Positions 1 through 64,000 of a DNA stretch of 64,000 nucleotides are shown here, piece by piece. The stretch covers positions 1 through 64,000 of the forward strand of contig JAVYWK010000010.1 in assembly GCA_038727095.1 (NCBI GenBank), read 5' to 3'. Below the pieces are notes generated by a model. It was given only the letters and a program-made list of their open reading frames with translations, made no database searches and had not been told where the DNA came from. The position numbers and the translations under genes are program-made. How positions within the stretch are numbered: position 1 is the stretch's first letter; the number at the start of each line of letters is the position of its first letter. This DNA is from Thermofilaceae archaeon (GTDB taxonomy: Archaea; Thermoproteota; Thermoprotei; Thermofilales; Thermofilaceae).

Positions 1-13
1 AAACTTTTCCCGA

Positions 14-1237
14 TCAACCTAAGGGCCTGCCAAACCTCCTCTGGCTGGGCCCTACATGCCCTGAGCTAGTCTGAACGATCACCGTCTTCAAGCCCTGTCC
101 CTCGAGGATCTCCTTCACCCTCAGCATTTCCTCAACTGTGGGCCTTCTCAGCTCCCTCCGCCGGAAAGCCGGGAAATAGTCGAGGACTGTCACCTGGATC
201 TCCTCGCTGATCGCCGCCACCCTGCTCCCCGCCTCCGCGATCTCATCGAGCGTTACGAGAGCCGGGTTGTAGACGAGCCCCAAGCCCAGGTAAACCTTCT
301 CGCGGTAGTTGTCGTAGATGTACTCGGCGATCCGCCACGCGTTCTCCATGTACCTCGCGGCTAGATCCCTGTCCTTTAGGCCGGTGACCCGCGTGTAGGT
401 CTCAACGCGGCTGCACTTCGGCTCCACGCCGATGTTGTTGCAGCCCGCCTCCACCAGCTCATCGACGTATTCGGGCGTGAGGATGGTCCCGTTGCTGTCC
501 AAGTGCCTCCTCACCTTCGGCTCCGTCAGCCTGGCCAGCTCCCTGAAGAAGCCCACAAGCCAGCGCCTGTTCAGCGTCGGCTCGCCGCCGCTGATTGCCA
601 CACCCCTCGTTCGATACCTCCTATGGCAGGAGACCAGCAGTCTCGCAGCTTCAGCGGGCGTGAGCTCGGGGCTCACGTTGTCGTAGGTGACGAGGTAGTT
701 CTGGCACTGGGGGCAGCGCAGGTTGCACCCCGCAGCCCAAACAGCCGCCTCCACGTAGCGCCTGTAATCGACCTCCCACCAGGGCGTGGCTTTACCGCCG
801 ACGAGGTGGGGCTCGGGCCCGTGGATGATCCTCCGAGGCTCCACAGCCTCAATACCAGTCTCAATGCGCATCCCCTCCCTCACCGGCGTGATGCAAGTTC
901 GCTCCAGCTCCCCGTCGATGAGGAGGGCGCAGCTCCAGCAACCCCCAGTTCCACAGGCCAGTGACGGCTCCCTCCCCGGCTCATTGAAGCGGAAACCAGC
1001 GGCTTGAAGCGCAGCGGCAACGGGCACTCCAGCGGGGACGGTGAGAGGCTGCCCGTCCAGGTGGATCGTGACTACCCCCTCGGGCTGCGCCGGCTCAAGC
1101 AGGCGCGCGGAGTAGGGGCAGGCCCAGTAACAGGCTAGGCAGCCTACGCACCTACCCGGCGATCGGCAAGCGGAGACCAGCGTGCAGACCCCGCAGCCTC
1201 TGCACCTCTTCTCGTCGATTTTAACCCGATAAGCCAC
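14..1237 (-). CDS. Radical SAM protein (PFL-activase-like) fused to N-terminal 4Fe-4S ferredoxin and 2Fe-2S domains
   Basis: CRGCGVC and CVGCLACYWACP ferredoxin motifs; CGTGGCWSC...C 2Fe-2S motif; radical SAM CNLRCPQC and SGGEP. Confidence 0.85.
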   Translation of the reverse strand: MAYRVKIDEKRCRGCGVCTLVSACRSPGRCVGCLACYWACPYSARLLEPAQPEGVVTIHLDGQPLTVPAGVPVAAALQAAGFRFNEPGREPSLACGTGGCWSCALLIDGELERTCITPVREGMRIETGIEAVEPRRIIHGPEPHLVGGKATPWWEVDYRRYVEAAVWAAGCNLRCPQCQNYLVTYDNVSPELTPAEAARLLVSCHRRYRTRGVAISGGEPTLNRRWLVGFFRELARLTEPKVRRHLDSNGTILTPEYVDELVEAGCNNIGVEPKCSRVETYTRVTGLKDRDLAARYMENAWRIAEYIYDNYREKVYLGLGLVYNPALVTLDEIAEAGSRVAAISEEIQVTVLDYFPAFRRRELRRPTVEEMLRVKEILEGQGLKTVIVQTSSGHVGPSQRRFGRPLG

Positions 1238-1318
1238 AGGCTAGTAGGCGTTGCAAGCCCTTTAACAGCTCCGCGTACTTGCCGCAAACGCGCCAAAAAG
1301 ATCTTAGAATTGGATGGG

Positions 1319-1534
1319 TTAACGCATCCTAGCGATTCTTTTCAGCTTATCGAGGTCTACCGCCTCTACTCTGCTGCCCACGCGCTTGGCTGCGCCAGCT
1401 GTCACGAGAGCGTCGATAGCATCGTGGGCAGCGTCGCCGTACATCATCTCCAGCTCCCTTAGATCGTAGCTGGTGAGCGTTTTACGCTCGAGTAGCAGCT
1501 TGGCGATTTCAGCGTAGATCCTGCTGAAAGCCAC
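1319..1534 (-). CDS. Small hypothetical protein, possibly winged-helix
   Basis: 71-aa ORF filling the gap, TATA-like element upstream, helix-turn-helix/wing-like pattern. Confidence 0.6.
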   Translation of the reverse strand: MAFSRIYAEIAKLLLERKTLTSYDLRELEMMYGDAAHDAIDALVTAGAAKRVGSRVEAVDLDKLKRIARMR

Positions 1535-1609
1535 GCCTTCGCGCGCTGAAGACCACTTATAAACTTCACGCTTAGCGAAGCTTTAAACATCGCGTAGGCT
1601 GGAGCTGGG

Positions 1610-2371
1610 GTGAAGCTTTCAACCCTAACGTACGCTCAACGCGAGTCGCTTCGCAAGCTCATCCACGTGGCGCTAGCCCTGGTGCTCATCATCCCGTTGA
1701 CCCCCGAGTACGCGTCGCTGTTCTCGTACCTCGGCTCAACCCTCGACCCCGCTCTCTCCAGTTACACCATCCTCCTGTTCTCAGCCCTTTTTGTTTCAAC
1801 CCTCAGGGTGAGGAAGCCTGAGCTAAGGGACTCCATTGTCAGGATAACGAGGGAGGCCCGCAGGACCGTGCTTCAACGATTGAAGGCTCTAGGCCCGCTC
1901 CACGAAGTTGTCGAAGACGTCGAGCGCGCGCTCGATCGAGCCGAGGAGGGGTTCTTCTCGCTGATCGAATCCGTCGAGAGGGATTACGAGAAGCGGTACG
2001 GCTACGTAGCAGCGATCTGCGCTGTAGCTTCGGTTCTGACCAGCTACGCCCTGTTCGGCCCTGCAGCTACGGCGCGCGGGATCCTGGCTCTCGCCATCGT
2101 GGATCCCACCGCCTCGCTGGTCACGCTCTTCCTCCCGAGGGGGCGCAAGATTCTGAAGCACTATGCCCACTCGCCACTCGCCGCAGCCGCACTCTTCACG
2201 CTGGCTCTGGTGGCGTTTGGCGAAAAGCCGGCGCGCGCTGTAATCCTCAGCTTGATCGCCGCCCTCATCGAGCTCATATCGCCGGAGGACAACCTAACGC
2301 TCCCATTCGGCGTCGCTGGCTTCCACGTGCTGCTATCGGCCCTAAGCGACCTGATGCACCTCCCTAGCTAG
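1610..2371 (+). CDS. Dolichol kinase / CTP-dependent polyprenol kinase-like membrane protein
   Basis: RKLIH N-terminal motif, DPTASLV, C-terminal EDNLTLP, several TM segments. Confidence 0.7.
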   Translation: MKLSTLTYAQRESLRKLIHVALALVLIIPLTPEYASLFSYLGSTLDPALSSYTILLFSALFVSTLRVRKPELRDSIVRITREARRTVLQRLKALGPLHEVVEDVERALDRAEEGFFSLIESVERDYEKRYGYVAAICAVASVLTSYALFGPAATARGILALAIVDPTASLVTLFLPRGRKILKHYAHSPLAAAALFTLALVAFGEKPARAVILSLIAALIELISPEDNLTLPFGVAGFHVLLSALSDLMHLPS

Positions 2372-2635
2372 CACCCTCCGCACGATGAAGGCGACGGCGA
2401 GCAGCACGATTGAGAGCGCTATCGCAACAATGAGCAGGGGGAGGGCTTGGCTGCCAACCCCAAAGCACACGGGCACGAAGAGCACGAGGATGCAGCCGCC
2501 CACGCCCACCAGCGCGCCTGGCGCAGCGAGGAGCAGCAGAGCGGCTATAACTGCTAGCGCGAACCCGGCTAGCACGAGGGCCAGTCCGACCTTCCAGAGG
2601 ACCGGTTCGCCGCGAGTGTGGTTCACGCTCACCAC
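2342..2635 (-). CDS. Small membrane protein, DUF131-like
   Basis: Hydrophobic; GGCILVLFVPVCFG resembles the DUF131 GGxxxIGPxPIxFG motif. Confidence 0.6.
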   Translation of the reverse strand: MVSVNHTRGEPVLWKVGLALVLAGFALAVIAALLLLAAPGALVGVGGCILVLFVPVCFGVGSQALPLLIVAIALSIVLLAVAFIVRRVLAREVHQVA

Positions 2636-2932
2636 CTAGACCCTGATCAGTACCGGCAGCAGCCAGGCCAAGAGGAGGAAGACAGCTACGGCGAAGGCGG
2701 TGAGGATGATGGCTAGGAGGACCAGGGGTTTCACGATTCTTTCTCCGGTTGCGAAGGCGATGGGGAGTGGCCCGAGGATCAGTACCGCACCCCCTTCGGC
2801 GCGGCGCTCACCCCTCCCCGCCCTGAAGGCTGACAGCAGAAGAACCAGGGTGCCGGCTACCACCAGCAGGAATGCAGCCGCGAAGAGCAGCAGCGCAACC
2901 TCCACCGCGCTCATCGTTTTACAGCTATACAC
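2636..2932 (-). CDS. DUF131 (TIGR00304) family membrane protein
   Basis: EGGAVLILGPLPIAF motif between two TM helices. Confidence 0.75.
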   Translation of the reverse strand: MYSCKTMSAVEVALLLFAAAFLLVVAGTLVLLLSAFRAGRGERRAEGGAVLILGPLPIAFATGERIVKPLVLLAIILTAFAVAVFLLLAWLLPVLIRV

Positions 2933-2937
2933 AACCT

Positions 2938-3816
2938 TTAAACGCGTTTCTCCAGCAGCCGCTCAGCGTTCTGCCGCAGGATCCTCCTCAAAGCCCGGTT
3001 GGGCAGGCAGAGCTTGAGGAGGAAGTCCAGGTGGGAGCGGTCGGGGCCGAACTGGCCGCTATCGGAGAGGCAGGGGAAATCGGTTCCGAAGATCAGCTTC
3101 TCCTGGAACTCCTCTATGAAGCGGAGGGCGTGCTCGGGGTCCCTCCTCAGAGCGTTTAAGCCGGAGTTCGCTGAGATGTCCGCGTAGAGGTTGTCGAAGC
3201 GCCTCAGCAGCTCGTGGACAAGACCCTCCCCTCTTACGGGCCCGCCCGGGTACAGGTTTCCAGCCCCCTCGGCAGAGATGCGGGACCACCAGCCGGGCCC
3301 GTGGACGACGAGCTTCAAGTCGGGTAGCCCCTTCAGAACCTCGGCTAGCGCTTCTACGCCGTGGCAGTAGTGGAAGTAGGGCCCCTCCTCCACGTGGATC
3401 AGCGCTGGCAGGCCGAGCGACTCAGCGGCTCTCAGCAGCTTCAGGAGGCGGGGGTCGTCGATTCTCAAGCCCACCTTCACCTCGCCCAAGCCTCTGCACC
3501 CCGCCTCCACCAGCTTCTTCAGCGCGGACACAGCATCTCGCCGCAGAGGGCTGGGGCAGCAGAAGGCGATCAGCCTCCCCTGGTGGGGTTGAACCTCCCT
3601 GAGAAGCTGCGAGTTCGATAGGAAGGAGGCGTAGGGGTCCGCGCGCGGGGGGATGGAGAGCACTACCGCCCTTTCGACGCCGGCCTCGTCCATGTAGCTG
3701 AGGAGGTCGCCGAGGCTGGACTCAACCCAGCCCTTGATCCGAGGGTTGAAGGAGAGCACTCTACCCACGTGGGTGTGGAAGTCGATTGGCTCCACCGGGA
3801 GCTGCTTAACACTCAC
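2938..3816 (-). CDS. Amidohydrolase family protein (start reassigned to GTG 3816)
   Basis: IDFHTH metal motif, GLGEVK, ALIH, VVHGPG, LYADIS, IFGTDFP; the longer ORF-track start overlaps the GH4 gene. Confidence 0.85.
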   Translation of the reverse strand: MSVKQLPVEPIDFHTHVGRVLSFNPRIKGWVESSLGDLLSYMDEAGVERAVVLSIPPRADPYASFLSNSQLLREVQPHQGRLIAFCCPSPLRRDAVSALKKLVEAGCRGLGEVKVGLRIDDPRLLKLLRAAESLGLPALIHVEEGPYFHYCHGVEALAEVLKGLPDLKLVVHGPGWWSRISAEGAGNLYPGGPVRGEGLVHELLRRFDNLYADISANSGLNALRRDPEHALRFIEEFQEKLIFGTDFPCLSDSGQFGPDRSHLDFLLKLCLPNRALRRILRQNAERLLEKRV

Positions 3817-3854
3817 GAGAGCGGAAGAGAAAAGCTGGTTGAAAACGGTTGCCG

Positions 3855-5228
3855 CTACTTGAAGTGCTCCGCCATCTCCCTGTTCTCCGGCATCGATAGT
3901 ATGTCGTTGATCACAGCGTCCACCTGCTCGGTCGACTTGGTCCTCGGGTCCACGATGAGCCACTCGAAGAGCACGTCTCTCCCGCCCTCGAGGAAGGCCT
4001 CGAGCGCCCACTCCATCCGCATCATCCGGGGCCAGATCACGTGCTTCATGATGCGGCTCGGCAGCCTGAGGCCGTATACCCTGTGCACCCCCCTCCCGTC
4101 CACGTAGGCTGGAACTTCGACGGCCACGTCGTCCGGTATCCCGACGATCGACCCCTGGTTGGGGATGTTCAGCTGGTAGAGCCCCCTCTTGTCGTTGACG
4201 AGCGAGTCGATCAGTGGGGCGACGGACTCGAGGCTCCTCTTCGGCGGCAGGATCCTGGTGAGCGGTGTCTTCTGGTCGGCGACAGCCTCCTTGAAGGACT
4301 CGATGATCATCGCCTGCATGTCCATGTACCACTTCCATCCGATCTCGCTGTCAGGCCCGCCCGTCGGCCCGTACCACCTCCGCTTCGTCTCGAGGTTCCA
4401 GTGGTACTTCCAAGTCCCGCCCCTCACTGTGTCGCCGACGGGGAAGAGACCGTAGGTCCTGTACATGTCCACAGCTGCTGGCGACATCTGAACGTCGAAG
4501 GGGTTGCTCTGGTACTGCCTCCACCGGCTCCAGTACTCCTCAGCCCTCTTCTCGATCCACTCGTCGATCAGTGGGTACGCGTCCTCCCCCTCGTACTCGA
4601 ACCGGGTTAACCAGATGACGTGGTTGAAGCCGATAGCCTCGAACTCCACCTTGTCGGGGTCTAGGCCGAGCTCGCTCGCGATCTCCCTGTAGCCGAGGTG
4701 GCCGTGGCAGAGGCCGATGACCTTAACCTTCGTCCTCCTGCTGATCAGCGTCGTCAGCTCGAAGACGGGGTTCGCAATCTGGAGCAACCAGGCGTCTGGT
4801 GCTAGCTCCTCGATGTCTCTCGCGATCTCCATGGCCAGTTTGAACTGGTAGTACCCCCAGATCGTGTGGTAGTCGCTCACCATGTTCCACTCAACGCTGT
4901 TAATACCACGGTAGTAGCCGTGTTTCTCGGAGATCTCGCGCATGCGCTCGTAGTAGCCGTGGCCCATAGCCATAGCGGTGTTGATGACGAAGTCCGCGTC
5001 CCTGATGGCCTCCCTCCGGTCTAGGGTGGCCTCAAACTTGAGGTCGGCCTTCACCTCCCTGGCGTACCGGGTTGCAATCGCGTGGACGAGCTTCAACCTC
5101 TCCTCGTTGATATCCATCAAGCTCACAGTGCTCCCGCGCAAGTCCGGAGTCATGCAGAGATCCCTGATCAGCGTCGCCGACCAAGCCACGCTACCAGCGC
5201 CTATGACGGCTATCTTTACACCCGTCAC
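3855..5228 (-). CDS. Family 4 glycoside hydrolase (NAD+/Mn-dependent alpha-glucosidase/galactosidase type)
   Basis: IAVIGAGS Rossmann motif, ANPV, catalytic GLCHG, GFNH, VEVPA. Confidence 0.92.
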   Translation of the reverse strand: MTGVKIAVIGAGSVAWSATLIRDLCMTPDLRGSTVSLMDINEERLKLVHAIATRYAREVKADLKFEATLDRREAIRDADFVINTAMAMGHGYYERMREISEKHGYYRGINSVEWNMVSDYHTIWGYYQFKLAMEIARDIEELAPDAWLLQIANPVFELTTLISRRTKVKVIGLCHGHLGYREIASELGLDPDKVEFEAIGFNHVIWLTRFEYEGEDAYPLIDEWIEKRAEEYWSRWRQYQSNPFDVQMSPAAVDMYRTYGLFPVGDTVRGGTWKYHWNLETKRRWYGPTGGPDSEIGWKWYMDMQAMIIESFKEAVADQKTPLTRILPPKRSLESVAPLIDSLVNDKRGLYQLNIPNQGSIVGIPDDVAVEVPAYVDGRGVHRVYGLRLPSRIMKHVIWPRMMRMEWALEAFLEGGRDVLFEWLIVDPRTKSTEQVDAVINDILSMPENREMAEHFK

Positions 5229-5350
5229 GGTGATCTGTGCTTCTAGTGATACTTTTGCTTAACGTTACACTCGCTGCCAGCTCGTGAACAAGGCGTGGCA
5301 CAGGTTATGCCAGTGGAAAGCTTTATGTGTAACAAAGTTTCAGCCTGCTC

Positions 5351-6439
5351 ATGATTAGAGCTCTCACGCTGTTAGTGCTACTAACCACTCTGTTTTCGCT
5401 TGTTCTTGCAAAACCGATTCACTGGATGAGCTATGAGGAAGCTTTGGCTGAAGCTCCAAGATCGGGAAAGCTCGTCTATGTTTACTTCTACTCGGAAACT
5501 TGCCCAGCTTGCCGCCTCATGGAGGAGGTTCTTAACGATTCTCGCGTTACTAGTGCGCTCAACACCGGCTTCATACCCGTGAGAGTTAACGTGAAGGCTC
5601 GTCCCGACCTAGCCTCCGCTTTTATGGTTCCGGGGACGCCTGCTCACCTTTTTGTCTGCCCAAATGGCACCCCCCTCGGAGGATCACTGGGCTACAAGGA
5701 CGTTGAAGGCTTCCTCGAGCTCCTCAAAATCGCTCAGGATCAAGCTCGGCAACGGTGTTCAGGCTTTGCCGCCTCCAGTAAAAAGAATCTATCGGAGGAT
5801 AATTATGTTTTGGAGTTAACCATGGCATTTACGTTCTCGCTGCTCCTAGGTCTAACGACAGCGTTTTCACCGTGCATCTTACCCCTCTTGCCCATTGTAT
5901 ACCTGATAGCGTCGAAAGGTGGAAGAAGAGGTGCGGCATGGTTCACGCTCGGACTCTTTTCGCTTAGCTCACTGATAGGTACAGTAGCGTCAGGTTTCCT
6001 CCTTTCAGCGCGCTCTTTCGCAGAACCTATAGCCTACGCGCTCCTTCTCTTCGCTGGGTTGGTGCTACTCTTCGATCGGTTGGGTAAATGGTTATCTTAC
6101 ATAACTAGTCGCGTAGCGACGACTGTGACCAATGCTACGAGAACCGTAAACTCCTTTATACTAGGCGCAACTGCCACCATCATATGGGGACCCTGCGCTG
6201 CGCCAATGATTACCGCGGCTTTCGCACTTACAACTTTCGCGGCCCGCAGCCCCGTTGAGGCGGCTGGCATTAGTGTAGCGTTCGCAGCTGGTTTCGCACT
6301 GACAGTGTATACACTCACTGTAGGTTTTCGGAAAGCCAGATCCCTTGCAAACCGCGCTAAAGCACTGAAGAAAGTGAATAAAGCCTTGGGGTTAGCAATG
6401 ATAATAACCTCACTTCTTCACTTCGTGGGCCTCTATTGA
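5351..6439 (+). CDS. ccdA: Thioredoxin-fold (CPAC) plus CcdA/DsbD-beta fusion protein
   Basis: Signal peptide, YFYSETCPAC, then TM domain with SPCILPLLP and WGPCAAP cysteine motifs. Confidence 0.85.
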   Translation: MIRALTLLVLLTTLFSLVLAKPIHWMSYEEALAEAPRSGKLVYVYFYSETCPACRLMEEVLNDSRVTSALNTGFIPVRVNVKARPDLASAFMVPGTPAHLFVCPNGTPLGGSLGYKDVEGFLELLKIAQDQARQRCSGFAASSKKNLSEDNYVLELTMAFTFSLLLGLTTAFSPCILPLLPIVYLIASKGGRRGAAWFTLGLFSLSSLIGTVASGFLLSARSFAEPIAYALLLFAGLVLLFDRLGKWLSYITSRVATTVTNATRTVNSFILGATATIIWGPCAAPMITAAFALTTFAARSPVEAAGISVAFAAGFALTVYTLTVGFRKARSLANRAKALKKVNKALGLAMIITSLLHFVGLY

Positions 6440-6556
6440 ATAATATTATTTTAGGTATCGGAAAGAGAATGTTAAGATTATTGAGCTCTATTCTTGAATC
6501 AAGAAGTGTATTGAAAATGTGTGGTTATACTCTATCATTAATTATTTTTTATCTTA

Positions 6557-6584
6557 ATATTATCGATTTCAAAATCGATAATAT
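6557..6584. repeat. Perfect 13-bp inverted repeat in an AT-rich gap between convergent genes
   Basis: ATATTATCGATTT-CA-AAATCGATAATAT. Confidence 0.8.
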
Positions 6585-6679
6585 GAATTATCTTGGATTT
6601 AGTAGAATAAAGAAAATTATAGATCATGCTTACCTTACCTTAAACATAATCACGGATAAAGCTATCGAGTGGTTGTATC

Positions 6680-8587
6680 TCACCACGGTTTAATCCATGT
6701 GGCCTTCGATATCAGCATTAGTGCAATACCTATGCCGAGCACTATACCTTGACCTGTCGTTAAACCTGCTACGATAATTGATTTCCTCCTATCCCAGTCC
6801 TTGATGAACCTTCTAAGCACGAAGTTGCTTAAACACGATCCTATGAAAACCGGGATCGTATACGGGGGTATCGTCATACTTCCGGTCACAATACCCATTG
6901 ATGAGAATGGGATGCTAAAACTTCTAGCTAGAAACTCGCCAACAAGTAAAACGCTCAGCATGCCGCCGAATGAGTAGTAAAATAGCCAAGGCTTTACGCT
7001 TATCCCCCCTGTAATCCACACAGCGCCGCCCACCAACGCCGCCGGCCAAGCAGCTAGGGCGTAAGGGTAAGCGTTGCTTGGTATCGGCGCGAGACGCCAG
7101 AAGAACTCAGTCCAGACGAAGCTGAAAACGTTGTAGAGAATTATGCTGAACACGAGGGCTTTTAGGACATCTGATGGTCTCGTATCCGTTAAGTAGCCAA
7201 CTTTAATCATGTAGACCCAATAGGGGGCTCCTCCCTCCAATGAAGGTAAACCTCCTATTACCGGGCTAAAGATCCACGCCTTTACACCTTTATAGCCACT
7301 CAGGTAAACGATCGTGTTCCACTCGTACGGTATCGAGATGGAGTATCCGGTTTCTCCTATCGAACGCGTAGTGATCATAGCGTTTAACAGTGAGAGCACC
7401 AACGAAGCGAAGAAAGCCATCAGTAACGGGAACTCGGGCACAAGAATGCCGAAAAGTATCACAGAGCCTATTGAACCGACAAGGTACATCACGATCATCC
7501 TCCAGAAGGCTGGGTACCCGCTAGCGGTTCTTAACCTTATAAATGATCGGAAAGCATTGACGATTGTTCTGGCGCCAAAAATTAGGAACACAACAACAGA
7601 GGCGTACGCGAACGCTATCTGAGGGACTATCCATACCCTCAGTAGAGAGCGGGCGTAGACTTGCTCTAAACTCATGCCCTGGAAATACTCATTTACCCAC
7701 TCCGGGAATGAATCTCTAAACAGTGTGAGTGTAAGAGGGGTGCCCACTAGCCAGATTGCAAGGGACGAGATCAACATACATGAAGCAACATGAAGCGGGA
7801 TAAAGAGACCGGACAGGTAGGGCAGAAGGTCCGTCGCTAGACCTAGAAGAGCTCCGGGCAACCATTTAGCAACAAATGTTGTGAGATCAATCCATGGTAA
7901 CGGAATTAGCCGGATACCGGTGAGCGATGGAATCAGGTAGAGTACTGCTCCCCATACGACCCCCGGATAGATGGAGTAGACGAACATTCTCATTCTATCA
8001 GGGTCTCTTTCACTCAATGTGGAGACTAGTGCTGCATCTATTGTAGCAAGAGGGAAAGGTAGCTTCTCGGTTTCAATGTAGAGGTGAGCCATCAGCACCG
8101 TTAAGCTGAGCTCGATTAGGTAGAAGAAGAGTCCTGATTGTATATTAACTATCAAAAGGGGTAACAACCAGTCGGGATGGATGAACGTTCGCAGCACATA
8201 CGCTTCGGACATCGGCGGAGGAGCCCACCAAGAAGGTATGAGCTGAGGTAAAGGTACTCCATCCAACTTGAATGACCAAGCCAAAGGCGAAGTCATAAAA
8301 TAGCTCTTCTGAACTTGGTATAGGTAGCATGTTGTAGCTCCTGCAGCGAGCGCTGACATCTGGTAAATTATAAAAAGCTCCTGTTTAGCGAGAGGGTTCC
8401 CCGTCATTCTAGTTACTTCGGAAAAAATCAAAGCCATGAGAATCGCCACAGCGGGTAGAGAACCTATCCCCGCCACTAATTGGACATAGATCGAGATAGG
8501 CGTGAAAACAAGCACGGTTAGTAAGATGGCGAAAGCCGCTCTCCATGTAAAACCCGGTTTGAGTTCTTGAGAATCTCTCTCTTCCAC
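6680..8587 (-). CDS. OPT-like polytopic membrane protein (module copy 1, subunit A)
   Basis: Many TM segments; GFTWRA N-terminus, EKLPFP motif, PIPSNAYP; paralog of 56354-58291. Confidence 0.8.
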   Translation of the reverse strand: MEERDSQELKPGFTWRAAFAILLTVLVFTPISIYVQLVAGIGSLPAVAILMALIFSEVTRMTGNPLAKQELFIIYQMSALAAGATTCYLYQVQKSYFMTSPLAWSFKLDGVPLPQLIPSWWAPPPMSEAYVLRTFIHPDWLLPLLIVNIQSGLFFYLIELSLTVLMAHLYIETEKLPFPLATIDAALVSTLSERDPDRMRMFVYSIYPGVVWGAVLYLIPSLTGIRLIPLPWIDLTTFVAKWLPGALLGLATDLLPYLSGLFIPLHVASCMLISSLAIWLVGTPLTLTLFRDSFPEWVNEYFQGMSLEQVYARSLLRVWIVPQIAFAYASVVVFLIFGARTIVNAFRSFIRLRTASGYPAFWRMIVMYLVGSIGSVILFGILVPEFPLLMAFFASLVLSLLNAMITTRSIGETGYSISIPYEWNTIVYLSGYKGVKAWIFSPVIGGLPSLEGGAPYWVYMIKVGYLTDTRPSDVLKALVFSIILYNVFSFVWTEFFWRLAPIPSNAYPYALAAWPAALVGGAVWITGGISVKPWLFYYSFGGMLSVLLVGEFLARSFSIPFSSMGIVTGSMTIPPYTIPVFIGSCLSNFVLRRFIKDWDRRKSIIVAGLTTGQGIVLGIGIALMLISKATWIKPW

Positions 8588-8684
8588 ACTCTCCTTACAG
8601 TGAAAAGCCCTATTTAAGTTTTAATTATTCCATATATGTGTTTACGAGGGAAAAATTAAAAAATGTCTCGTACTCGACAAAAAT

Positions 8685-11600
8685 GTGTTGAAGCGGGTAC
8701 TCCTCGGTATGCTACTGGCGCTCATTGCTATTAGCTCACAGTTGTACGTTTCCACTGGATTCTCGTTGAGGAGTTCGAGTAGCTCTTCGATTCATGAGGT
8801 TAGTTTTAGTGAATTAAACTTAGAAATGGGATTATTATCAGAGGTTCTTAGAACATTATCAAGTTATAGAACCAGAATGACAGGTTACCCAGAATTCTAT
8901 TTAGCTTCCAAATATATAAGGAATTATTTTGAAAGCATAGGTTTAAATGTAATTATACAAAAATATAAGGTTTTAGTCCCCCTTGATTTAGGATCTTACT
9001 TAGAGGTGCTTGAGCCAGCCGAGTTCTCAGGCTGTAAGATTCCGGTATATGCGCTGCAACCGAACTTAATCCAGACGTCTTTTACTTCGGATCTCAAGGG
9101 AGAGCTGGTATACGTTCGTGGAGACAGCCTAGATAGTTTGGATGGAAAGGATTTAGAAGATAAAATCGTTGTCATGAATTTCGATAGCCGCGATTTATGG
9201 ATAGATGCGTTAAACTTTGGGGCTAAGGGGATTGTATTTTTAGAAAGGGAAAGTAACAAGTACGATGCAATGTTAAAAGTTCTATCTACGCCGCTTTTCG
9301 CGCCTCGAGTGTTCGTTTCAAGGGAACATACTGACGAAGTCTTACGTCTAGCTAAAGTTGGCGCTAAAGTAAGGCTGGTTGTTAATATGAGATGGAGAGA
9401 GGTGGAGGCTGAAAACGTGATAGGTATTCTTGAGGGTGAGAGGAAGGACGAAATCATCATCGTGTCCGCCCACTTCGATAGTTACAGTGTTGTTCCAGCG
9501 TTTTCACCAGGTGCTGATGAGGCATCATCCATTGCAGCCCTGCTTACCATTGCAAAGCACTACGCTTCTCTTAAGAAGGTTCCGAGAACTATCTGGTTTG
9601 TTGCATTCAGCGGCCACTGGCAAGGACTAGCTGGAGCTCGAGAGTTTGTTGAAGATCTCATTTTTAACAACAAAGATATTCGAGAGGGAAAGCTGAGAGT
9701 TAAGGCATTCATAAACCTGGATTTATCCACGGACAATTATCAGCTATCCGCCGTCTTGGTGGGTCATTTTTACAAGTATGGTGGAGCTGGAGGAGGAGCC
9801 GAAATAGTGTCTAGGTACACGTGGGTTAAGAATATACTGGCAAACCTGCGCGACAACGTCTTAAGCAAGTACAACTTCTCGTCCGGCGATTTGAACGATG
9901 TCCTCACGAACTATTATTGGAGCAGTACAATGTTAGAACCATACATTTTAGATTCTGAACCGCCAGCACTTGCAGGTTTGACAGCATTCACGCTTATGAC
10001 CAGCTTTTCAAGGAGGCTGTACTGGTTTACTCCTTTTGACACGCTAGAGAAAGTAAACATTAATAATTTGGTTAAGCAAACGATACTTGCATTCCTCGTT
10101 ATCGACTCGATACTCAATCTAGATGAGATACCCGATTACGCGCCCGCAAGGGTGCGCCTTTACGGTCGAGGTGGCCCGGCGTCGTTTATTACGTTAAGGG
10201 GGAGAGTAGTGTTCTTCAACCTAACGAAGGGGTGGTATGATCCATTACCTAATGCACTTGTTAGGGTAGGGATACTTCCTCAATCCAATTTCTTCATATT
10301 CTCGAATATAATAGTTGGGACCAACGAGAGGGGGGAGTTTGAGGTTCATGGTTTGCCTATAGCTACTGTTCTCGGAGCTACTTACGCGGTATTCGTTGAA
10401 GGCTGGTATCTCAATGAGCGCAGTGAAATTTCTTACGCCCCCGATATGGGCGTTTACGGAGCTAGGGCTTTCCCAGCTTACCTCTCTCTGCTTAAACATC
10501 CGGAAAACGCGACGGCAGTCGTATTCGAGTGTGGCGTTGTGGAGCTGTTCGACATGCTGAATCCTAATAACTTCAGGAGGGCAGTAATCATGGATCCGAC
10601 CGCTAGCGGCGATGTTAACTACTTAACTGAGCAAGCAAAATTGATGGTATACAATTTCATAGAGTTTGCCGAGCCTCTCTTTTATGGAACATACTATAAC
10701 CCTCGGGAGCGAGTAGCGATGGCTTTCGTGCAACCAGGGATGAGATTCGCAATCGTACTTCAACGCGGCGCAATAGCGTTGCAGAACGTTGGTGTCCTAG
10801 TGAACGCCTCTGAGAGAGTACCAGAAGGTTCTGGATATGTCATCAACCGTGCAGGAGAAAGGTTGAGGATCAAGTTTACGGCCTTAGCGTTCGCTACGAA
10901 TATGAATAGTATTGCGAAAGCGAGATACGCTGTACTTTCCAGGCATTTTGTTTCCTCGCCTACAGCTCCTGAGGCGTTAAATAAGGCAGACAGCTTCATA
11001 CGCAAGGCTCAAGAGAGCCTTAAGGAGTTGAGGTACTCTGACGCTTACTCATACGCTTTGATAGCATGGTCTTGGTCGATAGTGGCGTACGGCATGCACA
11101 CTATGACGCTCATATATGATCTTCCCTTAACTGCAACGCTGTTCTATGCTCTACTGATACCCTCAGCATTCCTCCTAGAAAGATTGTTGCTGCGAAAGGA
11201 GGGGTTAGCTAGGATAATTTCGATAGCCGCCTTAGCGGCAGCGCTGTTTGCGGCCTTCAGTTTTGTGCATCCGTCAATTTTCTTAATGACCAACTCAGCA
11301 CTGGGATTAGCGGGGATTCTCGTACTCTCCTTCCTAATATTCGTGGTATACTTGCTAACCAGTGAAACTTCGAGGATTTTAGAGGAAGAGGAGGTGAAAC
11401 GGCTAGGAGAACATAGGTTTAGGAGGTTGCATTTATCAACCATTGAGTTATTCTCCTCTCTCTCGCTAGAGAACCTGAAAAGGTACAGGATGAGATCAAT
11501 ACTGACCCTTGCAACAGTCTTCGTCATTGTTATCGCCCTACTTTCGTTCACCTCTTCATCCTATGCTCTCGTAGTAAACAGAATAAACCTGCCATACCAG

Positions 11601-13127
11601 ACGGAAACAGCGTCTGCGTTATTGAAGAAAGGACGTGCCGAACCCCCCTACAATCTCCTTGACATATACACGGCCCGCGTAGTTGATACGCTCTTCAAGG
11701 GCGTTGGCTCAGCCTACCCCAGGGTCTTTGTATGGCCATCATTTGTAAGCCCTCTAGGACGAGTTATGTACGTTAAATCCGTAGATGGGCGAAGCACGAT
11801 TGTTCGCGGTCTACTAGGTTTTTCAGCTGGCGAGAGCAAAGCTTTACTTAGTGGCGCTCTAATAGCGGGTAGGCTTTTCGAAACTTATGATTACTACTCA
11901 TGTATCCTTACTTCAAACCAGGCTAAAATCTTAGGGGTAAACGTTGGGGATGTCATAAGCGCCGGAGGGATTAACTTAACCGTTATCGGAATTCTCTCCA
12001 CGGAGGTTCTAGCTTCAATAAAAGATCCCGATGGTTTAACACCCACAACACCTGATCCACGCACAATACCTCAATACGCTGTGGCTAGGACTGAGGCCCG
12101 CATAGCGTACCCGCTACCGTGGGATGAAGTCCTCCTTATCCCAGTTCGCCTGGCGGAAGACTTAGGAGGTGCTGTAGGTAGTATCGCGGTGTACCCACGT
12201 GAAAATGCTACAAGGCAAGCCTTCGAGGAGAAGGCTAGTGAGGCATCCAAAATAGTGGATGCGCCGATTTACATCTCTTGGGGCGGGACTCTGGCGTTCT
12301 CGAGGATGCTATCATGGAGCCTCATGGGGTGGGAGTTTTCGCTAATCCTTCTCTTCCTCGGTAGCCTAAATATCCTTGTGTCCTCAATAGCCATGGTTAG
12401 AGAGAGGACAAGAGATGTTTACATCTACAGTACGCTGGGGTTACCGCCAAAAGGGGTTCTTGTGTCGTTCATCATGGAGAACTTCATTTATGTCTCCATA
12501 ACCATACCAATAGGTTATATAGCAGGGATCTGCTTTAACTATCTACTACATGAAATTGGAATCCTACCCGATATTTACGTGTTTAACTTCTCCTCTTTGG
12601 CCGCTGCTCTCAGCCTAGTTACAATAATTGTAGTAATTATGCTATCTTCGATATACCCCGCTCTCAAGGCTTCGGGTCTAGTCACTCCGTCTCTCGAGCG
12701 TCGCTGGCGAGTAACGACAAGTCCCCGTGGGGATGAGTGGGATATCCCCTTGCCAGTGACAACGCCAACGCTAGAGGAGGCTAGAGCTATTCTGCTGTAT
12801 CTCAACGAGTACCTTCGCGGAATAGGGAGGACAACCCCGTACTTCACGGTAGTATCTGAACCCGTGTTAGAGGAGAAGAGCCTAAGCTTCAACGTCCTGT
12901 TAGCTCCAAGAGAGCTTAATATCACACAAGAGGTTAAAATCCTCCTACAGCAGACTGCGGGAAGGTACACCTTCCTGCTCCATGTCAGGAGGTTAAGCGG
13001 AAGGTATGAGAGCTGGAGAACATCCAACTACTTTTTTGCTGATGCGTTAAGAAAGCAGATGCTGTTGTGGCGAGGTCTCAGCGAAGAAATTCGCCTTAAA
13101 TATACGAGTATGAGTAAAACTTATTAA
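8685..13127 (+). CDS. PA domain + M28-peptidase-like + FtsX/MacB-like permease fusion (module copy 1)
   Basis: Signal peptide, RMTGYPE, GELVYV/GAKGIVF (PA), NVIGIL, SAHFDS, SGHWQGLAG, then TM bundle, ENLKRYRMRSILT and ERTRDVYIYSTLG (FtsX-type). Confidence 0.88.
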   Translation: MLKRVLLGMLLALIAISSQLYVSTGFSLRSSSSSSIHEVSFSELNLEMGLLSEVLRTLSSYRTRMTGYPEFYLASKYIRNYFESIGLNVIIQKYKVLVPLDLGSYLEVLEPAEFSGCKIPVYALQPNLIQTSFTSDLKGELVYVRGDSLDSLDGKDLEDKIVVMNFDSRDLWIDALNFGAKGIVFLERESNKYDAMLKVLSTPLFAPRVFVSREHTDEVLRLAKVGAKVRLVVNMRWREVEAENVIGILEGERKDEIIIVSAHFDSYSVVPAFSPGADEASSIAALLTIAKHYASLKKVPRTIWFVAFSGHWQGLAGAREFVEDLIFNNKDIREGKLRVKAFINLDLSTDNYQLSAVLVGHFYKYGGAGGGAEIVSRYTWVKNILANLRDNVLSKYNFSSGDLNDVLTNYYWSSTMLEPYILDSEPPALAGLTAFTLMTSFSRRLYWFTPFDTLEKVNINNLVKQTILAFLVIDSILNLDEIPDYAPARVRLYGRGGPASFITLRGRVVFFNLTKGWYDPLPNALVRVGILPQSNFFIFSNIIVGTNERGEFEVHGLPIATVLGATYAVFVEGWYLNERSEISYAPDMGVYGARAFPAYLSLLKHPENATAVVFECGVVELFDMLNPNNFRRAVIMDPTASGDVNYLTEQAKLMVYNFIEFAEPLFYGTYYNPRERVAMAFVQPGMRFAIVLQRGAIALQNVGVLVNASERVPEGSGYVINRAGERLRIKFTALAFATNMNSIAKARYAVLSRHFVSSPTAPEALNKADSFIRKAQESLKELRYSDAYSYALIAWSWSIVAYGMHTMTLIYDLPLTATLFYALLIPSAFLLERLLLRKEGLARIISIAALAAALFAAFSFVHPSIFLMTNSALGLAGILVLSFLIFVVYLLTSETSRILEEEEVKRLGEHRFRRLHLSTIELFSSLSLENLKRYRMRSILTLATVFVIVIALLSFTSSSYALVVNRINLPYQTETASALLKKGRAEPPYNLLDIYTARVVDTLFKGVGSAYPRVFVWPSFVSPLGRVMYVKSVDGRSTIVRGLLGFSAGESKALLSGALIAGRLFETYDYYSCILTSNQAKILGVNVGDVISAGGINLTVIGILSTEVLASIKDPDGLTPTTPDPRTIPQYAVARTEARIAYPLPWDEVLLIPVRLAEDLGGAVGSIAVYPRENATRQAFEEKASEASKIVDAPIYISWGGTLAFSRMLSWSLMGWEFSLILLFLGSLNILVSSIAMVRERTRDVYIYSTLGLPPKGVLVSFIMENFIYVSITIPIGYIAGICFNYLLHEIGILPDIYVFNFSSLAAALSLVTIIVVIMLSSIYPALKASGLVTPSLERRWRVTTSPRGDEWDIPLPVTTPTLEEARAILLYLNEYLRGIGRTTPYFTVVSEPVLEEKSLSFNVLLAPRELNITQEVKILLQQTAGRYTFLLHVRRLSGRYESWRTSNYFFADALRKQMLLWRGLSEEIRLKYTSMSKTY

Positions 13128-13149
13128 GAAGAGATAATCAAGACACTCG

Positions 13150-15195
13150 ATGAGCGAAGTAGAGCTTCGCCCAGGCCTCACACCTAGAATCCTCATCCTG
13201 ATCGTTTTACTGACAGCGCTCTGCTACATACCAACGCACTACCTCTGGAATCTCTCCGACAGACCTTACACGTTCAGTGGCTTTTTCGTACCCTACTTCT
13301 GGATAATAATGGTATTGATGCTTTTAGGGAGGCTCAGCCCCTCGTTGAGGCTAACCCCTCAAGAGGCAATAGTTCTTATGGTCCCCTTCTGGATCCTTAC
13401 GGGAATCAGCTTCATTGAAAAGGGCACGCCCAACGAGGGTCTCTGCAAAGGCTGGAGTAGTGCAACAGGTATCGTACCTCTCGTTTACGCGTTAAACGTC
13501 GATCCATACCGTGAAGCTTGGAGGGCAGCTTTTCCATCATTCTGGATCCCAAGCGACCCTGAACTGCTAAGAGCTGCGTGGGAGGGCTTAGGAATACGGG
13601 ATTGGGGGCCTTGGATCGCTCCGATGATCTACTGGATGCTTTTCTGGATCTCCTGGGTCATCATCGGACTGTGCTGGGGCTTTATCTTTAGGAGGCCGAT
13701 GGTTGAAGTTGAAAGGTTACCGTTCGTAGCCGGTTTACCGCTGGCCTATTTCTCCTTAACCGCTTTTGAGCAGACCCCTGAAGGGAAGTCTCGCCTATTC
13801 GATATGAGAGATGCATGGACTAGAAACCTTTGGATAGGTTTCATTATTGGTTTGCTACTGTCTTTGGCTCCCGTGATCTACGAGGTTTGGCCGGTGATCC
13901 CCTTCGGCGCATGGTGGGGCGAGTACCACATTGATTACATCACAAGTTTAACGGAGCCTGTGCTCCCGGGAGCCGATTTCTCATTCGTCTTCCATATAAC
14001 GCAAATTGTTCTTTGGCTGATGATATCGTACGATGTGCTCTTAACAGCGATCATCTCGTGGCTGGCAATAAACGTGATTTACAACATGGTCGTGATTAGA
14101 GCGGGCCTCGTACCCTTTGAACCGGGTATTAGCAGCTTCTCTTGCTGGACCATTGGGTACAGACCTCCCTTCCACTACTCATGGTTCGGTACAACGGGCG
14201 TCCTGGTTGGAGTTGGAATCTGGACCTTTGTAACAGCATGGCCCCACATAAAGAACGTGTTCCAGTCGCTAAGAGGGCCCGACTACGTCGAGCAGGGGCA
14301 GTCAATGCGACAAGTGCTATTACTCATCCTGACATTCACGGTGATTTGGGGTATCCTCTGGGCTGTAGCGGGTGTACCGGTACACCTCTTCATCGTCTTC
14401 TACATCCTGTGGTTGCTATGGATTGTAGCGAGTACAAGAATGGTTGGTGAAGTCTGGTACCACATGCCCGTAGGTACGCCTCTCATCTGGCCATTCGTCT
14501 ATTACTTGGGTGCAGGTACGGGTTTCTGGCAAGCCATTGTTCCCAATACCAACCCCTTAGCTATCAGAGCGATGTTCCTTGTCACTACGGCAACATGGTG
14601 GACACCGAGGTTCCAGTCGAATTCTATGTTCATGTCGCAAATCGGCTATAGGGTTGCACAAGTGAACAAAACGAGGGCTGGAGACATGTTCAGAGCCCTA
14701 TTAATAACGAGCATTGTGGGAATCCTTGTGGCTGTACCGTTTGGCACATGGTTTATGCATCATTATGGTGGGCTTTCCTCTTTCACCGGTGACAATTGGG
14801 AAGGCGGAGGCGTAGTGTGGGCTACTGGTGCTGAGAACATAGTTTCTTCGGAGTACTGGCCTGTACACTACGACATCGTAACCCACATTGTTTACACGAT
14901 CATAGGAACCATCGTAACGTTAGGCATTTACCTCGCACGTGCCAGGTGGCCTTGGTTCTTCATCAACCCCGCTGCTCTCTCTATAAGCCTCTGGCTAAAC
15001 GAATACATGTGGATGAACGCTGTCGTAGCATTGATTCTTAAGTACGTTATAACTAAGGTGGGTGGCGTCGAAGCGCTAGAGAAAAAAGTCTTCCCAGCAG
15101 TTGTAGGGTTCTGTACGGGTTATGGAAGCCTATTCCTCTTCGTCGCACTTAGAGAGTTATTCCTAAAAGTTATTCCAAGAGTACTGGGATTCTAA
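13150..15195 (+). CDS. DUF6785/DUF6784-like polytopic membrane protein (module copy 1, subunit B)
   Basis: 681-aa hydrophobic protein; WGPWIAP, VEVERLPF, RWPWFFINP; paralog of 62852->64000. Confidence 0.75.
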   Translation: MSEVELRPGLTPRILILIVLLTALCYIPTHYLWNLSDRPYTFSGFFVPYFWIIMVLMLLGRLSPSLRLTPQEAIVLMVPFWILTGISFIEKGTPNEGLCKGWSSATGIVPLVYALNVDPYREAWRAAFPSFWIPSDPELLRAAWEGLGIRDWGPWIAPMIYWMLFWISWVIIGLCWGFIFRRPMVEVERLPFVAGLPLAYFSLTAFEQTPEGKSRLFDMRDAWTRNLWIGFIIGLLLSLAPVIYEVWPVIPFGAWWGEYHIDYITSLTEPVLPGADFSFVFHITQIVLWLMISYDVLLTAIISWLAINVIYNMVVIRAGLVPFEPGISSFSCWTIGYRPPFHYSWFGTTGVLVGVGIWTFVTAWPHIKNVFQSLRGPDYVEQGQSMRQVLLLILTFTVIWGILWAVAGVPVHLFIVFYILWLLWIVASTRMVGEVWYHMPVGTPLIWPFVYYLGAGTGFWQAIVPNTNPLAIRAMFLVTTATWWTPRFQSNSMFMSQIGYRVAQVNKTRAGDMFRALLITSIVGILVAVPFGTWFMHHYGGLSSFTGDNWEGGGVVWATGAENIVSSEYWPVHYDIVTHIVYTIIGTIVTLGIYLARARWPWFFINPAALSISLWLNEYMWMNAVVALILKYVITKVGGVEALEKKVFPAVVGFCTGYGSLFLFVALRELFLKVIPRVLGF

Positions 15196-15552
15196 AAATA
15201 AAAGTTAATTTTATTTTTTATTTATAAAGTAATTCAAACTGAAGGAGATATTGAAAATCGGTTTTCAATTGAGCATCCGAAAGCGATCACTATTGGGTTC
15301 GCAAGTCTATGAGCACTGATCTAGGATCAAAGTCGTATAACTTATGGCTAAAGTTAGTGGGGAGCAGCTTTATGTTTCTATTACCTCTAGTCGCGTGATT
15401 CTCACAAGAAGCATTTTCCTTGTGTTCAAACATTCCTCTCGCCTGAGTTCATCAGCATGTTGCTTAAGCCTCTACAGTGATGCTTGAGATCACCCTATCT
15501 TACTTCCGCAGGCTTCCTCACAGTCCTCTTACTACCGTTCGTTCTCTAACCC

Positions 15553-15824
15553 TTCTCACAATGTATTCTCTCTCCAGTCCATAGTATACCTGATGGCGTC
15601 GAAGGACGATAAGTGGGGCATCACGCTGTTCACGCTCGGACTCTTCACTGTTAGCGCTTTAGTGGGGACCGTGGCAGCCATCCCTCACAGTGCTCGTGTT
15701 AACACTCCTCCTGAGGAGGGTGAGGATTGCGGCATCGCGCGCCCGCTCGCTGAATAAGCTCAACAAAGTACTGGGAGCTGCAATGGTTGCAGCCGCGGTT
15801 CTCTACGCAGCTGGCTTGATCTAG
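15553..15824 (+). pseudogene. Decayed, internally deleted ccdA remnant
   Basis: FSQCILSP/IVYLMASKDDKWGITLFTLGLFTVSALVGTVA matches intact FSPCILPLLPIVYLIASKGGRRGAAWFTLGLFSLSSLIGTVA; LTVLVLTLLLRRVRIAASRARSLNKLNKVLGAAMVAAAVLYAAGLI* matches the intact C-terminus; frameshift and deletion. Confidence 0.85.
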
Positions 15825-15944
15825 CGGAGGCGTAGCCTGCAACGGCACTGGCTGCGCACGGGCTTTGAGCTTGCGCTCGCAGCAGGGAGAGCGCGGTAGA
15901 GGTTAGTGGATACCTTTAATCCCCCGCTACCGCAGGCTAAGAAG

Positions 15945-16964
15945 ATGGGGGGTAGCGAGGGTCGGAGGGCGCACAGCGTCTGGTTTCAGCTTAAGAGGGA
16001 GCTGCTGTTCATCGTATCGGCTCTGCTGGCGCTAGCCGCGCTAGCCCCTCTCGAGTGGCGCTTCAGCCCAATCCTCGAGGGCTTCCTCCCTTCTGAGCTT
16101 GTCAGCATCTTCTTCACGCTGCTCCACGTGGTCTTCGGGCTTGTCTTCTCCTACTTCCTAGCCAGGTTTACCGCGAGAGCCGCAGGCGCGTTAATACGCC
16201 TTCTCCTGCCACCTTCGACGCCAAAGCTGGTGGTAGGGGGCCTCAACCTGCTCGTGAAGTTCGCGGCTTTACTGGTCTTCCTCACTGCCTTGCTGTACGC
16301 TCTCTCGTTCCGGATCACAGCCGTGGCGGAGACCATTAAGTGGCTGGGCGAAGCGCTATCCGGGTTCGTCTCGACGCTTATCGCTCTCGTCATAGCGCTG
16401 CAGCTGAGGGACATCGTGGGCAACTACCTGGCTTGGTTCGTCATTAGAATAGCTAGCCTCGTTGAGCCTGGAGACTACGTGAGCTTCAGCGGGGAGATCT
16501 TGAAGTGCGTCAGCATCGGAGGATCGCACGTTCGTTTCGTCAACCCACTGGGCGAGGAAGTCTACGTCCCCAACCTGCGCTTCCTAATCGAAACGTTCAG
16601 GAAGAAGTTCAGCCGTACCACCACCGGCTACGTGGACATGCGCTTCACGGTCCCCTACTCAGTCCCCTACGAGCGGGTCAAGGCGGCTGTGACGAGGGTC
16701 ATCAACGAGCTGAGCGAGAGCAACGAGGGGGTTCGAAGCTACCAGCTGCTGATAGCCGACCTCTCCAACTACGGCGTCGTCTACGAGCTCTGGATTAAGC
16801 CCGAGCACCCGGTCTTCCCTGCGGTTTTCCGGAGCTCAGCGATGGTGCTCCTGCAAAAGGAGCTTGGAGACCTGCTCGCCACTCCCATGCTCATCCAGTT
16901 CGCCGAGCCCGACAGCGGCGGCAGGAGGCTTGATCTGTCAGGGGAAGGAGCAGGGGATCAGTGA
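15945..16964 (+). CDS. MscS family mechanosensitive channel
   Basis: N-terminal TMs, ALQLRDIVGNYLA, PGDYVSF, VYVPN; ATG 15945 lies about 25 nt after a TATA-like CTTTAAT. Confidence 0.85.
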   Translation: MGGSEGRRAHSVWFQLKRELLFIVSALLALAALAPLEWRFSPILEGFLPSELVSIFFTLLHVVFGLVFSYFLARFTARAAGALIRLLLPPSTPKLVVGGLNLLVKFAALLVFLTALLYALSFRITAVAETIKWLGEALSGFVSTLIALVIALQLRDIVGNYLAWFVIRIASLVEPGDYVSFSGEILKCVSIGGSHVRFVNPLGEEVYVPNLRFLIETFRKKFSRTTTGYVDMRFTVPYSVPYERVKAAVTRVINELSESNEGVRSYQLLIADLSNYGVVYELWIKPEHPVFPAVFRSSAMVLLQKELGDLLATPMLIQFAEPDSGGRRLDLSGEGAGDQ

Positions 16965-17060
16965 GGGGAGTAGCGTCTTCACGGGTCCGCCTGTCAGGGG
17001 GTCATCACTCGCTCAGCTCGATAGGAGCACGGATTTAAGCATGCATCCTCTGCTTTCCCG

Positions 17061-18056
17061 ATGGATGTTCTCGCGTGCGGCTTCCTAGTCGCTGACATCG
17101 TGGTTGCAGGCCTCGAGAGGATCGCCGCTCCGGGCGAGGTCGTTGTCGCCCCTCGAGGGATTGTCCTCTCCGTGGGAGGGCACCCGGCAAACGTGGCTAT
17201 CGACCTGGTGAAGCTCGGCTTGGAGCCGGACAGCGTGGGTGTGTGCGGGACCGTTGGAAACGACATCTTTGGGGAGTTCATCGAGAGGGTGCTCGCATCG
17301 TACGGGGTGAGGCTCTTCATCGAGCGCGTCAAAGCCCCCACGAACAAGAACGTGATCCTCGTGGTGAAGGGTGAGGATCGGAGGTTTCACGTGGAGTTGG
17401 GAGCGAGCAACCTGCTCCGGCCTGAGCTGATAGAGGAGCTCGTCGAAAGAGAGAAACCCCGCATCTTCTACCTCGCCAGCGGTATAACCGAGCTAGTCGA
17501 TAAGAGGGTTGGAGAGGTCTTCAGGACCGCTAAGCTCACGGGGTCGTTGACCTTCGCGGATCTTGCTTCAAGCGGTAAGAGCCTGGACTACCTCGTGCCC
17601 GCAATGCCGTACATCGACGTGCTCCACTGCAACGACGCGGAGGCTAGGTTACTCACCGGGGAGGGGAACGCCGCTGGCGCAGCGCGACGGCTGAACGATA
17701 TGGGCGTGAAAACAGCGTTGGTAACGATGGGTGAAAGGGGGGCTCTCGCGGCAACCAGCCGCTTCCTGCTCAAGCAGCCGGCCTTCAGGGTAGAGGTCGT
17801 CGATCCTACGGGGGCCGGCGACGCTTTCTGTGCCGGCGTTATCCTTGGTTTACTGGAGCGCGGTTGGCGCTCGGAGGAGCTCGCTCGGTGCGACTGGAGC
17901 GATGTCGCGCAGCTCCTGCTGCTTGGGCAAGCTGCGGGTGCAGCCGCGTGCACGGCACCCGGGACGACGGAGGGGGTTTCGAGGGAGAAGGTTGAAGCCC
18001 TTATCCGAGAGCAGGGCGCCGATCTCCTGAGGGCGACATCCGTGGAGAGCCGGTAG
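17061..18056 (+). CDS. PfkB/ribokinase family carbohydrate kinase
   Basis: GGHPANVA, VGNDIFG, NDAEA, DPTGAGDAF. Confidence 0.92.
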   Translation: MDVLACGFLVADIVVAGLERIAAPGEVVVAPRGIVLSVGGHPANVAIDLVKLGLEPDSVGVCGTVGNDIFGEFIERVLASYGVRLFIERVKAPTNKNVILVVKGEDRRFHVELGASNLLRPELIEELVEREKPRIFYLASGITELVDKRVGEVFRTAKLTGSLTFADLASSGKSLDYLVPAMPYIDVLHCNDAEARLLTGEGNAAGAARRLNDMGVKTALVTMGERGALAATSRFLLKQPAFRVEVVDPTGAGDAFCAGVILGLLERGWRSEELARCDWSDVAQLLLLGQAAGAAACTAPGTTEGVSREKVEALIREQGADLLRATSVESR

Positions 18057-18058
18057 GG

Positions 18059-19462
18059 GTGAGAGGAATGCGCGGTTTCGTGCCGAAGGTGGGCTTGCTA
18101 GCCCTCGGCGACCCCCGCGAAGAGGTCCCCTGGCGCGAGGAGGAGGTTAAGCGAGCCGCCGCTTTAGCCGGAACGCTCCCCTCCTTTAGCGTTGATGTCC
18201 GCGCGGCTAAGGGTGTTTCGAGGAGCACCGTCGAGGTGAGGGCGGCGGTTAGCGAGCTGCTTGAGTGGGATCCGGACATGGTCCTCCTCTACGTGCCCAT
18301 CTGGACCTACCCTTCGCTGACCGTTGAGGCGGCCGAGCTCGCGGTAAAGGAGGTTCCGCTCATCGCCGTCTACGGCGACGTCCTCAGCGGCCTGCTGGCT
18401 TCGGCTGGCGCGCTCGGGCAGGTGGGGATCCGCAGGTTCGTGCTCTGGGGGTCGGTGGAGGAGGTTGCAAGGAGGGTTGCCACGCTGGCTCGGGCTGCGA
18501 TGGCCGCCAAGCGGCTGCGGGGCGCGGTTCTAGCGCTCATCGGGGGGCGGGCGCTGGGGATGTACACGGTCACTGCCGACCCCTCCCAGGTCAAGGCGCT
18601 GTTCGGCGTGGACGTCGAGCACGTCGATCAGCTCGAGCTGCTCAGAAGAGCTGAGAGCGTCGATGAGGGGCTCGTGGAGCGGCACTTCAAGTGGCTGGTG
18701 GAAAGGGTGGGTAGGGTGCTCTACGACGGGAGGGTGCTGACCCAGGAGAAGCTGAGGAAGCAGGTTCGCCTCTACCTGGCCATGAAGGGCCTTGTCGCGG
18801 AGCGCGGCTTCAGCTTCTGCGGGTTGAAGTGCCAGCCCGAGCTCAGCGACGGGTACGTTGACGCCTGCGTAGCGGTGGCGCTGCTCAACGACCCCTACGA
18901 CGCGGACGGGTTTAGGGAGCCCGTGGTGTGCGCCTGCGAGACGGACGTGGACGGCGCCCTGACGATGCAGGTGCTCAAGCTGGTCTCCGGCGGTAAACCG
19001 ACGACTCTGATGGACCTCCTCGTCTACGACGGGGAAAGGCAGCTGCTCTACATGGGCAACTGCGGCGGCATGGCAACCTGGTTCGCTGAAGCATCGAGCA
19101 GCCCGGAGGAGAACTTGAAGAGCGTGCACCTCCTTCCGCAAGTGCAGGGGAAGGCTGGCGGCGCGGCGACGCAGTACGTCGCACCCGAGCTAACGCTGAC
19201 CCTAGCCAGGCTCTACCGAGTGGCGGGCAGATACCACATGGTCGCAGCCCTAGCTAGGAGCGTCCGAGTCGTTAGAGAGGAGCTCAAGAGGAGCATCGAA
19301 CCGTGGCCGCACATCGTCGTGCGCGCGAGGCCGGAGGGCGTGAGGAGGCTGGTTGAGACCGTGGGGGCGAACCACCTGCACGCCGTAGCGGGCGACTACC
19401 TGGAGGAGCTCAGGGTGTTCTGCGAGCTCAAGGGGATCGACTTCCACGAGATCGAGCTTTAG
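18059..19462 (+). CDS. L-fucose/L-arabinose isomerase family protein
   Basis: GGRALGMYT, KCQPELS, ACETDVDGALTM, NCG, WPH, ANHLH. Confidence 0.85.
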   Translation: MRGMRGFVPKVGLLALGDPREEVPWREEEVKRAAALAGTLPSFSVDVRAAKGVSRSTVEVRAAVSELLEWDPDMVLLYVPIWTYPSLTVEAAELAVKEVPLIAVYGDVLSGLLASAGALGQVGIRRFVLWGSVEEVARRVATLARAAMAAKRLRGAVLALIGGRALGMYTVTADPSQVKALFGVDVEHVDQLELLRRAESVDEGLVERHFKWLVERVGRVLYDGRVLTQEKLRKQVRLYLAMKGLVAERGFSFCGLKCQPELSDGYVDACVAVALLNDPYDADGFREPVVCACETDVDGALTMQVLKLVSGGKPTTLMDLLVYDGERQLLYMGNCGGMATWFAEASSSPEENLKSVHLLPQVQGKAGGAATQYVAPELTLTLARLYRVAGRYHMVAALARSVRVVREELKRSIEPWPHIVVRARPEGVRRLVETVGANHLHAVAGDYLEELRVFCELKGIDFHEIEL

Positions 19463-20871
19463 TCCACGGGCTCCTCGAGGCTCTCAACCTCGAGCACCTC
19501 CAGCTTGAAGTCCCACTTGTCGTAGTAGAGGTTTCCTTCCTCGTACTCAACTTCACCGCGCTGGCTATCGACGGGGTCGGAGCGGAAGTGCTTCTTCGGA
19601 GGGTCGAAGGGGTGGGAGATCTCGATGTTAGCGGCCAGCCTGTAGCCCTCGATGCCGCCGAAGTAGAAGCTCCTCCGCCACTCCTCGCCGTGCCTCGCAC
19701 CACCGAAGCTGGGGTCGGCGTAGAGCCACCCGTACGGCTCCACGTAGAACTGGGCCCAATCGTGCATCCCCCAGCTCACCGGGTTCATGTACCACGCGGA
19801 CTCCCACCTCGCCGGTACACCTGCGATGCGGCAGAGCGTTATGAAGAGGATCGCTTGCATACCGCAGTCGCCCCTCCTCTCCCTCGCTACGTACTCGGCA
19901 ATGCAGTCGTACAGCGCGTAATCCCTGGCGTACGTGTACCGGACGTTCTCCGTTACCCAATCCCAGATTCTCCTCGCCTTTAGGTAGGGGTTCTCCTCGC
20001 CGCCGACTATTCGGCTGGCCAGCTCCCTCAGGTAGGGGGTGAAGACGATGTGCGGTGGCCTCTCCCGCGTGTACGCCTCGCACACCTCGCTCCCCTCGTC
20101 CAGGTAGGCTTCGCGCGGGTCAACTTCCACGTGGAACCCCCTCGCTACGAACTCGTACTCGATGAAGCAGCGCGCCCCCTCTCTCCCCTGTTCCAGCTCG
20201 AAGTAGGCAGTCCTCTGCGGGTGTTCCTCCGGCGCGATGCGTTTCGGTTGAGGCTCAGCCTTGAGGACGCGAACTTCCGGGTGGAGACCGGAAACTCGGG
20301 GTAGGGGGATCCAAACTCTCAACGTGCTGCCCACCGGAGCGGCGCCCGGCTTCACCACGACCTCCGCGCGAACCCTGTACTTGAGCGGGAGGACGTAGCC
20401 ACCCCCCGTTCTGCGCGCCGCCTCAACCACCCTTTGCACCCTCTCCTTCAGCGCGATCCTCGCCGCCCACTCCCTCTCATCCCTACCCCTCTTTCTGCGC
20501 TGCTTCAGCTCGGGGCAGAGCCAGAAGGCGTTCGGCACGAACCTCCGCAGCAGCCTCACCTCACCGTCCAAGAGCGCGTGATCCAGGCAGCCTCTCGCGA
20601 GGAGCTCACCCATCTCCTCAAACCTCAAGTCGGGTATGGTCTTCTGAAGCTCACGAAAACCCTCCTCCAGCCCGTAGGGGAACTCGAACCTCCACCTGGC
20701 GATGCGGTCCAGCTCGAACTCCAGCCTCACCTTTCGCGCACCACCGCAGCTGGGGAGCAGCCTCCTGATCTCGTCCTCCGCTCTCGACAGCTCCCCTCTC
20801 TCAAGGAGCTCTCGAACGTTATCGGGCAGCGGCTCAAGCGTGAACCAGAGCTCGTTCAGCTCCGGGCGCAC
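19459..20871 (-). CDS. Transglutaminase-like domain protein
   Basis: Triad motifs GDCGMQA, HDWAQFY, YADPS; RIAGVPARW. Confidence 0.85.
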   Translation of the reverse strand: MRPELNELWFTLEPLPDNVRELLERGELSRAEDEIRRLLPSCGGARKVRLEFELDRIARWRFEFPYGLEEGFRELQKTIPDLRFEEMGELLARGCLDHALLDGEVRLLRRFVPNAFWLCPELKQRRKRGRDEREWAARIALKERVQRVVEAARRTGGGYVLPLKYRVRAEVVVKPGAAPVGSTLRVWIPLPRVSGLHPEVRVLKAEPQPKRIAPEEHPQRTAYFELEQGREGARCFIEYEFVARGFHVEVDPREAYLDEGSEVCEAYTRERPPHIVFTPYLRELASRIVGGEENPYLKARRIWDWVTENVRYTYARDYALYDCIAEYVARERRGDCGMQAILFITLCRIAGVPARWESAWYMNPVSWGMHDWAQFYVEPYGWLYADPSFGGARHGEEWRRSFYFGGIEGYRLAANIEISHPFDPPKKHFRSDPVDSQRGEVEYEEGNLYYDKWDFKLEVLEVESLEEPVD

Positions 20872-20933
20872 AACTCTGTGCGCCCGGTGTGCGGAAAAGC
20901 TTATCCTTTCCTACTGATTGGAAAGAGGGGGTT

Positions 20934-21290
20934 GTGGAGGGATTCGACCTGGAAGAGGCCTTACGCAAGCTGCTGGAGCAGCTGGAATTCCAGCCGGAGA
21001 AGGCGCTCGAGGAGGCTGAAGCTCTCCTCAGGCAGGCCTCCCGGAGGGTGCTGCAAGCCGCTGCTACCGCAACCAGCTTGGAGAGGCCACGGCTCCTCGA
21101 CCTGGCCTTCAACCTCGAGAGCGTAGCTCGATCGATGAAGGCTGCGAGAATCCGCCTTAGAGCTGCGCGCTCGGATGAGGACGTGAGGCTCGCCCTATCG
21201 GATGCCCGGCTGGATCTGGAGGAGAGCTTGAGTTACGCGGCGCAGTCGCGCGATCTTCTTGCAAGGGGGGCCCGGCGGCAACCCTTATAA
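20934..21290 (+). CDS. Hypothetical alpha-helical protein
   Basis: Host-like codon usage, helical heptad pattern; GTG start inferred. Confidence 0.6.
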   Translation: MEGFDLEEALRKLLEQLEFQPEKALEEAEALLRQASRRVLQAAATATSLERPRLLDLAFNLESVARSMKAARIRLRAARSDEDVRLALSDARLDLEESLSYAAQSRDLLARGARRQPL

Positions 21291-21324
21291 CTTCCGCCCC
21301 GGAAGCAACTTCCGGGGCGGAAGT
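21290..21324. promoter_or_regulatory. 16-bp perfect inverted repeat (putative operator) between TATA box and ATPase start
   Basis: ACTTCCGCCCCGGAAG-CAA-CTTCCGGGGCGGAAGT directly after CCCTTATAA, overlapping GTG 21323. Confidence 0.75.
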
Positions 21325-22399
21325 GCTCTTTGACCCTCGCCCGAAGACGAGCAGGAGGGACCTCTTCGACTTTGAGAGGGAGCTGGAGAGGCTGACAGGG
21401 CTCTTGAGCGAGCCGATGGTGGTCGTCTCGGGGTTGAGGAGGACGGGGAAGACCTCGCTCGTGCTCACGGCGCTCAACGAGGTGGAGAAGCCCTACGTCT
21501 ACGTCGACCTGAGGGAGGGCTTTGCCTCCACAAGGGAGCTGTACAAGCTCCTCTCAAGGTCCGTGAGCGACTTCCTAAAGCGCTCCTCAAAGTGGAGGGG
21601 TGCTGCCGAGCTGCTCCAGCGCCTACTCTCGAGGGTGCGGGGCGTGTCGATCCTAGGCCTCGAAGTCTCGATCGCCTGGGCTCCCAGGGAGAGGCCCCTG
21701 ATAGCGGAGCTCTTCTCCGCCCTCGACGAGCTGGGTGAGCGCCTGGGGGAGAGAGTGGTGGTCGTGTTCGACGAGTTCCAGAGGTCGAGAGGTAGCGTTG
21801 GCGTAACGCTCCACAGCGCCATCGCTCACTCCTACGACTTCCACGGGAACCTGACCTTCGTGCTGACCGGCTCGGAGATGGGAGTGCTTTACGGGATCCT
21901 CGGGGACGCGGGGAACCCAATCTACGGCAGAGCGTACGTCGAGGTGAGGACGAGGAAGCTCTCGCGCGACGAGTCCCTCAGCTTCCTGGAAGCCGGTTTC
22001 GCCGAAGCCGGTGTTGACGTTGATCGCGGGGAGCTCGAGCGCGCCGTCGACGAGCTGGACGGGATCATTGGGTGGCTCACCTACTACGGCTACCTCAGGT
22101 TGAAGGGTTCGCGGGGGCTGGAGGAAGTGGTGGCGAAAGCCGTTGAAGTGGCGAAGGGCGAGCTCGAATCCTTCCTCGCGACGAGGTTCAGCAGGAGGTA
22201 TCGCCTCATCCTCAGGCTCCTCGCGCAGGGTGTTACCGAGTGGGGTTCACTCAAGCGGCGTCTGGAGGCGGTTGAAGGCAGGGAGGTGAGCGATCGAGCC
22301 CTCTACGAGGTGCTCCAGCAGCTGAAGAAGCACTCGATAATCGACGAGGAGAACAGGTTCACCGACCCGATCGTGAGGAGAGCTGCGGCAGAGTTATAG
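21323..22399 (+). CDS. Archaeal ATPase (ATPase_2 type) with C-terminal winged helix
   Basis: MLFDPRPK, Walker A GLRRTGKTS, Walker B VVFDEFQ, LTGS, DGIIGWL. Confidence 0.9.
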   Translation: MLFDPRPKTSRRDLFDFERELERLTGLLSEPMVVVSGLRRTGKTSLVLTALNEVEKPYVYVDLREGFASTRELYKLLSRSVSDFLKRSSKWRGAAELLQRLLSRVRGVSILGLEVSIAWAPRERPLIAELFSALDELGERLGERVVVVFDEFQRSRGSVGVTLHSAIAHSYDFHGNLTFVLTGSEMGVLYGILGDAGNPIYGRAYVEVRTRKLSRDESLSFLEAGFAEAGVDVDRGELERAVDELDGIIGWLTYYGYLRLKGSRGLEEVVAKAVEVAKGELESFLATRFSRRYRLILRLLAQGVTEWGSLKRRLEAVEGREVSDRALYEVLQQLKKHSIIDEENRFTDPIVRRAAAEL

Positions 22400-22434
22400 A
22401 GGAGCCGTTATAAACTACTCCCCCACGGTATCCC

Positions 22435-22845
22435 GTGCCCAACCTGGCGTTCAGGATCGATTCGATCAGGGCCGACAGGTACGGCTTCGAGGCCGTCCAG
22501 CAGCTCTCAGTTAACATGAACATTACGCTGGGCAAGCTGGAGAGGGTGGGGCAGGCATACGCTACGAGCTTCCTGATCAAAGTCGAGTACGCGCCACCCA
22601 TCGCCTCCGTCGAGATCAAGGGGGCTGTGCAAGCAACACCGCTCAACGAGGAGGAGAAGAGCGACTTGGAGAAGGGGGTGGCGTCGGGGCAGCCTCCCCC
22701 GCAGCTCGTCGCCTCCATCTTCAGCTACGTGCTCCCCGTGCTCGCCCTCCTCACGAGGGAGATCGGGCTCCCCCCTCCCGTCCCCCTCCCACTACCGGCT
22801 CCGCAGCAGCCGGAGGGTAAGAGGCCTCCGCCCAGCTACGTCTGA
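22435..22845 (+). CDS. Hypothetical protein, possible SecB-like fold
   Basis: Four beta-strand pattern, then helices ending in REIGLPPPVPLP. Confidence 0.55.
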   Translation: MPNLAFRIDSIRADRYGFEAVQQLSVNMNITLGKLERVGQAYATSFLIKVEYAPPIASVEIKGAVQATPLNEEEKSDLEKGVASGQPPPQLVASIFSYVLPVLALLTREIGLPPPVPLPLPAPQQPEGKRPPPSYV

Positions 22846-23600
22846 AGAGCCCTCAGCAGCTCTTGGAAGTCGACCTTCAGCCGACCGCCGGGGGCGTTAG
22901 CCCTGTAGACAACCCTCAACCCGGCCTCCTCAGCCAGCCTGGCAAGCTTAACCGAGTAATCCGCGCTCAGTACGCTCGTCGTGAGGCAGGCAGCCGGCCT
23001 CCCTCCGCACTTGCCCGCGAGCGCCTTGAGGAACGCGGCCACCGGTGCAGCAGGTCGACCAGCCCAGATCGGCGAGGCGAGGATGTAGGCGTCGTAGGCG
23101 CAGGGGTCGAAGTCGACGATAATGTCGGCCCTACCGAGGAAAGTATCGAATATCAACCTGGGGTTCAGGTGGAGGGGTTTACTGTACTCCCTCCTCACCC
23201 TTATCTCGCGCACATCCACGTCAGCGCCCAAGCCCCTCAGCGACTCAGCCACCTCCGCGGCCAGCGCCCTCGTCACACCCGTCCTTGAGTAGAAGGCCAG
23301 CAGAATCCTCGGCTTGAAGCTGAACGCCCCCTCAAGCCTATAGCCGTGCGAGACAAGCTCGGCCACAACCCTGTATCTACCCCTCGCCGGGGGCTTCCAC
23401 TTCATCGCAAGGCTCCTGTAACCCTCGCTGTCGGAGCGGGAGCGCCACCTCCACTCCTGGGATACGCCGCCGGGCCCCTCAATCCTAAGGTACCACTCGT
23501 GCTCGAGGCAGTAGCACTGCAGCTCGGGTTTCAAGGACACGCACACAAGCACGCCGTCGTCCTCCTCAGTCACCCTGAGAGTGAGGGGTTCCACGGCCAC
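22836..23600 (-). CDS. Flavodoxin-domain protein with N-terminal beta domain
   Basis: FYSRTGVT phosphate loop, ASPIWAG. Confidence 0.75.
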   Translation of the reverse strand: MAVEPLTLRVTEEDDGVLVCVSLKPELQCYCLEHEWYLRIEGPGGVSQEWRWRSRSDSEGYRSLAMKWKPPARGRYRVVAELVSHGYRLEGAFSFKPRILLAFYSRTGVTRALAAEVAESLRGLGADVDVREIRVRREYSKPLHLNPRLIFDTFLGRADIIVDFDPCAYDAYILASPIWAGRPAAPVAAFLKALAGKCGGRPAACLTTSVLSADYSVKLARLAEEAGLRVVYRANAPGGRLKVDFQELLRALQT

Positions 23601-23618
23601 CAGTTGCTTGACACTAAT

Positions 23619-23975
23619 TTAGCTTAACGCTATCGAAGCCACGCCCATCAGGATCAGCGCGACACCCAGAACCTTCGCCAGAGTAACGCTCTCCCCGAAG
23701 AGAAGCCAACCAACGATTAGGGCTAGAGCGTAGTTCAAGCTGATGACCGGGTAGAGCTCGCTCAGCTCGCCGCGGCTGAGCGCTGCCAGCCAAGCGAGAG
23801 TCGATAGGGCGTACAGCGCGAACCCCGCGATCACCCTCCAGTCCAAAAGCAGCTTGAGGAGCGACGCCGCATCAAGGCTCATGCCGCGCGGAACCGCGTA
23901 CCGCCAAGCGATCTGGCCCAGCAAGCCGAGAGCAGCTGACACTAAAGCCAGGAGGAAACCCGCCTTCACGCCCAC
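23619..23975 (-). CDS. Small 4-TM EamA/SMR (ArnE/ArnF-like) transporter
   Basis: ALSRGELSELYP, FGESVT, GVALILMGV; start reassigned to GTG 23975. Confidence 0.8.
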   Translation of the reverse strand: MGVKAGFLLALVSAALGLLGQIAWRYAVPRGMSLDAASLLKLLLDWRVIAGFALYALSTLAWLAALSRGELSELYPVISLNYALALIVGWLLFGESVTLAKVLGVALILMGVASIALS

Positions 23976-24053
23976 CCCATCCAGGGGTGGTAAATAGCTG
24001 TTCCCCCGCGCTCGAGTCAATCCATGTAGCCTGGGATTCCTAGATTTCTTAGC

Positions 24054-24329
24054 ATGCCAGCATTGCTGGTGAAGAACGTCCCGGAGGACCTGATGAGAGA
24101 GCTCAAGAGGCTCAAAGTTGAGCTGGGCTGCAAGACCTGGGTGGAGCTCCTCGAGAAGCTGGTCGAACGGCGGAGGGTCATCGTGGTTGAAGAGGCTGAA
24201 AGGACGAGGGGGGCTGTAGAGGAGTTCCTCGACCTGAGGGAAGCTGTAACAGCGAAGTGGGGTAAAGGCAGCGTCCTCGAGGAGTTCAGGAGTGCTAGGG
24301 GTCATGAAGCTGAAGCTACTGACTCTTGA
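24054..24329 (+). CDS. vapB: VapB-type antitoxin (ribbon-helix-helix)
   Basis: LLVKNVPEDLMRELK; immediately upstream of and overlapping a PIN gene. Confidence 0.7.
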   Translation: MPALLVKNVPEDLMRELKRLKVELGCKTWVELLEKLVERRRVIVVEEAERTRGAVEEFLDLREAVTAKWGKGSVLEEFRSARGHEAEATDS

Positions 24330-24714
24330 TGCATACGTGTTCGTGTCCGCCTTGAAGGCCGGCAAGGAGTACAGCGACGAGTGCGCGGCGATACTCCGCA
24401 AACTCCCGGGCAGGTTCATCCCGGCGGAACCGAGCATAGTTTACCAGGAGGTCTGCGAGGCTCTCGCGGGGAGAGTAGGGATGGATGTAGCCCGCAAAGC
24501 GGAAAGGTTCCTGGACTCCGTCCTGCATCCCGAGCTTCTGCAAAACGGCCTACACGCTCTACCGCCAGTAGGGCTTATAGCCGTTGACGCCCTGTACTTG
24601 AAGACCGCACTGGAGGCGGGCACCATACTCGTATCCCTGGATGGAGAGGACTTCGTCTACCGAGCGAGAAGAAGAAACCCTCCCATCAAGGTGTGCCACG
24701 TTTCCAGGTTCTAA
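24292..24714 (+). CDS. vapC: VapC/PIN-domain toxin, possibly degenerate
   Basis: LTLDAYVF, VYQEV, AVDALY, LVSLD acidic PIN residues; ATG 24304 is the likelier start. Confidence 0.7.
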   Translation: MLGVMKLKLLTLDAYVFVSALKAGKEYSDECAAILRKLPGRFIPAEPSIVYQEVCEALAGRVGMDVARKAERFLDSVLHPELLQNGLHALPPVGLIAVDALYLKTALEAGTILVSLDGEDFVYRARRRNPPIKVCHVSRF

Positions 24715-24806
24715 CCCTAATTGTTCACGCGCCTCCAGCACGTTCGCCCTCTAACGTCGGTTTCAAGCATACGTTACAGCTAAATAGGCGAGACTGCACC
24801 CTTCAC

Positions 24807-26096
24807 GTGCCCACGGTAGAGCCGCTGGATGTTTGGAGGATCCTGAAGGGAGCGGGCGTTAAACGGGTTCTGTACATCGTTGCCGACATTACCGGGAAGC
24901 CGAGGGGGGTATCCTTCCACATAGACGAGGCCAAGCGCGCTTTCAAAGAAGGTGTACCCTTCGACGGCTCATCAGTACCCTCCTACGCGAGGGTCCACGA
25001 GAGCGACGTACTCGCAGAGCCGGATCCCTCAGCCGTCTACGTGGAGCCCTGGAGGAGGACGGCTTGGGTTTTCTGCCGCATCGCCGACCCTCCATCGGCT
25101 GCCGCGCGCGACCCGAGGCTCCTACTCGAGCGCGCTGTCGATAAGCTGAGGGCCAACGGTTACGCAGCCACGATCGGCATCGAGGTTGAATTCTTCCTCG
25201 TCCGCGTCGAGGGGGGCAGGGTCGTGCCGGCCGACGATGGGTGCTACTTCGATGTTCAGCAGCCCCCGCTCAAAGTCGTGGAGCGCATAGAAGCTGCCGC
25301 GAGGAGGGCTGGGCTAGGGGGCTCAAAGGTGCACCACGAGGTGGCGCCGGGCCAGTACGAGTACAACCTGCCCCCGCTCGATCCCATGCGCGCGGCGGAC
25401 AGCTTCCTCTTCCTCAAGCACATCGCTTCGACTGTGGCTGGCGCCCACGGCTTGAGAGCCACATTCATGCCGAAACCCTTCTGGGGGGTCAACGGGAGCG
25501 GAGCCCACGTCCACCTGAGCCTACGAGCGCTCGGCGAGAACGCGAACGGCGGTAACGGCTCGATGGAGGAGATCGGTGTGCGGTGCCTAGCGGGAGTCCT
25601 CAAGTACTCGAAGCCGCTCGCCGCTGTCGCGGCTCCCACGGTGAACTCGTACAAGCGGCTCGTCCCCCACCACGAGGCGCCCACGAGGTTGGTATGGGGC
25701 TACGCGAACAGGAGCGCGCTGGTCAGAGTGCCGAGGTACGGAAGCTCGATCGCCCGCATCGAGGTGAGGGAGCCCGATCCCTTGATGAACCCCTACCTGA
25801 CCCTAGCCCTCCTCCTGACATCCGCTTTAAAAGGGTTGGAGGAAGGGGGTGAACCGCCGGAACCTCTAGCAGCCTCAGCCTATGATGTACCGGGAACCGA
25901 GGAAACACCCCCAAACCTGCAGGCTGCACTGCAGGAGTTCGAGAGAGCCTCCCACGAGCTAGAAGTGCCAGGCGAGCTTGCGTCAGCCTACCTAGAGGTG
26001 AAGAAGAGGGAGTGGAGGGAGTACATCGAGGCTGCCGGCCCCTGGGAGAAAACATGGAATCTAATCACCGACTGGGAGTACAAAAAGTACCTCTGA
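24807..26096 (+). CDS. glnA: Glutamine synthetase type I family protein
   Basis: FDGSS, GIEVEFFL, HHEVAPGQYE, FMPKP, NGSGAHVH, NSYKRL, NRSALVRVP, RIEVR. Confidence 0.9.
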   Translation: MPTVEPLDVWRILKGAGVKRVLYIVADITGKPRGVSFHIDEAKRAFKEGVPFDGSSVPSYARVHESDVLAEPDPSAVYVEPWRRTAWVFCRIADPPSAAARDPRLLLERAVDKLRANGYAATIGIEVEFFLVRVEGGRVVPADDGCYFDVQQPPLKVVERIEAAARRAGLGGSKVHHEVAPGQYEYNLPPLDPMRAADSFLFLKHIASTVAGAHGLRATFMPKPFWGVNGSGAHVHLSLRALGENANGGNGSMEEIGVRCLAGVLKYSKPLAAVAAPTVNSYKRLVPHHEAPTRLVWGYANRSALVRVPRYGSSIARIEVREPDPLMNPYLTLALLLTSALKGLEEGGEPPEPLAASAYDVPGTEETPPNLQAALQEFERASHELEVPGELASAYLEVKKREWREYIEAAGPWEKTWNLITDWEYKKYL

Positions 26097-26135
26097 AACG
26101 GGAAAAGCTTAAGCAGAGAGCCCCACCCACCCCCT

Positions 26136-26189
26136 AGGTGATGAGTTACCTCGGGCGTGAACCGTGAACGAAGCGGTCCTACACTGACC
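26136..26189 (+). ncRNA. Box C/D 2'-O-methylation guide sRNA
   Basis: C box GTGATGA (26138), 12-nt guide, D' GTGA, C' GTGAACGA, 12-nt guide, D box CTGA (26184); GG/CC terminal pairing; TATA-like AAAAGCTTAAG about 25 nt upstream. Confidence 0.8.
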
Positions 26190-26325
26190 GTTAGTTTCTA
26201 AAAGATCATCTTATAAAATCATAACGCAAATGTTTTGACAGATAAATAAAGTAAATACTAAGGTTAGTACTATGTTATGATGCCTTCATGCAATACTCTT
26301 AAATAGTATTCCACGAGAAAACCTT

Positions 26326-27162
26326 GTGAAAAACGAGAGGTGGGGGACGATTTACACCCCCTACGTGGTAGGCAGGCTAGCAGTAGTGCCGGGAGCTGTT
26401 CCCTTCGTATTCCACATTAGGTTTAAACCGGAAGCGTTAACCGCGGTGGGGGTTTTAGACAAGCTCGTAGACGTGCTGGCGGGAATGGGCGTACCAATTC
26501 TCCTCCTGAAAGTTTCTGCAGCTAGAGCGGGAGAGGCCTTAACGGCTATACTGATAGCAGACTTGAAGGGCAAGGAGAGGATGGCTGAGGATATCGCTCA
26601 AAAAATGAAGCGGGTCCCGTACGTCTCCGATGTTCTGTACGCTCCACCGATCGTGGACGGCGTAGCTATCGATCCCTTCTCCTTCCCCCTATTACTGCAA
26701 GGTGATAGGGCGATCATTTTCTCGCGGCCGATATACGAGGGTTTAGTGAAGGAGGGTTGGCAGAGGTTTGGAACGCCGTACGCTATCCTGCTTTACACCG
26801 TTGGCTACGGGGCAGGCTTCCGCGGGTACGAGAAGCACAGCAAGATCGTCGATAGGCGCCATGCTTGGAAGCTGTTTGAATCCTACCTCTTGGCCGTGGG
26901 CTTCGGGAGGTTCGAGATCGTCAGGCTTGACGACGAGCGGAGGGAGGCGGTTGTAAGGGTTTACAACAGCTTCGAGTGCGAGCTGTTCCGGGGTGCCGGG
27001 GAAATCAGGGGGAATTTCATCAGGGGCTTAATCGCGGGCTGGCTCGCGGGGTACTGGGGGGTTACAGGCGAGTTCGAGGTTGTAGCGAGAGAGATGAGGT
27101 GCATTGCAAAGGGGGACCCGTACTGCGAGTACGTAGCCCGAGTAGAGAGGAAAGCGGTTTAA
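26326..27162 (+). CDS. V4R-domain protein with N-terminal ACT-like domain
   Basis: GFGRFEI, YNSFECE, FIRGLIAG, EMRCIAKGDPYCEY. Confidence 0.85.
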   Translation: MKNERWGTIYTPYVVGRLAVVPGAVPFVFHIRFKPEALTAVGVLDKLVDVLAGMGVPILLLKVSAARAGEALTAILIADLKGKERMAEDIAQKMKRVPYVSDVLYAPPIVDGVAIDPFSFPLLLQGDRAIIFSRPIYEGLVKEGWQRFGTPYAILLYTVGYGAGFRGYEKHSKIVDRRHAWKLFESYLLAVGFGRFEIVRLDDERREAVVRVYNSFECELFRGAGEIRGNFIRGLIAGWLAGYWGVTGEFEVVAREMRCIAKGDPYCEYVARVERKAV

Positions 27163-27167
27163 TCCGA

Positions 27168-29000
27168 TCAAAACCTCGTCTCCAACCAGGGAAGCCTGAC
27201 TCTATCCAGCTGCGTGTGATCCACCTCCCTCAGTAGCTCTGCAACGTAGTCGGGAAGGAGCTTCAGGTAGCTCCTGTACCGGTAGTCTCCCAGGACGAGC
27301 ACGGCCTGATCCTTCGGGCTCCTCAAGGCTCTGCCAAGCGCTTGCGCAGCCCTCCGGATCGCGGGGTAGACGTAGGCGTAGAGCCTCCCCTTCTCCTCCC
27401 CGTAGAGGCTCTGGTAGTATTCGATGTACAGCCGCGTCTTCGTTGTTGGCTTCTCGAATGGGATGCCGGCGAGGAAGACGCACATCAGCTCCTCCCCCGG
27501 GTAATCCGCCCCTTCCGCGAAACGGCCGCCCATAGGGGCTACGAGCAGGCCCCTCCCCTCTCCCGCCATCGCCTTGAAGCTCTTTAGAGCCTGCGCCGCC
27601 TCGAGGCCGGACATGTCGCGCCGTTCGACAAAGGGCTTGTAGCCCAGCTCCTCAGCGCGCTTGAGGAGGCCTGCGTCGATGAGGCCCTGCTGCACGCGGT
27701 AGCTTGCAGCGAAGATCGCGGTGTTCCTGCGTACCCTCGACAGCAGCTTGACTACGGCTTCCACGTACCTCTCAGCCATCTCTCTGCTCAGCTCCTCGCC
27801 CCTCGTCGTCAAGTCGGTGACGAGGTAGACGGACGCGTTCGCCTCATCGTAGGGGCTGGGCACGCTGATCGCGTGGTAGCTGCCTACGCCCACCGTCTCG
27901 GCGAAAGCCTCGATTGGGCTGAGCGTCCCCGACATGAAGACTACCCTGTGGAACCGGCTCCAAACGCTTCCGAGCACTTCAGCGGATCGCATGTCCCATA
28001 TGCTCAGCGAAACTCTACCGTTCACCCTCTCAGCGATGAAAGCGATCCCCCTAACCCCCTTCAACCCCAGCGCCGCCTCGAGGAAGGTGGCGAAGTGGTG
28101 GAGGCTCGACCTGGGCCTCCTCCCCTGCCTGTACCTCAACTCCCTGACCATCTCCCCGGCTCTCAAAGCCTCCTCCAGCAGCCCATCCCCATAGTCGGGG
28201 ATGAGCTCCTCAGGGTCGAAGAGCTCCGACTCCTCCTCCCCCAACCCCTTGAACCTGTCAGCCACGTAGTCGATCGCGTGGCGCACGAGCTCTACCGCCT
28301 TCCTGCTCCCGACTTCCGCCGCCTCCTCTAACGCCCTCTGCAGCGTCCCCTCGGTTACCGAGTCGCCGCCCAAGTCGAGGTTCTGCAGGTTGTGCGCCTC
28401 GTCGACCACGAGCACCGACTCGTCGAAGGGGATGAGCTGCCTCACGCTCCAGCTCAGCTCCTGGCTTACCACGTAGTTGTAGCTGAGCGCCACTAGATCC
28501 GCGTGTGCGAGGAGCTTCCTCTGCAGGAAGTAGGGGCAGACCCCCCACTCGCTCGCCCACCGGTAAACCTCGCTGTAAGTGAGCGCGCCGCGCGCAACGA
28601 GAGGGTACGGGTCCACATCCCCCAGCCTCCGGTAGAAGCTGCACTTGCTCCTCTCCCTGCTGCAGATGTAGGAGACCTCGCTGTAGTCAAGGTCGCTGCC
28701 GAACTTCCTCGCTAGGAGGCACATGTCCCTCTTCCCTCGGAAGCTGACGCCGACCAGCTTGAGCCCCAGCTCCCTGCGGAAAACCGCCAGCTCCTCCACG
28801 GGCCTGTCGGTCTCGCTCCCCGTCCTCACCGCCCATACGATCCTCCTCCCCCTCTCCACGTAGGGGAGCAGCGCGTATAGGACGACCGGCGTCTTCCCGA
28901 ACCCCGTTGGAGCTTCGAGGATCACGTTGGTCCGCTTGAGCGCTCTAGCCATCTCCTCGGCGACCTCGATCTGCCTCGGCCTAGGCTTGTACGGGAACAT
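27168..29000 (-). CDS. xpd: XPD/Rad3 (DinG family) FeS helicase
   Basis: FPYKPRPRQ, APTGFGKT, FeS Cys (GKRDMC...C...C...CPY), DEAHN, SGT, QALGRALR; start ATG 29000. Confidence 0.9.
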   Translation of the reverse strand: MFPYKPRPRQIEVAEEMARALKRTNVILEAPTGFGKTPVVLYALLPYVERGRRIVWAVRTGSETDRPVEELAVFRRELGLKLVGVSFRGKRDMCLLARKFGSDLDYSEVSYICSRERSKCSFYRRLGDVDPYPLVARGALTYSEVYRWASEWGVCPYFLQRKLLAHADLVALSYNYVVSQELSWSVRQLIPFDESVLVVDEAHNLQNLDLGGDSVTEGTLQRALEEAAEVGSRKAVELVRHAIDYVADRFKGLGEEESELFDPEELIPDYGDGLLEEALRAGEMVRELRYRQGRRPRSSLHHFATFLEAALGLKGVRGIAFIAERVNGRVSLSIWDMRSAEVLGSVWSRFHRVVFMSGTLSPIEAFAETVGVGSYHAISVPSPYDEANASVYLVTDLTTRGEELSREMAERYVEAVVKLLSRVRRNTAIFAASYRVQQGLIDAGLLKRAEELGYKPFVERRDMSGLEAAQALKSFKAMAGEGRGLLVAPMGGRFAEGADYPGEELMCVFLAGIPFEKPTTKTRLYIEYYQSLYGEEKGRLYAYVYPAIRRAAQALGRALRSPKDQAVLVLGDYRYRSYLKLLPDYVAELLREVDHTQLDRVRLPWLETRF

Positions 29001-29145
29001 ACGAGACTCCAGCAAAGGGTTCGGGCCTTTTAAGCCCTTGGGCCTCATCGGACCGACTCGAGCCCCGCTTTTCATCGGGGCCCTTGTCACCGGCTCGGCC
29101 CCGCACAGGGTAACCCCACCCCGCGGCTGAACTGCGGAGAAACCC

Positions 29146-29484
29146 TTGTGGGCTGAGAGGTGGTACGGTTTCCCGCTTGAATCCTTCAAGGAGGTTCTCA
29201 GGTACGCGGGGTTGAGGAGGAAGGGGTGGAGGGGGAGGGGGCTGCTGGAGGAGTACCGCTGCCTTGAGGTGAAAGGGGAGAAGCTGTACATAGGGGCGTG
29301 CGGGCGCATGTTCTTCGCGCTATTGAGGGGCTGCATGGAGGAACTTAAGGTGACCCTAAGGCTGAGCAACATAGCTGAGGCTCTTGAAGCGTTCATGCTA
29401 GCCGGGTTGAGGCCAGGGAGCATTGCGCTCACGCGCGGGGAGGGGCGAGCGGTTTTAGTCCAGCTGAGGGGGGCTACTTCTTGA
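29146..29484 (+). CDS. Hypothetical protein
   Basis: 112-aa ORF filling the gap, host-like codons, no recognisable motif. Confidence 0.5.
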   Translation: MWAERWYGFPLESFKEVLRYAGLRRKGWRGRGLLEEYRCLEVKGEKLYIGACGRMFFALLRGCMEELKVTLRLSNIAEALEAFMLAGLRPGSIALTRGEGRAVLVQLRGATS

Positions 29485-29833
29485 CGCTAGCGGCGATCTT
29501 GTCCGTGTACTTGTCGAGGAGGTAGTAGATGAGGCCCAGGTTCGGCTTTGGCTTGGAGATGAGGCACAGGACGAGCCCGCCGATTTCCCGCATAAGCACC
29601 ACTCTGCTGTCCTTTAGCTCGACTAGGACGTCCCTCACCCCCGTGCTGAAGTACTGCTGGAAAGCCTCACCAACACCGGCTACGACGGCCGCGCCAAGGG
29701 CTGACACGATGTCATCGATGTCCGAGGGGTTGGAGGCCGCCACCAGTACGCCGTCTGGAGTCGCGAGGATCGCTCGCTCCAGCTCGCCGAGGCTCTTCTT
29801 CACCAGCTCCCCCAGCACTAGCTCCACGCTCAT
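29474..29833 (-). CDS. Roadblock/LC7 (MglB-like) protein
   Basis: AILATPDGVLVA, VSALGAA, PNLGLIYY. Confidence 0.88.
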   Translation of the reverse strand: MSVELVLGELVKKSLGELERAILATPDGVLVAASNPSDIDDIVSALGAAVVAGVGEAFQQYFSTGVRDVLVELKDSRVVLMREIGGLVLCLISKPKPNLGLIYYLLDKYTDKIAASVKK

Positions 29834-30180
29834 CGCGCAACCACCCTGTACAACCCCTCCTCCTGGGGCGTCACCTCGATCGTCAGCTCGCCCACCCTAG
29901 CCCTCATCTCGGAGAGCTTGCCCATTTCCTCCAGCACCCGTGCGGCTTGGACTACGTATGCTACCAGCACGCTGTCAGCTGGACCTTGAGCCTCGACGAT
30001 GAGGCCTCTCCAATCCACGAGCGCTGACCACCTTTCTGGCGCCCTCTCTCTTTTATTTTTTGCTCTACTCCTCCTGGCGAGCGCTAGCGCGACCACTACT
30101 CCCACAGCTGCCGCAGCGGCAGCCGCGATGAGCACCGTCAAGAGGTTAAACTCGGGCACCGAGATTCCTCCAACGGACAA
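29830..30180 (-). CDS. Membrane-anchored protein with truncated roadblock-like domain
   Basis: N-terminal TM, basic linker, then SALVDWRGLIVEA hairpin, helix and strands; 4-nt overlap with roadblock gene. Confidence 0.55.
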   Translation of the reverse strand: MSVGGISVPEFNLLTVLIAAAAAAAVGVVVALALARRSRAKNKRERAPERWSALVDWRGLIVEAQGPADSVLVAYVVQAARVLEEMGKLSEMRARVGELTIEVTPQEEGLYRVVAR

Positions 30181-30248
30181 GTTATATACCTAATCTTGGA
30201 AACCACCCGCGCGCAACAATTATAAGTTTTTACGAGATATCCCCGCGG

Positions 30249-30776
30249 TTGGTGTTGGAAACCGAAACCGTGCTCGTTGCAGGAACCTTTGGAGCTGGGA
30301 AAACCACTTTCATACGCACCGTTAGCGGGAAGTTTCTCACTGCTGAGAGGGAGTTGAGCGGGGAAAAGGTGAGCTTCGGTGAGAGGAAGCTGAAGATGAC
30401 GACAACGGTTTTCGCGGACATCGGCGTCGTTGAGCTGGACGGGAGGAAGCTGCTCCTCTACGGGGCGCCCGGCCAGTCGAGGTTCGACTTCACCGTTAGG
30501 GCGCTCGCGTCCCGCTGCCGCCACATAATCCTCCTCATCGACACCTCCGATGAGGCAGCCGTGATGAGGAGCCGCCTCTACTACGAGCGCCTCATCAAGC
30601 CCTACTTCGCCAGGTTCGAGAGGAGGCTGTTAGCCTTGAACAAGCGCGACGTCTCGAGGCTGACCGTTGAAAGGGTGTTCCAGCTCTTCGGCAGGGTGGA
30701 CGAGCCCTACGTTGAAACCGTAGCCACAAACCAGGAGTCCTGCTATAGGGCCTTGCGGGCTCTCTTCAAGGCTTGA
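30249..30776 (+). CDS. Small GTPase, MglA/CvnD-like (ATP_bind_1 type)
   Basis: G1 GTFGAGKTT, TTTVFADIG, G3 variant YGAPGQSRFDF, G4 NKRD. Confidence 0.88.
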   Translation: MVLETETVLVAGTFGAGKTTFIRTVSGKFLTAERELSGEKVSFGERKLKMTTTVFADIGVVELDGRKLLLYGAPGQSRFDFTVRALASRCRHIILLIDTSDEAAVMRSRLYYERLIKPYFARFERRLLALNKRDVSRLTVERVFQLFGRVDEPYVETVATNQESCYRALRALFKA

Positions 30777-31548
30777 CGGCCACGATCGTCGTCAGCAGAT
30801 CCCCCTCCCAGGACCTCACCCTAGCGAAACCCTCCGAAAGCATCGTGTCTTCCAGGCTCTCCCTGCTGACGGGCGCGGGGCCTTTGAGCGCGGCAATGAA
30901 GGGGGCGAGGGGGTTAACGGAGCCTCCGCGCTCGAGGGGGGCGACGAGGAGCAGCTGGCCGCCGGGCTCCAGCGTCGAGAAGGCTCGGCTCACGAGGACG
31001 CGAGGGTTGATCAGCCACGTCGCTGGCGAAGCCGCGATGGCTAGACCGACGGGGTCTCTGACTAGGCGGGCGATGCTCAGCACGTCCCCAACCAGGAGCT
31101 CGTAGTTCGAGGCTCCGATCCCCCTCAAGCGCTCCTCTACGAGCTCCAAGTTCAGCCGTGAGGGGTCAACAGCCACGAGCTTGCCCCACTGCGGGGCTGC
31201 AAGCTCGAGGCAAACCCCCGTGCACGAGTGCACATCGACGGCCGCGCTCCCCGGCCTAGCCTTTACGGCGGCGAGCCCCCGCCTCACCGCCTCCTGGAAC
31301 TCGCCGGAGTACATGAACGCTTCGCTGAAAAGCCTGAACTCGGGGGCGGCGAAGGGCTCCGGGGAATCCCTGATGGACAGAACCCTCTCCGACAGGAAGT
31401 GGAAGACCTTGAGCAGGTACGGGTCGGGCTGCCTCCTCGCCGGCGCAACCATCGATGCTAGGCGCACGACGTCGCCAGCCCAGGGAGCGCCGGAGATCTT
31501 CTGAACCAGCATCCTCAGGGCCTCGATCGCAGCCGCCCTCGCGCTCAA
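30766..31548 (-). CDS. Class I SAM-dependent methyltransferase-like protein
   Basis: AVDVHSCTG (degenerate motif I), LVAVDPS, LVGDV, LEPGGQL. Confidence 0.7.
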   Translation of the reverse strand: MSARAAAIEALRMLVQKISGAPWAGDVVRLASMVAPARRQPDPYLLKVFHFLSERVLSIRDSPEPFAAPEFRLFSEAFMYSGEFQEAVRRGLAAVKARPGSAAVDVHSCTGVCLELAAPQWGKLVAVDPSRLNLELVEERLRGIGASNYELLVGDVLSIARLVRDPVGLAIAASPATWLINPRVLVSRAFSTLEPGGQLLLVAPLERGGSVNPLAPFIAALKGPAPVSRESLEDTMLSEGFARVRSWEGDLLTTIVAVKP

Positions 31549-32336
31549 GATCCCACCTCCTCAAACCCGACGACTCCGCGACGCTCGAGGGAGATGAGCG
31601 CGCTCAACCTCTCCCTCATCGTCAGAGGGTCGGGCCCCACCACCGCGTCGATGAGCCGCCACCCGTTCACGCTCAAAGCGAAGTCGATCATCCTCGAGGA
31701 TAGCCAGGTGATGCGGTTGATGTACGCCCTCAAGAGCTCCGCCGCACCCGGATCCACCTTCACGACCAACCGCCTCGCCTTCATCGCGATCTCGAACATG
31801 CGCGGGGCGAAGGGGCTTGGAGGGTAGGGGATGCTCGCGTCCATCAGCAGGATCGAGAGCAGCAAACCGCTCGGATCGAGCTGCCCCACTCTAGCGACCG
31901 CCGAGAGAAGGCTCTCGCCCCAGGATATCGCCTGGGCAGCCTTCGATAGATCCTTCAACTCCGCCTCAAGAGCCCCTCTGTCCCCCTGCACTCTCAGTAG
32001 GGCCCTCGGGTTCCCAGCGAAGCACTCAACGCTCCAACCCTCGGACAGCACTCGGAACCCGGACAGGTTGCTCATGTAGGATAGGTAGGTGGGAGTCACC
32101 CGGATCACTTCACCCCGCTGAAGCGTCCTGAAGACCCGTACGCCCCTATCCCTCCCCTCGCCGTCCACGTAGACGACGAAGACGTGGTCGCCGTGGTACT
32201 CAGCCACACCGATTAAGCCGGTGGGGCTCGAGGCTGCAGCGACGAGCGCGTCCTCCCCCACCTGTATGGTGCTCTCCCTGCCGCACTGGGGGCAGCTCAG
32301 CTTCAGCAGGCGGACAGCCCTAGCCGCCACGCTCAC
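31545..32336 (-). CDS. Hypothetical protein with N-terminal Zn-ribbon and C-terminal wHTH-like segment
   Basis: CPQC...HGDHVFVVYVDGEGRDRG; C-terminal LSALISLERRGVV. Confidence 0.7.
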   Translation of the reverse strand: MSVAARAVRLLKLSCPQCGRESTIQVGEDALVAAASSPTGLIGVAEYHGDHVFVVYVDGEGRDRGVRVFRTLQRGEVIRVTPTYLSYMSNLSGFRVLSEGWSVECFAGNPRALLRVQGDRGALEAELKDLSKAAQAISWGESLLSAVARVGQLDPSGLLLSILLMDASIPYPPSPFAPRMFEIAMKARRLVVKVDPGAAELLRAYINRITWLSSRMIDFALSVNGWRLIDAVVGPDPLTMRERLSALISLERRGVVGFEEVGS

Positions 32337-32844
32337 ACCTCAAGACCACCCTCAAGAGATCAATAAAGGGTGCCTCAATATTAAACCCATCTTTCGCTGA
32401 AACCTCGTAGTATCCAATGTAGCCCCTGGATCTGGCGTACTGCTCCGCGAAGCTGCGCGGGATCACCCTCATGTCCTCTAGATCCACCTTGTTGCCCACG
32501 AGAACTCGTGGCACGTCGCCGATCGTTGAGACCGTAATCTCCAGCCACTCCTCCAGGTGCTCGAACGTCTCCTCCCTCGTCACGTCGAAGACGAACACCG
32601 CCCCCCTAGCACCCCTCAGAAAGACGGGAGCTAGGAACCGGAAGCGCTCCTCACCCCCCAAATCCCAGATCACGATCCTGACGGGCCCGTCATCGAAATG
32701 GAGCTCCCTCGTGTAGTGCGCGACGCCGACTGTGAGCCGCTGGACGGGGTTGAAGGCTGCCCCCGTAAACCTGTTCGCAATGCTCGTCTTGCCGACCCCT
32801 CCATCTCCGCAGAGAACTATCTTGTAAGCCCTCTGTGGCGCCAC
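32320..32844 (-). CDS. Rab-like small GTPase
   Basis: KIVLCGDGGVGKTS, TVGV, IWDLGGEERF, FLRGA, FVFDVT, GNKVD, EVSAK; GTG 32844 chosen as start. Confidence 0.92.
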   Translation of the reverse strand: MAPQRAYKIVLCGDGGVGKTSIANRFTGAAFNPVQRLTVGVAHYTRELHFDDGPVRIVIWDLGGEERFRFLAPVFLRGARGAVFVFDVTREETFEHLEEWLEITVSTIGDVPRVLVGNKVDLEDMRVIPRSFAEQYARSRGYIGYYEVSAKDGFNIEAPFIDLLRVVLRCERGG

Positions 32845-32861
32845 TAGGGATTCATCGATTC

Positions 32862-33230
32862 TCAGCTTAAAATTTTCCCTATCTTCTGCGACGCCTGCTC
32901 CGCCTGCCACAAAGCGAAACCCAGCTTCGACTCCAGCCTGACGAGCATCACGAGGACGAAATCCCTACTTACGCTCTTGATTATGAGCGTCCCACCCTCA
33001 CTCGTCACAATCAAGTGGCGCATCGCACCACCGCGCAGCTCCTTAATCACCTGCTCCGCAACACCCTGCAGCGTCGCAGCCATCGCCGAAACCTTCAACT
33101 CGTCAGCTTCACTCATCGCCGAGACCACAGGCATACCGTCGCTCGAAACGACGGCCACCGCGTCAAGCGCGGGATTATCCCTCTTCATCTCCTCCAGAAT
33201 CTGGCTCACAGCCTCGTACCTACCCTGCAT
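32862..33230 (-). CDS. Roadblock/LC7 (MglB-like) protein
   Basis: AVAVVSSDGMPV, VSAMAATL, SKLGFAL. Confidence 0.9.
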   Translation of the reverse strand: MQGRYEAVSQILEEMKRDNPALDAVAVVSSDGMPVVSAMSEADELKVSAMAATLQGVAEQVIKELRGGAMRHLIVTSEGGTLIIKSVSRDFVLVMLVRLESKLGFALWQAEQASQKIGKILS

Positions 33231-33776
33231 ACGCGGATATTACAGGGGTATCAAGAAAAACCTTACGTTTACTGGTTTTCAAAGGGTTTCTCTCACGTTG
33301 CTAAACCCTTAGGGATTGCAGGCTTCAGAGCAAAGCAAATAGGGTGTTCCGAATCGGTGAACGGTCGTTAAACGTGACAGAAAGGCAGCATCCCCCAGAG
33401 TGTGAGCCTGAGCACTAACGCTAAAGAAGGCAAGAATTCGAGCGGGCCGGAGCCGACCCCTTCTTAAAAACCTGTCTATTCGAAAACGCTCAGCACACTT
33501 AGAACCCGCTTTAGGTAATAACGCCTCCACCCTTTTCGCCCCATCGACTGGACAGCTAGGATGTTCTGCGCAACCTTTTTAAGGGAATGGCGCATAGATA
33601 TAAACGAACTCTTAAGAGAACTTTTTAGTAAAATTATGAAATCAATGATGACCTGAATCAACCCGTGCAACGCGCTCTGGAGGTAGAAGTAATACATGTA
33701 GGCTTTCGATCCGTGAGACCCTGAGGGGAGAGTGTAGTTCAGCCTCGCAGGAGCCGCTGCTTTCATCTCGAGATTG

Positions 33777-33909
33777 CGATGCGATCAAACCTGATGCTGG
33801 ATTGATCGCATCGACTTAACCTTTTTAGGAATTATTTGTTCAAGTTCTAGGGATCTATAGGAACTACCGGAAAGCAAGCATGAGATTGCATCAAACTTGC
33901 TTTCCGGTA
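33777..33909. promoter_or_regulatory. Two spaced inverted repeats upstream of the pilin operon
   Basis: CGATGCGATCAA-N13-TTGATCGCATCG and TACCGGAAAGCAAG-N17-CTTGCTTTCCGGTA, ahead of TATATTAAT and ATG 33980. Confidence 0.55.
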
Positions 33910-33979
33910 CGAATAGAGCTGAGCCGCAGAAAGAGGTGAGAGTGAATGTATATTAATACCCCTTTATTCATTTCAAACG

Positions 33980-34768
33980 ATGGGGCTGAAAGGGAGGGCC
34001 TTATCGCCGGTTGTGGCGACTGTGATATTGACGAGCATCATGCTCACAACAGTCGCCGTAGCGGTGTACTTCTCTACCTCGTTGATCGATGCGCACAGGC
34101 AGAGGATGGAGTACGAGAGCGCTAAGGAGCTCCTCAGTTACGCTGCAACAGCTTTCGAGCAGGTGGCTTTAGGTACCGGAGGCGCCAGGTACGTCCGCTT
34201 CAGCCTCGCTAGCACAGGCTTAAACTTTGAGCAGACCCCCTACACGCTGGAAGTGACACTTGGAGAGGGTAAGCAGATCAGCCTTCAGCTCCGTAGAGTG
34301 AGCATCTGCGCTGCCCCCCTCGTTACAACCGTGGATAGAGTGATCTACCCGGAGGGTGGCTTCCTCAGCGAGCTGAATAAGCTGATCGTGGGCGCTGGAG
34401 AACCTATAGCGCTCGTATACGAGAGCTTCAGCGGTCGTGCGTGCGCGTTCTTAGAGCCTCGAAGAGTACGTGCGATCTACAGCGGGGTAACCTATGTGAT
34501 CGAGGACGGCCAGAAGAAGCTCTACAACTACTACACGATACACGCGGTGGAAGTCACGTTCGGAAGGGTGGGAGGGGCGGGAACGATACCCTTGATCTTC
34601 AGGAACAAGGGTGTTACAGTTCTCGAGTACAGGTTCAATACACCCTCGGTAACCATTTCGGCGAGCCTAAACGGCATCAAATCCGAGAGGAAGCTAACTG
34701 GGAGTCAAGAAGCGAGCGGCTCAATCGTAATCGTAAAGATCTCTCGCGTTGAAGTGGCGACAGGGTGA
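33980..34768 (+). CDS. Type IV pilin-like protein (class III signal peptide)
   Basis: MGLKGRA|LSPVVATVIL, then hydrophobic helix. Confidence 0.85.
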   Translation: MGLKGRALSPVVATVILTSIMLTTVAVAVYFSTSLIDAHRQRMEYESAKELLSYAATAFEQVALGTGGARYVRFSLASTGLNFEQTPYTLEVTLGEGKQISLQLRRVSICAAPLVTTVDRVIYPEGGFLSELNKLIVGAGEPIALVYESFSGRACAFLEPRRVRAIYSGVTYVIEDGQKKLYNYYTIHAVEVTFGRVGGAGTIPLIFRNKGVTVLEYRFNTPSVTISASLNGIKSERKLTGSQEASGSIVIVKISRVEVATG

Positions 34769-34772
34769 TAGA

Positions 34773-37052
34773 ATGCCCGAGCCAGTGGTCGTCCACATCA
34801 TAGCGACTACCGCGTTGCTAGGCGCTGTACTGCTCATCGTCGCCTCCGTCGCAATCGCCCAATACATCACCTACGTTCAGACCCTCAATACGATGCTGGC
34901 CGAGGCTGCGGAGAGCTGCGCTAAGCAGATCGTAGAGCTGGTATCCGTTCACACGCTAGGCGGCGAAGAACTCACATACATGCTTCTCACTCTGCCGCAG
35001 TCGCTCGGTGGTCAACCCTACAACCTCACGCTCGAGAACATAGGGGAGAACGTGATAGCTGTAAGAGCGCAGCTTCAGCTTCACCGTCAGGTAAGGATTG
35101 TCGTCACCCCCAACTTCGGGCAAGCGCCTGTCTATGCGGTGAGAGAGGCGACGAGGTTCGGTGATCTCGTGCTACTGCCGACGATCCTCCTTCCGACGCC
35201 CTACGGATGGGAAGCAGCCCTAGTAGCCGTGAGAAGCAACGACGCGCTCCTGATAGGTTTCACAACTCAGCCCCCAAACGTTCACTACGCCGTATCACCC
35301 CCCAGATTCCTGATTGTCAACTGGACCACAAGGCTCGAGGGTCTCATAGGCTCCGAGAAAACCTTCTCGTTTGTCATCTTTAACAGCGGGAGCAAGGGTA
35401 AGGCAACAGTAACCATAGACGATGGCGAAAAGCCCCTCATCGAGCCGATCGTCATGATGGTGGGCAGCAGAGCGGCTGCGCAAGGTACGGTGAAACTGGC
35501 CCTCCCCCTTACGCGAGGGTCGTACACTTGGTTCATCCGCGTCAAGCATGACGACGTTCTGCACGATGCTAGAAGCTTCACGGTTGTTTCCTTGGCCCCC
35601 CAGATCGTAATCAAAAGGTATGATGCATCAATCAGCACTCCACTGGGCTCGCCCCTCCGGGTAAGCTTGACGATCGAAAACGCCGGAGACTACGATGGAA
35701 CGGCAGTTATCAAGCTGAACTCCAACCAGACCGGTGAGGTTCCGCTTCAACCTCAGCAGAGCCTTGATCTCGTCTACGAGGTCAGGCCACCGAACCAGCT
35801 GGGCAAACACGTATGGGTTCTCGCAGTGGAAACCCTCGAGACAGGCTACGTCGAGGAGAGGCAAATCACGGTGAATGTCGTGGACCCTGATTCCCCCTAC
35901 ATCAGCTGGGTAAATGGAACAATCGAAGGCCTCGTCAACTGGAATGCACGCATTCACGTATGCATTTCCAACCCCGGTTCAACCAATAGGGAAGTTCAAC
36001 TGTTGCTAAACGGTAGCAGGGTAGGAAGTCTTGAAATCCCAGCCGGGGAAGAGGTATGTACGAGCTTCACAAAGAGCCTACCATCGGAGAAAGGTATCTA
36101 CTGGTGGAGTCTATCGCTAGCCAGCCTCGATGCGAATTTTGACGAAAGGACGATCAAGCTGATCGTTAAGGATTTGACGGGTTCCCCTGTTAGAGGTGCA
36201 ATATTTTACGATACCTTCTCCTCCCCATCGAGTGATTGGAAAGCAGTAGGAGGTACACTCAGGATTACAGGAGGCAAGCTGGATTGTGAGGATCAGGATA
36301 AAGCGTTTTGCGGCTCTATCGAAAGGAGTAGTCAAACTAAGTGCGCTACGGTTTGTTGCTGGAACAGAAGCTTATCGGGCTATAACCGTATCTCTGCAGT
36401 TGTACAGATACAGGTTAAGGGCGGCGACAAAAATGTCGAGAATGGCGTAGCCTTTGCGACCTGCCAGTTTAACCACCTTTATGGAGTGACACTATTCATG
36501 GGGAAAAGTAGGGGGTCGGGTGTACCGGCGGTTTTACGCGTCACAAGGTACGATGGTAGCTGGAGCTTGATAGACTGGACCTCAGAGTTTAATTTAGCCC
36601 CCAACGTCTACTATACGCTTTTCGTTGACATCTCCTTCTCTGGAGGATACTGGGTTCTTACCTACCAAATCTACGATGAGAATGGCAACCCCATAAGCAA
36701 TACCATGGTTAAGACTCTTGATCAGAATTGGAAGGATTGGCCATGCGGCTTTGGCCTGTTCGTCGACGACGATAAGAACGGGATTTTTGATAATGTTGTT
36801 CTAGCGATCAATGACCCGCGATACATAGTTGTGAAGGGTTTGCCACCCAGGTGGAGGGTGGAGCTATATAGTGGCAATAGACTCATAGCCAGCGGACTCT
36901 CTGATGGCGCCATGGACGTCAAGCTCTCAGTCGTAACAGTGCCGATTGTAGAGAGTGCACGTATCGTAGTTAAGGATCCCGACGGGGCGCTGTACAGGGA
37001 ATATTCCTTTGGAGTCCTGGTGGGAGGTGATACTCTCGTCTTCTCACCATAA
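34773..37052 (+). CDS. Large pilus-associated adhesin-like protein (N-terminal TM, CARDB/Ig-like repeats, Cys-rich lectin-like domain)
   Basis: Three repeats xxNxG...LP...GxYxW; FYDTFS...W beta-sandwich; lies in pilin operon. Confidence 0.7.
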   Translation: MPEPVVVHIIATTALLGAVLLIVASVAIAQYITYVQTLNTMLAEAAESCAKQIVELVSVHTLGGEELTYMLLTLPQSLGGQPYNLTLENIGENVIAVRAQLQLHRQVRIVVTPNFGQAPVYAVREATRFGDLVLLPTILLPTPYGWEAALVAVRSNDALLIGFTTQPPNVHYAVSPPRFLIVNWTTRLEGLIGSEKTFSFVIFNSGSKGKATVTIDDGEKPLIEPIVMMVGSRAAAQGTVKLALPLTRGSYTWFIRVKHDDVLHDARSFTVVSLAPQIVIKRYDASISTPLGSPLRVSLTIENAGDYDGTAVIKLNSNQTGEVPLQPQQSLDLVYEVRPPNQLGKHVWVLAVETLETGYVEERQITVNVVDPDSPYISWVNGTIEGLVNWNARIHVCISNPGSTNREVQLLLNGSRVGSLEIPAGEEVCTSFTKSLPSEKGIYWWSLSLASLDANFDERTIKLIVKDLTGSPVRGAIFYDTFSSPSSDWKAVGGTLRITGGKLDCEDQDKAFCGSIERSSQTKCATVCCWNRSLSGYNRISAVVQIQVKGGDKNVENGVAFATCQFNHLYGVTLFMGKSRGSGVPAVLRVTRYDGSWSLIDWTSEFNLAPNVYYTLFVDISFSGGYWVLTYQIYDENGNPISNTMVKTLDQNWKDWPCGFGLFVDDDKNGIFDNVVLAINDPRYIVVKGLPPRWRVELYSGNRLIASGLSDGAMDVKLSVVTVPIVESARIVVKDPDGALYREYSFGVLVGGDTLVFSP

Positions 37053-37090
37053 ATTTTTAAAGTAGAGCCGCTCTTCCTTCAATTGTAGAT

Positions 37091-38353
37091 ATGCACGCTG
37101 CTCTCGAGTACCTGGCCGTAGGGTTGTTGCTTGTGATCGTGATTCTAGCCGCAGGGCAGATGATCGAGGCTCCAGCGAGAACTGTGGAAACGGTGAAAGC
37201 AGAGCAGCTTTATACCGTGGCGGAGAGGTTAATCGATAAGATCCTGCTGACTCCCGGCTACCCGGAGAACTGGGGAGCAGACCTCCTCTTGGACCATGAA
37301 GTGATGGACTTCGGTCTCGCTCTTGCAGGTGCTAAAACGCCTTACATCGTGGATCCCGACAAGGTGATGCGGTTAGCGAACCTCACGACGTATCCGAATC
37401 CAGTGCCGATTAGCGCTGAAAGGATAGCCGAGCTTTTAGGCATTAAAGGTGAGTACGGATTCAGGCTGGAGATGAAGCCCATGATTAGAATTAGAGTCGA
37501 GGCGCTAGACGTTAACGACGGACTCCCCTCGACGTTTATCGTTAACGTAGTAAATTGGCAAGGTATCGCTCTGCCCAACGCTCGTGTAACTGGGATCTAC
37601 GTTATCGTGTACGTCCCCGTTGGAGTTGGAGCGGGCCAAGAAAACAAACAGGATAGGGCTGAAAGCGAGAATCCCCTCGTAGAAAGTTGTCTAACGGACT
37701 CCCTCGGTACCTGTACACTCCGTTTTACTATCCCAGTTTTAAAGCCTAAGGGGGGTATGTCTCCTGTACCCTTCATAGTTTTACACGTCAACTGGGAAGG
37801 CTTCGTCTGCATTTCCGGTTATTCACCAACGCCCAGAGCTTCAGGTGATAGTCCGGTTAACGCTTACATCGTTGGGAACACCATAATTGTTGAGGGAATC
37901 GATGAAATAAGGGGGGTTTTCAAAGTTGACGATGAAGTTGTGCAGGTGGTCCCCCAATACGGGATTCTGATAGAGGATACCGATGTTGAATGGTGTAGAG
38001 CACAACCAGGAGGTCGCGTAGAACCAGAAGACAATATCTGGTGCCACAGGGTGGCCGGTAGAATCCTCCCCGCAAGGCGTAAAGAAGGCGTGGACTACTT
38101 GCTAGGGCGAGTTTACAGCTTAGAACGCCTATCCAGCCATATTATAGTCACGGGAGTCTGGACGAAAGGTGAGCCCGCTTCAGAAAAGGGGGTTGCCATT
38201 GTGATCTCAAGGATACCGGAGGTTGACATAAGCTGGGGGGCCGAAAACGCTCAACCAGCTAACGCGGTAACGATAACTCGGATAGCCCAGATATACAACT
38301 ACCCCTACATCGTCCGCTTGACGATTTGGCGATTAGTGGAGGGCTGGCCGTGA
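37091..38353 (+). CDS. Minor pilin-like membrane-anchored protein
   Basis: MHAALEYL plus hydrophobic helix; TPGYPENWG, DFGLA, DPDKV. Confidence 0.7.
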   Translation: MHAALEYLAVGLLLVIVILAAGQMIEAPARTVETVKAEQLYTVAERLIDKILLTPGYPENWGADLLLDHEVMDFGLALAGAKTPYIVDPDKVMRLANLTTYPNPVPISAERIAELLGIKGEYGFRLEMKPMIRIRVEALDVNDGLPSTFIVNVVNWQGIALPNARVTGIYVIVYVPVGVGAGQENKQDRAESENPLVESCLTDSLGTCTLRFTIPVLKPKGGMSPVPFIVLHVNWEGFVCISGYSPTPRASGDSPVNAYIVGNTIIVEGIDEIRGVFKVDDEVVQVVPQYGILIEDTDVEWCRAQPGGRVEPEDNIWCHRVAGRILPARRKEGVDYLLGRVYSLERLSSHIIVTGVWTKGEPASEKGVAIVISRIPEVDISWGAENAQPANAVTITRIAQIYNYPYIVRLTIWRLVEGWP

Positions 38354-38844
38354 TGAATCGGGGGAGAAGGGGTCAGTTTAGGATTATAGAGTTGGTAATA
38401 GCCGTCACGATGGTTGTCGCAGTGATGCTTCTGGTGATGTTCTTCACACGCCCAATGAGGAGCGTTTATCTGAGGGAAGTAGCGGATCTCCGGAGTCTTG
38501 CCTACAACCTACTCAACAACTTCGCTGACGCCGGTGTCTTTGAACGGGTTTTGAACAGCACCCAAAACGGCGAAAAAGGCTGGGAGGGAAGGCTGAGGAT
38601 GCTCGTCAGTTCAAGCTTGCCTCCGGGCCTCGTCTTCAGGATGGAGATCTACGATGTTAAAATCAACAAGGATGGAACCATTGAGCTGAAACGGATTGAC
38701 GAGGGTGCCATTACGAACATGGAGCGTGACGCGGAGCTGGTTGAAGCAGAGTCTGTTCAGTACACACTTGTCTGCACGCGCGATCCCGATAGTGTGAGAG
38801 GGAGGATCCTGTACATCGTTCTAGTGATCGGGTATGCAGGTTAG
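38353..38844 (+). CDS. Minor pilin (class III signal peptide)
   Basis: MNRGRRG|QFRIIE plus hydrophobic helix; coupled to upstream stop. Confidence 0.8.
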   Translation: MNRGRRGQFRIIELVIAVTMVVAVMLLVMFFTRPMRSVYLREVADLRSLAYNLLNNFADAGVFERVLNSTQNGEKGWEGRLRMLVSSSLPPGLVFRMEIYDVKINKDGTIELKRIDEGAITNMERDAELVEAESVQYTLVCTRDPDSVRGRILYIVLVIGYAG

Positions 38845-39715
38845 ACGCTCCGCTCAAATGCTAGTTGCAGCCGTCCTCGTGATGGGCCTCTTTGTTATGA
38901 GCTTTCTCGTTGCCGCCTATCAAACGCACGCTCTTTTTCTGAGGACTAGGAGCGTCGTTGTTAGGGAAATTGCGGGCGCTATCACCGCAGATTTTAACAG
39001 GGCGCTAGCCGCGATGCTCGCGCTCGCGACCAGATCCTACTACGATCATTACCGTTTCACCGACTTCACTTCGAATTTTGAGGAATACGGGCTCCAGCCT
39101 CGCGACCTCAATTCGGCAAAAGATGTTGCTTACCTCTACCTGAATGCGTGGGCAAACGTTCAGAGAACTGTCTACGCGGAGTACGGCGTGCAGATCTCTT
39201 GGCACCTTTGCGCATCACCTCTCCCGCGGAACCCAAGGGTCTACGTTTACGACCTCTTCCTCATCTACTGGAACAAGACGCACGACAATAAGCCGTACGC
39301 AGCATCGTACGCTTGTGCACAACTGCAGCTCAACATCACGAACGTAGGCTTTTACCATTGGACGACCAACTCCCTCATCGGTTTGGTTCTTATCATCGAT
39401 GAAGTTAACGAAAGGAGCAATTCCATCGTGTTCACTGTGCTAGTCGATAACGGTACTTACTACGGGCTGCTGCTAGCGAAGGGGTGGGTTGAGGTCTACC
39501 TTTATAGAAACGGTAGATGGGAGGCAGCGAGCATCAAGGACGTGACGTACGAGGGACTGGGCCGCTACAACGTCACGCTAGATGAAAGTAAGGGTTCAAG
39601 CATCAAGGGCAGTAGCAGAGTACTAGTTGTAGTATCCGATGAGCGTGGAATCCTTGTTGTAACACAACAGGAAACTGCAACATCCGACGAAGAGCAACGT
39701 GGAAGAAGGCCTTGA
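38834..39715 (+). CDS. Minor pilin (class III-like signal peptide)
   Basis: MQVRRSA|QMLVAAVLV. Confidence 0.72.
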   Translation: MQVRRSAQMLVAAVLVMGLFVMSFLVAAYQTHALFLRTRSVVVREIAGAITADFNRALAAMLALATRSYYDHYRFTDFTSNFEEYGLQPRDLNSAKDVAYLYLNAWANVQRTVYAEYGVQISWHLCASPLPRNPRVYVYDLFLIYWNKTHDNKPYAASYACAQLQLNITNVGFYHWTTNSLIGLVLIIDEVNERSNSIVFTVLVDNGTYYGLLLAKGWVEVYLYRNGRWEAASIKDVTYEGLGRYNVTLDESKGSSIKGSSRVLVVVSDERGILVVTQQETATSDEEQRGRRP

Positions 39716-39720
39716 TAAAG

Positions 39721-41532
39721 CTAGAGCCTCGGCATGAGGCCTGTGACGATCTGAGGGCCGATCATCATCGCAGCGAGGTTGGAGAGGGTTAGAAGGAAAG
39801 CGTGCTTAAAGCCGGCTGAAGCCCTCTCGCTGCTCAGCTTGCCCGCTGCGAGGCCCATCAGGTAGCTGTTGAGGATCACTGGGGGCATGAACATGTTGAC
39901 CAGCTGCACCTCCGAGATCGGCGAGCCGGCGAACCGCATCATCGAAGCCATGAAGCCGACGAGCACGATGACGACGACCGTGATGATCAGCGAGCCCACA
40001 TACGGCATCAGGATCAGGGGTCTGAGGGACCTCTGCTTCTCCCTCTCCACGTGCTCCAGCGTCTCCGCGTAGCTGGCCAGCGCCTCCAGGGTCTCCGGCA
40101 TCCCACCGCCCACCTCGATACTCTCCACAAGCAGGAACATCGAGATGAGCGCGAACCAGTTCTTCATCCCCCTGGCAAACCGCTGGAAGATCTCGCCCAG
40201 CGGGACGCCCCAACCGACCTGCCTCGCCACGTCCCTCAGGTAGGGGCTGAACCGGCCGTAATCCCTGTTCCTCAGGTTGATGATGCACTTCTCTGGGGAC
40301 ATGCCGGTCTTCCTCACCTCCACCAAGTCCCTGAGGAACCTCGTCAAGCCGTACTGAATCCCCCCGAACTTCGCCGTTGAAGCTGCCTCCGCCACGATCG
40401 CCGGGATGAGGCCCGCGCTCATCGCAACCACCATCCCGACGCCGCTCTCGTAGCCCCGCCCCAAGCCGAGCAGCATGGTCAACGCTCTCGTGAGGGACGC
40501 GAAGGGCGCGAACACCGCCTGGAGGAGCTCGGAGGCGGGTCCCGTGACCATGAAGGGTAGAGCCATCGAGAAGAAGAGGAAGAGCGTCACCGGCAGGCTC
40601 ACTCCGAAGTAGACGTAGTACGGCCTCGAGTCGTACACGGGGTACTTTGGCTGCATGATGTCCGCCAGGTAGATGAAGATGCCTGATAGCATCGGCATCA
40701 GGACGTAGGAGAAAACGACGAACTGGAGCTCGCCCCCCGCGACGCCCAAGCCGGCTTGAGCCATCGCCATGCTCACCACGTACATCACGTAGATCGTCAT
40801 CGAGGTCAGCAGGACGACGGCCATGTAGGCCTCCAGCAGCATGGCGATCCTCTCGCCCACTGCTCTCACCTGGCTCACCCTCTCCCTCAGCATCGTCTCC
40901 GTCTGCCTCTGCAGGTAGTGAACTACGTCGCCGCCAGCCCTCAGCGTCGCAGCGTAGCCGAGCAGCAGCTGCTTGTAGCTCCCATGAGGCACGCTCTTCG
41001 CGCCCTCCTCGATCGCCGTCAGCGGATCCTCGCCCAAAGCCCTAACCCTCAGGAAGAAGCGCATCGCCTCCTTCTTGATCTCCCTGAAGAGAATGGTGGG
41101 AGCCCTAGCAACCCGCTCAAAGCACGTGTAGGGCGAGATGCCGCCCGTCGCCATCACCGTGATGTAGACGGAGAAGTACGGCGTCTCCAAGTCGAAGGCG
41201 GACGCGCGGGATGCGGTCTTCAGCTTCGGGTAGAGGATGCCCATCGTAAAGGTAAGACCGCCGCAGGCTAAGGGGAGTAGGGTTGTTAGGACCGCAGCTT
41301 GAAGAGGCGTCAATAACCCAATGCTTGCGAGAGTGAGCGATACGGGTGCAGCTACTGCGAAGCCGACACCTAGAGCTATGAGCGAGATAAACGCGACCCT
41401 GGACGCGTAAGCTGGCGGGTAAACGCGCATGTCCGCGGAAGCGATATCGGTGCGCAGCCAGGGGAACATCCTCGCTAGAAGATCCCCCAGCCCACCTAAG
41501 GCTCGATAGGCGAAGCCGTCCAGGCTAGCCAC
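39721..41532 (-). CDS. Type IV pilus membrane platform protein (TadC/ArlJ/T2SS-F family)
   Basis: Two T2SSF repeats (MATGGISP, LGEDPLTA; KTGMSPE, WGVPL), AAGKLS C-terminus. Confidence 0.9.
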   Translation of the reverse strand: MASLDGFAYRALGGLGDLLARMFPWLRTDIASADMRVYPPAYASRVAFISLIALGVGFAVAAPVSLTLASIGLLTPLQAAVLTTLLPLACGGLTFTMGILYPKLKTASRASAFDLETPYFSVYITVMATGGISPYTCFERVARAPTILFREIKKEAMRFFLRVRALGEDPLTAIEEGAKSVPHGSYKQLLLGYAATLRAGGDVVHYLQRQTETMLRERVSQVRAVGERIAMLLEAYMAVVLLTSMTIYVMYVVSMAMAQAGLGVAGGELQFVVFSYVLMPMLSGIFIYLADIMQPKYPVYDSRPYYVYFGVSLPVTLFLFFSMALPFMVTGPASELLQAVFAPFASLTRALTMLLGLGRGYESGVGMVVAMSAGLIPAIVAEAASTAKFGGIQYGLTRFLRDLVEVRKTGMSPEKCIINLRNRDYGRFSPYLRDVARQVGWGVPLGEIFQRFARGMKNWFALISMFLLVESIEVGGGMPETLEALASYAETLEHVEREKQRSLRPLILMPYVGSLIITVVVIVLVGFMASMMRFAGSPISEVQLVNMFMPPVILNSYLMGLAAGKLSSERASAGFKHAFLLTLSNLAAMMIGPQIVTGLMPRL

Positions 41533-41616
41533 GCTTGCAAAATCACTCGGGTTTATTTAACCATCGCGCAGCGACATGAATTTAATAGGGTTTCCCGCAA
41601 GAGAAGCGGGTCGGCT

Positions 41617-43587
41617 TTGACCGAGCAGGCGCGCACCGTAGCAAAGGCGGAGAAGAAGCAAAAGAAGCAGAAGAAGGGTGAGGAGATCCCGGGCGTTAAG
41701 CTCGAGGAAGGGGTTCAGCTCCTACCTGTTAAGGAGGATTACAGGATCGTTGAGGAGTACTGGGTGACCGAACCCCACGCTAAGGTGAAAATCGTCGAGA
41801 TCCCCGAGCTGGGGGGCCAGAAGGCCTACTACGTTGAGGAGGTGCAGCTGACGCGGGAGGAGAGGAAAGCCGTTGACAAGCTGATCGATATTCTCAGCGT
41901 TGAGCTCGAGCCGCCGGCATCCTTCGACGTGGACTTGAAGCAGCACATACTCGACCAAGCCAGGAGGCTGGCGGAGAAGTACAGGGGCGCGGTTCGCGTC
42001 CCCGAGACCAGCTGGGGGAAGGTGCTCTACTACGTGGAGCGCGACCTCGTCGGCTACGGGCCAATCGAAGTCCTCATGCGCGACTACAAGCTGGAGGACA
42101 TCAGCTGCGACGGCGTCGACAGGCCGATCCACGTCTGGCACAGGGACTACGAGTCGATCCCCACCAACATAGTCTTCAAGGATCGGGACGCGCTCCGCGA
42201 GTTCATCGTCAAGCTCGCCCACATGGCGGGCAAGCACATCTCCGCCGCCTTCCCCATCGTCGATGCCATGCTACCCGGAAGGCACAGGCTCGCAGCAACC
42301 TACGGCGAGGAGGTTTCGCCGAAGGGTAGCACCTTCACCATCAGGAAGTTCAGGGAGAGGCCCTTCTCGATCATCGAGCTCCTCGAGAGCGGGAACCTCG
42401 ACTCCTGGACCGCCGCCTACCTCTGGATGATGGTTGAGAACAGGATGACCGTCATGGTCATCGGGGCGACAGCGGCCGGGAAAACCACCTTCCTCAACGC
42501 CGTCACCAACTTCTTCAAGCCCGGCTTCAAGGTCGTCACCATCGAGGAGACGCCCGAGCTAAACCTGCCGCACGAGAACTGGGTTCAGCTCACCAGCAGG
42601 GAGAGCTACGGCCTCGGCGCCGCGAGAGTCGGAGAGATCACCCTCTACGACCTGGTGAGGCTCTCGCTCAGGTACAGGCCCGACTACATCATCGTCGGGG
42701 AGGTCAGGGGCGCCGAAGCCTTCGTCCTCTTCCAAGCCATGGCCACGGGGCACGGGGGCATGAGCACGATGCACGCCGACTCCCTCTGGGCCGCGATCAG
42801 GAGGCTCACAAGCCCGCCGATGAACGTCGCGCCAGCCTACATCCCGGCGCTGAACGTGGCCTGCTACGTGGAGAGAACCCTCCTACCCGACGGGAGGTTG
42901 GGGAGGAGGCTGAGAAACCTGTGGGAGGTGGAGGACTACGACAAGTACAGGGAGATCGTCCGCTGGGACCCCGTCAGCGACAAGCACGCGATCGTCGGCA
43001 GCAGCGTACACCTGGCAACCCTCGCCCAGCGCACCGGCAAGAGCATCGAGGAGGTCATGGAGGAGATCGAGAGGCGCAGAACCGTCCTCGAGTGGCTGAA
43101 GGTGAAGGGGGTTAGGGACACGCAGGAAGTCTTCGTCTGGATCAACCGCTACTACATCAACCCCCTCGAAGTCTACAAGAGGGCGAGGAGCGAGCTCGAA
43201 ACACTCAGGCTCAAGCCGGCGCCACCCACCGTCATACCGCTCCCACGCGAGGAAGTCGTACTACAAGTGGCAGCTGCGAGACCACAAAGCGAGGCCCTCA
43301 CCAGGCTCCGCTCCCTACCCGCGCTAGTGAGAGCCAGAAGAGGCGAAATCCCACCCATAAGCAAGGAGGCAACCCTAATCCTGAAAACCCTCGCCGCGAT
43401 CGGAGGATCAGCAGACAGAGAAGCACTCCACAGGCACTCAGGCCTACCCCACTCCACGCTAAGCAAAGCCCTATCCGAACTCTCCAGGCGAGGCCTCACC
43501 GAAGTCACACCCACCTCCGCAGACGGAAGAATGCGAATCATCTACAAGCTCACACCAGAGGGGAAGCAGCTCCTCGAGAGCCTGTAA
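41617..43587 (+). CDS. Type IV pilus assembly ATPase (VirB11/ArlI family) with C-terminal winged-helix domain
   Basis: EDISCDG, TIRKF, Walker A GATAAGKTT, TIEETPEL, LRYRPDYIIVGEVRG, His box TGHGGMSTMHA; C-terminal STLSKALSELSRRGL...YKLTPEG. Confidence 0.93.
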   Translation: MTEQARTVAKAEKKQKKQKKGEEIPGVKLEEGVQLLPVKEDYRIVEEYWVTEPHAKVKIVEIPELGGQKAYYVEEVQLTREERKAVDKLIDILSVELEPPASFDVDLKQHILDQARRLAEKYRGAVRVPETSWGKVLYYVERDLVGYGPIEVLMRDYKLEDISCDGVDRPIHVWHRDYESIPTNIVFKDRDALREFIVKLAHMAGKHISAAFPIVDAMLPGRHRLAATYGEEVSPKGSTFTIRKFRERPFSIIELLESGNLDSWTAAYLWMMVENRMTVMVIGATAAGKTTFLNAVTNFFKPGFKVVTIEETPELNLPHENWVQLTSRESYGLGAARVGEITLYDLVRLSLRYRPDYIIVGEVRGAEAFVLFQAMATGHGGMSTMHADSLWAAIRRLTSPPMNVAPAYIPALNVACYVERTLLPDGRLGRRLRNLWEVEDYDKYREIVRWDPVSDKHAIVGSSVHLATLAQRTGKSIEEVMEEIERRRTVLEWLKVKGVRDTQEVFVWINRYYINPLEVYKRARSELETLRLKPAPPTVIPLPREEVVLQVAAARPQSEALTRLRSLPALVRARRGEIPPISKEATLILKTLAAIGGSADREALHRHSGLPHSTLSKALSELSRRGLTEVTPTSADGRMRIIYKLTPEGKQLLESL

Positions 43588-43624
43588 CAAAAGAAATAAA
43601 AAACCCCCATACTCCCGTAATACT

Positions 43625-44131
43625 GTGGCCAGGAGGAGGGCTATCAGCCCGGTTATCGCCACTGTCATCATTGTAGCCGTAACCATCGCCGTCGCTATCG
43701 CTGTAGCCTTCTGGATGACCGGCATCATCGGCCTCTTCACAGGCTTCGAACAACTGCAAATCATCAGTATCCTTGATGATCAGAATGGCATACAGGTGAC
43801 AGTAAAGAACACAGGCACATCGACAGCCTCCATAACCGACATCTATATCAACGGAAGAGCCTGTGTAGCTCAAAAAGCCTGCAATGTAACTACAGATAAT
43901 CAATCCCTCACTCAAGGTAAACCGATTATCTTAAGGTCAGGCGAACAAAAAGTTCTGAAGATTCAAGAAGTTAATCAATCCCTTGTCGGCAACATTGGTC
44001 CAGGCGTGAGTGTTGAAATAAAGCTGCTCACAGCTTCAGGTAAAGAGTACCCCAAGCTCATCGTACTGCAAGAGTACACACCTTCCTCGACTACTGGTAC
44101 ATCGAGCAACCAGACAAAAACCGGCTCATAA
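43625..44131 (+). CDS. Probable major type IV pilin
   Basis: MARRRA|ISPVIATVIIVAVTIAVAIAV; VKNTG...IYING; LLTASGKEY; own TATA-like element and T-run terminator. Confidence 0.9.
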   Translation: MARRRAISPVIATVIIVAVTIAVAIAVAFWMTGIIGLFTGFEQLQIISILDDQNGIQVTVKNTGTSTASITDIYINGRACVAQKACNVTTDNQSLTQGKPIILRSGEQKVLKIQEVNQSLVGNIGPGVSVEIKLLTASGKEYPKLIVLQEYTPSSTTGTSSNQTKTGS

Positions 44132-44175
44132 GTTTTTTTATATCTACATTTATTTTTTACTATTTTTATAATTCA
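44132..44175 (+). terminator. Oligo-T terminator region after the pilin
   Basis: GTTTTTTTA and further T runs immediately after the stop. Confidence 0.55.
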
Positions 44176-44324
44176 ATTTCATAATATAGTATTAACATGT
44201 GAGGTAGTTATTTTCACTTTTATACCTATTTTCACAGTACACGCGTACCGTTTTTGGATTGCATAGATTGTTTCGTTGTGCTTATTAGGTTATATGGTCA
44301 ACGATAGCTCTGTAAGCGTTATGT

Positions 44325-44840
44325 TTAGCCCGTTTTTATGCTCTTCATGATAATTTTTCTCAGTGCTTCCTCGATTTCACCGGCTTTGTAGTTTACCCCG
44401 AGCTTGCTGGTGTAGGTTTTGCCGTTCCAGCCGAGGACAATGTAGGCCTTCGGCGTCGTGTTGAAGAGTTTGGCTGTGAGCCACGCGTAGATGGCTGCTT
44501 GCGCTTCAGCATATCTGTCCGGCTCTTTATAGTGCTTCAGTTCGACGACTTCGATTGGTTTCCCGTGCCGGAATCTGACGAGGTCGGCTATCCCGTAGAT
44601 CCACGTTCCTTCGAGTGTGTGGGCTAGGGGGAGGGGTGTCCAGTAGTCTTCGCTGGTGCAGGCTTGTAGGGGGTCTCCCCAGACGTTGTGGGCTTTGACT
44701 CCGGTTTTAGCGCTGCTGCCGTGGCTGCGGGGGCTGCTGATCCTCCTGGCGAGCTCTGTGACTGTGACTGAGCTGGGGCTGGCTCTGGCGCGCTCGTAGA
44801 GCTCGATGGCTTTCTTCACCTTTTGCAGGCACTCCTCCAT
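44325..44840 (-). CDS. PD-(D/E)XK (Cas4/RecB-like) nuclease
   Basis: GVKAH, GIADLV, VVELKH, QAAIY; no FeS cysteine set; start ATG 44840. Confidence 0.75.
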   Translation of the reverse strand: MEECLQKVKKAIELYERARASPSSVTVTELARRISSPRSHGSSAKTGVKAHNVWGDPLQACTSEDYWTPLPLAHTLEGTWIYGIADLVRFRHGKPIEVVELKHYKEPDRYAEAQAAIYAWLTAKLFNTTPKAYIVLGWNGKTYTSKLGVNYKAGEIEEALRKIIMKSIKTG

Positions 44841-44847
44841 TCTTCGA

Positions 44848-45225
44848 ATGGTTTTAAAACGGGGATTGTTTAGGGTTTCCGTGGAGCTTTCAACGCTCCT
44901 GCTGGTTGCGGTTGCGATCGCTGTCTCGGTGGCTGCCGCGCTGTGGGCTTCCAACATCGCCTTCCACTACACGGGCTTCGAAATGCTCGATGTATTCTGC
45001 CGAGCCGGGGAGGGGGGTGTAACCGTCACTGTCAGGAACAGGGGGACGAGGCCCGTGACTTTGATCTCTGCGGTTGTTGAAGGGGAGGTGAGGGAGCTTG
45101 GCTTGACCTTGAGGCCGGGTGAGCTTGGGGAGTTCTCGCTGCCCGTTAAGCGCGCGGGGGTTGTGCAGGTTGAGGTGAGGACGCCGGGTAAGGTGTACCC
45201 TTGCGTGGTGGAGGTTAGGGGGTGA
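44848..45225 (+). CDS. Second pilin paralog with degenerate signal peptide (start uncertain)
   Basis: VSVELSTLLLVAVAIAVSVAAALW...TGFEML, VRNRG, LRPGE and TPGKVYP align with the major pilin. Confidence 0.75.
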   Translation: MVLKRGLFRVSVELSTLLLVAVAIAVSVAAALWASNIAFHYTGFEMLDVFCRAGEGGVTVTVRNRGTRPVTLISAVVEGEVRELGLTLRPGELGEFSLPVKRAGVVQVEVRTPGKVYPCVVEVRG

Positions 45226-45628
45226 CGCGGCTCTCGATCTCCCTCTCGACGATCTCGGCCACTTTTCTCCCGAGGGGTGTGAGGGCGATGATCTTCCTTT
45301 GGGGTGTTGCGACGAGCTTCACCAGGCCCTTCTCGGCCAGCTGTAGTGCGAGGCCGAGCCCGAGCTTCGATGTGAGCCCTGTCATCCTCGCGACGGTGCT
45401 GAGGACCTCGGCTCCCCCGCTCGCCTTGACGGTCAGTAGGGCTGCGATCTGCTTGTCGGTGAGCTCGATGATCCTCCCGTCGACGTCCAGGGTTAGGAGG
45501 ACGCGCTGCCTCTTCGGGGGCTCCCCGTCCATCACGTGGCGGCTCGCCTTCCTCCTGATGACGGCTACCGCCTCGGCGGCCCTTGAGACGGCGAGGGTCA
45601 GCTCCCGCAGCTCGTCAAGCCCCTCCAT
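45215..45628 (-). CDS. Winged-helix protein
   Basis: LDVDGRIIELT, QLAEKGLV, ALTPLGRKVA. Confidence 0.75.
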   Translation of the reverse strand: MEGLDELRELTLAVSRAAEAVAVIRRKASRHVMDGEPPKRQRVLLTLDVDGRIIELTDKQIAALLTVKASGGAEVLSTVARMTGLTSKLGLGLALQLAEKGLVKLVATPQRKIIALTPLGRKVAEIVEREIESRVTP

Positions 45629-45973
45629 TCAACCACCCAGCGCCTCCTGCATGATCCTCCAGAGCCCAGCTGCCTCCGCCTTCCTGCGGATCTCGTCGGC
45701 GGCTTTTGCGCCGCGCTCGGTGAGCAGGTAGATCCTCGTCCCCCTCACGTTGTAGCTCTCGACGAGCTCCAACTCGACCAGGCGGTTGACCGTCCTGAGG
45801 GCTCCCGCGTGCCCCGTGGCGACGAGCTCCACGTCGGAAAGGGTGAGGGCGTTCCAGTCGACGAGCCTCATCACGAGTAGCACTGCCGCCTCCCTCCAGG
45901 TCAGCTTGTATTGCCTCCCATCGACCTCCACGTTCAAGAGCGTTCGCCCGGATCCTAGCCACCTTAAGCCCAT
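45629..45973 (-). CDS. Winged-helix protein (start uncertain)
   Basis: VEVDGRQYKLT, RLVELELV, LLTERGAKAA. Confidence 0.75.
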   Translation of the reverse strand: MGLRWLGSGRTLLNVEVDGRQYKLTWREAAVLLVMRLVDWNALTLSDVELVATGHAGALRTVNRLVELELVESYNVRGTRIYLLTERGAKAADEIRRKAEAAGLWRIMQEALGG

Positions 45974-46561
45974 ATAAGCAATTCTCCGACTCTTGCGAAG
46001 CATGCTGCCGGAAAGTGCCAAGCGTGCGGGCAGGGTTTCTGTCCGTTAGCGCAACCCCGCTATCGTGTTTCGATGCGGGCATTAAAAGCCCTTGCACAGC
46101 TGGAGGGAACCTGCCCGTGCGCTACCGGAGAACCTTAAAGTGCCCCCCTCGGAAGGGCTTTGAACACGCACCGAAGCGCGCTTGGTGCCCTGCTAGTTGA
46201 CCTCAAACCCGTTACCAATCAATTGTCAGAGCGCGTTTTTCTAGTGGATGCGGCTGCCTAGGTCGCTTGATCCTGTCGAGCGATTATTGGCCTTGTTTTC
46301 CCGGTACCTGAAACAGGTGGTGTAGGGCGCACGTTTGATCCTCTCCCCCTCACCTCACTCTCACACAGTTTTCCAAAACGCGGGAGCATGATTCGAGATC
46401 GCTGCTCATACGCTGGTGTCGCGCTCAAACGTATACACGCACCTCGACAGCTGTGCGTCGCCTACAACGGGTTTCCCCGATCTAACGGATTAGACTGCAA
46501 AGCTGCAGCGCGTCAGTTCCACGACCCGGGTTTTCCCTGACTTGCAGCCCACCGAGAGGGT

Positions 46562-46906
46562 TTAAAATAGAAAGCTTACCAGTTCGCTGTATACCTTCCA
46601 GCCGCGCTCGGTAAGAGCAGCGTATGTTCTAAATGGTGTTGAAATTATTTTCACGAGACCGTTTCTCTCCATCTCCCTCAAGACAGCTATCGCCTGGCGC
46701 AAGTTTCCCGCAGCTAGCGAGGAGAGCGGAGCCTTCCCCCCAGCCTTAGCCAGCTTCAGGATGATCTCGATAGCTGCACTGTCGATGCTTTCACCCCCCG
46801 TTTGCTGTGAAGTAACTTTCAACCTGTAAAGGATGTTGGCTGCTGCGGCGATTTTGTCGGCCGTTTTAACACCCTTCGTAAGCTCAAGCAGAGCCTCATT
46901 GCGCAT
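46562..46906 (-). CDS. Winged-helix protein
   Basis: EMERNGLVKI, ALTERGWKVY. Confidence 0.72.
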   Translation of the reverse strand: MRNEALLELTKGVKTADKIAAAANILYRLKVTSQQTGGESIDSAAIEIILKLAKAGGKAPLSSLAAGNLRQAIAVLREMERNGLVKIISTPFRTYAALTERGWKVYSELVSFLF

Positions 46907-46972
46907 ACCTCGCTATGGCGGGGGAGTTTATTGAGTCTATTTAAACTGTTCCCCCACAGCGGTATTGGGCTT

Positions 46973-47314
46973 TCATTGATCTCTGTTGTTCTCGGTAGCT
47001 GACTTCACGGGTGCTTGGTGAAGGAGCCGAAAAATGAGCACATACGTCAGTTCGGGGATTGGTTCTTTTCTAGTTTCTTCAACTAGCTTGCGAGCGGCAT
47101 GGATCCCGATCACGAGATCCTTAAACGCTCCGTCGTGGGGATTCTTGAGCGTCGTCCCGTTCTCTTCCATCCATTTTTCAGGGTAAATCCGATTTTTTAA
47201 ATCAATCGCTGAATATATACCATCGTCAGATTGTTTTTGCCCTTTAACAGAGCTTTCCGCTGCAACCTTCTGCATCCTCGGATCCTTCTCCTCCATGACG
47301 TGGAGGCGTCCCAA
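46973..47314 (-). CDS. Hypothetical protein or gene fragment
   Basis: Lower-GC ORF between wHTH genes, no motif recognised. Confidence 0.4.
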   Translation of the reverse strand: MGRLHVMEEKDPRMQKVAAESSVKGQKQSDDGIYSAIDLKNRIYPEKWMEENGTTLKNPHDGAFKDLVIGIHAARKLVEETRKEPIPELTYVLIFRLLHQAPVKSATENNRDQ

Positions 47315-47358
47315 GCTCCTTTTTCAAACCTTTAGTTCATGAGGGGGTTTGAGCCGGC

Positions 47359-47709
47359 TTAAAGGAGTTTGGCTTCCTTCGCCATCCTCTCAAGTTCCTC
47401 CGCAACTTTGGCACCGTCTTCTGTCAAGTAGATGATGCTGCTCCGTCCAACCGTGAGTTCTCCGACCAACCCCTTCGCCTTTAAATCGTCCACCAGTGCT
47501 CTCAGCTTTCCTAGGTCGGGCTCTACTGCTTGGAGACGGGTCAGGGGTAGAGCGTTGAACCTGACCCACCGTAGGGCCAGGAGCACTGCGATGCCTCTCC
47601 AGTCAAGCTCGTAGCTCTTCCCCTCCACCTCGATGATCAAGCTGCGCTCAGGAGGGCTTACCGATAAATAAAATATCAAGTTTATCCCATCCTCTTCATC
47701 AGAGATCAT
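47359..47709 (-). CDS. Winged-helix protein, paralog of 45629-45973
   Basis: IEVEGKSYELDWRGIAVLL...FNAL...KGLV...YLTEDGAKVAEEL. Confidence 0.75.
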   Translation of the reverse strand: MISDEEDGINLIFYLSVSPPERSLIIEVEGKSYELDWRGIAVLLALRWVRFNALPLTRLQAVEPDLGKLRALVDDLKAKGLVGELTVGRSSIIYLTEDGAKVAEELERMAKEAKLL

Positions 47710-47945
47710 CTGCGTAAATGTTTCGAAAGTGAGTACTTATTACTGTTATTTCTTCGATTAACAGTATGATTCTAAAATGCGGTTGATATGAAGTGTTGAT
47801 GATCGCTTCCTATATTAAACTTTTTTGGAAAAATCAAACATTTCTCTTTTTAGATTTAGTATTTTCAACTAGCTTTCCCGAATAAGTATCGGCGTTCGGT
47901 TTCCCCCATCAAGCCCTGCTTGCTGGCTGGGGTAGTCGGGGTTTC

Positions 47946-48995
47946 TCAGTACTTTACGACTTTGGTGAGCTTTGTGGGCTTGTCGGGGTCGAGTTCTCGG
48001 AGTAGGCTGAGGTGGTAGGCGGTGAGTTGAGCTACTTTGGCGAGGGGGATTGCGTTTGCCTCGCCTCCAGCGTCCGGGAATTCGATTGCGCAGGATGCGT
48101 ACTGGGTGAAGCTTGAGGCTCCGGGGCCGATGAGCACGATCGGCGCCTTGTGGCCGGCGATTCTCTCGAGAGCTTTCGCGGAAGCTTCGAAGCCGCTTCT
48201 CGAGGCTGCGTAGACGAGCACCGGCGTGTTCTCCTCGACTAGCTGGAGGGGTCCGTGGAGGAACTCCCTGACGGCGAACCCCTCGGCGTGCAGCATGGCG
48301 GCCTCCTTCAGCTTGAGCGCCGCCTCCAGAGCGATTGGGTAGCCGACCCCTCTGCCGAGGCAGAAGGCGTGCTCCGCCTTCACCATGGCCTCCGCGACGC
48401 CCTTAACCCTGCCGTCCTCGGACAGCACTTTCCTCGCCGCCTCCGCGGCCTTCTCGATCTCTCCCAGGCTTTTGCCTGCTGCCTTGTAGGCCAGCATGAG
48501 GGCTGCGGTGAGCTGGACGTCGAACGTCTTCGTCGCTGCAACCGCTTTCTCCTCCCCGGCTCGGGTGACGATCGCGGCGTCAGCTATCCTGGCGAGCGTG
48601 CTGCCGGGCGTGTTCGTGATCGCGATCGTCTTGGCGCCCGCGCTCTTCGCGACGTTGAACGCCTCGATAATGTCGCTGCTCTCCCCGGACTGGGAGTAGC
48701 CGATGATGAAGTACTTCCCCCTCTCAGGGCGCCACTCGGCGAACTCTGACGCGGGGATGGCTGCGACGTGTAAGCTGGTGTACTTGCTCAAGAGCTGCTG
48801 GAGGAATAGGCTGGCGTGGAAGCTCGTGCCGCTCCCGATGATGAACCCGCTTGTAACCCCCTTCGCCTCGAGGTCGGTGAGGAGATTTGCCGCGGAAGCC
48901 ACCTGGTCAGCGGCTTCGCGGAGCGTGCGGAGAACCGCGTCGGGGCCCTCGGCCAGCTCCTTCCCCATAAACTCGCCTTTCCTCTTCTCGGCCAC
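47946..48995 (-). CDS. SIS-only GlmS-like protein (glucosamine-6-phosphate deaminase GlmD type)
   Basis: GSGTS, SQSGES, ITN, AATKTF, EAALKLKE, HGP, LTKVV; no glutaminase domain. Confidence 0.88.
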   Translation of the reverse strand: MAEKRKGEFMGKELAEGPDAVLRTLREAADQVASAANLLTDLEAKGVTSGFIIGSGTSFHASLFLQQLLSKYTSLHVAAIPASEFAEWRPERGKYFIIGYSQSGESSDIIEAFNVAKSAGAKTIAITNTPGSTLARIADAAIVTRAGEEKAVAATKTFDVQLTAALMLAYKAAGKSLGEIEKAAEAARKVLSEDGRVKGVAEAMVKAEHAFCLGRGVGYPIALEAALKLKEAAMLHAEGFAVREFLHGPLQLVEENTPVLVYAASRSGFEASAKALERIAGHKAPIVLIGPGASSFTQYASCAIEFPDAGGEANAIPLAKVAQLTAYHLSLLRELDPDKPTKLTKVVKY

Positions 48996-49047
48996 GGGGC
49001 TTCATAGCGATACCAGATATAAGCGTTCTCGAGCGGGTGGAGGGGGG

Positions 49048-49422
49048 TTGCGCGTGATAGTGGGGCTGGGGGTTGACATCGAATCGGTGGATCGGTTTAG
49101 AAGGATGAGGAGGGAGGTTTTCCTAAGAGTCGTGAAGAGGGTTTTGACCGAGAACGAGGAGAGGTACTGCTTCGGTAGAGCCGATCCCTACCCTCACGTT
49201 GCCGCGCGCTTCTGCGCAAAGGAGGCGTTCGCGAAGGCCTTGGGGTTTGAGAGGGCCTGGCTGATACCGTTCAAGGACGTTGAAGTGCTCGGCTCACCCC
49301 CTCGGCTTACAGCCATGGGTAGAGCTGCGGAAGCATTGAGGGAAAAAAGCGCGCGATTCGTCCTCGTCAGCCTATCCCACACGAGCGAGTACGCGGTCGC
49401 GGTCGTCGTGCTCGAGGCTTAG
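49048..49422 (+). CDS. acpS: Holo-[acyl-carrier-protein] synthase
   Basis: GLGVDIE, AARFCAKEAFAKALG, SLSH; start reassigned to about 49048. Confidence 0.93.
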   Translation: MRVIVGLGVDIESVDRFRRMRREVFLRVVKRVLTENEERYCFGRADPYPHVAARFCAKEAFAKALGFERAWLIPFKDVEVLGSPPRLTAMGRAAEALREKSARFVLVSLSHTSEYAVAVVVLEA

Positions 49423-49688
49423 CCCGCCTTCACCCTGCCCGAGGCCCTCAGCTTCTCGATCACGTAGGCGATCGCTTGGCCGACGGTCTGGTTCTTCTCC
49501 ACGTCCTCGTCGGGGACCTCTATGCCGAAGGCGTCCTCGATCTCAGCGACGAGCTCTATCGTGGTTATCGAGTCGGCACCCAGGTCGTCTATGAAGCGGG
49601 TTTCAGGCTTCAGCTCCTCGGGCTTAACCCTGTAGATCCTGGCGATGATCTCCTTCACCCTAGCCTCGATCTCCCTCTCGGATAGCAT
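49419..49688 (-). CDS. acpP: Acyl carrier protein
   Basis: RVKEII, DDLGADS phosphopantetheine site, ELVAEIEDAFGIEVPDE, TVGQAI. Confidence 0.95.
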   Translation of the reverse strand: MLSEREIEARVKEIIARIYRVKPEELKPETRFIDDLGADSITTIELVAEIEDAFGIEVPDEDVEKNQTVGQAIAYVIEKLRASGRVKAG

Positions 49689-49715
49689 GCTCTCGACCCG
49701 CAGGCATCGCGCATC

Positions 49716-50990
49716 TTATATCCCTTTCTCCCTTTCCAGCTTCTGCTGGTACAGCTGTATGTAGTGCTCCCTTTCTTCCCGCGTTGCCTCGTACAGGTGG
49801 CTCAGCATCCTGGCCTGCGGCTCCGTCAGCGTCCTACCCCTCCTCCTCATAACCTCCTCTGCCGTCCTCAGCATCCTCCGCAAGCCCGGACCCTTGCTTA
49901 GCCTGCCGTTGATGTACCAGGTGAAGGAGGGTATGTACTTGGGCGATATGTCGGGGGCTAGCACGTTGCACATCACGCCGACAACAGCCCCCGTGTTGAG
50001 CAGCGTCCCGATGCTGGTCTTCGTGTGGTCGCCGATGAAGCTGCCCACCTTCTGACTGCCCGTCTTGACGGGCTTCCCGTTGATGTAGACTTCAACCTCG
50101 CTGTAGTCGTTCTTCAGGTCGCTGTTGGTCGTCAAAGCGCCGAGGTTGACCCACTCCCCGACGTAAGCGTGCCCGAGGAAGCCGTCGTGGTACTTGTTGC
50201 TGAAGCCGTGGATGATCGACTCCTCCACCTCACCACCAACCCTGCAGACGGGGCCTATCGTGATCCCGCCCCTGAGGCGGGCCATGGGCATGACGTAGGT
50301 CTCCTCCCCTATGTAGGTCGGCCCCTCGATGTAGGTGAACGGGTATACGCGGGCCCCCTCGGAGATGATGACGGGGCCGTGCTCCGCGTCGATCACCACG
50401 TTGGGGTAAACGACGGCTCCCGGAGCGATGTAGACGTCCTCCCTCTCGCCGAGCAGCTCGATGTGCCCCTTAATCTTCCCGTGCACGCCCCCTTTGCCGA
50501 GCCTCGCGAAATCGCGCTTTATCGCATCCGGGTTCTCGAAGATGAGATCCCAGGGCCAGTTGGCCAGCCTAGCCTTAACCTCCTCCCTACCCAGCTCCTC
50601 GGACAGCCTTGCGACCAGCTCCGGGATGGGCAACCCCCTGTACCTCTCGAGCGTCGCCCTCTTCGCCCTGATGAAGACGACCTCGCCCCCATTGACGCCC
50701 ACGTACTCGTCCTTTACGTCGACCTCCTCCCCCGCGTGGATCCAGCGGCCGTTGAGGAGTAGCACGTCGTCCGGTGGGAGCTGGTTGATCAGGAAGTTCG
50801 GGTGCCTCTCCCTCAGCACCTCGGTCAAGTACTCCCTCACGTGGAGGCTGACCTCAGCCCCCCTCCCGAAGGCTGCTAGGAGCTTCTCGAGGATCGTTGT
50901 GGCGCCGACCCTGAGCTCGTAGACGGCTCGCGTCATCGTCAGGGGGTGGAAGTTCGCGGCCTTCCCATCCTCAAACACGCAGACCCTCAT
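49716..50990 (-). CDS. GlmU-like protein (putative sugar nucleotidyltransferase domain + hexapeptide-repeat acyltransferase)
   Basis: FED...FHPLTMTRAVYELRVG; left-handed beta-helix repeats; SNKYHDGFLGHAYVGEWVNLGA..NSDLKN. Confidence 0.85.
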   Translation of the reverse strand: MRVCVFEDGKAANFHPLTMTRAVYELRVGATTILEKLLAAFGRGAEVSLHVREYLTEVLRERHPNFLINQLPPDDVLLLNGRWIHAGEEVDVKDEYVGVNGGEVVFIRAKRATLERYRGLPIPELVARLSEELGREEVKARLANWPWDLIFENPDAIKRDFARLGKGGVHGKIKGHIELLGEREDVYIAPGAVVYPNVVIDAEHGPVIISEGARVYPFTYIEGPTYIGEETYVMPMARLRGGITIGPVCRVGGEVEESIIHGFSNKYHDGFLGHAYVGEWVNLGALTTNSDLKNDYSEVEVYINGKPVKTGSQKVGSFIGDHTKTSIGTLLNTGAVVGVMCNVLAPDISPKYIPSFTWYINGRLSKGPGLRRMLRTAEEVMRRRGRTLTEPQARMLSHLYEATREEREHYIQLYQQKLEREKGI

Positions 50991-51022
50991 GCCCCATCAC
51001 CGGTCAAAAACAGGCTATGCTA

Positions 51023-52237
51023 TTAAGCCTTATTTTTTAGGGTTCTGCGGAGAACCATTAAAGCCTCCTCTGCAATGGCCAGCTCCTCGTTGGTGGGTAT
51101 GACGAGCACCTTCACCCTCGAATCATCCCTGCTGATGATTCCGCCGTGCTGCTCCGGCTGTTCGTTCTTCACGGGGTCGAGGATGATCCCCAGGTTCTCG
51201 AGGCCCTCGAGGATCATCCTCCTCATCGCCGGGCTCCTCTCCCCGATGCCCGCTGTCATGACGATCGCGTCGGCTCCGTTCATGACGGCCATGTAGGCCC
51301 CGATGTACTTCTTCACCCTGTGGGCGAACACCTTCAGGGCCATCGCCGCCCTCTCGTCCCCCCTCTCGCTCGCCTGCAGGAGGACTCTCACGTCGTTCGA
51401 GATCCCAGAGAGGCCGAGCAGCCCGCTCCTCCTATTGAGGAGGTCGTAAACCTCATCCGCGCTCAACCCCTCCCACTTCATGAGGAAGTAGAAGATGGAG
51501 GGGTCGATGTCCCCGCACCTCGTCCCCATCACGAGGCCCTCGAGCGGGGTCAACCCCATGCTGGTTTCAACGCACTTGCCGTACATGACGGCAGCGATGC
51601 TCGCTCCGCTGCCCAGGTGGCAGGTGATCAGCTTCAGCTTCTCGAGCGGCATACCCAGCAGCTCAGCCGCCCTCCTGGCCACGTACCGGTGGCTGATGCC
51701 GTGGAACCCGTACCGCCTTATCCTGTACTTCAGGTAGTACTCGTACGGTATCGCGTACAGGTACGCCTCCTCGGGCAGCGTGGAGTGGAAGGCCGTGTCG
51801 AAGACGGCCACGTGCAGAGCGTGGGGGAACACGCTCTTCGCAGCTCTGATGCCCAGCAGGTTGGCCGGGTTGTGGAGGGGGGCCATCCTCGCGTACTCCT
51901 CTATGACCCGCTCCACCCGCTCGTCGATCACCGAGGATTCACGCATTTCGCCTCCGTGGACCACCCGGTGGCCGACGGCTGCGATCTCCTCCGGCCTCGC
52001 GATCACGCCCAAGCCGGGGTCGCTGAGGACCCTGAGAATGTGCTGGAGGGCTTCCCCGTGGTCCCGGATTCTCGCCTCGTACCTCAACCCACCCCTCGGG
52101 CCCCTGTAGTCGACGTACGAGACTTCCTCCCCGATCCTCTCGACGATCCCCCCGGCCAGCTCTACGAGGGCTTCCCCGCAATCGTAGACCCTGAACTTCA
52201 CCGTGGAGCTGCCGCTGTTCAAGACGAGGATCTTCAC
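51023..52237 (-). CDS. ackA: Acetate kinase
   Basis: [61 protein letters not shown]. Confidence 0.97.
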
Positions 52238-53262
52238 CCCTCCCTCACCGCCCCTGCTATGGCCGAGACGATCGCGATGACGCCCACGATGTCCTCCACC
52301 GTCGCCCCGCGGGAGAGGTCGCTGGCCGGCTTCGCGAAGCCCTGGAGTATGGGGCCGTAGGCTCTAGCCCCAGCCAGCCTCTGCACCAGCTTATAGGCTA
52401 TGTTGCCGGAGTTCAAGTCGGGGAATATGAGCACGTTCGCCCTCCCGGCGACGGGGCTCTCACCCTTCACCTTCCTCCTCGCGACCCCCGGGTCCAGCGC
52501 CGCGTCAGCCTGGAGCTCCCCATCGATGAGGAGCGCCGGATCCTTCGAGCGCGCGATCTCCAGCGCCTTCAAGACCTTGTCGACGAGCGGGTGCGACGCG
52601 CTACCCTTCGTGGAGAAGGACAGTAGGGCGACCCGGGGCTCCCAGCCCAGCAGCCACCTAGCGCTCCTCGCCGTAGCGATCGCGATCTCGGCCAGCTGCT
52701 CGGGGGTGGGGTTCACGTTGACGGCGCAGTCGGCGAAGATGAGGCACCCTTCCTCGCCGCCCGCGTAGCCCGGGATCTCCATCAGGAAGAAGCTGGACGG
52801 CGTTGAAATGCCCGGCTGGAAGCCGATCGTGAGGGCGCAGGCTCGTATGACGTTGGCGGTCGTGTTGATGGCACCCGCAACCATCCCGTCCGCTGCCCCT
52901 TCCCGCACCATCATCGCGGCGTAGAAGAGCTCCCTCCTCATCAACTGCCTAGCCATCCCCAGCCGATCCTCCCCGTAACCCCTCAAGGCCAGGTACCTGC
53001 GCGCGTACAATTCCGAGCTCTCCGGGTCGGGTTCGACGACTTCAACCCCCTCCAGCCCCAGCCTCCGGTAGACCTCCTCCACCACCCTCCTCTCGCCGAC
53101 TAGGACGGGCGTAGCCACCTTCATGTCGGCTGCCCTCCGTGCTGCTGCAGCTATCCTCTCGTCAGTAGCCTCGGGTAGAACGATCCTGGAGCGGTATCGC
53201 CTAGCTCTCTCGAAGATCCTCTCCATAACAGGTGAGGGCTTGCTCACGCTTGCAACAACCAA
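52234..53262 (-). CDS. pta: Phosphate acetyltransferase (start uncertain)
   Basis: [53 protein letters not shown]. Confidence 0.96.
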
Positions 53263-53468
53263 AAACTCGTTTAAATGCCTACTTCCCCCCTCCTACACGC
53301 GCCTAGAGGGGGCTGAAGGTCAAGATCGAAGTGCGTGTTCAATCCCTCAAAAAAAATTCTTTTAGGCCTAAAATCGGGTTTTTGCGAGAATGGAATCCAC
53401 TCCGCCATTGAAGGGCCAGAGGGGGGTAGAGTGCCACTCCTCCCGCTTCGCGCTCACTGGACTGGATT

Positions 53469-54098
53469 CTACCCGTACGCTCCCAGAGCCTGCAGAGTTA
53501 CTTCGGCGAGCATTGAGGCTCCGAAGTAGACGACGAGGAGCGCTAGCGCGGCGAGGATCACCCTGTAGGCTTTCGTGTTCATCCGGCTGAGGGAGCCTGC
53601 GGCCGCCACGATGGTTAGCCAAGCGTAGTCGAGCCAGACGTGCGTCAGGTAGAAGGCGAGGATGCTGGCTTGCCCGCCCTGAAGGGCTTCAGCTACCAGG
53701 GGTGAGCCCACCCCCAGCCACCAGACGATGAAGAAGGGGTTGAAGAGCGAGAGAGCAACCCCGGTGGCGAGCGGCCCCCTCATCCTGTGAGATTCCTTCG
53801 GGTCGAGGTTGGGCTTCAGGGAGGACGTCAGCGTGAGGTAGCCGAAGAAGAGCATGAAGGCTCCGCCCGCCACTCCCAGGAGGAGCCTCGAAGCAGGACT
53901 GTCGAGTAGGCCGCCGAGCCCGTAAGCGATGGAGAGGACGAGGGGGAACTCAACGATCGTGTGGCCCACCGCTACCCCGACCCCGGCTTTCCAGCCCTTT
54001 CTAGCCCCCAGGGCGGCTGTCGCGGCTGTTAGGGGCCCAGGAGCTAGGGCTCCGGAGGCGCTGACAGTTACAACCTTGAGGGCTAAATCCAGATTCAC
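53469..54098 (-). CDS. LysE family translocator
   Basis: SGALAPGPL, GHTIVE, SLFNPFFIVWW. Confidence 0.88.
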   Translation of the reverse strand: MNLDLALKVVTVSASGALAPGPLTAATAALGARKGWKAGVGVAVGHTIVEFPLVLSIAYGLGGLLDSPASRLLLGVAGGAFMLFFGYLTLTSSLKPNLDPKESHRMRGPLATGVALSLFNPFFIVWWLGVGSPLVAEALQGGQASILAFYLTHVWLDYAWLTIVAAAGSLSRMNTKAYRVILAALALLVVYFGASMLAEVTLQALGAYG

Positions 54099-54131
54099 TG
54101 GTGTAGGTTTCTATACATCCCACTTATATGT

Positions 54132-54839
54132 TTAGAGGAGGTTCTTCCACTCGAGGAGCCTGATCGCCTCGAGGAAACCCCTGTAGAAGTCGCCTTCCAC
54201 CGTGTACGTGGCCTTCTCCCTAACCCGGGCGGGAGCGTTAGCGAGCGCTACGCTTACGCCGGCGACCTCGAACATCGGGATGTCGACCTCGCTATCCCCG
54301 ACAGCTGCGACCAGGGAGGGGTCGATGTTCAGCATCCCGCAGGCCTCCAGTAGGCCTCGAGCCTTATTGACCCCCTTCCTGTGGACGTGGATCGCCCAGC
54401 CGCTATCGACGACCTCGAACCCCCTCGGCTCGAGGACGCGTGCAGCCCTCTCCACAGCCTCCTCCCGGCTCAGGTTCGGCGCCGGGTGGAAGGCTAGGTC
54501 GACGAACCTGTACTCGTTCTGCCAGCTGTTGAGGAGCACGCCATTCAGCTCCTCCCCGACGATCTTGAGGATCGCCTCTTTGTCCTCGATGGGTGCTAGG
54601 AGCCTATAGTCGCCTCTAAACCCTACTACCCCGCCGTTCTCGGCGACCGCCAGCCTAGTCACGGGCAGGTAGTAGGCCAGTGTTGATACAGCCGGGTAGG
54701 AGGCCCCCGAGACGATCAGCACGCTAACGCCCCGCTCTCTCAGCATCTCCAGCGCTCTGACCACTTCGTGGCGGATGACGCCCTTCTCGTCCGTTAGAGT
54801 CCCATCGAGGTCTACAGCGAGGCAGGAGATCCGACCCAT
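54132..54839 (-). CDS. HAD IIB phosphoglycolate phosphatase-like hydrolase
   Basis: DLDGTLTD, AENGG, VNKARG, VGDSEVD. Confidence 0.88.
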   Translation of the reverse strand: MGRISCLAVDLDGTLTDEKGVIRHEVVRALEMLRERGVSVLIVSGASYPAVSTLAYYLPVTRLAVAENGGVVGFRGDYRLLAPIEDKEAILKIVGEELNGVLLNSWQNEYRFVDLAFHPAPNLSREEAVERAARVLEPRGFEVVDSGWAIHVHRKGVNKARGLLEACGMLNIDPSLVAAVGDSEVDIPMFEVAGVSVALANAPARVREKATYTVEGDFYRGFLEAIRLLEWKNLL

Positions 54840-54871
54840 GTAGGGCCGCAGGCTAGTCTCTACGGGGTTGA

Positions 54872-56290
54872 TTAGGGTTTCTCCTCAAACTCCACCTTCA
54901 GCTCCAGGGCTTCGCTCCGCTGGATTGCGGTCAACTCCGCGTTTACACGCTCGATGAGCTCCCCGAGCTTCTTCCGGCTCAGCTCCCTCGTCTCGTGGCC
55001 GATGAAGTCGACCGCCCTCGTGCCCCTAGCGGCTCTCGCGTAGTCGCTCAACCTCTTGAAGAGCACCTTCACCCCGTACTCGTCGGGGTGCAGAGCCATC
55101 GGGGAGTTGGGGTCGATGGTGTAGGGGATCAACGGGTAGATTGCGGTGCACCGCTTGCCCTCGAGCAGCTTGGCTGCGAATCTCGGGATGTCCAGCGCGC
55201 TCCTCTCGGTTTCACCGGGTAGACCTAGGAGGAAGAAGACCTCCACGAGTGCTCCCACCTTTTCGGCCGCTGCTAGAGCCTTCTCGAGCGCCGCGTTCGT
55301 GAAGTACCTCTTAGCTCTGAAGCGCACCTCCTCGCTTGCGGTTTCCGGCGATACTGCGACGTCGAGGGCCGCGAAAGTCCTTGAGGCCTCCTCGAGGAGG
55401 GGTTTCGAGGGCAACCTGAAGCTCTCCCAGTACACCTTCAGGTCCAACCCTCTCTCACGAACCTCCCTGTGAAACGCCTTCCACCACCGCTCGCCCAGGA
55501 TTTGGGGGTCGTGGGTCAGTCGAGCGATCCTAACCCCCATCGAAGCCAGCTCCTCCAGCTCGCTCGCGACGAGCGCAGGGCTCCTCGAGGCCAACCCCCA
55601 CCTCCCCATCGCTAGCTTGTAGCCCTCCCTCGAACCCCCGCAGTAGATGCAGTCGAAGAGGCAGCCCCTGGCCAGCGCAAGCCAGAAGTGCGGCTGTTGG
55701 GCTGCGAGGGGCCCGTGGAGCCCAACTTGCAGGTACTCTCTAGCGTGCCTCATCACCTTAAGCCCTTCAACGTACCTCAACCCCTCGAGGCTCGGGGGGC
55801 TGCTTAAGCCCCCGTCGATCCACCTCCTCCCCGCCCTCACGTAAAGGCCACTCCAATCCTCCGGCTCCACGCCGCGGATCGCGTACTTGAGGTACTTCAG
55901 GAGGGCCTCCTCCCCCTCCCCCAGCACAACAGCGTCAACGCCGCTCGCAGCCACCACGCGCGCGAACAGCGTGGCCGTCATACCCCCCACTACGACCTTA
56001 GCGGAGGGGTTGAGGGTTTTCAGCAGCCTTACGGTGCTGAGGGCTCCGTCCGCGTGGACGAACCAGTGCAGCGAGACAGCGTAGACTTCAGCTTCAAGTC
56101 CCTTGATAACATCCGCGTACCGCTTACCGGTGAGGGCGGACTCGAGTGGTATGTTCACGATCTCCACATCGAAGCCCTCCGCTAGAGCACGCGCTGCCAG
56201 CGAGAAGACCCCGACGGGCGCAATCGCGAAAGGGTTAGCTCCGGGGGTTAGCGTGGAAGGAGGGTGGATGATGACGGCGTCCCTCGCCAT
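54872..56290 (-). CDS. B12-binding-domain radical SAM protein
   Basis: SLHWFVH, VVVGGMTAT, GEGEE, RGCLFDCIYCGG, GLPGET; start ATG 56290. Confidence 0.88.
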   Translation of the reverse strand: MARDAVIIHPPSTLTPGANPFAIAPVGVFSLAARALAEGFDVEIVNIPLESALTGKRYADVIKGLEAEVYAVSLHWFVHADGALSTVRLLKTLNPSAKVVVGGMTATLFARVVAASGVDAVVLGEGEEALLKYLKYAIRGVEPEDWSGLYVRAGRRWIDGGLSSPPSLEGLRYVEGLKVMRHAREYLQVGLHGPLAAQQPHFWLALARGCLFDCIYCGGSREGYKLAMGRWGLASRSPALVASELEELASMGVRIARLTHDPQILGERWWKAFHREVRERGLDLKVYWESFRLPSKPLLEEASRTFAALDVAVSPETASEEVRFRAKRYFTNAALEKALAAAEKVGALVEVFFLLGLPGETERSALDIPRFAAKLLEGKRCTAIYPLIPYTIDPNSPMALHPDEYGVKVLFKRLSDYARAARGTRAVDFIGHETRELSRKKLGELIERVNAELTAIQRSEALELKVEFEEKP

Positions 56291-56353
56291 GCTCGCTCTC
56301 CCCTCCTCCTTAAAAATAGGCATATTGAAAAAGCTTAAAGGCACGTATGGGGG

Positions 56354-58291
56354 GTGCGCGCCGTGGGCGTTGAGCGCCTTGAGAGCGGTTTAACGTGGAG
56401 GGCGATGGCAATCGTCGCGATGGCCGCTCTCGTCTTCGTTCCTGCAAGCACTTACCTCTACCTGGTTACGGGCGCCACGCTGGGTGTTGTCGGCACGTAC
56501 GCGATGATGATGATCTTCGCCTACATCATGAGAATGCTCGGCTTTGAGCTGAGACCCCAGGAGGTCTTCGTCACCTACGTGGGCGTGGCAGCGGTCGCGG
56601 GCCTCGCATCCACCTCCTACTTCCTCATCATCTACAGGATGTACTTCGTTGAGAGCCCTATCGCCCGCTCCTACTACATAGGCGGGGTCCCCCTGTACGA
56701 GGCGGTCCCCGAGTGGCTGGCCCCACCCCTCGGCTCAAGGGCGTACCTCGTTCGCACGTTCTTCCAGCCGGATCTCGTCAAGCCGATCGCCGCCTGGACG
56801 GTAGCGATGGTCCTTACAGTGCTCGCCGAGCTCTCCCTAGTCATACTCGCTTCTCACGCTTTTGTGGAGGTTCAGAAGCTCCCCTTCCCCTTCGCCCAGG
56901 TCGACGCAACGATCGTCACCGCAATCTCCAGCGGCGAGCGCTTCCGCGAGCTGGTCAAGTACCTGATGCCCGGCTTCTACACGGGGCTTGTCTACGGGCT
57001 GATCCTCTACCTTGGCCCCTTCCTCGGCTTCCCCATTATCCCCCTACCTTTCATCGACTTAACCCGTCTAACTTCCGCAACCCTGCCCGGGGCTGTGATC
57101 GGTGTAGCGACGAGCCTTACGGCCTGGGTAGGGGGGATGGTTGTGCCGTTGGGGATCTCCTCGGTAGCCTTGGCAACATCGGTGGCTGTCTGGGTCTTAG
57201 GCAACTACCTCATCCTGACGAACCCCTCGCTGAGGGTGGTTTTCCCCGAGTGGGGCATGGAGTACTACCAGGGGATGGATCTCGTCAGGGTGCTGCAGAG
57301 GTCTCAAGTCAGAGTTTGGCTCCCAATCCAGATCGGCGCCGCGCTCGGCTTCGCGGCCCTCGTTCTAGCCAAGTACAGGAGAGCCTTCGGTACAACGGCT
57401 AGGGCCATCTACCTGTCGATCAAGGGGGCCGGCAGGGAGAGCGTTTTCCCCCCGCTCCGCCTCGCGCTAGCCCTCTACCTAGCCGCGACGCTCACCTCCG
57501 TCGCCGTCTTCCACTACCTGATCCCCGGCTTCCCTCTCGCAATCCCGCTCGTGATGTCCCTGGTGGTCGGCACTCTGATGGGCTTTGTTTCCGCCTCTGT
57601 CGTCGGTGAGAGCGGAGCCTCCTTCTCCTCACCACCGTTCCTCTGGCACACGATCGTCTACCTGACGCCCGCGCAGCACCTCTCCCCGAGGGAGGCGTAC
57701 TCCGCCTTCGTCTACCCGCCCGTCATCGCAGGCTCGATGACCGGCGGTGGCGCTCAAGTGATGAAGGCCGCGCTGCTCACTGGCACAAAGCCCTCTGACG
57801 TCATCAAAGTGTGGATTCTCGCCTTCGCGTTAGGGGTTCTCATCAACCTTCTGTCCCTGGACATGCTGTGGAGGATCGCGCCTATACCGAGCAGCGCTTA
57901 CCCGAGCACTGTCATTTCGATGCCGGCGACGGCGATGATCGACGCTCTCCTCGTCACAAGGGGGTTGAGGATCGAGCCCGGGATTCTGATGGGCTCGGCG
58001 GCGGGAGCCGTGATGATGGCGGCCCTCGTCGAGGCCTTGGCAAAGCTGCTCAAGGTTGGGGTCTCCTCCTCCGGCCTACTGCTCGGCCTCTTCACTCCCC
58101 CCGTAACGGCGATACCGATGTTCACCGGCTCAGCGCTCGGCTGGCTGGTGTTGCGCCGCAGGTTTAAGGAGCGCTGGGAGCAGGCCCGCTACGCGATTGT
58201 CGCCGGGACTTTGATAGGGGAGGGGTTGGCGGCTACAATAGCTATAATAGGCTTAATGCTGTCGAAAGCCTCGTGGCTCTGGCCGTGGTGA
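56354..58291 (+). CDS. OPT-like polytopic membrane protein (module copy 2, subunit A)
   Basis: SGLTWRA, QKLPFP, PIPSSAYP, KASWLWPW end like KATWIKPW of copy 1. Confidence 0.8.
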   Translation: MRAVGVERLESGLTWRAMAIVAMAALVFVPASTYLYLVTGATLGVVGTYAMMMIFAYIMRMLGFELRPQEVFVTYVGVAAVAGLASTSYFLIIYRMYFVESPIARSYYIGGVPLYEAVPEWLAPPLGSRAYLVRTFFQPDLVKPIAAWTVAMVLTVLAELSLVILASHAFVEVQKLPFPFAQVDATIVTAISSGERFRELVKYLMPGFYTGLVYGLILYLGPFLGFPIIPLPFIDLTRLTSATLPGAVIGVATSLTAWVGGMVVPLGISSVALATSVAVWVLGNYLILTNPSLRVVFPEWGMEYYQGMDLVRVLQRSQVRVWLPIQIGAALGFAALVLAKYRRAFGTTARAIYLSIKGAGRESVFPPLRLALALYLAATLTSVAVFHYLIPGFPLAIPLVMSLVVGTLMGFVSASVVGESGASFSSPPFLWHTIVYLTPAQHLSPREAYSAFVYPPVIAGSMTGGGAQVMKAALLTGTKPSDVIKVWILAFALGVLINLLSLDMLWRIAPIPSSAYPSTVISMPATAMIDALLVTRGLRIEPGILMGSAAGAVMMAALVEALAKLLKVGVSSSGLLLGLFTPPVTAIPMFTGSALGWLVLRRRFKERWEQARYAIVAGTLIGEGLAATIAIIGLMLSKASWLWPW

Positions 58292-58296
58292 GGGGG

Positions 58297-61200
58297 ATGC
58301 GGCGCAACACCCCTATTATTGCGCTCGCAGTCCTGCTGCTGTCGCAGGCCCTGCTCTTCGCACAGCCCCCGCAGGCATCGGAGCTCGAGAGGCTTGAAGC
58401 CCTTCTCAACGCGCTGGATACCAGCGCTGTACAGCGGCACGCTACCACGATCTCGGGCTTCGGGTCGAGGCTGACGGGCTACGAGGGCTACAACAGGACA
58501 TTGGAGTACGTTGTAGCCGCGCTGAGGGGCTACGGGCTTGAAACCGTGCTCCAACCCTTCCGGGTTCTGGTTCCATGGGACGCGGGGAGCACCATCCGAG
58601 TGCCCGAGCTGGGCATCGAGATCAGGGCTCACTGCGCCTGGCCGAACGGACACGTGGGAACGTGGAGCGTCAGAGGGCTTCGCGGCAAGCTGGTCTACGT
58701 GGGTAGGGGGGAGCTGGAGGACTTCGAGGGGAGGGAGATCGAGGGAAGCATCGTCGTCATGGACTTCGCGAGCTTGGGTAACTGGAGGAACGCGGTCAAG
58801 CTGGGGGCGAAGGCCGTGATCTTCGTCGATACCGGGGGAGGAGATAGGTACGAGGCTTACACGAAGTTCGAGTGGTACGCCTTCTACCCCTTCGTGAGGC
58901 TCTACGTGTCGGGCGGGGAAGCGCGCAGGTTGATCGAGCTGGCCAGGAGGGGGTTTGAGGCGGAAATCGACTCGAAGCTCGAGTTGAGGGCTGTCACGGC
59001 GTACAACGTCCTGGTCAGAGTTCCAGGCCGGCGGGAGGGCGAAGCGATCATGGTGGTAGCCAGTGTCGACGCGTGGTCTGTCGTCCCGGCCATGGCGAGC
59101 AGCGTGCAGGATGCTGTGAACGTGGGCCTGCTGCTGGAGCTCGCGAGGATCGCTGGGCAGGCTCAGCTGGAGAGGTCGTTGTGGATCGCGTTTCTCTCCG
59201 GCCACTGGCAGGGCTTGGCTGGCGCCCGGGCTCTAGCTGAGAACTTCACGAGGGACCCCGATCTGACCGGCGGGAGGATCGTGGTCTGGTACGTGGTGGG
59301 AATCGACCTATCCGATGACTTCCCCGGCGTCTCCCTAACCTATATGGGGCACTTCTACCGTGCGGGCAGGGCACTCTTCACGGCGAAGTACAGCTGGATC
59401 CAGGAGGCCGTTGGAACCCAGCTCTCCAGCTTCCTCAAAGGCTACCTGCAGCGTAGGAACCTCATCCCTGCTAACCTGATGGGCGCGATCGACACGCTCG
59501 GCCTCGTCAGGGAAGTCGACCTTGTTGAAGGCCCCGATTGGAGCTGGAGCGGCACGATGGCGACCCCCTACATCCTCGACACTGAGCCTTTCGTTGTGGC
59601 CGGGATGGCCGGCTTCACGATAAGGACCCAGTTCAGCTACAGGAACTGGGAGGGTGTTCCCGGCGCCACTAGCATGCGCTGGGAGTACGTCCTACCCCAG
59701 CTCTACCAGGCTTCCGCTGTAGTGCTGTACGCCACGATTGCCGAGGCTGTTAGGCTCACCCCTGCCAGCGCGAGACCCGCGCGCTTCACGGGGCTGGGCG
59801 GAGGTGGCGCAGCGGGAGTCATGTTCTGGGGCTTGATAACCTTCCGGGTTAGCGTAGCCTCCTTCAACATCACAGCCGGCTGGTACACGCCCGTGCAGCA
59901 CGCTATCGTCAGAGTTTGGAGCTACCCGCACGACTACCCCTTCGCCTCCGCGCTAGCGCTCACGGGAGCTGACGGGGTCGCAGAGGTCGTTGGGCTCGCT
60001 CCTCAGGGCGTCTGCTACTGGAGGATCGACGCCGTGCGGATCGACCCTGACGGCGTCTACACCGTCGATTTCGGCGTCTACGGAGTCCAGCCGGCAGCAC
60101 TCGTTGTAGGCGCGCTGCAGGACCCGATGCCGGTCTTCGTCCCAGTCTTCAAGGGTGGGGTGCTTGTTCTAGCCGACCTTGTTTCACCGCGCCTCTTCAG
60201 GGCGGGGGCTGCCGACGATCCGAGGATGGGAGGGATCAGGACTTGGTACAGCCTGGGTAGGGAGGTTAGAGTCTACGAGGTGGGGACGAGGGCGGAGCCC
60301 ATGTTCTGGGGCGTTTACGGTTTACCGCAGGACGAGGTCGTCCTGGTCTCAGCGCCGATCGGTTCGAGGATGGTTGTTGCCGCTAAGCCGGAGAATCCAC
60401 CGCTTGAGCCGAGGCCGGTCATACTGCTGGCGAACTCCAGCGAAGCTGAGCCTGAAGGGGTGGGAGTGCCGGTGGAGCCGGGCTTCACGGTAATCTCGAG
60501 GTCGGCTCTCGCGTACGCGATCGACCTTTACCGAACGGCGAGACACAGGTACGAGCAGCTCAGGGGTAGGATGGTGAGGAGGCTGAGCGCTGAGGTCTAC
60601 GAGGCGAGGGCTGGTGAGTACATCCAGCGAGCCCTGGCGGCCTACCGGGAGCACAGGTACGCGGAAGCCTACAGGTACTCGCTCCTCGCCCTATCGTACG
60701 CCGCCCGCTTCTACTCAGACGAGGTCATGCCCCTCTACGACGAGATTGGGAGGACAGCCGTGCTCATGCTCTTCCTCTTCCTACCCTCAGCCTTCTTCCT
60801 GGAGCGCCTACTGGTGCACAGGGAGGGCATGCGGAGGATCCTGTCCACGCTGGTGATCGGCGCTGTAGCCGTGCTCCTCTTCTCGCTCGCACACCCAGCG
60901 CTCAGCGTTCTCGCGAACTCCGCGATGGCGGTAATGGCCGTGGCGATCCTACTGGTCACCTTGCTGCTCTTCTACGTCTTCTTCAGCGAAACTTCGAGCG
61001 CGCTGCTCTCCTACGCCGAATCGAGGATCGGAGCCCACGAGTTCAGGAGGGAAGAGGCGGCTGCAGCTCTCTTGGCCATCTCAACGAGCTTGGAGAACAT
61101 GAGGAAGAGGCCGCTCAGGACAACCCTCACGCTGCTGACAATAATCGCCGTTGCGACTGCCGTGGTTGCGCTCACCTCAACCTCCCCCACCGTCTACGTG

Positions 61201-62760
61201 TCTACATCGGCTAGAGCGGCTCAAGCCCCCTACGAGAGCGTCCTAGTGAGAAGGGGGTTCGGCGTCTTGCAAGACGTACTCAGTCCTTACACAGTTGAAG
61301 CAGTGAAGGGGTTAGCGCCCACTGGCAGCGTAGCCCCCAGGCTTTGGTACTACCCCGTCTCGGTCAATAAGGTTGGTCCCTACGGCTTAATCGTTAGCGA
61401 GAGAGGTAGCCTCGCAGTCCAAGCGGTGCTAGGCTTCACGCCCATCGAAGCTGAAGCCCTCCTTAGTGGAGCTTTGGAGAGCGGCTCGACCATCGGGAGG
61501 GGCCAGGTTTACGCCTGCCTCCTGACCTCATCACAAGCCAGGCTGCTCAACGTGAGCGTGGGCGATGCGGTGGAGTTCATGGGGTTCAAACTGGTCGTCG
61601 TGGGCATCCTAAGTGATGAAGCGCTGCTAGGCTTGCCGCGTGACCCCGACGGGTACTACTACGTGCCGATCGATCCCACCTACTCGAACGTCCTCTACGG
61701 CTTCACCTTCGGGGGAGGTCAGATATCCCCCACGCCTCTCTCCTGGGACCGCGTGCTGATAGTCAGCGGTAGTTTCGCCGCTAAGCTGGGAGCGTTCATC
61801 AACAGCATCAGCGTGGCAATGCCGGGAGCCAGCGGCGGTGACCTGCTGAACCTGGCAAGCAATTTGTCCCACGTGCTGGACGCTGGAGTCTACGCCTACG
61901 CGAACGGGACCTCCTACTCCACGAGCAGGCTTTTCGGCTACGCCTTCCTCGGCTGGGAGTCTGTCGGCCCGCTGCTGATGCTGGGCGGCATCAACGTGGT
62001 GGCGACGCTGCTCGCCGCGGTCTACGAGAGGACGAGGGAGCTCTACGTTTACTCCTCGCTCGGCCTCTCACCGCGCGGCGCAGCCCTAATGTACCTCGTT
62101 GAGTTCCTCGTCTACGGCTTCATCGGAGCGTTCGTTGGCTACATGGCCGGGTGGATGGCGTCGCGCTGGTTCATGGCCGCAGGCCTCCTACCGGAGACAT
62201 TCGTGTTCAACTATGCATCAGCTTCGGTGGCGCTCGCGATGGCAGCGATCGTCGCTGTCTGCGCAACTGCCTCAGCGTACCCGGCGATCAAGGCTGCGCA
62301 GCTGATCACTCCCTCCCTCGAGAGAGTGTGGAGGCCGCCGACGAAGCCGAGGGGTGACGTCTGGGAGCTCACCTTCCCGCTCAGGCTGATCTCGAGGGAG
62401 GAGGCTCTCGGTCTGCTCAACTACCTTAAGGAGTACTACCTCGGGGCGGGCTACTACAAGCCCAGCCACAGGGTGGTTAGCGTGGGTGAGATCGACGCTT
62501 CTAACCTCGAGCTTAAGCTGAGGGTCCTACTCACCCCCACTGAGAGCGGGACAGAGCAGGAGGTCTCGATCAAGATTATTGAGCAGCCGGGCCGGAGGTT
62601 CAGCGTAGCAGTGGCGGCCCGCTTCCTCGGGGGGTCGAGAGCCGTGTGGACGAGCTCCAACATCTACTACCTCGACGACTTGAGGAAGCAACTGCTCCTC
62701 TGGGTTTCGCTCCCCGGAAAAGAGAAGGGCAGGTACATGCGAGAAGCTAAATCTCAATGA
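58297..62760 (+). CDS. PA domain + M28-peptidase-like + FtsX/MacB-like permease fusion (module copy 2)
   Basis: Collinear with 8685-13127: RLTGYEG, GAKAVIF, SGHWQGLAGAR, ERTRELYVYSSLG, TPSLER, LRKQLLLW. Confidence 0.88.
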   Translation: MRRNTPIIALAVLLLSQALLFAQPPQASELERLEALLNALDTSAVQRHATTISGFGSRLTGYEGYNRTLEYVVAALRGYGLETVLQPFRVLVPWDAGSTIRVPELGIEIRAHCAWPNGHVGTWSVRGLRGKLVYVGRGELEDFEGREIEGSIVVMDFASLGNWRNAVKLGAKAVIFVDTGGGDRYEAYTKFEWYAFYPFVRLYVSGGEARRLIELARRGFEAEIDSKLELRAVTAYNVLVRVPGRREGEAIMVVASVDAWSVVPAMASSVQDAVNVGLLLELARIAGQAQLERSLWIAFLSGHWQGLAGARALAENFTRDPDLTGGRIVVWYVVGIDLSDDFPGVSLTYMGHFYRAGRALFTAKYSWIQEAVGTQLSSFLKGYLQRRNLIPANLMGAIDTLGLVREVDLVEGPDWSWSGTMATPYILDTEPFVVAGMAGFTIRTQFSYRNWEGVPGATSMRWEYVLPQLYQASAVVLYATIAEAVRLTPASARPARFTGLGGGGAAGVMFWGLITFRVSVASFNITAGWYTPVQHAIVRVWSYPHDYPFASALALTGADGVAEVVGLAPQGVCYWRIDAVRIDPDGVYTVDFGVYGVQPAALVVGALQDPMPVFVPVFKGGVLVLADLVSPRLFRAGAADDPRMGGIRTWYSLGREVRVYEVGTRAEPMFWGVYGLPQDEVVLVSAPIGSRMVVAAKPENPPLEPRPVILLANSSEAEPEGVGVPVEPGFTVISRSALAYAIDLYRTARHRYEQLRGRMVRRLSAEVYEARAGEYIQRALAAYREHRYAEAYRYSLLALSYAARFYSDEVMPLYDEIGRTAVLMLFLFLPSAFFLERLLVHREGMRRILSTLVIGAVAVLLFSLAHPALSVLANSAMAVMAVAILLVTLLLFYVFFSETSSALLSYAESRIGAHEFRREEAAAALLAISTSLENMRKRPLRTTLTLLTIIAVATAVVALTSTSPTVYVSTSARAAQAPYESVLVRRGFGVLQDVLSPYTVEAVKGLAPTGSVAPRLWYYPVSVNKVGPYGLIVSERGSLAVQAVLGFTPIEAEALLSGALESGSTIGRGQVYACLLTSSQARLLNVSVGDAVEFMGFKLVVVGILSDEALLGLPRDPDGYYYVPIDPTYSNVLYGFTFGGGQISPTPLSWDRVLIVSGSFAAKLGAFINSISVAMPGASGGDLLNLASNLSHVLDAGVYAYANGTSYSTSRLFGYAFLGWESVGPLLMLGGINVVATLLAAVYERTRELYVYSSLGLSPRGAALMYLVEFLVYGFIGAFVGYMAGWMASRWFMAAGLLPETFVFNYASASVALAMAAIVAVCATASAYPAIKAAQLITPSLERVWRPPTKPRGDVWELTFPLRLISREEALGLLNYLKEYYLGAGYYKPSHRVVSVGEIDASNLELKLRVLLTPTESGTEQEVSIKIIEQPGRRFSVAVAARFLGGSRAVWTSSNIYYLDDLRKQLLLWVSLPGKEKGRYMREAKSQ

Positions 62761-62851
62761 CGCTTCCTAGATCTAATTCCTGTTATTGCTTATCAGATAT
62801 TTTTATAAGTATAGAAAAATTTATAAGTAGGTAATGTATATAATAGTATCG

Positions 62852-64000
62852 ATGGGGCAGGAAAAACCTGCTGAGGCCAAGGTTGAGCGCATCCGTGTTT
62901 TAACGCCCCCGCTCCTGATAACTGTGATCATCCTCACGATAGGCAGCGAGATCTTCACCATCTGGTTTAGATCGCTCACTACGAAGATGTGGTCTTACAC
63001 TGGCTGGTTCATCGGCGCCTTCTACGTAGTCTTGATCATGCAGCTCCTAGGGATGCTCAGCCCCAAGCTGAGGCTTAACCCAGGGCAGCAGCTGCTACTC
63101 CTCCTCCCGTTCTGGTACGCGGCCGGTAAAGCCTTCATGATCACAGGCGCGGGCGGTGAAAACTGGCATGAGATGCTGTACCCGATCTGGTCCTTCCTCA
63201 TCAGAGGGTTAAGGGAGCCCGCGCTGAGGACTTATACTTGGGATCTCACGCCCTCACTAATAGCCCCCAAGGATCTAACCGAGCTGGATAAGATCTGGAG
63301 GGGCTTGATGCCCGGCGAGGTGATCAACTGGGGGCCGTGGATGGCGCCCATCGCGTTCTGGAGTCTCTGGCTGATCGTTACGACGCTCATCATTGTAACC
63401 CTCGTCTACACCGTGATCGGTCCCCAGACGGTTGAGGTTGAACGGCTCGTGTACCCGATGAGCGTCCCGGCCACCGTTCTGCTCACGAACGCTGGCACGT
63501 GGGTTGAGGTCGGAGGTAAAGCCAGGTCGAAGCTCTTCGACCTAGCCGATATGAGGATGAGGATCTTCTGGATCTCCTTCGTCGTTGGAGCCCTCTTCCT
63601 ATCGATGATCCCGCTGCTAATGGAGGTTCTACCGGTGATCCCTGTGCTCGGAGCGTTCCTCTGGGGCGAGATACCCCTCTCGCTGCAGACGTGGTTCAAC
63701 ACAGCTGCAGTACTCCCCGGCGGCCACTTCTACGCGGTCTTCATAATCCACCAGGCGATCCTCATGACGCTGCTCCCCTACGACGTGCTGATAACGCCCG
63801 TGATAATCTGGCTGATCGTCTACCTCATCTACGTCCCACTGGGCGTTCGGATGGGCTTCCTCCCGTACACTCCGGGCGTCGAAGGGTGGGCGAACTGGTA
63901 CTACGGATACATGTCACCGTTCCCGTTCGCAGCTTTCGCGATCTACGGCATGTCACTCGGACTCGGATTGCTGACGCTCTGGGAGGCAAGAGGTACGGTT
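62852..64000 (+). CDS. DUF6785-like membrane protein (module copy 2, subunit B), runs off window end
   Basis: Absent from ORF track (no stop); MGQEKP...LGMLSPKLRL, WGPWMAP, VEVERLVYP and SKLFD match 13150-15195. Confidence 0.8.
   Translation, partial: MGQEKPAEAKVERIRVLTPPLLITVIILTIGSEIFTIWFRSLTTKMWSYTGWFIGAFYVVLIMQLLGMLSPKLRLNPGQQLLLLLPFWYAAGKAFMITGAGGENWHEMLYPIWSFLIRGLREPALRTYTWDLTPSLIAPKDLTELDKIWRGLMPGEVINWGPWMAPIAFWSLWLIVTTLIIVTLVYTVIGPQTVEVERLVYPMSVPATVLLTNAGTWVEVGGKARSKLFDLADMRMRIFWISFVVGALFLSMIPLLMEVLPVIPVLGAFLWGEIPLSLQTWFNTAAVLPGGHFYAVFIIHQAILMTLLPYDVLITPVIIWLIVYLIYVPLGVRMGFLPYTPGVEGWANWYYGYMSPFPFAAFAIYGMSLGLGLLTLWEARGTV

Follow-up and report, generated by a model that had tools for sequence, protein, structure and literature searches.

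A three-gene membrane module repeated in one genome

The window (the whole 64,000-nucleotide stretch analysed here) carries two sets of the same three genes. The first set consists of an OPT-like polytopic membrane protein (P0001, 635 aa; 6680..8587, minus strand), a giant protein (P0002, 1480 aa; 8685..13127, plus strand) and a polytopic membrane protein with DUF6785 and DUF6784 domains (P0003, 681 aa; 13150..15195, plus strand). The second set lies entirely on the plus strand and comprises an OPT-like protein (P0004, 645 aa; 56354..58291), a giant (P0005, 1495 aa; 58273..62760) and a DUF6785-like protein (62834..64000) that is clipped by the window end and extends to 64936 on the contig, giving 700 aa. 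An ORF check showed that the first-pass annotation had placed both sets exactly, and its description of them as collinear but strongly diverged agrees with pairwise BLASTP: 37% identity for the OPT-like proteins (E 1e-119), 33% from end to end over 1471 columns for the giants (E 0) and 35% for the DUF6785-like proteins (E 6e-52). The copies also differ, as it had reported, in GC content (0.43-0.49 across copy 1 versus 0.58-0.635 across copy 2) and in the orientation of the OPT-like gene, which points away from the giant gene in copy 1 but runs in the same direction in copy 2. Copy 1 is neighboured by genes for a DsbD-like protein, GH4, an MscS-like protein and PfkB, and copy 2 by genes for radical SAM, HAD and LysE proteins.

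The 1.86-Mb assembly encodes six giants, six OPT-like proteins and eight DUF6785-like matches, two of them clipped by contig ends. These are arranged as six modules (five full triads and one pair of a giant and an OPT-like gene), and the gene order of the triad differs from module to module. There is no ABC ATPase gene next to either window copy (PF00005 has 55 matches genome-wide and none on this contig), and the six modules all lack an adjacent ATPase or small FtsX gene. The module is a conserved, uncharacterised three-gene membrane unit with six occurrences in this hot-spring archaeon. A literature search found nothing in print on it.

Domain architecture of the giant protein

P0002 consists of a signal/TM segment, a PA/M28-fold ectodomain, a beta-rich domain, three extra membrane helices, an FtsX module and a C-terminal domain. 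Pfam analysis of this protein returned Peptidase_M28 (7.9e-17), FtsX (4.7e-12) and MacB_PCD (1.2e-5), and P0005 matched FtsX, Peptidase_M28, MacB_PCD and PA; a weak Nicastrin match (9.5e-4) was also obtained. The PA and M28 aminopeptidase-fold ectodomain (aa 40-479; 8802..10121, plus strand) was modelled by AF2 with pLDDT 93.5 and pTM 0.93. Foldseek matched it to 2ek8 (E 2.9e-26) and to TfR and GCPII (E about 1e-19), and VIA matched it to 1rtq (Z 29.1, rmsd 2.4, 261 aligned), 7zqs_B (Z 25.8) and 7w72_A (Z 19.7). The fold, including the PA insert, is therefore that of PA-bearing M28 aminopeptidases (2ek8, PaAP, BSAP), but the catalytic Glu-Glu pair is replaced family-wide. In 74 giants, the column of the catalytic Glu holds His in 67 and Glu in none, and that of the Zn-ligand Glu holds Trp, Tyr or Phe in 66 and Glu in one. 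The ectodomain is consequently predicted to be non-catalytic, and most likely binds a ligand rather than cleaving one. The Ser-Gly-His-Trp that replaces Glu-Glu, part of the pseudo-active-site motif SGHWQG (9609-9626, plus strand), ranks with the best-conserved stretches in the family, which suggests that the pocket has been put to a new use. The transferrin receptor, nicastrin and GPAA1 of the GPI transamidase share the PA/M28 fold with its PA insert, and Glu-Glu is lost in the giants as it is in the receptors; both nicastrin and TfR act as receptors. Unlike these non-catalytic ectodomains, that of the giant is fused to an ABC-type permease and not to a single-pass anchor.

AF2 secondary structure places an extracellular beta-rich domain (aa 499-729) and a helical hairpin (aa 732-794) between the ectodomain and the membrane (10179..11066, plus strand); matches in the fold searches were taken up by the M28 part. 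Three family-specific membrane helices follow (aa 796-907; 11070..11405, plus strand; model helices 2-41, 47-67 and 77-113), in which His862-Pro863 does not vary across any of the three alignments; Pro826 is likewise fixed in those of 7 and 16 sequences, and Glu832 only among the 7 closest sequences. The MacB/LolC-type FtsX module (aa 916-1332; 11430..12680, plus strand), identified by Pfam FtsX and MacB_PCD matches, has an elbow helix, TM1, a periplasmic core domain, TM2, a coupling-helix loop ERTRDVYIYSTLGLPP, TM3 and TM4. Foldseek matched it to 5gko (E 5.7e-12) and LolCDE (8.9e-11), and VIA to 9o9x_C (Z 16.7) and 3ftj (Z 14.5, rmsd 3.6, 184 aligned); the TM2-TM3 coupling loop is kept in the giants, with R1241, G1252 and P1255 invariant. 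An architecture of a PA/M28-type ectodomain on a MacB-type FtsX permease had been anticipated in the first-pass annotation. The same FtsX chassis occurs in this genome with other ectodomains, including GH2 (1792 aa) and CarboxypepD_reg, in proteins without OPT-like neighbours.

The 146-aa cytoplasmic C-terminal domain (aa 1335-1480; 12687..13124, plus strand) is a conserved small alpha+beta domain with many invariant columns in the alignments (model strands and helices 557-685). It has no Pfam or Atlas match, and its best VIA matches, to KA1 and SRPBCC-like domains, have Z 8-9, within the range of chance resemblance. A nucleotide-binding domain was considered for this region and rejected, given the small alpha+beta fold and the lack of nucleotide-binding features in Pfam and VIA analyses.

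The C-terminal half of the giant thus resembles type VII ABC systems (MacB, LolCDE, FtsEX, HrtBA, YtrEF and YbbAP) in its four-helix FtsX module with elbow helix, its periplasmic core domain between TM1 and TM2 and its TM2-TM3 coupling loop, but differs in its three extra helices, its C-terminal domain and its ectodomain of ~800 aa. The 'orphan' ADOP permeases of Acidobacteria (TIGR03434), whose genes are described as lacking an adjacent ATPase gene, likewise form large FtsX families with many paralogs per genome. They differ in that their FtsX modules are duplicated and that they have neither the M28 ectodomain nor the C-terminal domain, nor any OPT-like neighbours, and the score of P0005 against TIGR03434 (19 bits, cut-off 622 bits) indicates that it is not a member.

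Two OPT-superfamily proteins as probable partners of the giant

P0004 matches Pfam OPT (PF03169; 5.3e-12, 45.6 bits against a cut-off of 25.8), as do 20 of the 54 OPT-like family members above cut-off, while P0001 has no Pfam match at E <= 0.1 and a sequence search of the PDB found no chain. P0003 matches DUF6785 (6.5e-18) and DUF6784 (8.2e-8), and hhalign aligned the DUF6785/6784 and OPT-like families over 595 columns with a probability of 100% (E 4.8e-38). By this profile comparison, the two 16-TM-class proteins are homologous members of the OPT superfamily and P0003 is a distant OPT-superfamily homolog, so the OPT-fold pair proposed earlier is upheld. In relation to the OPT/YSL carriers of oligopeptides and metal chelates, the module proteins represent a very divergent branch that occurs in unlike pairs and is almost restricted to giant-bearing genomes.

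Several uncultured groups of archaea and bacteria commonly carry the triad. We collected 79 related loci from Thermoprotei, Bathyarchaeia, Brockarchaeota and Asgard archaea and from MAGs labelled as bacterial (Latescibacterota, Gemmatimonadota, Omnitrophota, Verrucomicrobiota and Planctomycetota). An OPT-like gene lies within 5 kb of the giant in 68 of these loci and within 500 nt in 60, and a DUF6785 gene within 5 kb in 50; where at least 4.5 kb was available on both sides (n = 32), the counts were 31/32 and 24/32. Any other flanking family recurs in at most eight of the 79 loci, around which no precursor or biosynthesis genes are conserved. This co-occurrence, along with the six modules of this genome, confirms the first-pass view of the three genes as one uncharacterised module. 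Its observation that no ABC ATPase adjoins them also extends to the related loci, as none of the 79 has one within 500 nt. Neither of two findings that the annotation had named as refuting its proposal, routine ATPase adjacency in homologs and a failure of the genes to co-occur, was thus observed.

It could be argued that the three proteins are linked only loosely, the giant being an FtsX-anchored surface pseudo-enzyme or adhesin and the OPT-superfamily proteins independent, co-regulated carriers. The use of the same chassis without OPT-like neighbours and the shuffled gene order of the triads would fit this, but in the majority of loci start and stop codons lie close together or overlap, and the OPT-like subfamily is almost confined to giant-bearing genomes (27/30 versus 1/90 others, among 120 genomes of the class). 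A natural fusion of the giant with DUF6785 and DUF6784 also exists (P0032, 2105 aa). Such fusions are rare, with both halves spanned in two of the best 150 representatives, including P0039 (2120 aa), and a search that used P0003 as query returned none. We regard a loose association as very unlikely. Two OPT-superfamily proteins as obligate neighbours set the giant apart from type VII ABC systems, and we know of no OPT-superfamily partner for any solved or described member, searches included.

An unlinked ATPase and small FtsX protein

Only two of the 13 FtsX matches in the genome have an adjacent ATPase. A LolD/MacB-type ATPase (contig C11, 8832-9563; 232 bits) is encoded beside ABCE1 without a membrane partner, and a second ATPase, 74% identical to it (contig C2, 90961-91686), directly follows a 211-aa FtsX protein that has no periplasmic domain. 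Walker A, the signature motif and the H-loop are intact in both paralogs, as is Walker B with its catalytic Glu. Orthologs of the ATPase (>=77% identity) are present in 26/29 other giant-bearing genomes of the class versus 1/90 giant-less genomes. Across a sample of 401 Thermoproteota genomes, the small FtsX and ATPase, here called the engine, occur in 64/68 giant-bearing and 20/333 giant-less genomes, and in a bacterial group of 168 genomes in 144/154 and 1/14, respectively, counts that are confounded by shared ancestry as giant-bearing genomes form clades. In family f18, giant and engine are both found in the same two of 16 genomes. Five of the 20 exceptions were examined, and all have other FtsX proteins of 945-1124 aa with the same extra membrane segment. 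In all five distant giant-bearing genomes tested, a small FtsX gene adjoins one for an ATPase that shares 66-79% identity with its archaeal counterpart, a distance over which giants are 25-28% identical.

Gene order points in the same direction. In three bacterial genomes with a single giant, one strand encodes DUF6785, TPR, giant, OPT-like, two genes, small FtsX and ATPase, while in a closed archaeal genome small FtsX-ATPase-ATPase is convergent with the triad operon. Engine-type ATPases also lie 2-7 kb away at loci L090 and L066/L134 and at four Asgard loci, although only 6/79 loci have one within 10 kb.

These data bear on the proposal in the first-pass annotation of an ion-driven importer that works without an ATPase. 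On this reading, FtsX and the C-terminal domain would couple the ectodomain to the OPT-fold pair directly and the small FtsX/ATPase operon would be an unrelated transporter. OPT carriers are proton-coupled, and the conserved cytoplasmic domain and three extra helices, absent from canonical MacB-type permeases, could couple differently. The missing neighbouring ATPases would also agree with such a mechanism, and the ATPase type without M28-type giants in 20/333 genomes would allow the small FtsX and the ATPases to form a transporter of their own that merely shares lineages with the giants. Against this stand the near-complete co-distribution in two separate samples, the same-strand clustering in single-giant genomes, the kept coupling-loop motif and a C-terminal domain devoid of nucleotide-binding features. 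We therefore consider ion-driven transport unlikely; the module, the OPT-fold pair and the ectodomain-FtsX architecture of that interpretation stand, but its step from no adjacent ATPase to no ATPase was probably wrong. TRAP and TTT carriers, in which a carrier of non-ABC fold is supplied by a capture module outside the cell, offer a working analogy only, with no sequence or fold relation; the capture module of the giant would sit on an ABC-type mechanotransmission chassis, with an ATPase seemingly involved.

A different possibility is an outward-acting machine, like most known MacB-type systems, that exports, extracts or processes a peptide or envelope component, with the OPT-fold pair serving for exit or flipping while the M28-like domain holds the product outside. 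All the characterised type VII systems matched here (MacB, LolCDE, FtsEX, HrtBA, YbbAP and BceAB) work at the outer face of the membrane, and one bacterial cluster (L132) encodes a PqqD-like peptide-binding protein (8.5e-9) between the OPT-like gene and small FtsX, where two others (L130 and L131) have a gene of similar size (137-143 aa). This reading is quite unlikely, since six to nine or more strongly diverged, paralogous triads per genome of 1.4-2.4 Mb fit diversified acquisition better, the loci lack conserved precursor or biosynthesis genes and characterised OPT-family members are importers.

We lean modestly towards a modular type VII (MacB/LolCDE-like) ABC system in which the triad is the part that varies and faces the substrate, and which probably depends on an ATPase and a small partner protein whose genes lie elsewhere in the genome. 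Each giant would provide one FtsX half-permease with its periplasmic core domain, the large extracellular ligand-binding domain and the conserved cytoplasmic domain, and the OPT-like and DUF6785/6784 proteins, as fixed partners, may together form the membrane path. Energy would come from outside the triad, through the small FtsX and the MacB-type ATPases, of which there are one or two with intact catalytic motifs. Most likely, the small FtsX pairs with the FtsX module of the giant as in LolC/LolE, and the conserved coupling loops form the docking site of the ATPases. ATP would then drive movements of the stalk and the periplasmic domain by which ligand held by the ectodomain is loaded or released and passed on to the OPT-fold pair for uptake. 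Co-occurrence with LolD/MacB-type ATPases is a further likeness to type VII systems, from which the module differs by a separate FtsX without periplasmic domain and by an ATPase that is unlinked in most genomes and seemingly common to many paralogous permeases.

Clues to the substrate conflict. Peptides are the leading guess, based on OPT ancestry, the aminopeptidase fold and the PqqD-like gene of the bacterial cluster, while GH57, GH4, PfkB, fucose isomerase and GFO/IDH/MocA neighbours and the GH2-ectodomain sister protein on the FtsX chassis suggest carbohydrates. For this archaeon, a single-copy engine would serve all six giants as interchangeable receptors, and probably also four other large FtsX proteins that have no adjacent ATPase.

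The OPT-giant-DUF6785 module and its conservation

Two sets of the same three genes lie in the window where the first-pass annotation had placed them, each comprising an OPT-like gene, a gene for a giant protein and a DUF6785-like gene. Copy 1 encodes the OPT-like protein P0001 (6680-8587, - strand, 635 aa), the giant P0002 (8685-13127, + strand, 1480 aa) and the DUF6785-like protein P0003 (13150-15195, + strand, 681 aa). Copy 2 encodes the OPT-like protein P0004 (56354-58291, + strand, 645 aa), the giant P0005 (58273-62760, + strand, 1495 aa) and a DUF6785-like protein that starts at 62834, is cut by the window end and reaches 64936 on the contig. The pairs are collinear from end to end, with identities of 37% (OPT-like), 33% (giant) and 35% (DUF6785-like). 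As had been described, the copies differ in GC content, which is 0.43-0.49 in the stretch with copy 1 and 0.58-0.635 around copy 2, and in the orientation of the OPT-like gene, which is on the - strand in copy 1 and on the + strand in copy 2. Both giants match the Pfam families M28, MacB_PCD and FtsX. No ABC ATPase is encoded among the genes flanking either copy, and a search of this contig with PF00005 gave 0 matches.

The source genome (1.86 Mb in 52 contigs, 92% complete) encodes six giants, six OPT-like proteins and eight DUF6785-like matches, two of these at contig ends. They are arranged as five complete triads and one giant/OPT-like pair, with gene order and orientation shuffled. Four of the five contigs that carry giants lack an ATPase, and the nearest one on the fifth is 14 kb away. 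Three extra DUF6785-like genes (contig C31, 12117-14345; C5, 81927-83339; C40, 30-980) are not accompanied by a giant; contig ends truncate two of these, which may represent a single gene or parts of unassembled modules.

Module 1 occupies a low-GC island (6001-16000 of the window, 0.43-0.49) between flanks of 0.57-0.64. Its giant has one metagenome relative at 88% identity and several at 57-58%, compared with 30-35% for paralogs in the same genome, and judging from composition and similarity the module may have been acquired recently by transfer. Elsewhere in the window, five consecutive + strand ORFs (33980-39715; 262, 767, 420, 172 and 293 aa), in a stretch of lower GC (0.50-0.55), have no Pfam match and adjoin a T2SSF-type membrane protein (39721-41532, - strand) and a T2SSE/PilB-type ATPase (41617-43587, + strand); these genes may form a cluster for an uncharacterised pilus or surface structure.

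To survey the module more widely, genomes (one per species) were scanned for giants with patterns derived from a seven-sequence alignment, which returned 157 relatives, and 79 loci were kept. Archaeal loci came from Thermofilaceae and other Thermoprotei, Bathyarchaeia, Brockarchaeota and Heimdall-, Hod- and Hermodarchaeota, and bacterial loci from metagenome-assembled genomes (MAGs) labelled Latescibacterota, Gemmatimonadota, Omnitrophota, Verrucomicrobiota and Planctomycetota. The flanks were searched with HMMs built from the paralogs of the source genome, with separate counts for 32 loci that have at least 4.5 kb on both sides. The module genes were found together in other genomes, as the proposal of the first-pass annotation required: an OPT-like gene lies within 5 kb of the giant in 68 of the 79 loci (60 of them within 500 nt) and in 31/32 of the subset, and a DUF6785 gene within 5 kb in 50/79 and 24/32. 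Homologs do not routinely have an adjacent ATPase: one is encoded within 500 nt of the giant in 0/79 loci (0/32 in the subset), and none with any of the six modules of the source genome. The count rises to 2/79 (1/32) within 3 kb and 13/79 (7/32) within 10 kb. Clustering of 389 flanking ORFs yielded no fourth conserved neighbour, with no family in more than 8/79 loci; the commonest was GFO/IDH/MocA oxidoreductases, too generic to interpret.

At the genome level, 30 of the 120 genomes in a class sample have giants and 28 have the OPT-like subfamily, which is found in 27/30 giant-bearing genomes and 1/90 others. In a sample of 401 Thermoproteota genomes 68 have giants, as do 154/168 genomes of one bacterial group, and a genome below 2.5 Mb can hold nine copies or more. 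Many of these 154 genomes are closed, so cultured carriers may exist. MAG labels within this group include Gemmatimonadaceae, Latescibacterota and Planctomycetota, and phylum labels of these MAGs therefore differ between sources. The region was also found in hot-spring metagenomes of three studies. In one metatranscriptome run (X7), contigs matched stretches of each of the three genes at 90-99% similarity, and a second RNA run (X10) and DNA run X1 gave no such contigs. Assembled contigs neither prove transcription nor allow genes to be ranked; the match establishes only presence in an RNA library and is weak evidence that all three are expressed.

Ectodomain, membrane half and polytopic partners

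An AlphaFold2 model of P0002 residues 40-795, built from a 50-sequence alignment (pLDDT 93.5, pTM 0.93), has a PA-bearing M28 aminopeptidase fold followed by a beta-rich domain (residues 499-729) and a helical hairpin. The best Foldseek match was 2ek8 (E 2.9e-26), ahead of PaAP, BSAP, GCPII and the transferrin receptor; VIA aligned 261 residues with 1rtq (Z 29.1, rmsd 2.4), and the Pfam Peptidase_M28 score was 62 bits. The matches of both structure searches fell on the M28 part of the model. Catalytic columns were assigned by alignment to 2ek8, with metal-ligand and catalytic positions taken to be those generally accepted for M28 enzymes, and were read in an alignment of 74 giants. The signature of an active metallo-aminopeptidase was absent from these 74. 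The catalytic Glu is His in 67, Tyr in five and Arg in two, and Glu in none; the adjacent zinc-ligand Glu is Trp, Tyr or Phe in 66/74 and Glu in one; the first His ligand is retained in 45/74 and the bridging Asp in 24/74. The Ser-Gly-His-Trp motif that replaces the catalytic motif, and that served as a pattern in the locus scan, is one of the two most conserved stretches of the giant. The loss of the Glu-Glu pair, together with this conservation, leads us to read the ectodomain as a predicted binding module, its pocket put to new use, rather than as a peptidase.

The remainder of the giant (residues 795-1480, modelled from 51 sequences, pLDDT 89.6) consists of three extra membrane helices, a complete MacB/LolC-type module and a 146-aa alpha+beta C-terminal domain. 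Within the extra helices, no variation was seen at His862-Pro863 in any of the three alignments or at Pro826 in either whole-protein alignment, while Glu832 is invariant only among the seven closest sequences. The FtsX domain (PF02687) scores 46.5 bits in P0002 and 46.2 bits in P0005 against a gathering cut-off of 25.5, and MacB_PCD falls slightly below its cut-off of 27 in both (26.2 and 23.9 bits). An extracytoplasmic core domain is present between TM1 and TM2 of the model, matching the MacB periplasmic domain 3ftj (Z 14.5, rmsd 3.6, 184 residues) and YknZ 5f9q (Z 13.6, rmsd 2.8); the module as a whole matched 5gko in Foldseek (E 5.7e-12) and 9o9x_C in VIA (Z 16.7). The giant thus shares its FtsX domain and TM1-TM2 core domain with type VII ABC (MacB/FtsX-type) permeases but differs from them in having no ATPase encoded alongside. 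The C-terminal domain (residues 1335-1480) is the other most conserved part of the protein. It is not a nucleotide-binding domain; VIA matches to KA1/SRPBCC-like domains reached only Z 8-9, a range common for unrelated matches, and a search of the ESM Atlas returned no usable match and no model.

Both polytopic partners could be placed in known families. P0004 matches OPT (PF03169) at 45.6 bits, above the gathering cut-off of 25.8, as do 20 of 54 members of the OPT-like family at E <= 0.001 (best 1.2e-17); P0001 has no match to Pfam OPT, and a sequence search of the PDB with P0004 gave nothing below E 0.23. P0003 scores 65 bits for DUF6785 (cut-off 25) and 32.8 bits for DUF6784 (cut-off 26.4). 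Profile-profile comparison (hhalign) of 68 OPT-like with 53 DUF6785/6784 proteins aligned 595 columns at 100% probability (E 4.8e-38). By this sequence comparison the two partners are homologs, and the OPT-fold pair of the first-pass annotation stands. Two natural proteins, P0032 (2105 aa) and P0039 (2120 aa), fuse a giant to DUF6785 and DUF6784. Such fusions are rare, with both halves spanned in only two of the best 150 representatives, and are members of a distant subfamily; with P0003 as query, no fused relative of greater length was found. A search with a fused giant-DUF6785 protein retrieved 2238 representative clusters (50% identity) at E <= 1e-30. A complex prediction that covered the giant's seven membrane helices (two chains) and the OPT-like protein, and no controls, scored 0.02 against a mark of 0.32 and is evidence neither way.

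A small FtsX and MacB/LolD-type ATPases encoded elsewhere

Thirteen FtsX matches were found in the source genome, and only two have an ATPase next door; the remainder consists of the six giants, four other large FtsX proteins and a 336-aa protein (contig C24, 26898-27905). Of the 49 ABC ORFs in this genome, one is a small MacB/LolD-type ATPase without a membrane partner (C11, 8832-9563; LolD model 232 bits), encoded beside ABCE1. Its closest paralog (C2, 90961-91686; 74% identity) is preceded by a 211-aa FtsX that comprises an elbow helix, four membrane helices and a coupling loop and lacks a periplasmic domain. Both ATPases retain all catalytic motifs. Another candidate for an unlinked ATPase, C48 8590-9288, resembles SufC (193 bits) and is at the end of a contig, and was rejected.

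The large FtsX proteins include a 1792-aa protein (C12, 8523-13898) with a glycoside hydrolase family 2 (GH2) ectodomain on the same chassis of extra helices and FtsX module; the protein encoded next to it (776 aa) has 10 predicted membrane helices and matches no Pfam family. Related genomes also encode proteins of about 1800 aa. In this lineage the FtsX chassis seems to serve generally for anchoring enzyme-like domains outside the cell. Three others of 960-1089 aa (C18, 5497-8376; C12, 38479-41532; C8, 50358-53624) also lack an adjacent ATPase; one carries CarboxypepD_reg and one a weak C-terminal match to a CdvA-like coiled coil.

The unlinked ATPase and others of its type track the giants across genomes. 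In the class sample of 120 genomes, orthologs at >= 77% identity occur in 26/29 giant-bearing genomes and in 1/90 without giants, that one being 69% complete; in giant-free genomes of this sample ATPase identity is at most 56%. Among the 401 genomes of the phylum sample, this ATPase type (E <= 1e-88) is present in 64/68 giant-bearing genomes vs 20/333 others, and in one family giant and ATPase are both in the same 2/16 genomes. The 168 genomes of the bacterial group gave 144/154 vs 1/14; shared descent of genes among related genomes means that none of these counts is independent. Of the 20 genomes with the ATPase and no giant, five were examined, and all five encode other FtsX proteins of 945-1124 aa with the same extra membrane segment. 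Five of five distant giant-bearing genomes have the small FtsX directly beside an ATPase that is 66-79% identical to the archaeal one, across a distance at which giants are 25-28% identical. Such high conservation would be expected of a subunit that fits many partners.

Genomes with a single giant link these genes physically. In three bacterial examples, the triad, small FtsX and ATPase lie on one strand within about 13 kb, in the order DUF6785, TPR protein, giant, OPT-like, a 300-360-aa gene, a gene of about 140 aa, small FtsX and ATPase. At locus L132, the only bacterial cluster scanned, the smaller gene (9064-9498) encodes a 145-aa PqqD-like (peptide-binding RRE-type) protein, the 360-aa gene between OPT-like and small FtsX has no Pfam match, and the TPR protein is upstream of the giant; genes of similar size occupy the position of the PqqD-like gene at L130 (11120-11530) and L131 (4517-4945). 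The PqqD-like, 360-aa and TPR genes could be lineage-specific accessory parts. In a closed archaeal single-giant genome, a small FtsX-ATPase-ATPase cluster is convergent with a triad operon encoding a 612-aa protein, giant, DUF6785, OPT-like, GH57 and a 203-aa protein, and a Desulfurococcaceae locus has the same arrangement. In four Asgard loci, a small FtsX and a pair of ATPases are encoded upstream at a distance of about 5 kb, and a Bathyarchaeia locus has an ATPase, 83% identical, 2.1 kb away. The GH57-domain protein that follows the OPT-like gene at locus L133 (4399-6924, - strand) has 842 aa; an ORF at L090 (10585-13113, + strand) equals it in length and place, and Asgard loci have an 808-aa protein without Pfam match in a comparable position.

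The first-pass annotation had interpreted the module as an ATPase-free, ion-driven importer. Its three-gene module and OPT-fold pair stand, and to our knowledge the OPT fold has so far been known only from ion-coupled transport. The statement that there is no ATPase is true locally but probably false for the system as a whole, given a MacB-type ATPase that is co-distributed with giants across archaea and bacteria and clustered with the triad in single-giant genomes. We consider an ion-driven system much less likely than one with a shared ATPase.

Proposed mechanism and significance

The simplest account is a modular type VII ABC system in which a single-copy engine serves many cartridges, each a giant with two OPT-fold partners. 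The engine would consist of the small FtsX and one or two ATPases and would plug into many cartridges; the small FtsX may pair with a giant in a LolC/LolE-like manner, and the OPT-fold pair may form the membrane path. More specifically, though we consider it rather unlikely, this shared-engine system could be a hybrid primary/secondary machine, in which an ATP-driven minimal FtsX with two ATPases serves interchangeable pseudo-aminopeptidase-receptor/FtsX cartridges, each with two OPT-fold carriers, and mechanotransmission on the outside feeds or gates the carrier.

The direction of transport is presumably uptake, and a small genome that holds many diverged paralogs is more in keeping with nutrient acquisition than with export. 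Peptides are the putative substrate. OPT ancestry, the aminopeptidase fold and the PqqD-like neighbour point to them, but conflict with clues to carbohydrates, namely GH57, GH4, PfkB and fucose isomerase neighbours and the GH2-bearing sister protein.

A literature search found no paper mentioning DUF6785 or DUF6784 and, at the level of titles and abstract openings, none linking FtsX with OPT proteins. Among the matches listed, those on orphan FtsX/MacB mechanotransmission all concerned canonical ATPase-linked systems. The system is a new combination of known kinds of parts, widespread and unstudied. If the shared-engine architecture holds, the range of MacB-type mechanotransmission would include archaea that have no outer membrane, OPT-fold proteins would be at work within an ABC system, and orphan FtsX permeases without a neighbouring ATPase would be explained by one shared engine. 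For the reading of genomes, the lack of an adjacent ATPase does not equal ATP independence. The hybrid machine, if real, would add a new class to the nutrient uptake systems, one common to several bacterial phyla and to uncultured archaea, Asgard lineages among them. The host organisms are largely uncultured degraders of hot springs and sediments, so nutrients may be captured to a large extent through this system.

What the first reader, a model, noticed from the sequence alone, without database searches (positions are those of the whole stretch)
29474..33230. Two-GTPase, multi-roadblock signalling cluster back-to-back with a type IV pilus locus
Seen: operon roadblock-Rab-like GTPase-Zn-ribbon protein-methyltransferase-like protein (overlapping or nearly abutting genes), converging on a CvnD/MglA-like GTPase that is divergent from TM-roadblock-like plus roadblock. 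The first operon shares a 750-bp divergent region with the pilin operon. Established: Myxococcus MglA/MglB set type IV pilus polarity; roadblock/longin domains are GTPase platforms in eukaryotes (Ragulator); Rab-like GTPases are rare in non-Asgard archaea, though to my recollection one has been noted in Thermofilum. Inference: an archaeal GTPase polarity switch controlling pilus placement or adhesion.
Basis: partly seen in the sequence, partly recalled or inferred. Interest (0 to 1): 0.85.

Follow-up and report, generated by a model that had tools for sequence, protein, structure and literature searches.

The report
Two small-GTPase modules beside archaeal pilus genes
A hot-spring archaeon of the Thermofilaceae carries two small molecular-switch (GTPase) gene modules next to a type IV pilus locus; one of them sits beside the same kind of pilus locus in several related families, which suggests that it regulates the pilus.

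Summary
All seven genes exist as described. They are a roadblock gene, a Ras/Rab-like GTPase, a Zn-binding protein, a methyltransferase-fold protein, a convergent MglA/CvnD-type GTPase, a small membrane protein and a second roadblock gene. A 749-bp divergent region separates them from a type IV pilus (T4P) locus with five pilin-like genes, TadC and PilB.

Comparative genomics splits the cluster into two modules.
- **Module A:** membrane protein, roadblock(s) and the MglA-type GTPase. It lies within 10 kb of a TadC gene in 8 of 41 genomes of the order (5 genera, 4 families). A fifth family has PilB-like and pilin-like neighbours. Flanking genes are otherwise not conserved. Module A is unlinked from T4P genes in the Thermofilum-like genus and in a neighbouring family of the class.
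- **Module B:** the Rab-like GTPase (no catalytic Gln), a CPxC…HxxH protein with no PDB fold match, and the methyltransferase-fold protein. This trio was found in the window and in 15 of the 20 related loci fetched. It usually has no roadblock or pilus neighbour.

Stranded metatranscriptome reads fit the gene orientations.

Polarity control and GAP/GEF roles remain untested. I rate this a new variant of a known kind, partly anticipated in print.

The parts
26326..27162 (+). V4R-domain protein, a recurrent neighbour of the GTPase/roadblock genes
   Evidence: Pfam V4R scores 25.6 bits, below the cut-off of 31. Homologues in L054 and L046 pass with V4R plus DUF5943. Homologues lie next to the GTPase/roadblock genes in 6 loci of 3 families.
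29474..29833 (-). Roadblock/LC7 protein RblA (MglB-like), module A
   Evidence: Robl_LC7 scores 29 bits against a cut-off of 23. It falls in the RblA-type clade of 23 rows, support 94/84. Stranded RNA reads fit the minus strand.
29830..30180 (-). 116-aa single-pass membrane protein (TM116), module A
   Evidence: There is no Pfam family above cut-off. It is conserved in g1 and g6 (A5). hhalign to the C-terminal domain of the 216-278-aa membrane proteins that hold this position in other families gives probability 32%, E 4.8e-4. Those larger proteins against roadblock give 79.7%, E 1.5e-5. The direct comparison with roadblock gives 0.2%.
30249..30776 (+). MglA/CvnD-type small GTPase (GTP2), module A
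   Evidence: G1 is GAGKTT, G2 is TT, G3 is YGAPGQ without Asp, and G4 is NKRD. This matches the 'GTPGQ' plus Thr signature of MglA Groups 2-5 (PMC4316618, passages). A profile hits T. thermophilus MglA 3t12 over its full length at 37.6 bits. Streptomyces loci match at 36-43% identity over residues 8-99 to 8-174.
30766..31548 (-). Class I methyltransferase-fold protein with a degenerate SAM motif, module B
   Evidence: The AF2 model has pLDDT 96.1. Foldseek finds SAM methyltransferases at E down to 6.6e-11, with 1544 matches at E<=0.001. Pfam scores are below the cut-offs. Only E76, G197 and P204 are invariant, and there is no conserved GxGxG.
31545..32336 (-). 263-aa Zn-binding-type protein (Znr), conserved partner of the Rab-like gene, module B
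   Evidence: C15, P16, C18, H48, H51, D58, G61, R64 and G65 are invariant. The AF2 model has pLDDT 88.9. Foldseek finds no PDB match at E<=0.001. Only 19 representative clusters match among 1.84 billion proteins.
32320..32844 (-). Ras/Rab-like GTPase lacking the catalytic Gln, module B (the ORF extends to 32910; likely start is the GTG at 32844)
   Evidence: Ras PF00071 scores 143 bits. The best PDB matches are Rab2B at 124 bits and Thorarchaeota Rab 7ezb at 121.8 bits. G3 is WDLGGE in the window and in every Znr-linked homologue aligned (WDIGGE and NDLGGE in one each). The start codon is read.
32862..33230 (-). Roadblock/LC7 protein RblB
   Evidence: Robl_LC7 scores 47.6 bits. It is adjacent to the Rab-like gene only in g1 and g6. 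It groups with the second roadblocks of MglA-type operons, though the deep split is weak at 68/65.
33231..33979 (.). 749-bp divergent intergenic region
   Evidence: The sequence was read. It holds two hairpins, 33777-33813 and 33865-33909. There is no Rfam family. Depth in RNA-library contigs is about zero in bin 33404-34020. The region is absent at this place in G003 and G001.
33980..34768 (+). Pilin-like protein pil262
   Evidence: The N-terminus is KGRALSPVVATVIL followed by a hydrophobic stretch. Homologues follow TadC in f2 and f4. There is no Pfam hit.
34749..37052 (+). Large pilin-like protein pil767
   Evidence: It has a hydrophobic N-terminus. Its N-terminal part has 151-173-aa homologues in the f2 and f4 pilus loci.
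37091..38353 (+). Pilin-like protein pil420
   Evidence: It has a hydrophobic N-terminus. Homologues occur in the f2 and f4 pilus loci.
38326..38844 (+). Pilin-like protein pil172
   Evidence: The N-terminus is RRGQFRIIELVIAV, which looks like a class III signal peptide by eye. Homologues occur in f2 and f4.
38834..39715 (+). Pilin-like protein pil293
   Evidence: It has a hydrophobic N-terminus. Homologues occur in all 4 families compared.
39721..41532 (-). TadC/PilC-like membrane platform protein
   Evidence: T2SSF PF00482 scores 91.3 bits over two stretches. Homologues beside module A are about 50% identical in f2 and f4 and 31% in f6.
41617..43587 (+). PilB-like secretion ATPase with a C-terminal wHTH-like tail
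   Evidence: T2SSE PF00437 scores 119 bits. There are weak TrmB/PadR/MarR hits at residues 587-654. Homologues beside module A are 46-75% identical.

Best explanation
The region holds two separable small-GTPase switch modules that have come together beside a type IV pilus (T4P) locus.

**Module A.** This comprises the single-pass membrane protein TM116, roadblock RblA, the MglA/CvnD-type GTPase GTP2 and, ancestrally, the second roadblock RblB. I read it as an MglA/MglB-type switch. By homology the roadblock proteins form the dimeric regulator (GAP and/or GEF) of the GTPase. The membrane protein tethers the switch to the membrane. The output is the neighbouring PilB/TadC pilus machinery: its assembly, activity or position.

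**Module B.** This comprises the Rab-like GTPase without a catalytic Gln, the CPxC...HxxH protein Znr and the methyltransferase-fold protein. It is a distinct three-gene unit found in two families of the order. Because the GTPase lacks the Gln, hydrolysis probably needs a residue supplied in trans. Znr and the MT-fold protein are the candidate regulator or effector. In this genus, in g6 and in family f6, module B is joined to module A. That may couple the two switches.

**Shown:** gene content, motifs, folds, conservation of the neighbourhoods, and strand-consistent transcription.

**Inferred:** every protein-protein interaction, the GAP/GEF roles, membrane tethering and the pilus as output.
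For: **Module identity**
- GTP2 has the MglA Groups 2-5 signature.
- Roadblock genes accompany it in most of the archaeal loci annotated and in 67 of 80 mostly bacterial relatives' loci.

**Link to T4P**
- Crossing the GTP2-like places with the T2SSF places in 41 genomes gives 8 genomes with both within 10 kb: G000, G001, G003, G025, G030, G032, G034 and G039. These cover genera g1, g10, g12, g18 and g19 in families f1, f2, f4 and f6.
- In G035 (f8) a pilin-like gene, Znr-MT and a PilB-like fragment flank the GTPase (weak Arch_flagellin hit). In G038 (f8) Znr-MT and a small ORF with a hydrophobic N-terminus flank it.
- In g6 the distance is 14-16 kb.
- Gene order differs between families. In f2 the module diverges from PilB across about 120 nt. 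In G025 one strand carries TadC, pilins, TM216, roadblock and GTPase, with a 102-nt largest gap at the junction. In f6 the module converges on the pilin genes.
- In a cluster analysis of 5 genomes from 4 families, only roadblock, small GTPase, TadC, PilB and pil293 are shared by all 4 families. 42 clusters are confined to one family. General synteny therefore does not explain the proximity.
- My arithmetic: three T2SSF loci in a 1.86-Mb genome give a random gene about a 3% chance of lying within 10 kb.
- Makarova et al. 2016 note in one sentence that roadblock proteins (arCOG02603) are often encoded in archaeal T4P loci (PMC4858521, passage).

**Module B**
- Rab-like, Znr and MT-fold genes are adjacent in the window and in 15 of the 20 loci fetched. 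These cover genera g1, g2, g3, g4, g6, g7 and g11.
- Znr-MT sits beside the MglA-type GTPase and a PilB-like gene in f8.

**Transcription**
- 74 stranded reads of RNA run X4 lie in the orientation expected for RblA/TM116, MT/Znr, the pilins, TadC and PilB.
Against: **Where the link is missing**
- In the Thermofilum-like genus g7 (G010, G015, G017, G018, G019) the module A genes are 180-353 kb from the nearest T2SSF gene of the window's ~600-aa type. In G020 they are 60 kb from a shorter T2SSF gene. The orthologous PilB is also far away.
- My HMMs found no pilus genes in the flanks of 6 further f1 loci (L058-L061, L063, L064) or of the f3 locus L062.
- In family f14 of the same class, 0 of 5 genomes have the GTPase within 10 kb of a T2SSF gene. 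The nearest is about 30 kb.

**Limits of the comparison**
- The genomes are kin, so the 4-5 families are not independent events.
- An unrelated XPD helicase gene also recurs near these GTPase genes (g1, g6, L064, L066, L040). Some ancestral synteny therefore persists without any obvious functional tie.
- The f6 pilus locus is divergent (TadC 31%, PilB 46%) and may be a different T4P system.
- The 'Rab-like' gene of f6 is only 39% identical and keeps its Gln.

**Limits of the evidence**
- No reads in the orientation expected for GTP2 were seen among the 74 reads.
- No biochemical or localisation data exist.
Confidence: 0.5

Rival explanations
1. Both modules are general-purpose signalling switches, conservon-like, whose output is not the pilus. 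It could be, for example, cell-envelope, division or metabolic regulation. On this reading their position beside T4P genes is inherited gene order that has not yet been broken up in some lineages.
For: - Module A is unlinked from T4P genes in g7 (6 genomes), in 6 other f1 loci, in f3 and in 5 of 5 f14 genomes.
- Module B has an aminotransferase gene upstream in g7.
- XPD, which is functionally unrelated, also recurs nearby.
- Actinobacterial CvnD-type GTPases, to which GTP2 is 36-43% identical, are described as part of a histidine-kinase system and not of pili (PMC4316618, passage).
Against: - Proximity persists through at least four different gene orders in 4-5 families, while all other flanking genes turn over.
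- In G025 the module continues a pilin gene string on one strand. In f2 it shares a ~120-nt divergent region with PilB.
- No histidine kinase or CvnC-like gene is in the window cluster.
Confidence: 0.3
2. The Rab-like GTPase with its upstream roadblock (RblB as GAP platform) is the switch that controls the pilus, through the shared divergent region with the pilin operon. The MglA-type GTPase is then secondary.
For: - In the window RblB, Rab-like, Znr and MT form a tight co-directional string facing the pilin genes across 749 bp.
- G001 and G003 have the same string directly beside TadC.
- In f8 Znr-MT lies directly downstream of a PilB-like gene.
- In f6 a Ras-like GTPase gene abuts the pilin genes.
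Against: - RblB is next to the Rab-like gene only in g1 and g6. No Robl_LC7 match lies near it in 4 of 4 g7 genomes searched, the nearest being 25 kb away in G015.
- In the tree RblB groups with the second roadblocks of MglA-type operons.
- The Rab-like/Znr/MT trio has no pilus neighbours in the g2, g3, g4, g7 or g11 loci annotated.
- In 2014, 0 of 121 Rup-type GTPases were found coupled to MglB (PMC4316618, Table 1 passage).
Confidence: 0.1
3. The cluster is a sensory pathway acting on gene expression. The V4R protein senses a small molecule, the roadblock/GTPase switch relays the signal, and the output is transcription of the pilin and other genes, possibly through the wHTH-like tail of PilB or an unidentified regulator. 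On this reading the pilus motor and pilus placement are not the target.
For: - V4R genes recur beside the roadblock/GTPase genes in 6 loci of 3 families.
- V4R/TRAPPC3-like proteins are discussed as ligand binders (PMC10933270, passage).
- There are two hairpin/palindromic sites upstream of the first pilin gene.
- PilB has weak TrmB/PadR/MarR-like hits at its C-terminus.
Against: - The V4R Pfam score in the window is below cut-off.
- V4R was not found next to the module in g6, g7 or f2.
- No DNA-binding protein is encoded inside the cluster.
- The wHTH hits are all below their cut-offs.
Confidence: 0.1

Closest known systems
MglA-MglB polarity switch of Myxococcus xanthus and Thermus thermophilus
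   Same: - It pairs a small Ras-superfamily GTPase that lacks the G3 Asp with roadblock-fold regulator genes.
- In Myxococcus it is functionally linked with type IV pili (abstracts in the listing).
- The GTP2 profile matches T. thermophilus MglA 3t12 over its full length.
   Different: - GTP2 has the Groups 2-5 signature (G[A/T]PGQ, with Thr in place of the intrinsic Arg finger), not the Group 1 TVPGQ of Myxococcus MglA.
- Two or three different roadblock genes and a membrane protein accompany it.
- The genes lie beside the pilus genes themselves.
- RomR/RomX were not looked for.
- No function has been shown.
Actinobacterial conservon CvnA-CvnD
   Same: - It has a Groups 2-5 MglA-type GTPase (CvnD), a roadblock protein (CvnB) and a membrane component.
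- Streptomyces loci match GTP2 at 36-43% identity.
   Different: - Pfam and NCBIfam find no histidine kinase and no CvnC-type protein in the window cluster.
- The membrane protein here has 116 aa, or 216-278 aa in other families, with a roadblock-like tail.
Rab-like GTPases of Thermofilum and of Asgard archaea (Surkont and Pereira-Leal 2016; Thorarchaeota Rab, PDB 7EZB)
   Same: - The window protein is 53-54% identical to proteins named Rab family GTPase of Thermofilum pendens and Thermofilum sp..
- It scores 121.8 bits against 7ezb.
- Its nearest relatives outside the order are Promethearchaeota proteins at 40-45% identity. This fits the paper's statement that the Thermofilum proteins cluster with two Lokiarchaeal ones.
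   Different: - The catalytic Gln is replaced by Gly (DLGGE) in the whole Znr-linked group.
- It sits in a conserved three-gene unit. In contrast, MK-D1 GTPase genes are said not to lie generally in operons with regulators (PMC10933270, passage), and no conserved neighbours were reported for archaeal Group 2 Rup genes (PMC4316618, passage).
Archaeal type IV pilus loci with roadblock genes (Makarova, Koonin and Albers 2016)
   Same: [quoted passage not shown]
   Different: - In the passages I saw, that paper does not mention an MglA-type or Rab-like GTPase, the membrane protein, Znr or the MT-fold protein. Its only 'GTPase' mention is FtsZ.
Rag GTPase-Ragulator and TRAPP (eukaryotic roadblock/longin/TRAPPC3 platforms for small GTPases)
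   Same: Roadblock-fold proteins, a V4R protein (V4R is proposed as the ancestor of TRAPPC3/Bet3; PMC2253512, passages) and a Rab-like GTPase are encoded close together.
   Different: - The Rab-like protein is a single G domain without the C-terminal roadblock domain of Rag GTPases.
- No longin domain was detected.
- No interaction has been shown.
- The resemblance is one of parts, not of a demonstrated complex.

Membership tests
Ras superfamily, Rab-like (Rup) small GTPase: protein 32320-32844(-) | Pfam Ras family above the gathering score; G1 GxxxxGK[ST], G4 NKxD, G5 SAK | tested here: met
   PF00071 scores 143 bits against a cut-off of 21.6. GDGGVGKTS, GNKVD and SAK are present and the core residues are invariant over 24 sequences.
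Ras superfamily, Rab-like (Rup) small GTPase: protein 32320-32844(-) | G3 DxxGQ with the catalytic Gln | tested here: not met
   G3 is WDLGGE, with Gly in place of Gln, in the window and in every Znr-linked homologue aligned (WDIGGE and NDLGGE in one each). Paralogues with an N-terminal extension keep the Gln, as WDTAGQ or WDHAGQ.
Ras superfamily, Rab-like (Rup) small GTPase: protein 32320-32844(-) | Rab-specific RabF/RabSF motifs and C-terminal prenylatable Cys | not tested
   RabF/RabSF motifs were not scored. A Cys five residues from the end occurs only in genus g1. The best PDB hits by sequence are Rabs.
MglA family, Groups 2-5 (CvnD-like): protein 30249-30776(+) | G3 without Asp, 'GTPGQ'-type; Thr instead of the intrinsic Arg next to the G2 Thr | tested here: met
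   Y71, G72, P74, G75 and Q76 are invariant, giving YG[A/T]PGQ. T52 and T53 are conserved. The signature is as described in PMC4316618 (passages).
MglA family, Groups 2-5 (CvnD-like): protein 30249-30776(+) | Coupled to an MglB/roadblock gene | tested here: met
   RblA lies 416 nt away, across the divergently transcribed TM116 gene. Roadblock genes are directly adjacent in g7, f2, f4 and f6. 67 of 80 relatives' loci hold a roadblock gene.
MglA family, Groups 2-5 (CvnD-like): protein 30249-30776(+) | Sequence similarity to solved MglA proteins | tested here: inconclusive
   The single sequence gives no MglA hit at E<=0.01. The profile gives 3t12 MglA at 37.6 bits over the full length, but Sec4 at 48 bits (partial) and Arl8 at 40 bits score as high or higher.
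Roadblock/LC7 (MglB-like): 29474-29833(-) and 32862-33230(-) | Pfam Robl_LC7 above the gathering score | tested here: met
   The scores are 29 and 47.6 bits against a cut-off of 23. They are the only two matches in the 1.86-Mb assembly.
Roadblock/LC7 (MglB-like): 29474-29833(-) and 32862-33230(-) | GAP and/or GEF activity on the cognate GTPase | not testable with these tools
   This needs a biochemical assay.
Roadblock-like domain in the membrane protein 29830-30180(-) | Detectable profile similarity to roadblock | tested here: inconclusive
   A5 against roadblock A7 gives probability 0.2%. A5 against the larger membrane proteins A6 gives 32%, E 4.8e-4. A6 against A7 gives 79.7%, E 1.5e-5.
Class I SAM-dependent methyltransferase: 30766-31548(-) | Rossmann-like methyltransferase fold | tested here: met
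   AF2 pLDDT is 96.1. Foldseek PDB hits to SAM methyltransferases reach E 6.6e-11 and below 1e-8 for dozens of entries.
Class I SAM-dependent methyltransferase: 30766-31548(-) | Conserved SAM-binding motif I (GxGxG) and Pfam score above cut-off | tested here: not met
   The motif region reads HSCTG in the window, xGPG in some relatives, and is lost in g7. Only E76, G197 and P204 are invariant. The Pfam scores of 21.0 and 21.6 bits are below the cut-offs of 21.2 and 27.
Zinc ribbon: 31545-32336(-) | Four conserved metal ligands on two beta-hairpin knuckles | tested here: inconclusive
   CPxC (C15, C18) lies between strands 9-14 and 21-26. HxxH (H48, H51) lies between strands 41-47 and 51-58. 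All four residues are invariant. The ligand set is C2H2 where a classical ribbon has four Cys. Metal binding was not testable, and there was no Pfam or PDB fold match.
Archaeal type IV pilus locus: 33980-43587 | PilB-type ATPase, TadC/PilC-type membrane protein, and pilins with class III signal peptides | tested here: met
   T2SSE scores 119 bits and T2SSF 91 bits. Five ORFs have a charged stretch followed by a hydrophobic N-terminus, judged by eye only, with no Pfam hit. A prepilin peptidase was not searched for.
Conservon (CvnA-D) | Membrane histidine kinase CvnA and CvnC encoded with the roadblock and GTPase genes | tested here: not met
   No kinase or CvnC-type family appears among the seven proteins in Pfam or NCBIfam.
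Rag GTPase/Ragulator | GTPase with a C-terminal roadblock domain that dimerises on a roadblock platform | tested here: not met
   The Rab-like protein is a 174-aa single G domain.

The most novel reading that the evidence does not exclude
An order of non-Asgard (Thermoproteota) archaea uses a membrane-tethered, two-GTPase relay to control a type IV pilus machine. The relay would combine an MglA-type switch with two or three roadblock subunits, and a Gln-less Rab-like switch served by a new Zn-binding fold and a pseudo-methyltransferase. A V4R (TRAPPC3-ancestor) protein would supply the input. That would be a prokaryotic assembly built from the same parts as eukaryotic Ragulator/TRAPP platforms: roadblock, V4R/TRAPPC3 and a Rab-like GTPase. 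Its partners can be read directly from operons, and it acts on a surface filament, not on vesicles.
Probability: 0.15. Interest if true: 0.85.

Novelty: new variant of a known kind. Interest (0 to 1): 0.6.

Why it matters
How archaea place and regulate their many type IV pili is largely unknown. The only well-studied small-GTPase/roadblock switch acting on pili is bacterial (MglA/MglB).

This locus and its relatives give a concrete, testable candidate for an archaeal counterpart. The partner assignments come from gene order: which roadblocks, which membrane protein and which ATPase.

The locus also gives the Rab-like GTPase of Thermofilaceae two conserved, uncharacterised partners, one of them with no match among solved folds. 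For Asgard GTPases such partner matching is said to be hard because the genes are not in operons (PMC10933270, passage). A tractable pairing outside Asgard could therefore help work out how Rab-type switches were regulated before eukaryotes.

Tried and rejected
- **Complex prediction.** Complex prediction of the Rab-like GTPase (residues 23-196, with GTP and Mg) against Znr gave no verdict (score 0.00, mark 0.32). It is no evidence either way.
- **Fold searches.** Foldseek of the Znr model against the PDB found nothing at E<=0.001. The pdb_via_wide and pdb_via libraries were not on the machine, so a fold missed by Foldseek could not be sought.
- **ESM Atlas for Znr.** The best scores were 0.84, to Promethearchaeota hypothetical proteins, which is a lead only.
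- **The search for related loci.** With the Znr alignment A1 it failed for lack of a conserved stretch. With the GTP2 alignment A4 the genome-contig scan returned mostly bacterial MglA-family loci, so it did not extend the archaeal pilus survey.
- **Rfam** on 26000-46000 found no family.
- **Missing genes.** A 354-aa no-Pfam protein follows the trio in g7. I did not find it in this genome with that one query.
- **Canonical methyltransferase.** A 324-332-aa methyltransferase lies beside RblB in g6 and inside the f6 cluster. This genome has only 30%-identical paralogues on other contigs.
- **Deep split of the roadblock tree.** Support is weak (68/65), so I use it as a lean and not as proof.
- **HMM overlap.** My iterated HMMs for GTP2 and Rab-like converged on the same ORFs (59 each). 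Labels between these two are therefore not discriminating. I relied on BLAST identities and G3 motifs instead.
- **RNA runs.** X2 and X3 gave no reads, with about 3% of each run read. This is no test.
- **Rejected idea.** I considered that the pilus adjacency is unique to this genome. It is not.
- **Closed sources.** They may already list GTPase genes in T4P loci or neighbours of the Thermofilum Rup gene.
- **Unverified recollection.** I recall an older report of V4R with roadblock and GTPase genes in archaeal operons. The searches did not confirm it.

Full report
**What is there.** The window is the first 64 kb of contig 10 of a 1.86-Mb, 92%-complete assembly. Names attached to close homologues place it in the Thermofilaceae: 'Thermofilaceae archaeon' and, further off, 'Thermofilum pendens' and 'Infirmifilum'.

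- On the minus strand lie roadblock RblB (Robl_LC7, 47.6 bits), a Ras/Rab-like GTPase (PF00071, 143 bits), a 263-aa protein without any Pfam or NCBIfam family (Znr) and a 260-aa methyltransferase-like protein just under the Pfam cut-offs.
- Converging on these is a 175-aa P-loop GTPase on the plus strand (GTP2).
- Diverging from GTP2 are a 116-aa protein with one N-terminal hydrophobic helix (TM116) and a second roadblock gene (RblA, 29 bits).
- A 749-bp region separates RblB from five co-directional genes with pilin-like N-termini. These are followed by a TadC-like gene (T2SSF, 91 bits) and a PilB-like ATPase gene (T2SSE, 119 bits).

The Rab-like gene probably starts at the GTG at 32844, 17 nt after the RblB stop, because the homologues have 174 aa.

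**What the proteins are.**

- *Rab-like GTPase.* Its best matches among solved structures are eukaryotic Rabs (Rab2B, 124 bits) and a Thorarchaeota Rab (7ezb, 121.8 bits). Public records name its Thermofilum homologues 'Rab family GTPase'. Surkont and Pereira-Leal listed one Rab-like protein each in Thermofilum pendens and Thermofilum sp. (PMC4915359, passages). G1, G4 and G5 are canonical, but G3 reads WDLGGE. The catalytic Gln is replaced by Gly in the window and in every homologue that has Znr next to it.
- *GTP2.* It carries the signature that Wuichet and Søgaard-Andersen give for MglA Groups 2-5, which include the actinobacterial CvnD: a G3 without Asp (here YG[A/T]PGQ) and a Thr where Group 1 has the intrinsic Arg. 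A profile of it reaches T. thermophilus MglA over the full length (37.6 bits). Streptomyces loci match at 36-43% identity.
- *Znr.* It has invariant CPxC and HxxH pairs placed on two hairpins of a confident model (pLDDT 88.9). No PDB fold matches at E<=0.001. Only 19 related clusters turn up among 1.84 billion representative proteins.
- *Methyltransferase-like protein.* It has a very confident class I methyltransferase fold (pLDDT 96.1; Foldseek E down to 6.6e-11). There is no conserved SAM motif I, and only three columns are invariant. I call it a methyltransferase-fold, possibly non-catalytic, protein.
- *TM116.* It aligns weakly (32%, E 4.8e-4) with the C-terminal domain of the 216-278-aa single-pass membrane proteins that occupy its position in other families. 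Those proteins align with roadblock at 79.7% probability. The 'TM-roadblock-like' label is therefore plausible but not established.

**Two modules, not one.** I mapped the genes in 40 related genomes of the order and fetched flanks.

- *Module B.* The Rab-like, Znr and MT-fold genes are adjacent, in that order, in the window and in 15 of the 20 loci fetched around Rab-like hits. These cover genera g1, g2, g3, g4, g6 and g7 of family f1 and g11 of f3. The 5 loci without Znr are paralogues or belong to families f5 and f8. In the Thermofilum-like genus g7 (7 loci) the trio lies between an aminotransferase gene and a 354-aa gene without Pfam hits. No roadblock match lies near it in the 4 g7 genomes searched.
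- *Module A.* GTP2-like genes travel with one to three roadblock genes and a single-pass membrane protein. In g2, g3, g4, g7 and g9 the order is membrane protein, roadblock, GTPase and then usually a second roadblock. In g7 this sits 150 kb or more from the Rab-like trio.
- *RblB.* In a tree of 47 roadblock proteins, the window's RblA falls in a clade of first roadblocks (94/84). RblB falls among the second roadblocks of these operons, although the deepest split is weak (68/65). RblB is therefore probably an old member of the MglA-type module. Its place upstream of the Rab-like gene is seen only in g1 and g6 and is likely secondary.

**The pilus link.** I crossed all GTP2-like places with all T2SSF places in the 41 genomes.

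- *Within 10 kb on the same contig:* 8 genomes. G000 is at 9.2 kb, G001 and G003 at about 3 kb, G025 at 6.9 kb, G030 and G039 at 3.9 kb, G032 at 5.4 kb and G034 at 7.7 kb. These cover 5 genera in families f1, f2, f4 and f6.
- *Family f8:* in G035 the GTPase is flanked by a pilin-like gene, by Znr-MT and by a PilB-like fragment at the contig end. In G038 it is flanked by Znr-MT and a small ORF with a hydrophobic N-terminus.
- *Genus g6:* the orthologous PilB/TadC lies 14-16 kb away, on the other side of an XPD gene.

In f2 and f4 the adjacent pilus loci share the window's pilin set and have TadC at about 50% and PilB at 53-75% identity, so they are the same kind of locus. The f6 locus is more divergent.

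The arrangement differs each time. It diverges from PilB across about 120 nt in f2. It continues a TadC-pilin string on one strand in G025. It converges on the pilin genes in f6. It faces the pilin genes or abuts TadC in g1.

A cluster analysis of 18-34 kb around the loci in 5 genomes of 4 families found only roadblock, small GTPase, TadC, PilB and one pilin family shared by all four families. Four more pilin families, V4R and a 136-aa unknown protein are shared by three. 42 clusters are confined to one family. General conservation of gene order therefore does not explain the proximity.

A random gene would have roughly a 3% chance of lying within 10 kb of one of the three T2SSF loci of this genome. 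This is my arithmetic, and it is not a formal test because the genomes are kin.

The literature holds one sentence that anticipates this. [quoted passage not shown] The GTPase is not mentioned in the passages I saw, and the supplementary table could not be opened. Searches for archaeal MglB/roadblock with pili found nothing further.

**Against the link.**

- In g7 (G010, G015, G017, G018, G019) the module lies 180-353 kb from the nearest T2SSF gene of the window's ~600-aa type. In G020 it lies 60 kb from a shorter T2SSF gene.
- Six more f1 loci and one f3 locus show no pilus genes in their flanks with my HMMs.
- In a neighbouring family of the class, 0 of 5 genomes have the two within 10 kb.
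- An XPD helicase gene also recurs near these GTPase genes in several genera, so part of the pattern may be inherited order.

**Expression.** One metatranscriptome held as contigs covers 29 of 30 bins of 26000-44500, with about zero depth over the divergent intergenic bin. A second run, read raw, gave 74 reads (61 at 95-99% likeness, so from a related strain). Their first-mate strands switch exactly with gene orientation: RblA/TM116 and MT/Znr, then the pilins, then TadC, then PilB. No reads in the orientation expected for GTP2 were among them.

**How it most likely works.** By homology with MglA/MglB, the MglA-type GTPase is switched by a roadblock dimer (RblA with RblB) and held at the membrane by the single-pass protein. 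The recurrent neighbourhood suggests that its GTP form acts on the PilB/TadC machine. The Rab-like GTPase lacks its own catalytic Gln, so hydrolysis probably needs a residue supplied in trans. Znr (invariant R64 and D58) and the MT-fold protein are the only conserved candidates. All of these steps are inferences. I put the functional tie of module A to the pilus at about 0.5.

**Comparison and novelty.** The parts are known kinds: MglA/CvnD-type GTPases with roadblock partners, the Thermofilum Rab-like GTPase, and archaeal T4P loci that sometimes hold roadblock genes. The new points, as far as my searches show, are these:

- The MglA-type GTPase plus a membrane protein is a recurrent companion of one T4P locus type across several families of this order.
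- The Rab-like GTPase has a conserved operon with a Zn-binding protein that has no PDB fold match and a degenerate methyltransferase-fold protein.
- The two GTPase modules are joined in some lineages.
- A V4R protein recurs in the neighbourhood, and V4R is the proposed ancestor of TRAPPC3 (PMC2253512, passages).

In 2014, 0 of 121 Rup-type GTPases were found coupled to MglB, and no conserved neighbours were reported for the archaeal Group 2 (PMC4316618, passages).

I rate it a new variant of a known kind, with interest 0.6.

Noticed in passing
window 29016-29472: RNA-library contigs (X1) and raw reads (X4) of related strains join 29015 to 29473 with 36-37 other letters in between, so those strains lack this 457-bp stretch. 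The 754-aa XPD ORF (27168-29432) is about 130 aa longer at its N-terminus than its homologues (613-623 aa), so the extension is probably not real.
   Followed up: partly
window 33777-33813 and 33865-33909: Two inverted repeats (15-nt arms at 93% and 19-nt arms at 89%, each with a 7-nt loop) lie 70-200 nt upstream of the first pilin-like gene. They could be operator sites or hairpins.
   Followed up: no
window 33980-39715: The five-gene pilin block has lower G+C (0.50-0.55 against about 0.62). It is absent at this position in two genomes of the same genus (G001, G003), where RblB lies 170-480 bp from TadC. It looks like a variable pilin cassette.
   Followed up: partly
window 41617-43587, residues 587-654 of the protein: The PilB-like ATPase has a C-terminal tail with weak, sub-threshold winged-helix hits (TrmB, PadR, MarR, HxlR). 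In G025 the PilB homologue is 1140 aa and matches the query twice.
   Followed up: no
window 22435-22845 (+); L054:14830-15240; L052:16424-16837: A 136-aa protein without any Pfam family is conserved in the neighbourhood of the GTPase/pilus genes in 3 families. In L054 it lies directly upstream of a roadblock gene.
   Followed up: partly
L032:5427-6128, L039:9782-10480, L040:4168-4908: Paralogous Rab-like GTPases in families f5 and f3 keep the catalytic Gln (WDTAGQ or WDHAGQ) and carry an N-terminal extension of about 60 aa. They have no Znr neighbour.
   Followed up: no
L029:10766-11740; L046:5982-6980: A canonical SAM methyltransferase (324-332 aa; Methyltransf_11 54.6 bits in L046; the two are 38% identical) lies directly upstream of RblB in g6 and inside the f6 GTPase cluster. 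The window's genome has only 30%-identical paralogues on other contigs.
   Followed up: partly
L102, L105, L114, L129: In 4 of 80 mostly bacterial loci found with the GTP2 alignment, all Actinomycetota, a T2SSE-like ATPase gene lies within a few kb of the MglA-family GTPase gene, directly downstream of it in three of them. This is a possible bacterial parallel to the archaeal link.
   Followed up: no
window 6000-16000: A low-G+C stretch (0.43-0.49 against about 0.62) encodes a 1480-aa fusion of an M28 peptidase with a MacB/FtsX-type permease, a DUF6785/DUF6784 protein and a thioredoxin-DsbD-like protein. It may be an acquired island.
   Followed up: partly
L042:4474-5679 and L022:10388-11581 (g7 genomes): In the Thermofilum-like genus, both the MglA-type operon and the Rab-like trio have a class I/II aminotransferase gene as a direct neighbour. 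The two genes are paralogues of about 400 aa, which hints at an old duplication or a split of one ancestral locus.
   Followed up: no

Follow-up and report, generated by a model that had tools for sequence, protein, structure and literature searches.

A six-gene module linking an archaeal acyl carrier protein to acetate enzymes and a GlmU-like protein: a candidate GlmS-independent hexosamine route

Several described systems bear on how an acyl carrier protein (ACP) might serve amino-sugar metabolism. LpxA and LpxD, the acyl-ACP-dependent left-handed beta-helix acyltransferases of lipid A synthesis, move hydroxy-fatty acyl groups from ACP to amino sugars. In the NodF/NodA system of rhizobia, a dedicated ACP gives its acyl group to the amine of glucosamine; NodA is not a beta-helix protein, its fatty acyl is made by NodE together with fatty-acid synthase, and this ACP-dependent N-acylation has a narrow distribution. 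Acyl transfer between phosphate and the thiol of an ACP has a precedent in PlsX, an acyl-ACP:phosphate transacylase, and the formation of acetyl-ACP from acetate and ATP has one in CitC, which acetylates the ACP of citrate lyase. The sugar metabolites concerned are shared by GlmS, GlmM and GlmU with NagA and the conventionally catabolic glucosamine-6-phosphate deaminase NagB. ACP itself is almost wholly absent from archaea, according to PMC3533463 and bioRxiv 10.1101/2024.07.05.601840.

Here we describe an ACP gene in a window (the whole stretch of DNA analysed, 64,000 nucleotides) from a Thermofilaceae metagenome-assembled genome (MAG; 1.86 Mb, 92.4% complete), where it stands among genes for phosphate acetyltransferase (Pta), acetate kinase (AckA), a GlmU-like protein, holo-ACP synthase (AcpS) and an SIS-only protein. 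We tentatively propose, at a probability of about 0.4, that this ACP is a dedicated acetyl carrier from acetyl-phosphate (AckA/Pta) to a GlmU-type N-acetyltransferase whose substrate is glucosamine phosphate, in a hexosamine route independent of GlmS. Such a system would resemble LpxA and LpxD in that a beta-helix enzyme takes an acyl group from ACP to an amino sugar, and NodF/NodA in its dedicated donor; it would differ from both in carrying, presumably, acetyl rather than a fatty acyl, and no fatty-acid synthase feeds its ACP. In contrast to PlsX and CitC, the enzyme that may load the carrier is a Pta (PF01515) of ordinary appearance, and the carrier itself has a normal phosphopantetheine site, presumably served by AcpS.

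The six-gene locus and its predicted proteins

The genes occupy the following positions, with family-model scores given against their cut-offs:

52234-53262, minus strand: pta, phosphate acetyltransferase (PF01515, 364.9 bits; TIGR00651, 319.7 against 311.2)
51023-52237, minus strand: ackA, acetate kinase (PF00871, 476.6 bits; TIGR00016, 475.6 against 293.4)
49716-50990, minus strand: GlmU-like gene (TIGR03991, 394.4 against 225.3; PF13562 and PF00132 (Hexapep))
49419-49688, minus strand: acyl carrier protein gene (PF00550, 64.2 against 20.8; TIGR00517, 78.2 against 70.45)
49048-49422, plus strand: acpS, holo-ACP synthase (PF01648, 60.7 against 25; TIGR00516, 65.2 against 59.8)
47946-48995, minus strand: SIS-only GlmS-like gene with two SIS domains, a putative glucosamine-6-phosphate deaminase or ammonia-dependent glucosamine-6-phosphate synthase

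The genes, orientations and spacings reported in a first-pass annotation agree with these coordinates and family assignments, which exceed curated cut-offs for every gene except the SIS-only one. pta and ackA overlap by 4 nt, and by their coordinates ackA is separated from the GlmU-like gene by 32 nt and the latter from the ACP gene by 27 nt; the ACP gene and acpS converge with a 4-nt overlap, and acpS diverges from the SIS-only gene across a spacer of about 52 nt. The start of acpS is inferred to be TTG at 49048 or GTG at 49054, downstream of GGAGG at 49039-49043. G+C in the six-gene stretch (0.62-0.63) is that of the window's high-GC bulk. One metatranscriptome run yielded contigs 90-99% alike across all six genes, from which transcripts and strand cannot be read and in which DNA carry-over is possible; two further RNA runs from the same study gave no match to the six genes.

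The window ACP is the single PP-binding match in the whole MAG. It is acidic (pI 4.6), and its Ser40, in a D-L-G-A-D-S motif, is invariant across 36 aligned sequences and is the predicted conserved attachment site for phosphopantetheine. AcpS has its ACPS domain over the cut-off and the expected size of about 120 aa. The first-pass annotation had seen no fatty-acid synthesis gene in the window, and this extends to the whole MAG, where neither FabD, FabA/Z nor a ketosynthase was found, absence from a 92.4%-complete genome being no proof; the KS/FabH-like matches there proved to be a thiolase (486.7 bits) and an archaeal HMG-CoA synthase (490.1 bits). That the window ACP serves no fatty-acid synthesis is supported. 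In bacteria, all five module genomes checked hold, beside the module ACP, a second ACP between fabG and fabF, which marks the module ACP as a dedicated carrier. A scan of longer proteins for fused ACPs returned one 204-aa protein with PF00550 alone and no fused form, and none of the 120 GlmU-like homologues listed carries PF00550, in itself weak evidence that such a form is absent.

The GlmU-like protein combines a degenerate N-terminal nucleotidyltransferase-like domain, a left-handed beta-helix acetyltransferase domain and a basic C-terminal tail. It matches TIGR03991 over its full length (model positions 1-394), a family named 'alt_bact_glmU', labelled a hypothetical equivalog and over its cut-off in 0 of 14 control genomes. 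The best solved relatives of the beta-helix domain are the ST0452 structures 2ggo and 5z09 (1.7e-19), and H268 aligns with ST0452 His308, which we take to be the catalytic histidine. With its two-domain layout, the protein is thus predicted to be a GlmU/ST0452-type acetyltransferase that keeps the catalytic histidine. It differs from GlmU and ST0452 in several respects. First, the G-x-G-T-R motif, presumably the nucleotidyltransferase signature, is missing from all 13 aligned members, the window protein having F-E-D-G-K-A-A-N-F there. Second, it falls below the GlmU (TIGR01173, 30.1 against 366.85) and Arch_glmU (109.8 against 292.1) cut-offs. Third, four ST0452 positions that we take to bind substrate are altered (Y311F, N331D, K337S, K340E), and finally its gene is coupled to that of an ACP. 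The LpxD and LpxA models are matched at 19 bits (cut-off 242.5) and 17.2 bits (226), respectively. A candidate His/Asp/Glu metal site in the beta-helix was dropped, H322 being common to ST0452 too.

The last 80 residues of the GlmU-like protein bear a net charge of +6, and the C-terminal region averages +4.9 in the ACP-linked subfamily, which carries invariant residues of its own, against +0.7 in the ACP-less clade. Judging by these charges, the basic region past the beta-helix could dock the acidic ACP. ACP-less relatives are represented by 18 fetched Thermoproteia loci and count against a need for ACP over acetyl-CoA. At least nine archaeal module genomes keep a second, ACP-less paralog beside the ACP-linked copy, which suggests different roles for the two, and a gene-conversion tract joining the paralog types shows that their catalytic core is interchangeable.

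The SIS-only protein matches the glmS model at positions 251-604 only (250.4 bits against 418), the N-terminal glutaminase domain of GlmS not being present, and it scores below the cut-offs for NagB-II (146.7 against 430) and GlmD (115.4 against 580). AckA is full length (TIGR00016 model positions 4-402). Pta clears the TIGR00651 cut-off by a small margin and aligns with the Methanosarcina thermophila Pta 1qzt (2.8e-70), conserving the positions of S309 and R310, presumably the catalytic Ser-Arg pair, and of R87 and R133, which we take to be arginines binding the nucleotide part of CoA; it looks canonical at these checked residues. The retained CoA-site residues count against an acetyl-ACP reading.

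Distribution of the module and its complementarity with GlmS and GlmU

Of 61 relatives, 10 hold the ACP; AckA is found in these and in a further MAG that is 80% complete, and AcpS in nine of the 10 with the ACP. The ACP gene directly follows the GlmU-like gene in all nine other related genomes that hold it, with pta-ackA upstream in 6/6 of those whose contig reaches far enough. Across 301 Thermoproteota genomes, AckA and a strong stand-alone ACP are each found in 15 and both in 14, in which ackA and the ACP gene always share a contig, 1.4-2.6 kb apart; in the fifteenth AckA-bearing genome, ackA sits at a contig end. The sample consists mostly of MAGs, and related genomes within it do not count as independent.

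We gathered 80 GlmU-like loci spanning many bacterial and archaeal phyla, 75 with downstream room and 49 flanked by 2.5 kb on either side. An ACP gene lies within 600 nt downstream on the same strand in 58 of the 75, and pta and ackA are both present in 33 of the 49, often in the order pta-GlmU-like-ACP-ackA, with median intergenic gaps of 8-46 nt in module loci. Bacteria keep this ACP as an additional copy, a median 41.5 nt downstream of the GlmU-like gene. NagB adjoins in 57 of 74 loci, and the SIS-only gene takes the same place in the window; every module genome checked holds a deaminase, putatively the SIS-only protein in the window, and NagB lies elsewhere in 4/4 archaeal module genomes without an adjacent one. 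Two checks proposed at first pass come out in favour of its reading: the MAG yielded no fab pathway, and the cluster is conserved, with its gene order kept over three families of the organism's order and over phyla. Its archaeal specificity does not hold; the module is shared with many bacterial phyla and is no archaeal oddity. Gene order and all-or-none co-inheritance support the tie of the ACP to the GlmU-like protein, Pta/AckA and a glucosamine-6-phosphate deaminase. Pairwise distances of Pta, AckA, GlmU-like protein and ACP over 36 loci correlate (r 0.61-0.90), which carries no evidential weight because shared species history alone gives such values. We found no earlier description of the module, its family names or its gene combination in the literature, most subscription journals lying outside the search.

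There are also variant loci. In eight, pta stands beside the GlmU-like gene and the ACP HMM finds no ACP; in one (L057), NagA occupies the usual ACP position; and one ACP-less locus has BadF/BadG-type kinase-like, GlmU-like and SIS-only genes in series. In seven loci, a distant isopropylmalate/homocitrate-synthase-like (HMGL-like) gene follows the ACP gene, none of them with pta or ackA. We count the eight ACP-less pta loci, the NagA of L057, the catabolic character of NagB and the ACP-less paralogs against our preferred reading.

Full-length GlmS did not turn up in the window's MAG, and it is found in 0 of the 14 archaeal module genomes as against 260 of the remaining 287 Thermoproteota genomes, and in one genus seven genomes have the module without GlmS and six GlmS without the module. 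Of 45 genomes with the GlmU-like gene, three have full GlmU and 16 its uridylyltransferase half alone. GlmS does occur in 6/28 full-module genomes (6/27 outside the window's), which is counted against our reading, and NagA exceeds its cut-off in just 5/28, a search of the window's MAG returning none. Module carriers thus mostly lack GlmS, the acetyltransferase half of GlmU and NagA, and add ACP, Pta and AckA to a deaminase of the NagB or SIS type. This complementarity points to central hexosamine metabolism and not to a special surface decoration, and the module appears to stand in for GlmS, the usual enzyme of glucosamine synthesis. Of the undescribed ACP-dependent acylation pathway suggested at first pass, the tie of the ACP to the GlmU-like protein, Pta and AckA is supported, and the surface-glycan target is not.

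Direction and cargo of the proposed acyl transfer

On the reading we prefer, the six genes would form one functional module. AcpS would turn apo-ACP into holo-ACP; AckA would make acetyl-phosphate from acetate and ATP; Pta would hand the acetyl group to the phosphopantetheine thiol, directly or via acetyl-CoA; and the GlmU-like enzyme would use acetyl-ACP to N-acetylate a glucosamine phosphate, which the SIS-only enzyme may make from fructose-6-phosphate and ammonia. The net result, in an archaeon without GlmS or canonical GlmU, would be a GlmS-independent supply of N-acetylglucosamine (GlcNAc) phosphate for UDP-GlcNAc.

It is possible, though doubtful, that the shuttle runs in reverse for the use of GlcNAc, the GlmU-like enzyme moving the N-acetyl group of GlcNAc phosphate to the ACP thiol and Pta and AckA yielding acetate and ATP, or in some bacteria a Claisen-type synthase using acetyl-ACP, with the deaminase pulling the reaction by removing glucosamine-6-phosphate. 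This would account for the existence of a dedicated ACP, since the uphill transfer would need a private carrier, the cellular pool of acetyl-CoA being far too acetylated to take part. The commonest neighbour, NagB, is normally catabolic; NagA is scarce; the HMGL-like gene where pta and ackA are missing fits two alternative acetyl-thioester sinks; and the frequently retained ACP-less paralog, the kinase-like series in the ACP-less locus and a GlmS loss in organisms that obtain amino sugar from outside are all consistent with it. However, we estimate from textbook values that moving the acetyl group from amide to thioester costs about 20 kJ/mol, so that a gain of ATP would be feasible only near equilibrium, at low acetate and glucosamine-6-phosphate, and we know of no beta-helix acetyltransferase that runs backwards physiologically. 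Moreover, nagAB and glmS coexist in ordinary bacteria, and the strict exclusion of GlmS from the archaeal module genomes therefore looks more like replacement than a catabolic add-on; NagA, too, is mostly present elsewhere in genomes with the HMGL-like gene. That the module gains ATP from the N-acetyl group of GlcNAc phosphate, as substrate-level phosphorylation from an amide, or that the ACP is a reversible acetyl buffer letting GlcNAc-6-phosphate become GlcNAc-1-phosphate with its acetyl kept, is a plausible minority outcome.

It is unlikely that CoA is used throughout, ordinary Pta and AckA merely sharing an operon with an acetyl-CoA-dependent GlmU-like enzyme and the ACP being regulatory, structural or unrelated. 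The canonical look of Pta, the ACP-less family members, the loci with pta and the GlmU-like gene alone and the interchangeable catalytic core would all agree with this, but AckA nearly always comes with ACP in Thermoproteota (14/15, the exception ending its contig), bacteria hold an extra ACP copy close beside the enzyme, and AcpS co-travels with the module in archaea.

Slightly less credit is due to the version favoured at first pass, in which the ACP bears a non-acetyl acyl group that the GlmU-like enzyme would build into a specialised N-acylated sugar for surface glycans, including decoration of the neighbouring pili. Acyl-ACP use by LpxA/LpxD-type enzymes, the weak LpxD match, the four altered substrate positions and an HMGL-like partner that could build a hydroxyacyl group speak for it; yet the MAG yielded no enzyme for making or loading a longer acyl chain, the partners that recur throughout are those of acetate metabolism, and the complementarity with GlmS and GlmU indicates a housekeeping hexosamine supply. 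No link to the pili came to light: the two pilin ORFs at 43625-45225 have no match beside the module in any other fetched locus. It is very improbable, finally, that the ACP/AcpS pair is a relic or precursor of fatty-acid, polyketide or lipoate metabolism placed here by accident: ACP and AcpS are the classical fatty-acid synthesis pair, and the window ACP shares 44-51% identity with the ACPs of bacterial fab clusters, but searches of the MAG gave no fab enzyme or second carrier, and the gene order is kept across families and phyla.

Meaning for archaeal acetate and amino-sugar genes

Nearly every strong stand-alone ACP and AckA in the 301 Thermoproteota genomes belongs to one module without a fatty-acid role, which is also present in many poorly known bacterial phyla. 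All its parts are small soluble proteins, so that the hypothesis is directly testable in vitro. Where GlmS or full GlmU is absent, UDP-GlcNAc synthesis is missing its acetyltransferase and amination steps, for which the module is a candidate; it may also represent a new handling of acetyl groups via acetyl-ACP. The module matters, too, for the interpretation of Pta-AckA genes when the metabolism of uncultured archaea is reconstructed: were the harvest of GlcNAc acetyl groups or the acetyl buffer to prove true, the bacterial-type Pta-AckA of Bathyarchaeia-like and other Thermoproteota would have its place in amino-sugar metabolism rather than in general acetate formation.

Gene layout and the missing fatty-acid synthase

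The six-gene layout that the first-pass annotation had proposed for 47946-53262 is borne out by gene coordinates and family models, and curated cut-offs are exceeded by every family assignment except that of the SIS-only gene (a GlmS-like gene without the glutaminase domain).

Genes of the module in the window
52234-53262, minus strand: pta
51023-52237, minus strand: ackA, overlapping pta by 4 nt
49716-50990, minus strand: GlmU-like protein of 424 aa, 32-nt gap from ackA (TIGR03991, 394.4 versus a cut-off of 225.3 bits)
49419-49688, minus strand: acyl carrier protein (ACP) of 89 aa, 27-nt gap from the GlmU-like gene
Ending at 49422, plus strand: acpS, its stop overlapping the ACP stop by 4 nt
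47946-48995, minus strand: SIS-only GlmS-like gene, divergent from acpS

The likely start of acpS is TTG at 49048 or GTG at 49054, with a GGAGG upstream, and in G+C content the module resembles most of the window. TIGR03991 is named by NCBIfam as a hypothetical alternative GlmU. The Pta matches solved Pta enzymes along its whole length (2e-76 to 6iow) and keeps, at the aligned positions, all of R87, R133, S309 and R310, residues of catalysis and CoA binding in the Methanosarcina thermophila enzyme; it is therefore a Pta without visible specialisation for ACP. Upstream of the SIS-only start, an alignment to the glmS model continues through 48996-49085, across one TGA, to model position 213; a longer glmS that was truncated may have left this remnant, though it overlaps the acpS start and could have arisen by chance.

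The metagenome-assembled genome (MAG) comprises 1.86 Mb in 52 contigs, is placed in Thermofilaceae by the names on near-identical proteins, and is 92.4% complete, an incompleteness that limits every statement of absence made about it. Its single PP-binding match is the ACP of the window. Within that 92.4%, neither FabD nor FabA/Z finds a match, and the ketosynthase-like matches come down to two proteins, a thiolase (486.7 bits) and the mevalonate-pathway HMG-CoA synthase of archaeal type (490.1 bits), so that the earlier claim of an ACP without fatty-acid synthase genes, made from the window, extends to the MAG, true ketosynthases included. A Pfam scan of 116 neighbouring ORFs at 15 loci likewise found no fab genes.

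Several other features of the window lie outside the module. On the 5′ side of pta (53469-58291) stand a LysE-type exporter, a HAD phosphatase (archaeal phosphoglycolate-phosphatase model, 137.2 versus 122.75 bits), a B12-binding radical SAM protein and an OPT-family transporter, a block that keeps its place only within the same genus. An array of small ORFs (113-137 aa; 45215-47709; G+C 0.51) adjoins the SIS-only gene, and relatives of three of these ORFs stand next to that gene in genomes G003 and G004 too. Low-GC islands at 6001-16000 and 36001-38000 (0.43-0.49 versus about 0.62) may be foreign or mobile DNA.

A module inherited as a unit

The module passes as one unit in archaea. ACP was found in 10 of 61 relatives (genome G000 counted in), AckA in the same ten and in one 80%-complete MAG, and AcpS in nine of the ten, the tenth being 76% complete. 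Gene order is kept: the GlmU-like gene is followed by ACP in all nine other ACP genomes, pta-ackA precede it in all six loci whose contig reaches that far, and among the nine, acpS converges on ACP in six and the SIS-only gene is adjacent in three. An even sample of 301 Thermoproteota genomes, each at least 80% complete, was searched for AckA (E <= 1e-20) and for strong stand-alone ACP (E <= 1e-10, open frame below 100 aa); each occurs in 15, and both together in 14, always on the same contig and separated by 1.4-2.6 kb. Two genomes break the pairing: in one, ackA sits at a contig end, and the other has ACP alone. Eleven further genomes with PP-binding matches were set aside, their proteins being large and multidomain or their matches weak (E 1e-4 to 1e-5). 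Large multidomain proteins occur in G125, G258 and G338; the weak matches of another Thermoproteota family, f15 (G178, G223, G243, G280, G297, G303), and of G122, at E 1e-4 to 1e-5, sit in open frames of about 80-113 aa that may encode divergent carrier proteins.

The module also extends past archaea into bacteria. A scan of one genome per species confirmed 566 GlmU-like relatives, and the best 80 of the 566 loci were kept, a sample skewed toward query-like sequences. Its bacterial sources are Omnitrophota, Ratteibacteria, Planctomycetota, Poribacteria, Latescibacterota, Elusimicrobiota, Desantisbacteria, TA06, Zixibacteria, Abditibacteriota, a Cytophagia MAG and others, and its archaeal sources Bathyarchaeia, Brockarchaeota, Hadarchaeota, Wolframiiraptor and Nitrososphaerota-labelled MAGs. 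Among these best 80, ACP lies on the same strand within 600 nt in 58 of the 75 loci having at least 700 nt downstream; by ACP HMM it is truly missing from some loci, eight pta-bearing ones among them. Where 2.5 kb was available on each side (49 loci), pta was present in 35, ackA in 33, both in 33 and neither in 14, the commonest orders being pta-GlmU-like-ACP-ackA (16 loci) and pta-ackA-GlmU-like-ACP (12). Median gaps between tblastn matches are 46 nt from pta to the GlmU-like gene (n=33), 41.5 nt from there to ACP (n=56) and 8 nt from ACP to ackA (n=19). Each of the five bacterial module genomes examined has another ACP gene flanked by fabG and fabF, which makes the module ACP a dedicated carrier additional to it.

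No relevant publication on the module or its family names was found in the literature searched. Pta-Ack has reportedly been described in Bathyarchaeota other than those of termite guts. For termite-gut Bathyarchaeia, a passage of one study gives Pta and AckA as absent (PMC7886697). Passages of two further sources describe ACP and ACP synthase as missing from nearly all archaea, the few cases looking like bacterial transfers (PMC3533463; bioRxiv 10.1101/2024.07.05.601840).

The GlmU-like protein and its ACP-less relatives

The N-terminal domain of the GlmU-like protein matches PF13562, and since the G-x-G-T-R signature is missing in all 13 aligned members, uridylyl transfer is unlikely. The beta-helix domain aligns best with ST0452, the sugar-phosphate nucleotidylyltransferase/acetyltransferase of Sulfolobus tokodaii (2ggo/5z09, 1.7e-19); His308, the catalytic histidine of ST0452, is kept as H268, and the positions aligned to its substrate-binding residues Y311, N331, K337 and K340 read F, D, S and E.

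None of 14 model genomes has a protein above the TIGR03991 cut-off; 42 of the 61 relatives and 94 of the 301 Thermoproteota genomes do, most of these copies being without ACP. Proteins from 20 fetched ACP-less loci, nine of them adjoined by the SIS-only gene, are 36-44% identical to that of the window, below the bacterial ACP-linked ones (45-51%). Eighteen of the 20 fall into a single nested clade (SH-aLRT 100) in a rapid maximum-likelihood tree built from 101 sequences, where the protein of the window clusters with six further ACP-linked sequences of Thermoproteales. D295, H322, N332, K351, G367 and G369 show little or no variation among 61 ACP-linked sequences, and the ACP-less clade has other residues at these six positions; mean net charge over residues 345-400 is +4.9 in ACP-linked versus +0.7 in ACP-less proteins. 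The ACP of the window is acidic (pI 4.6), and from these sequence features we infer that the basic region may be a docking surface for it.

A separate observation concerns a 159-nt stretch, spanning the catalytic core, in which the ACP-linked gene of the window (50103-50260) is 97.5% identical to an ACP-less paralog of the same-species genome G002 (L114:5675-5832), the two proteins sharing only about 44% identity along their length. Silent sites within the stretch differ in the G003 paralog, which points to a recent gene conversion. The ends of the tract, at 50109 and 50260, are also where contigs from metagenomes and RNA libraries break off. The 11-kb region with the paralog (L114, G002:C6:51500-62600) finds no counterpart in the window's own assembly; it may belong to the 8% that the MAG lacks, or be strain-variable.

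A proposed role in amino-sugar supply and the possible directions of acetyl flow

The module and the usual glucosamine pathway tend to exclude each other. In the 92.4%-complete MAG, full-length GlmS was not found and nothing exceeded the Arch_glmU cut-off. GlmS (E <= 1e-100) occurs in none of the 14 Thermoproteota genomes with ackA and ACP, which span five genera and are hence non-independent, versus 260 of 287 others. One genus of 14 genomes, all with the GlmU-like gene, contains seven with the module and without GlmS, six with GlmS and without the module, and one with neither. GlmS scores above its cut-off in 16 of 45 genomes with a GlmU-like gene, drawn from the window's own MAG plus 44 others found by way of their loci; for the subset of 28 combining ACP, pta and ackA the figure is 6, and for the controls 14 of 14. 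Full GlmU passes its own cut-off in 3 of the 45, and 16 have only a stand-alone N-terminal uridylyltransferase half. Proteins of this kind, from 16 bacterial genomes within G061-G104, measure about 260-310 aa and cover model positions 2-243 at 215-276 bits.

The deaminase NagB is the frequent companion. A NagB-type gene stands beside the module in 8 of 15 loci (Pfam on the 116 ORFs), all seven tested pass the nagB equivalog cut-off (292-433 versus 236.9 bits), and NagB is present in 57 of 74 usable loci (the best 80 of 566 minus three duplicates and three partial genes); the SIS-only protein of the window therefore occupies NagB's usual place, as a non-orthologous stand-in. In each of the four archaeal module genomes that have no deaminase beside the module, NagB is encoded elsewhere. 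NagA immediately follows the GlmU-like gene at one locus, and exceeds its cut-off in 13 of the 45 genomes and 5 of the 28. At seven loci, none carrying pta or ackA, ACP is followed by a 465-aa protein distantly resembling isopropylmalate, homocitrate and citramalate synthases (104-121 bits, cut-offs above 400); these loci are planctomycete, poribacterial and latescibacterial (L041, L072, L081, L083, L090, L096, L098).

We tentatively prefer a biosynthetic direction (probability about 0.4), because it follows the chemistry known for the family and because it accounts both for the strict exclusion of GlmS and for GlmU lacking its acetyltransferase half. Its weakness is that it offers no reason for a private carrier. 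Such a reason is supplied by the reverse flux, in which acetyl would pass from GlcNAc phosphate to ACP and on to Pta/AckA or, at some loci, a Claisen synthase: transfer from amide to thioester is uphill by about 20 kJ/mol (our own estimate from standard values), and the flux would therefore need a carrier pool that these enzymes keep nearly empty, together with a pull from the deaminase. By the same estimate, a yield of one ATP per GlcNAc could be reached only close to equilibrium. The reverse direction also agrees with the constant presence of NagB nearby, with how seldom NagA occurs, and with at least nine archaeal module genomes still keeping an ACP-less paralog; we regard it as the less likely of the two.

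The biosynthetic reading and its reverse, our two leading ones, would share a common core, an acetyl shuttle whose binding, cargo, acceptor and direction are putative. AcpS would make holo-ACP, the ACP thiol would exchange acetyl groups with acetyl-phosphate (AckA, Pta) on one side and, via the GlmU-like enzyme, with the amine of a glucosamine phosphate on the other, and the deaminase would connect the sugar to fructose-6-phosphate.
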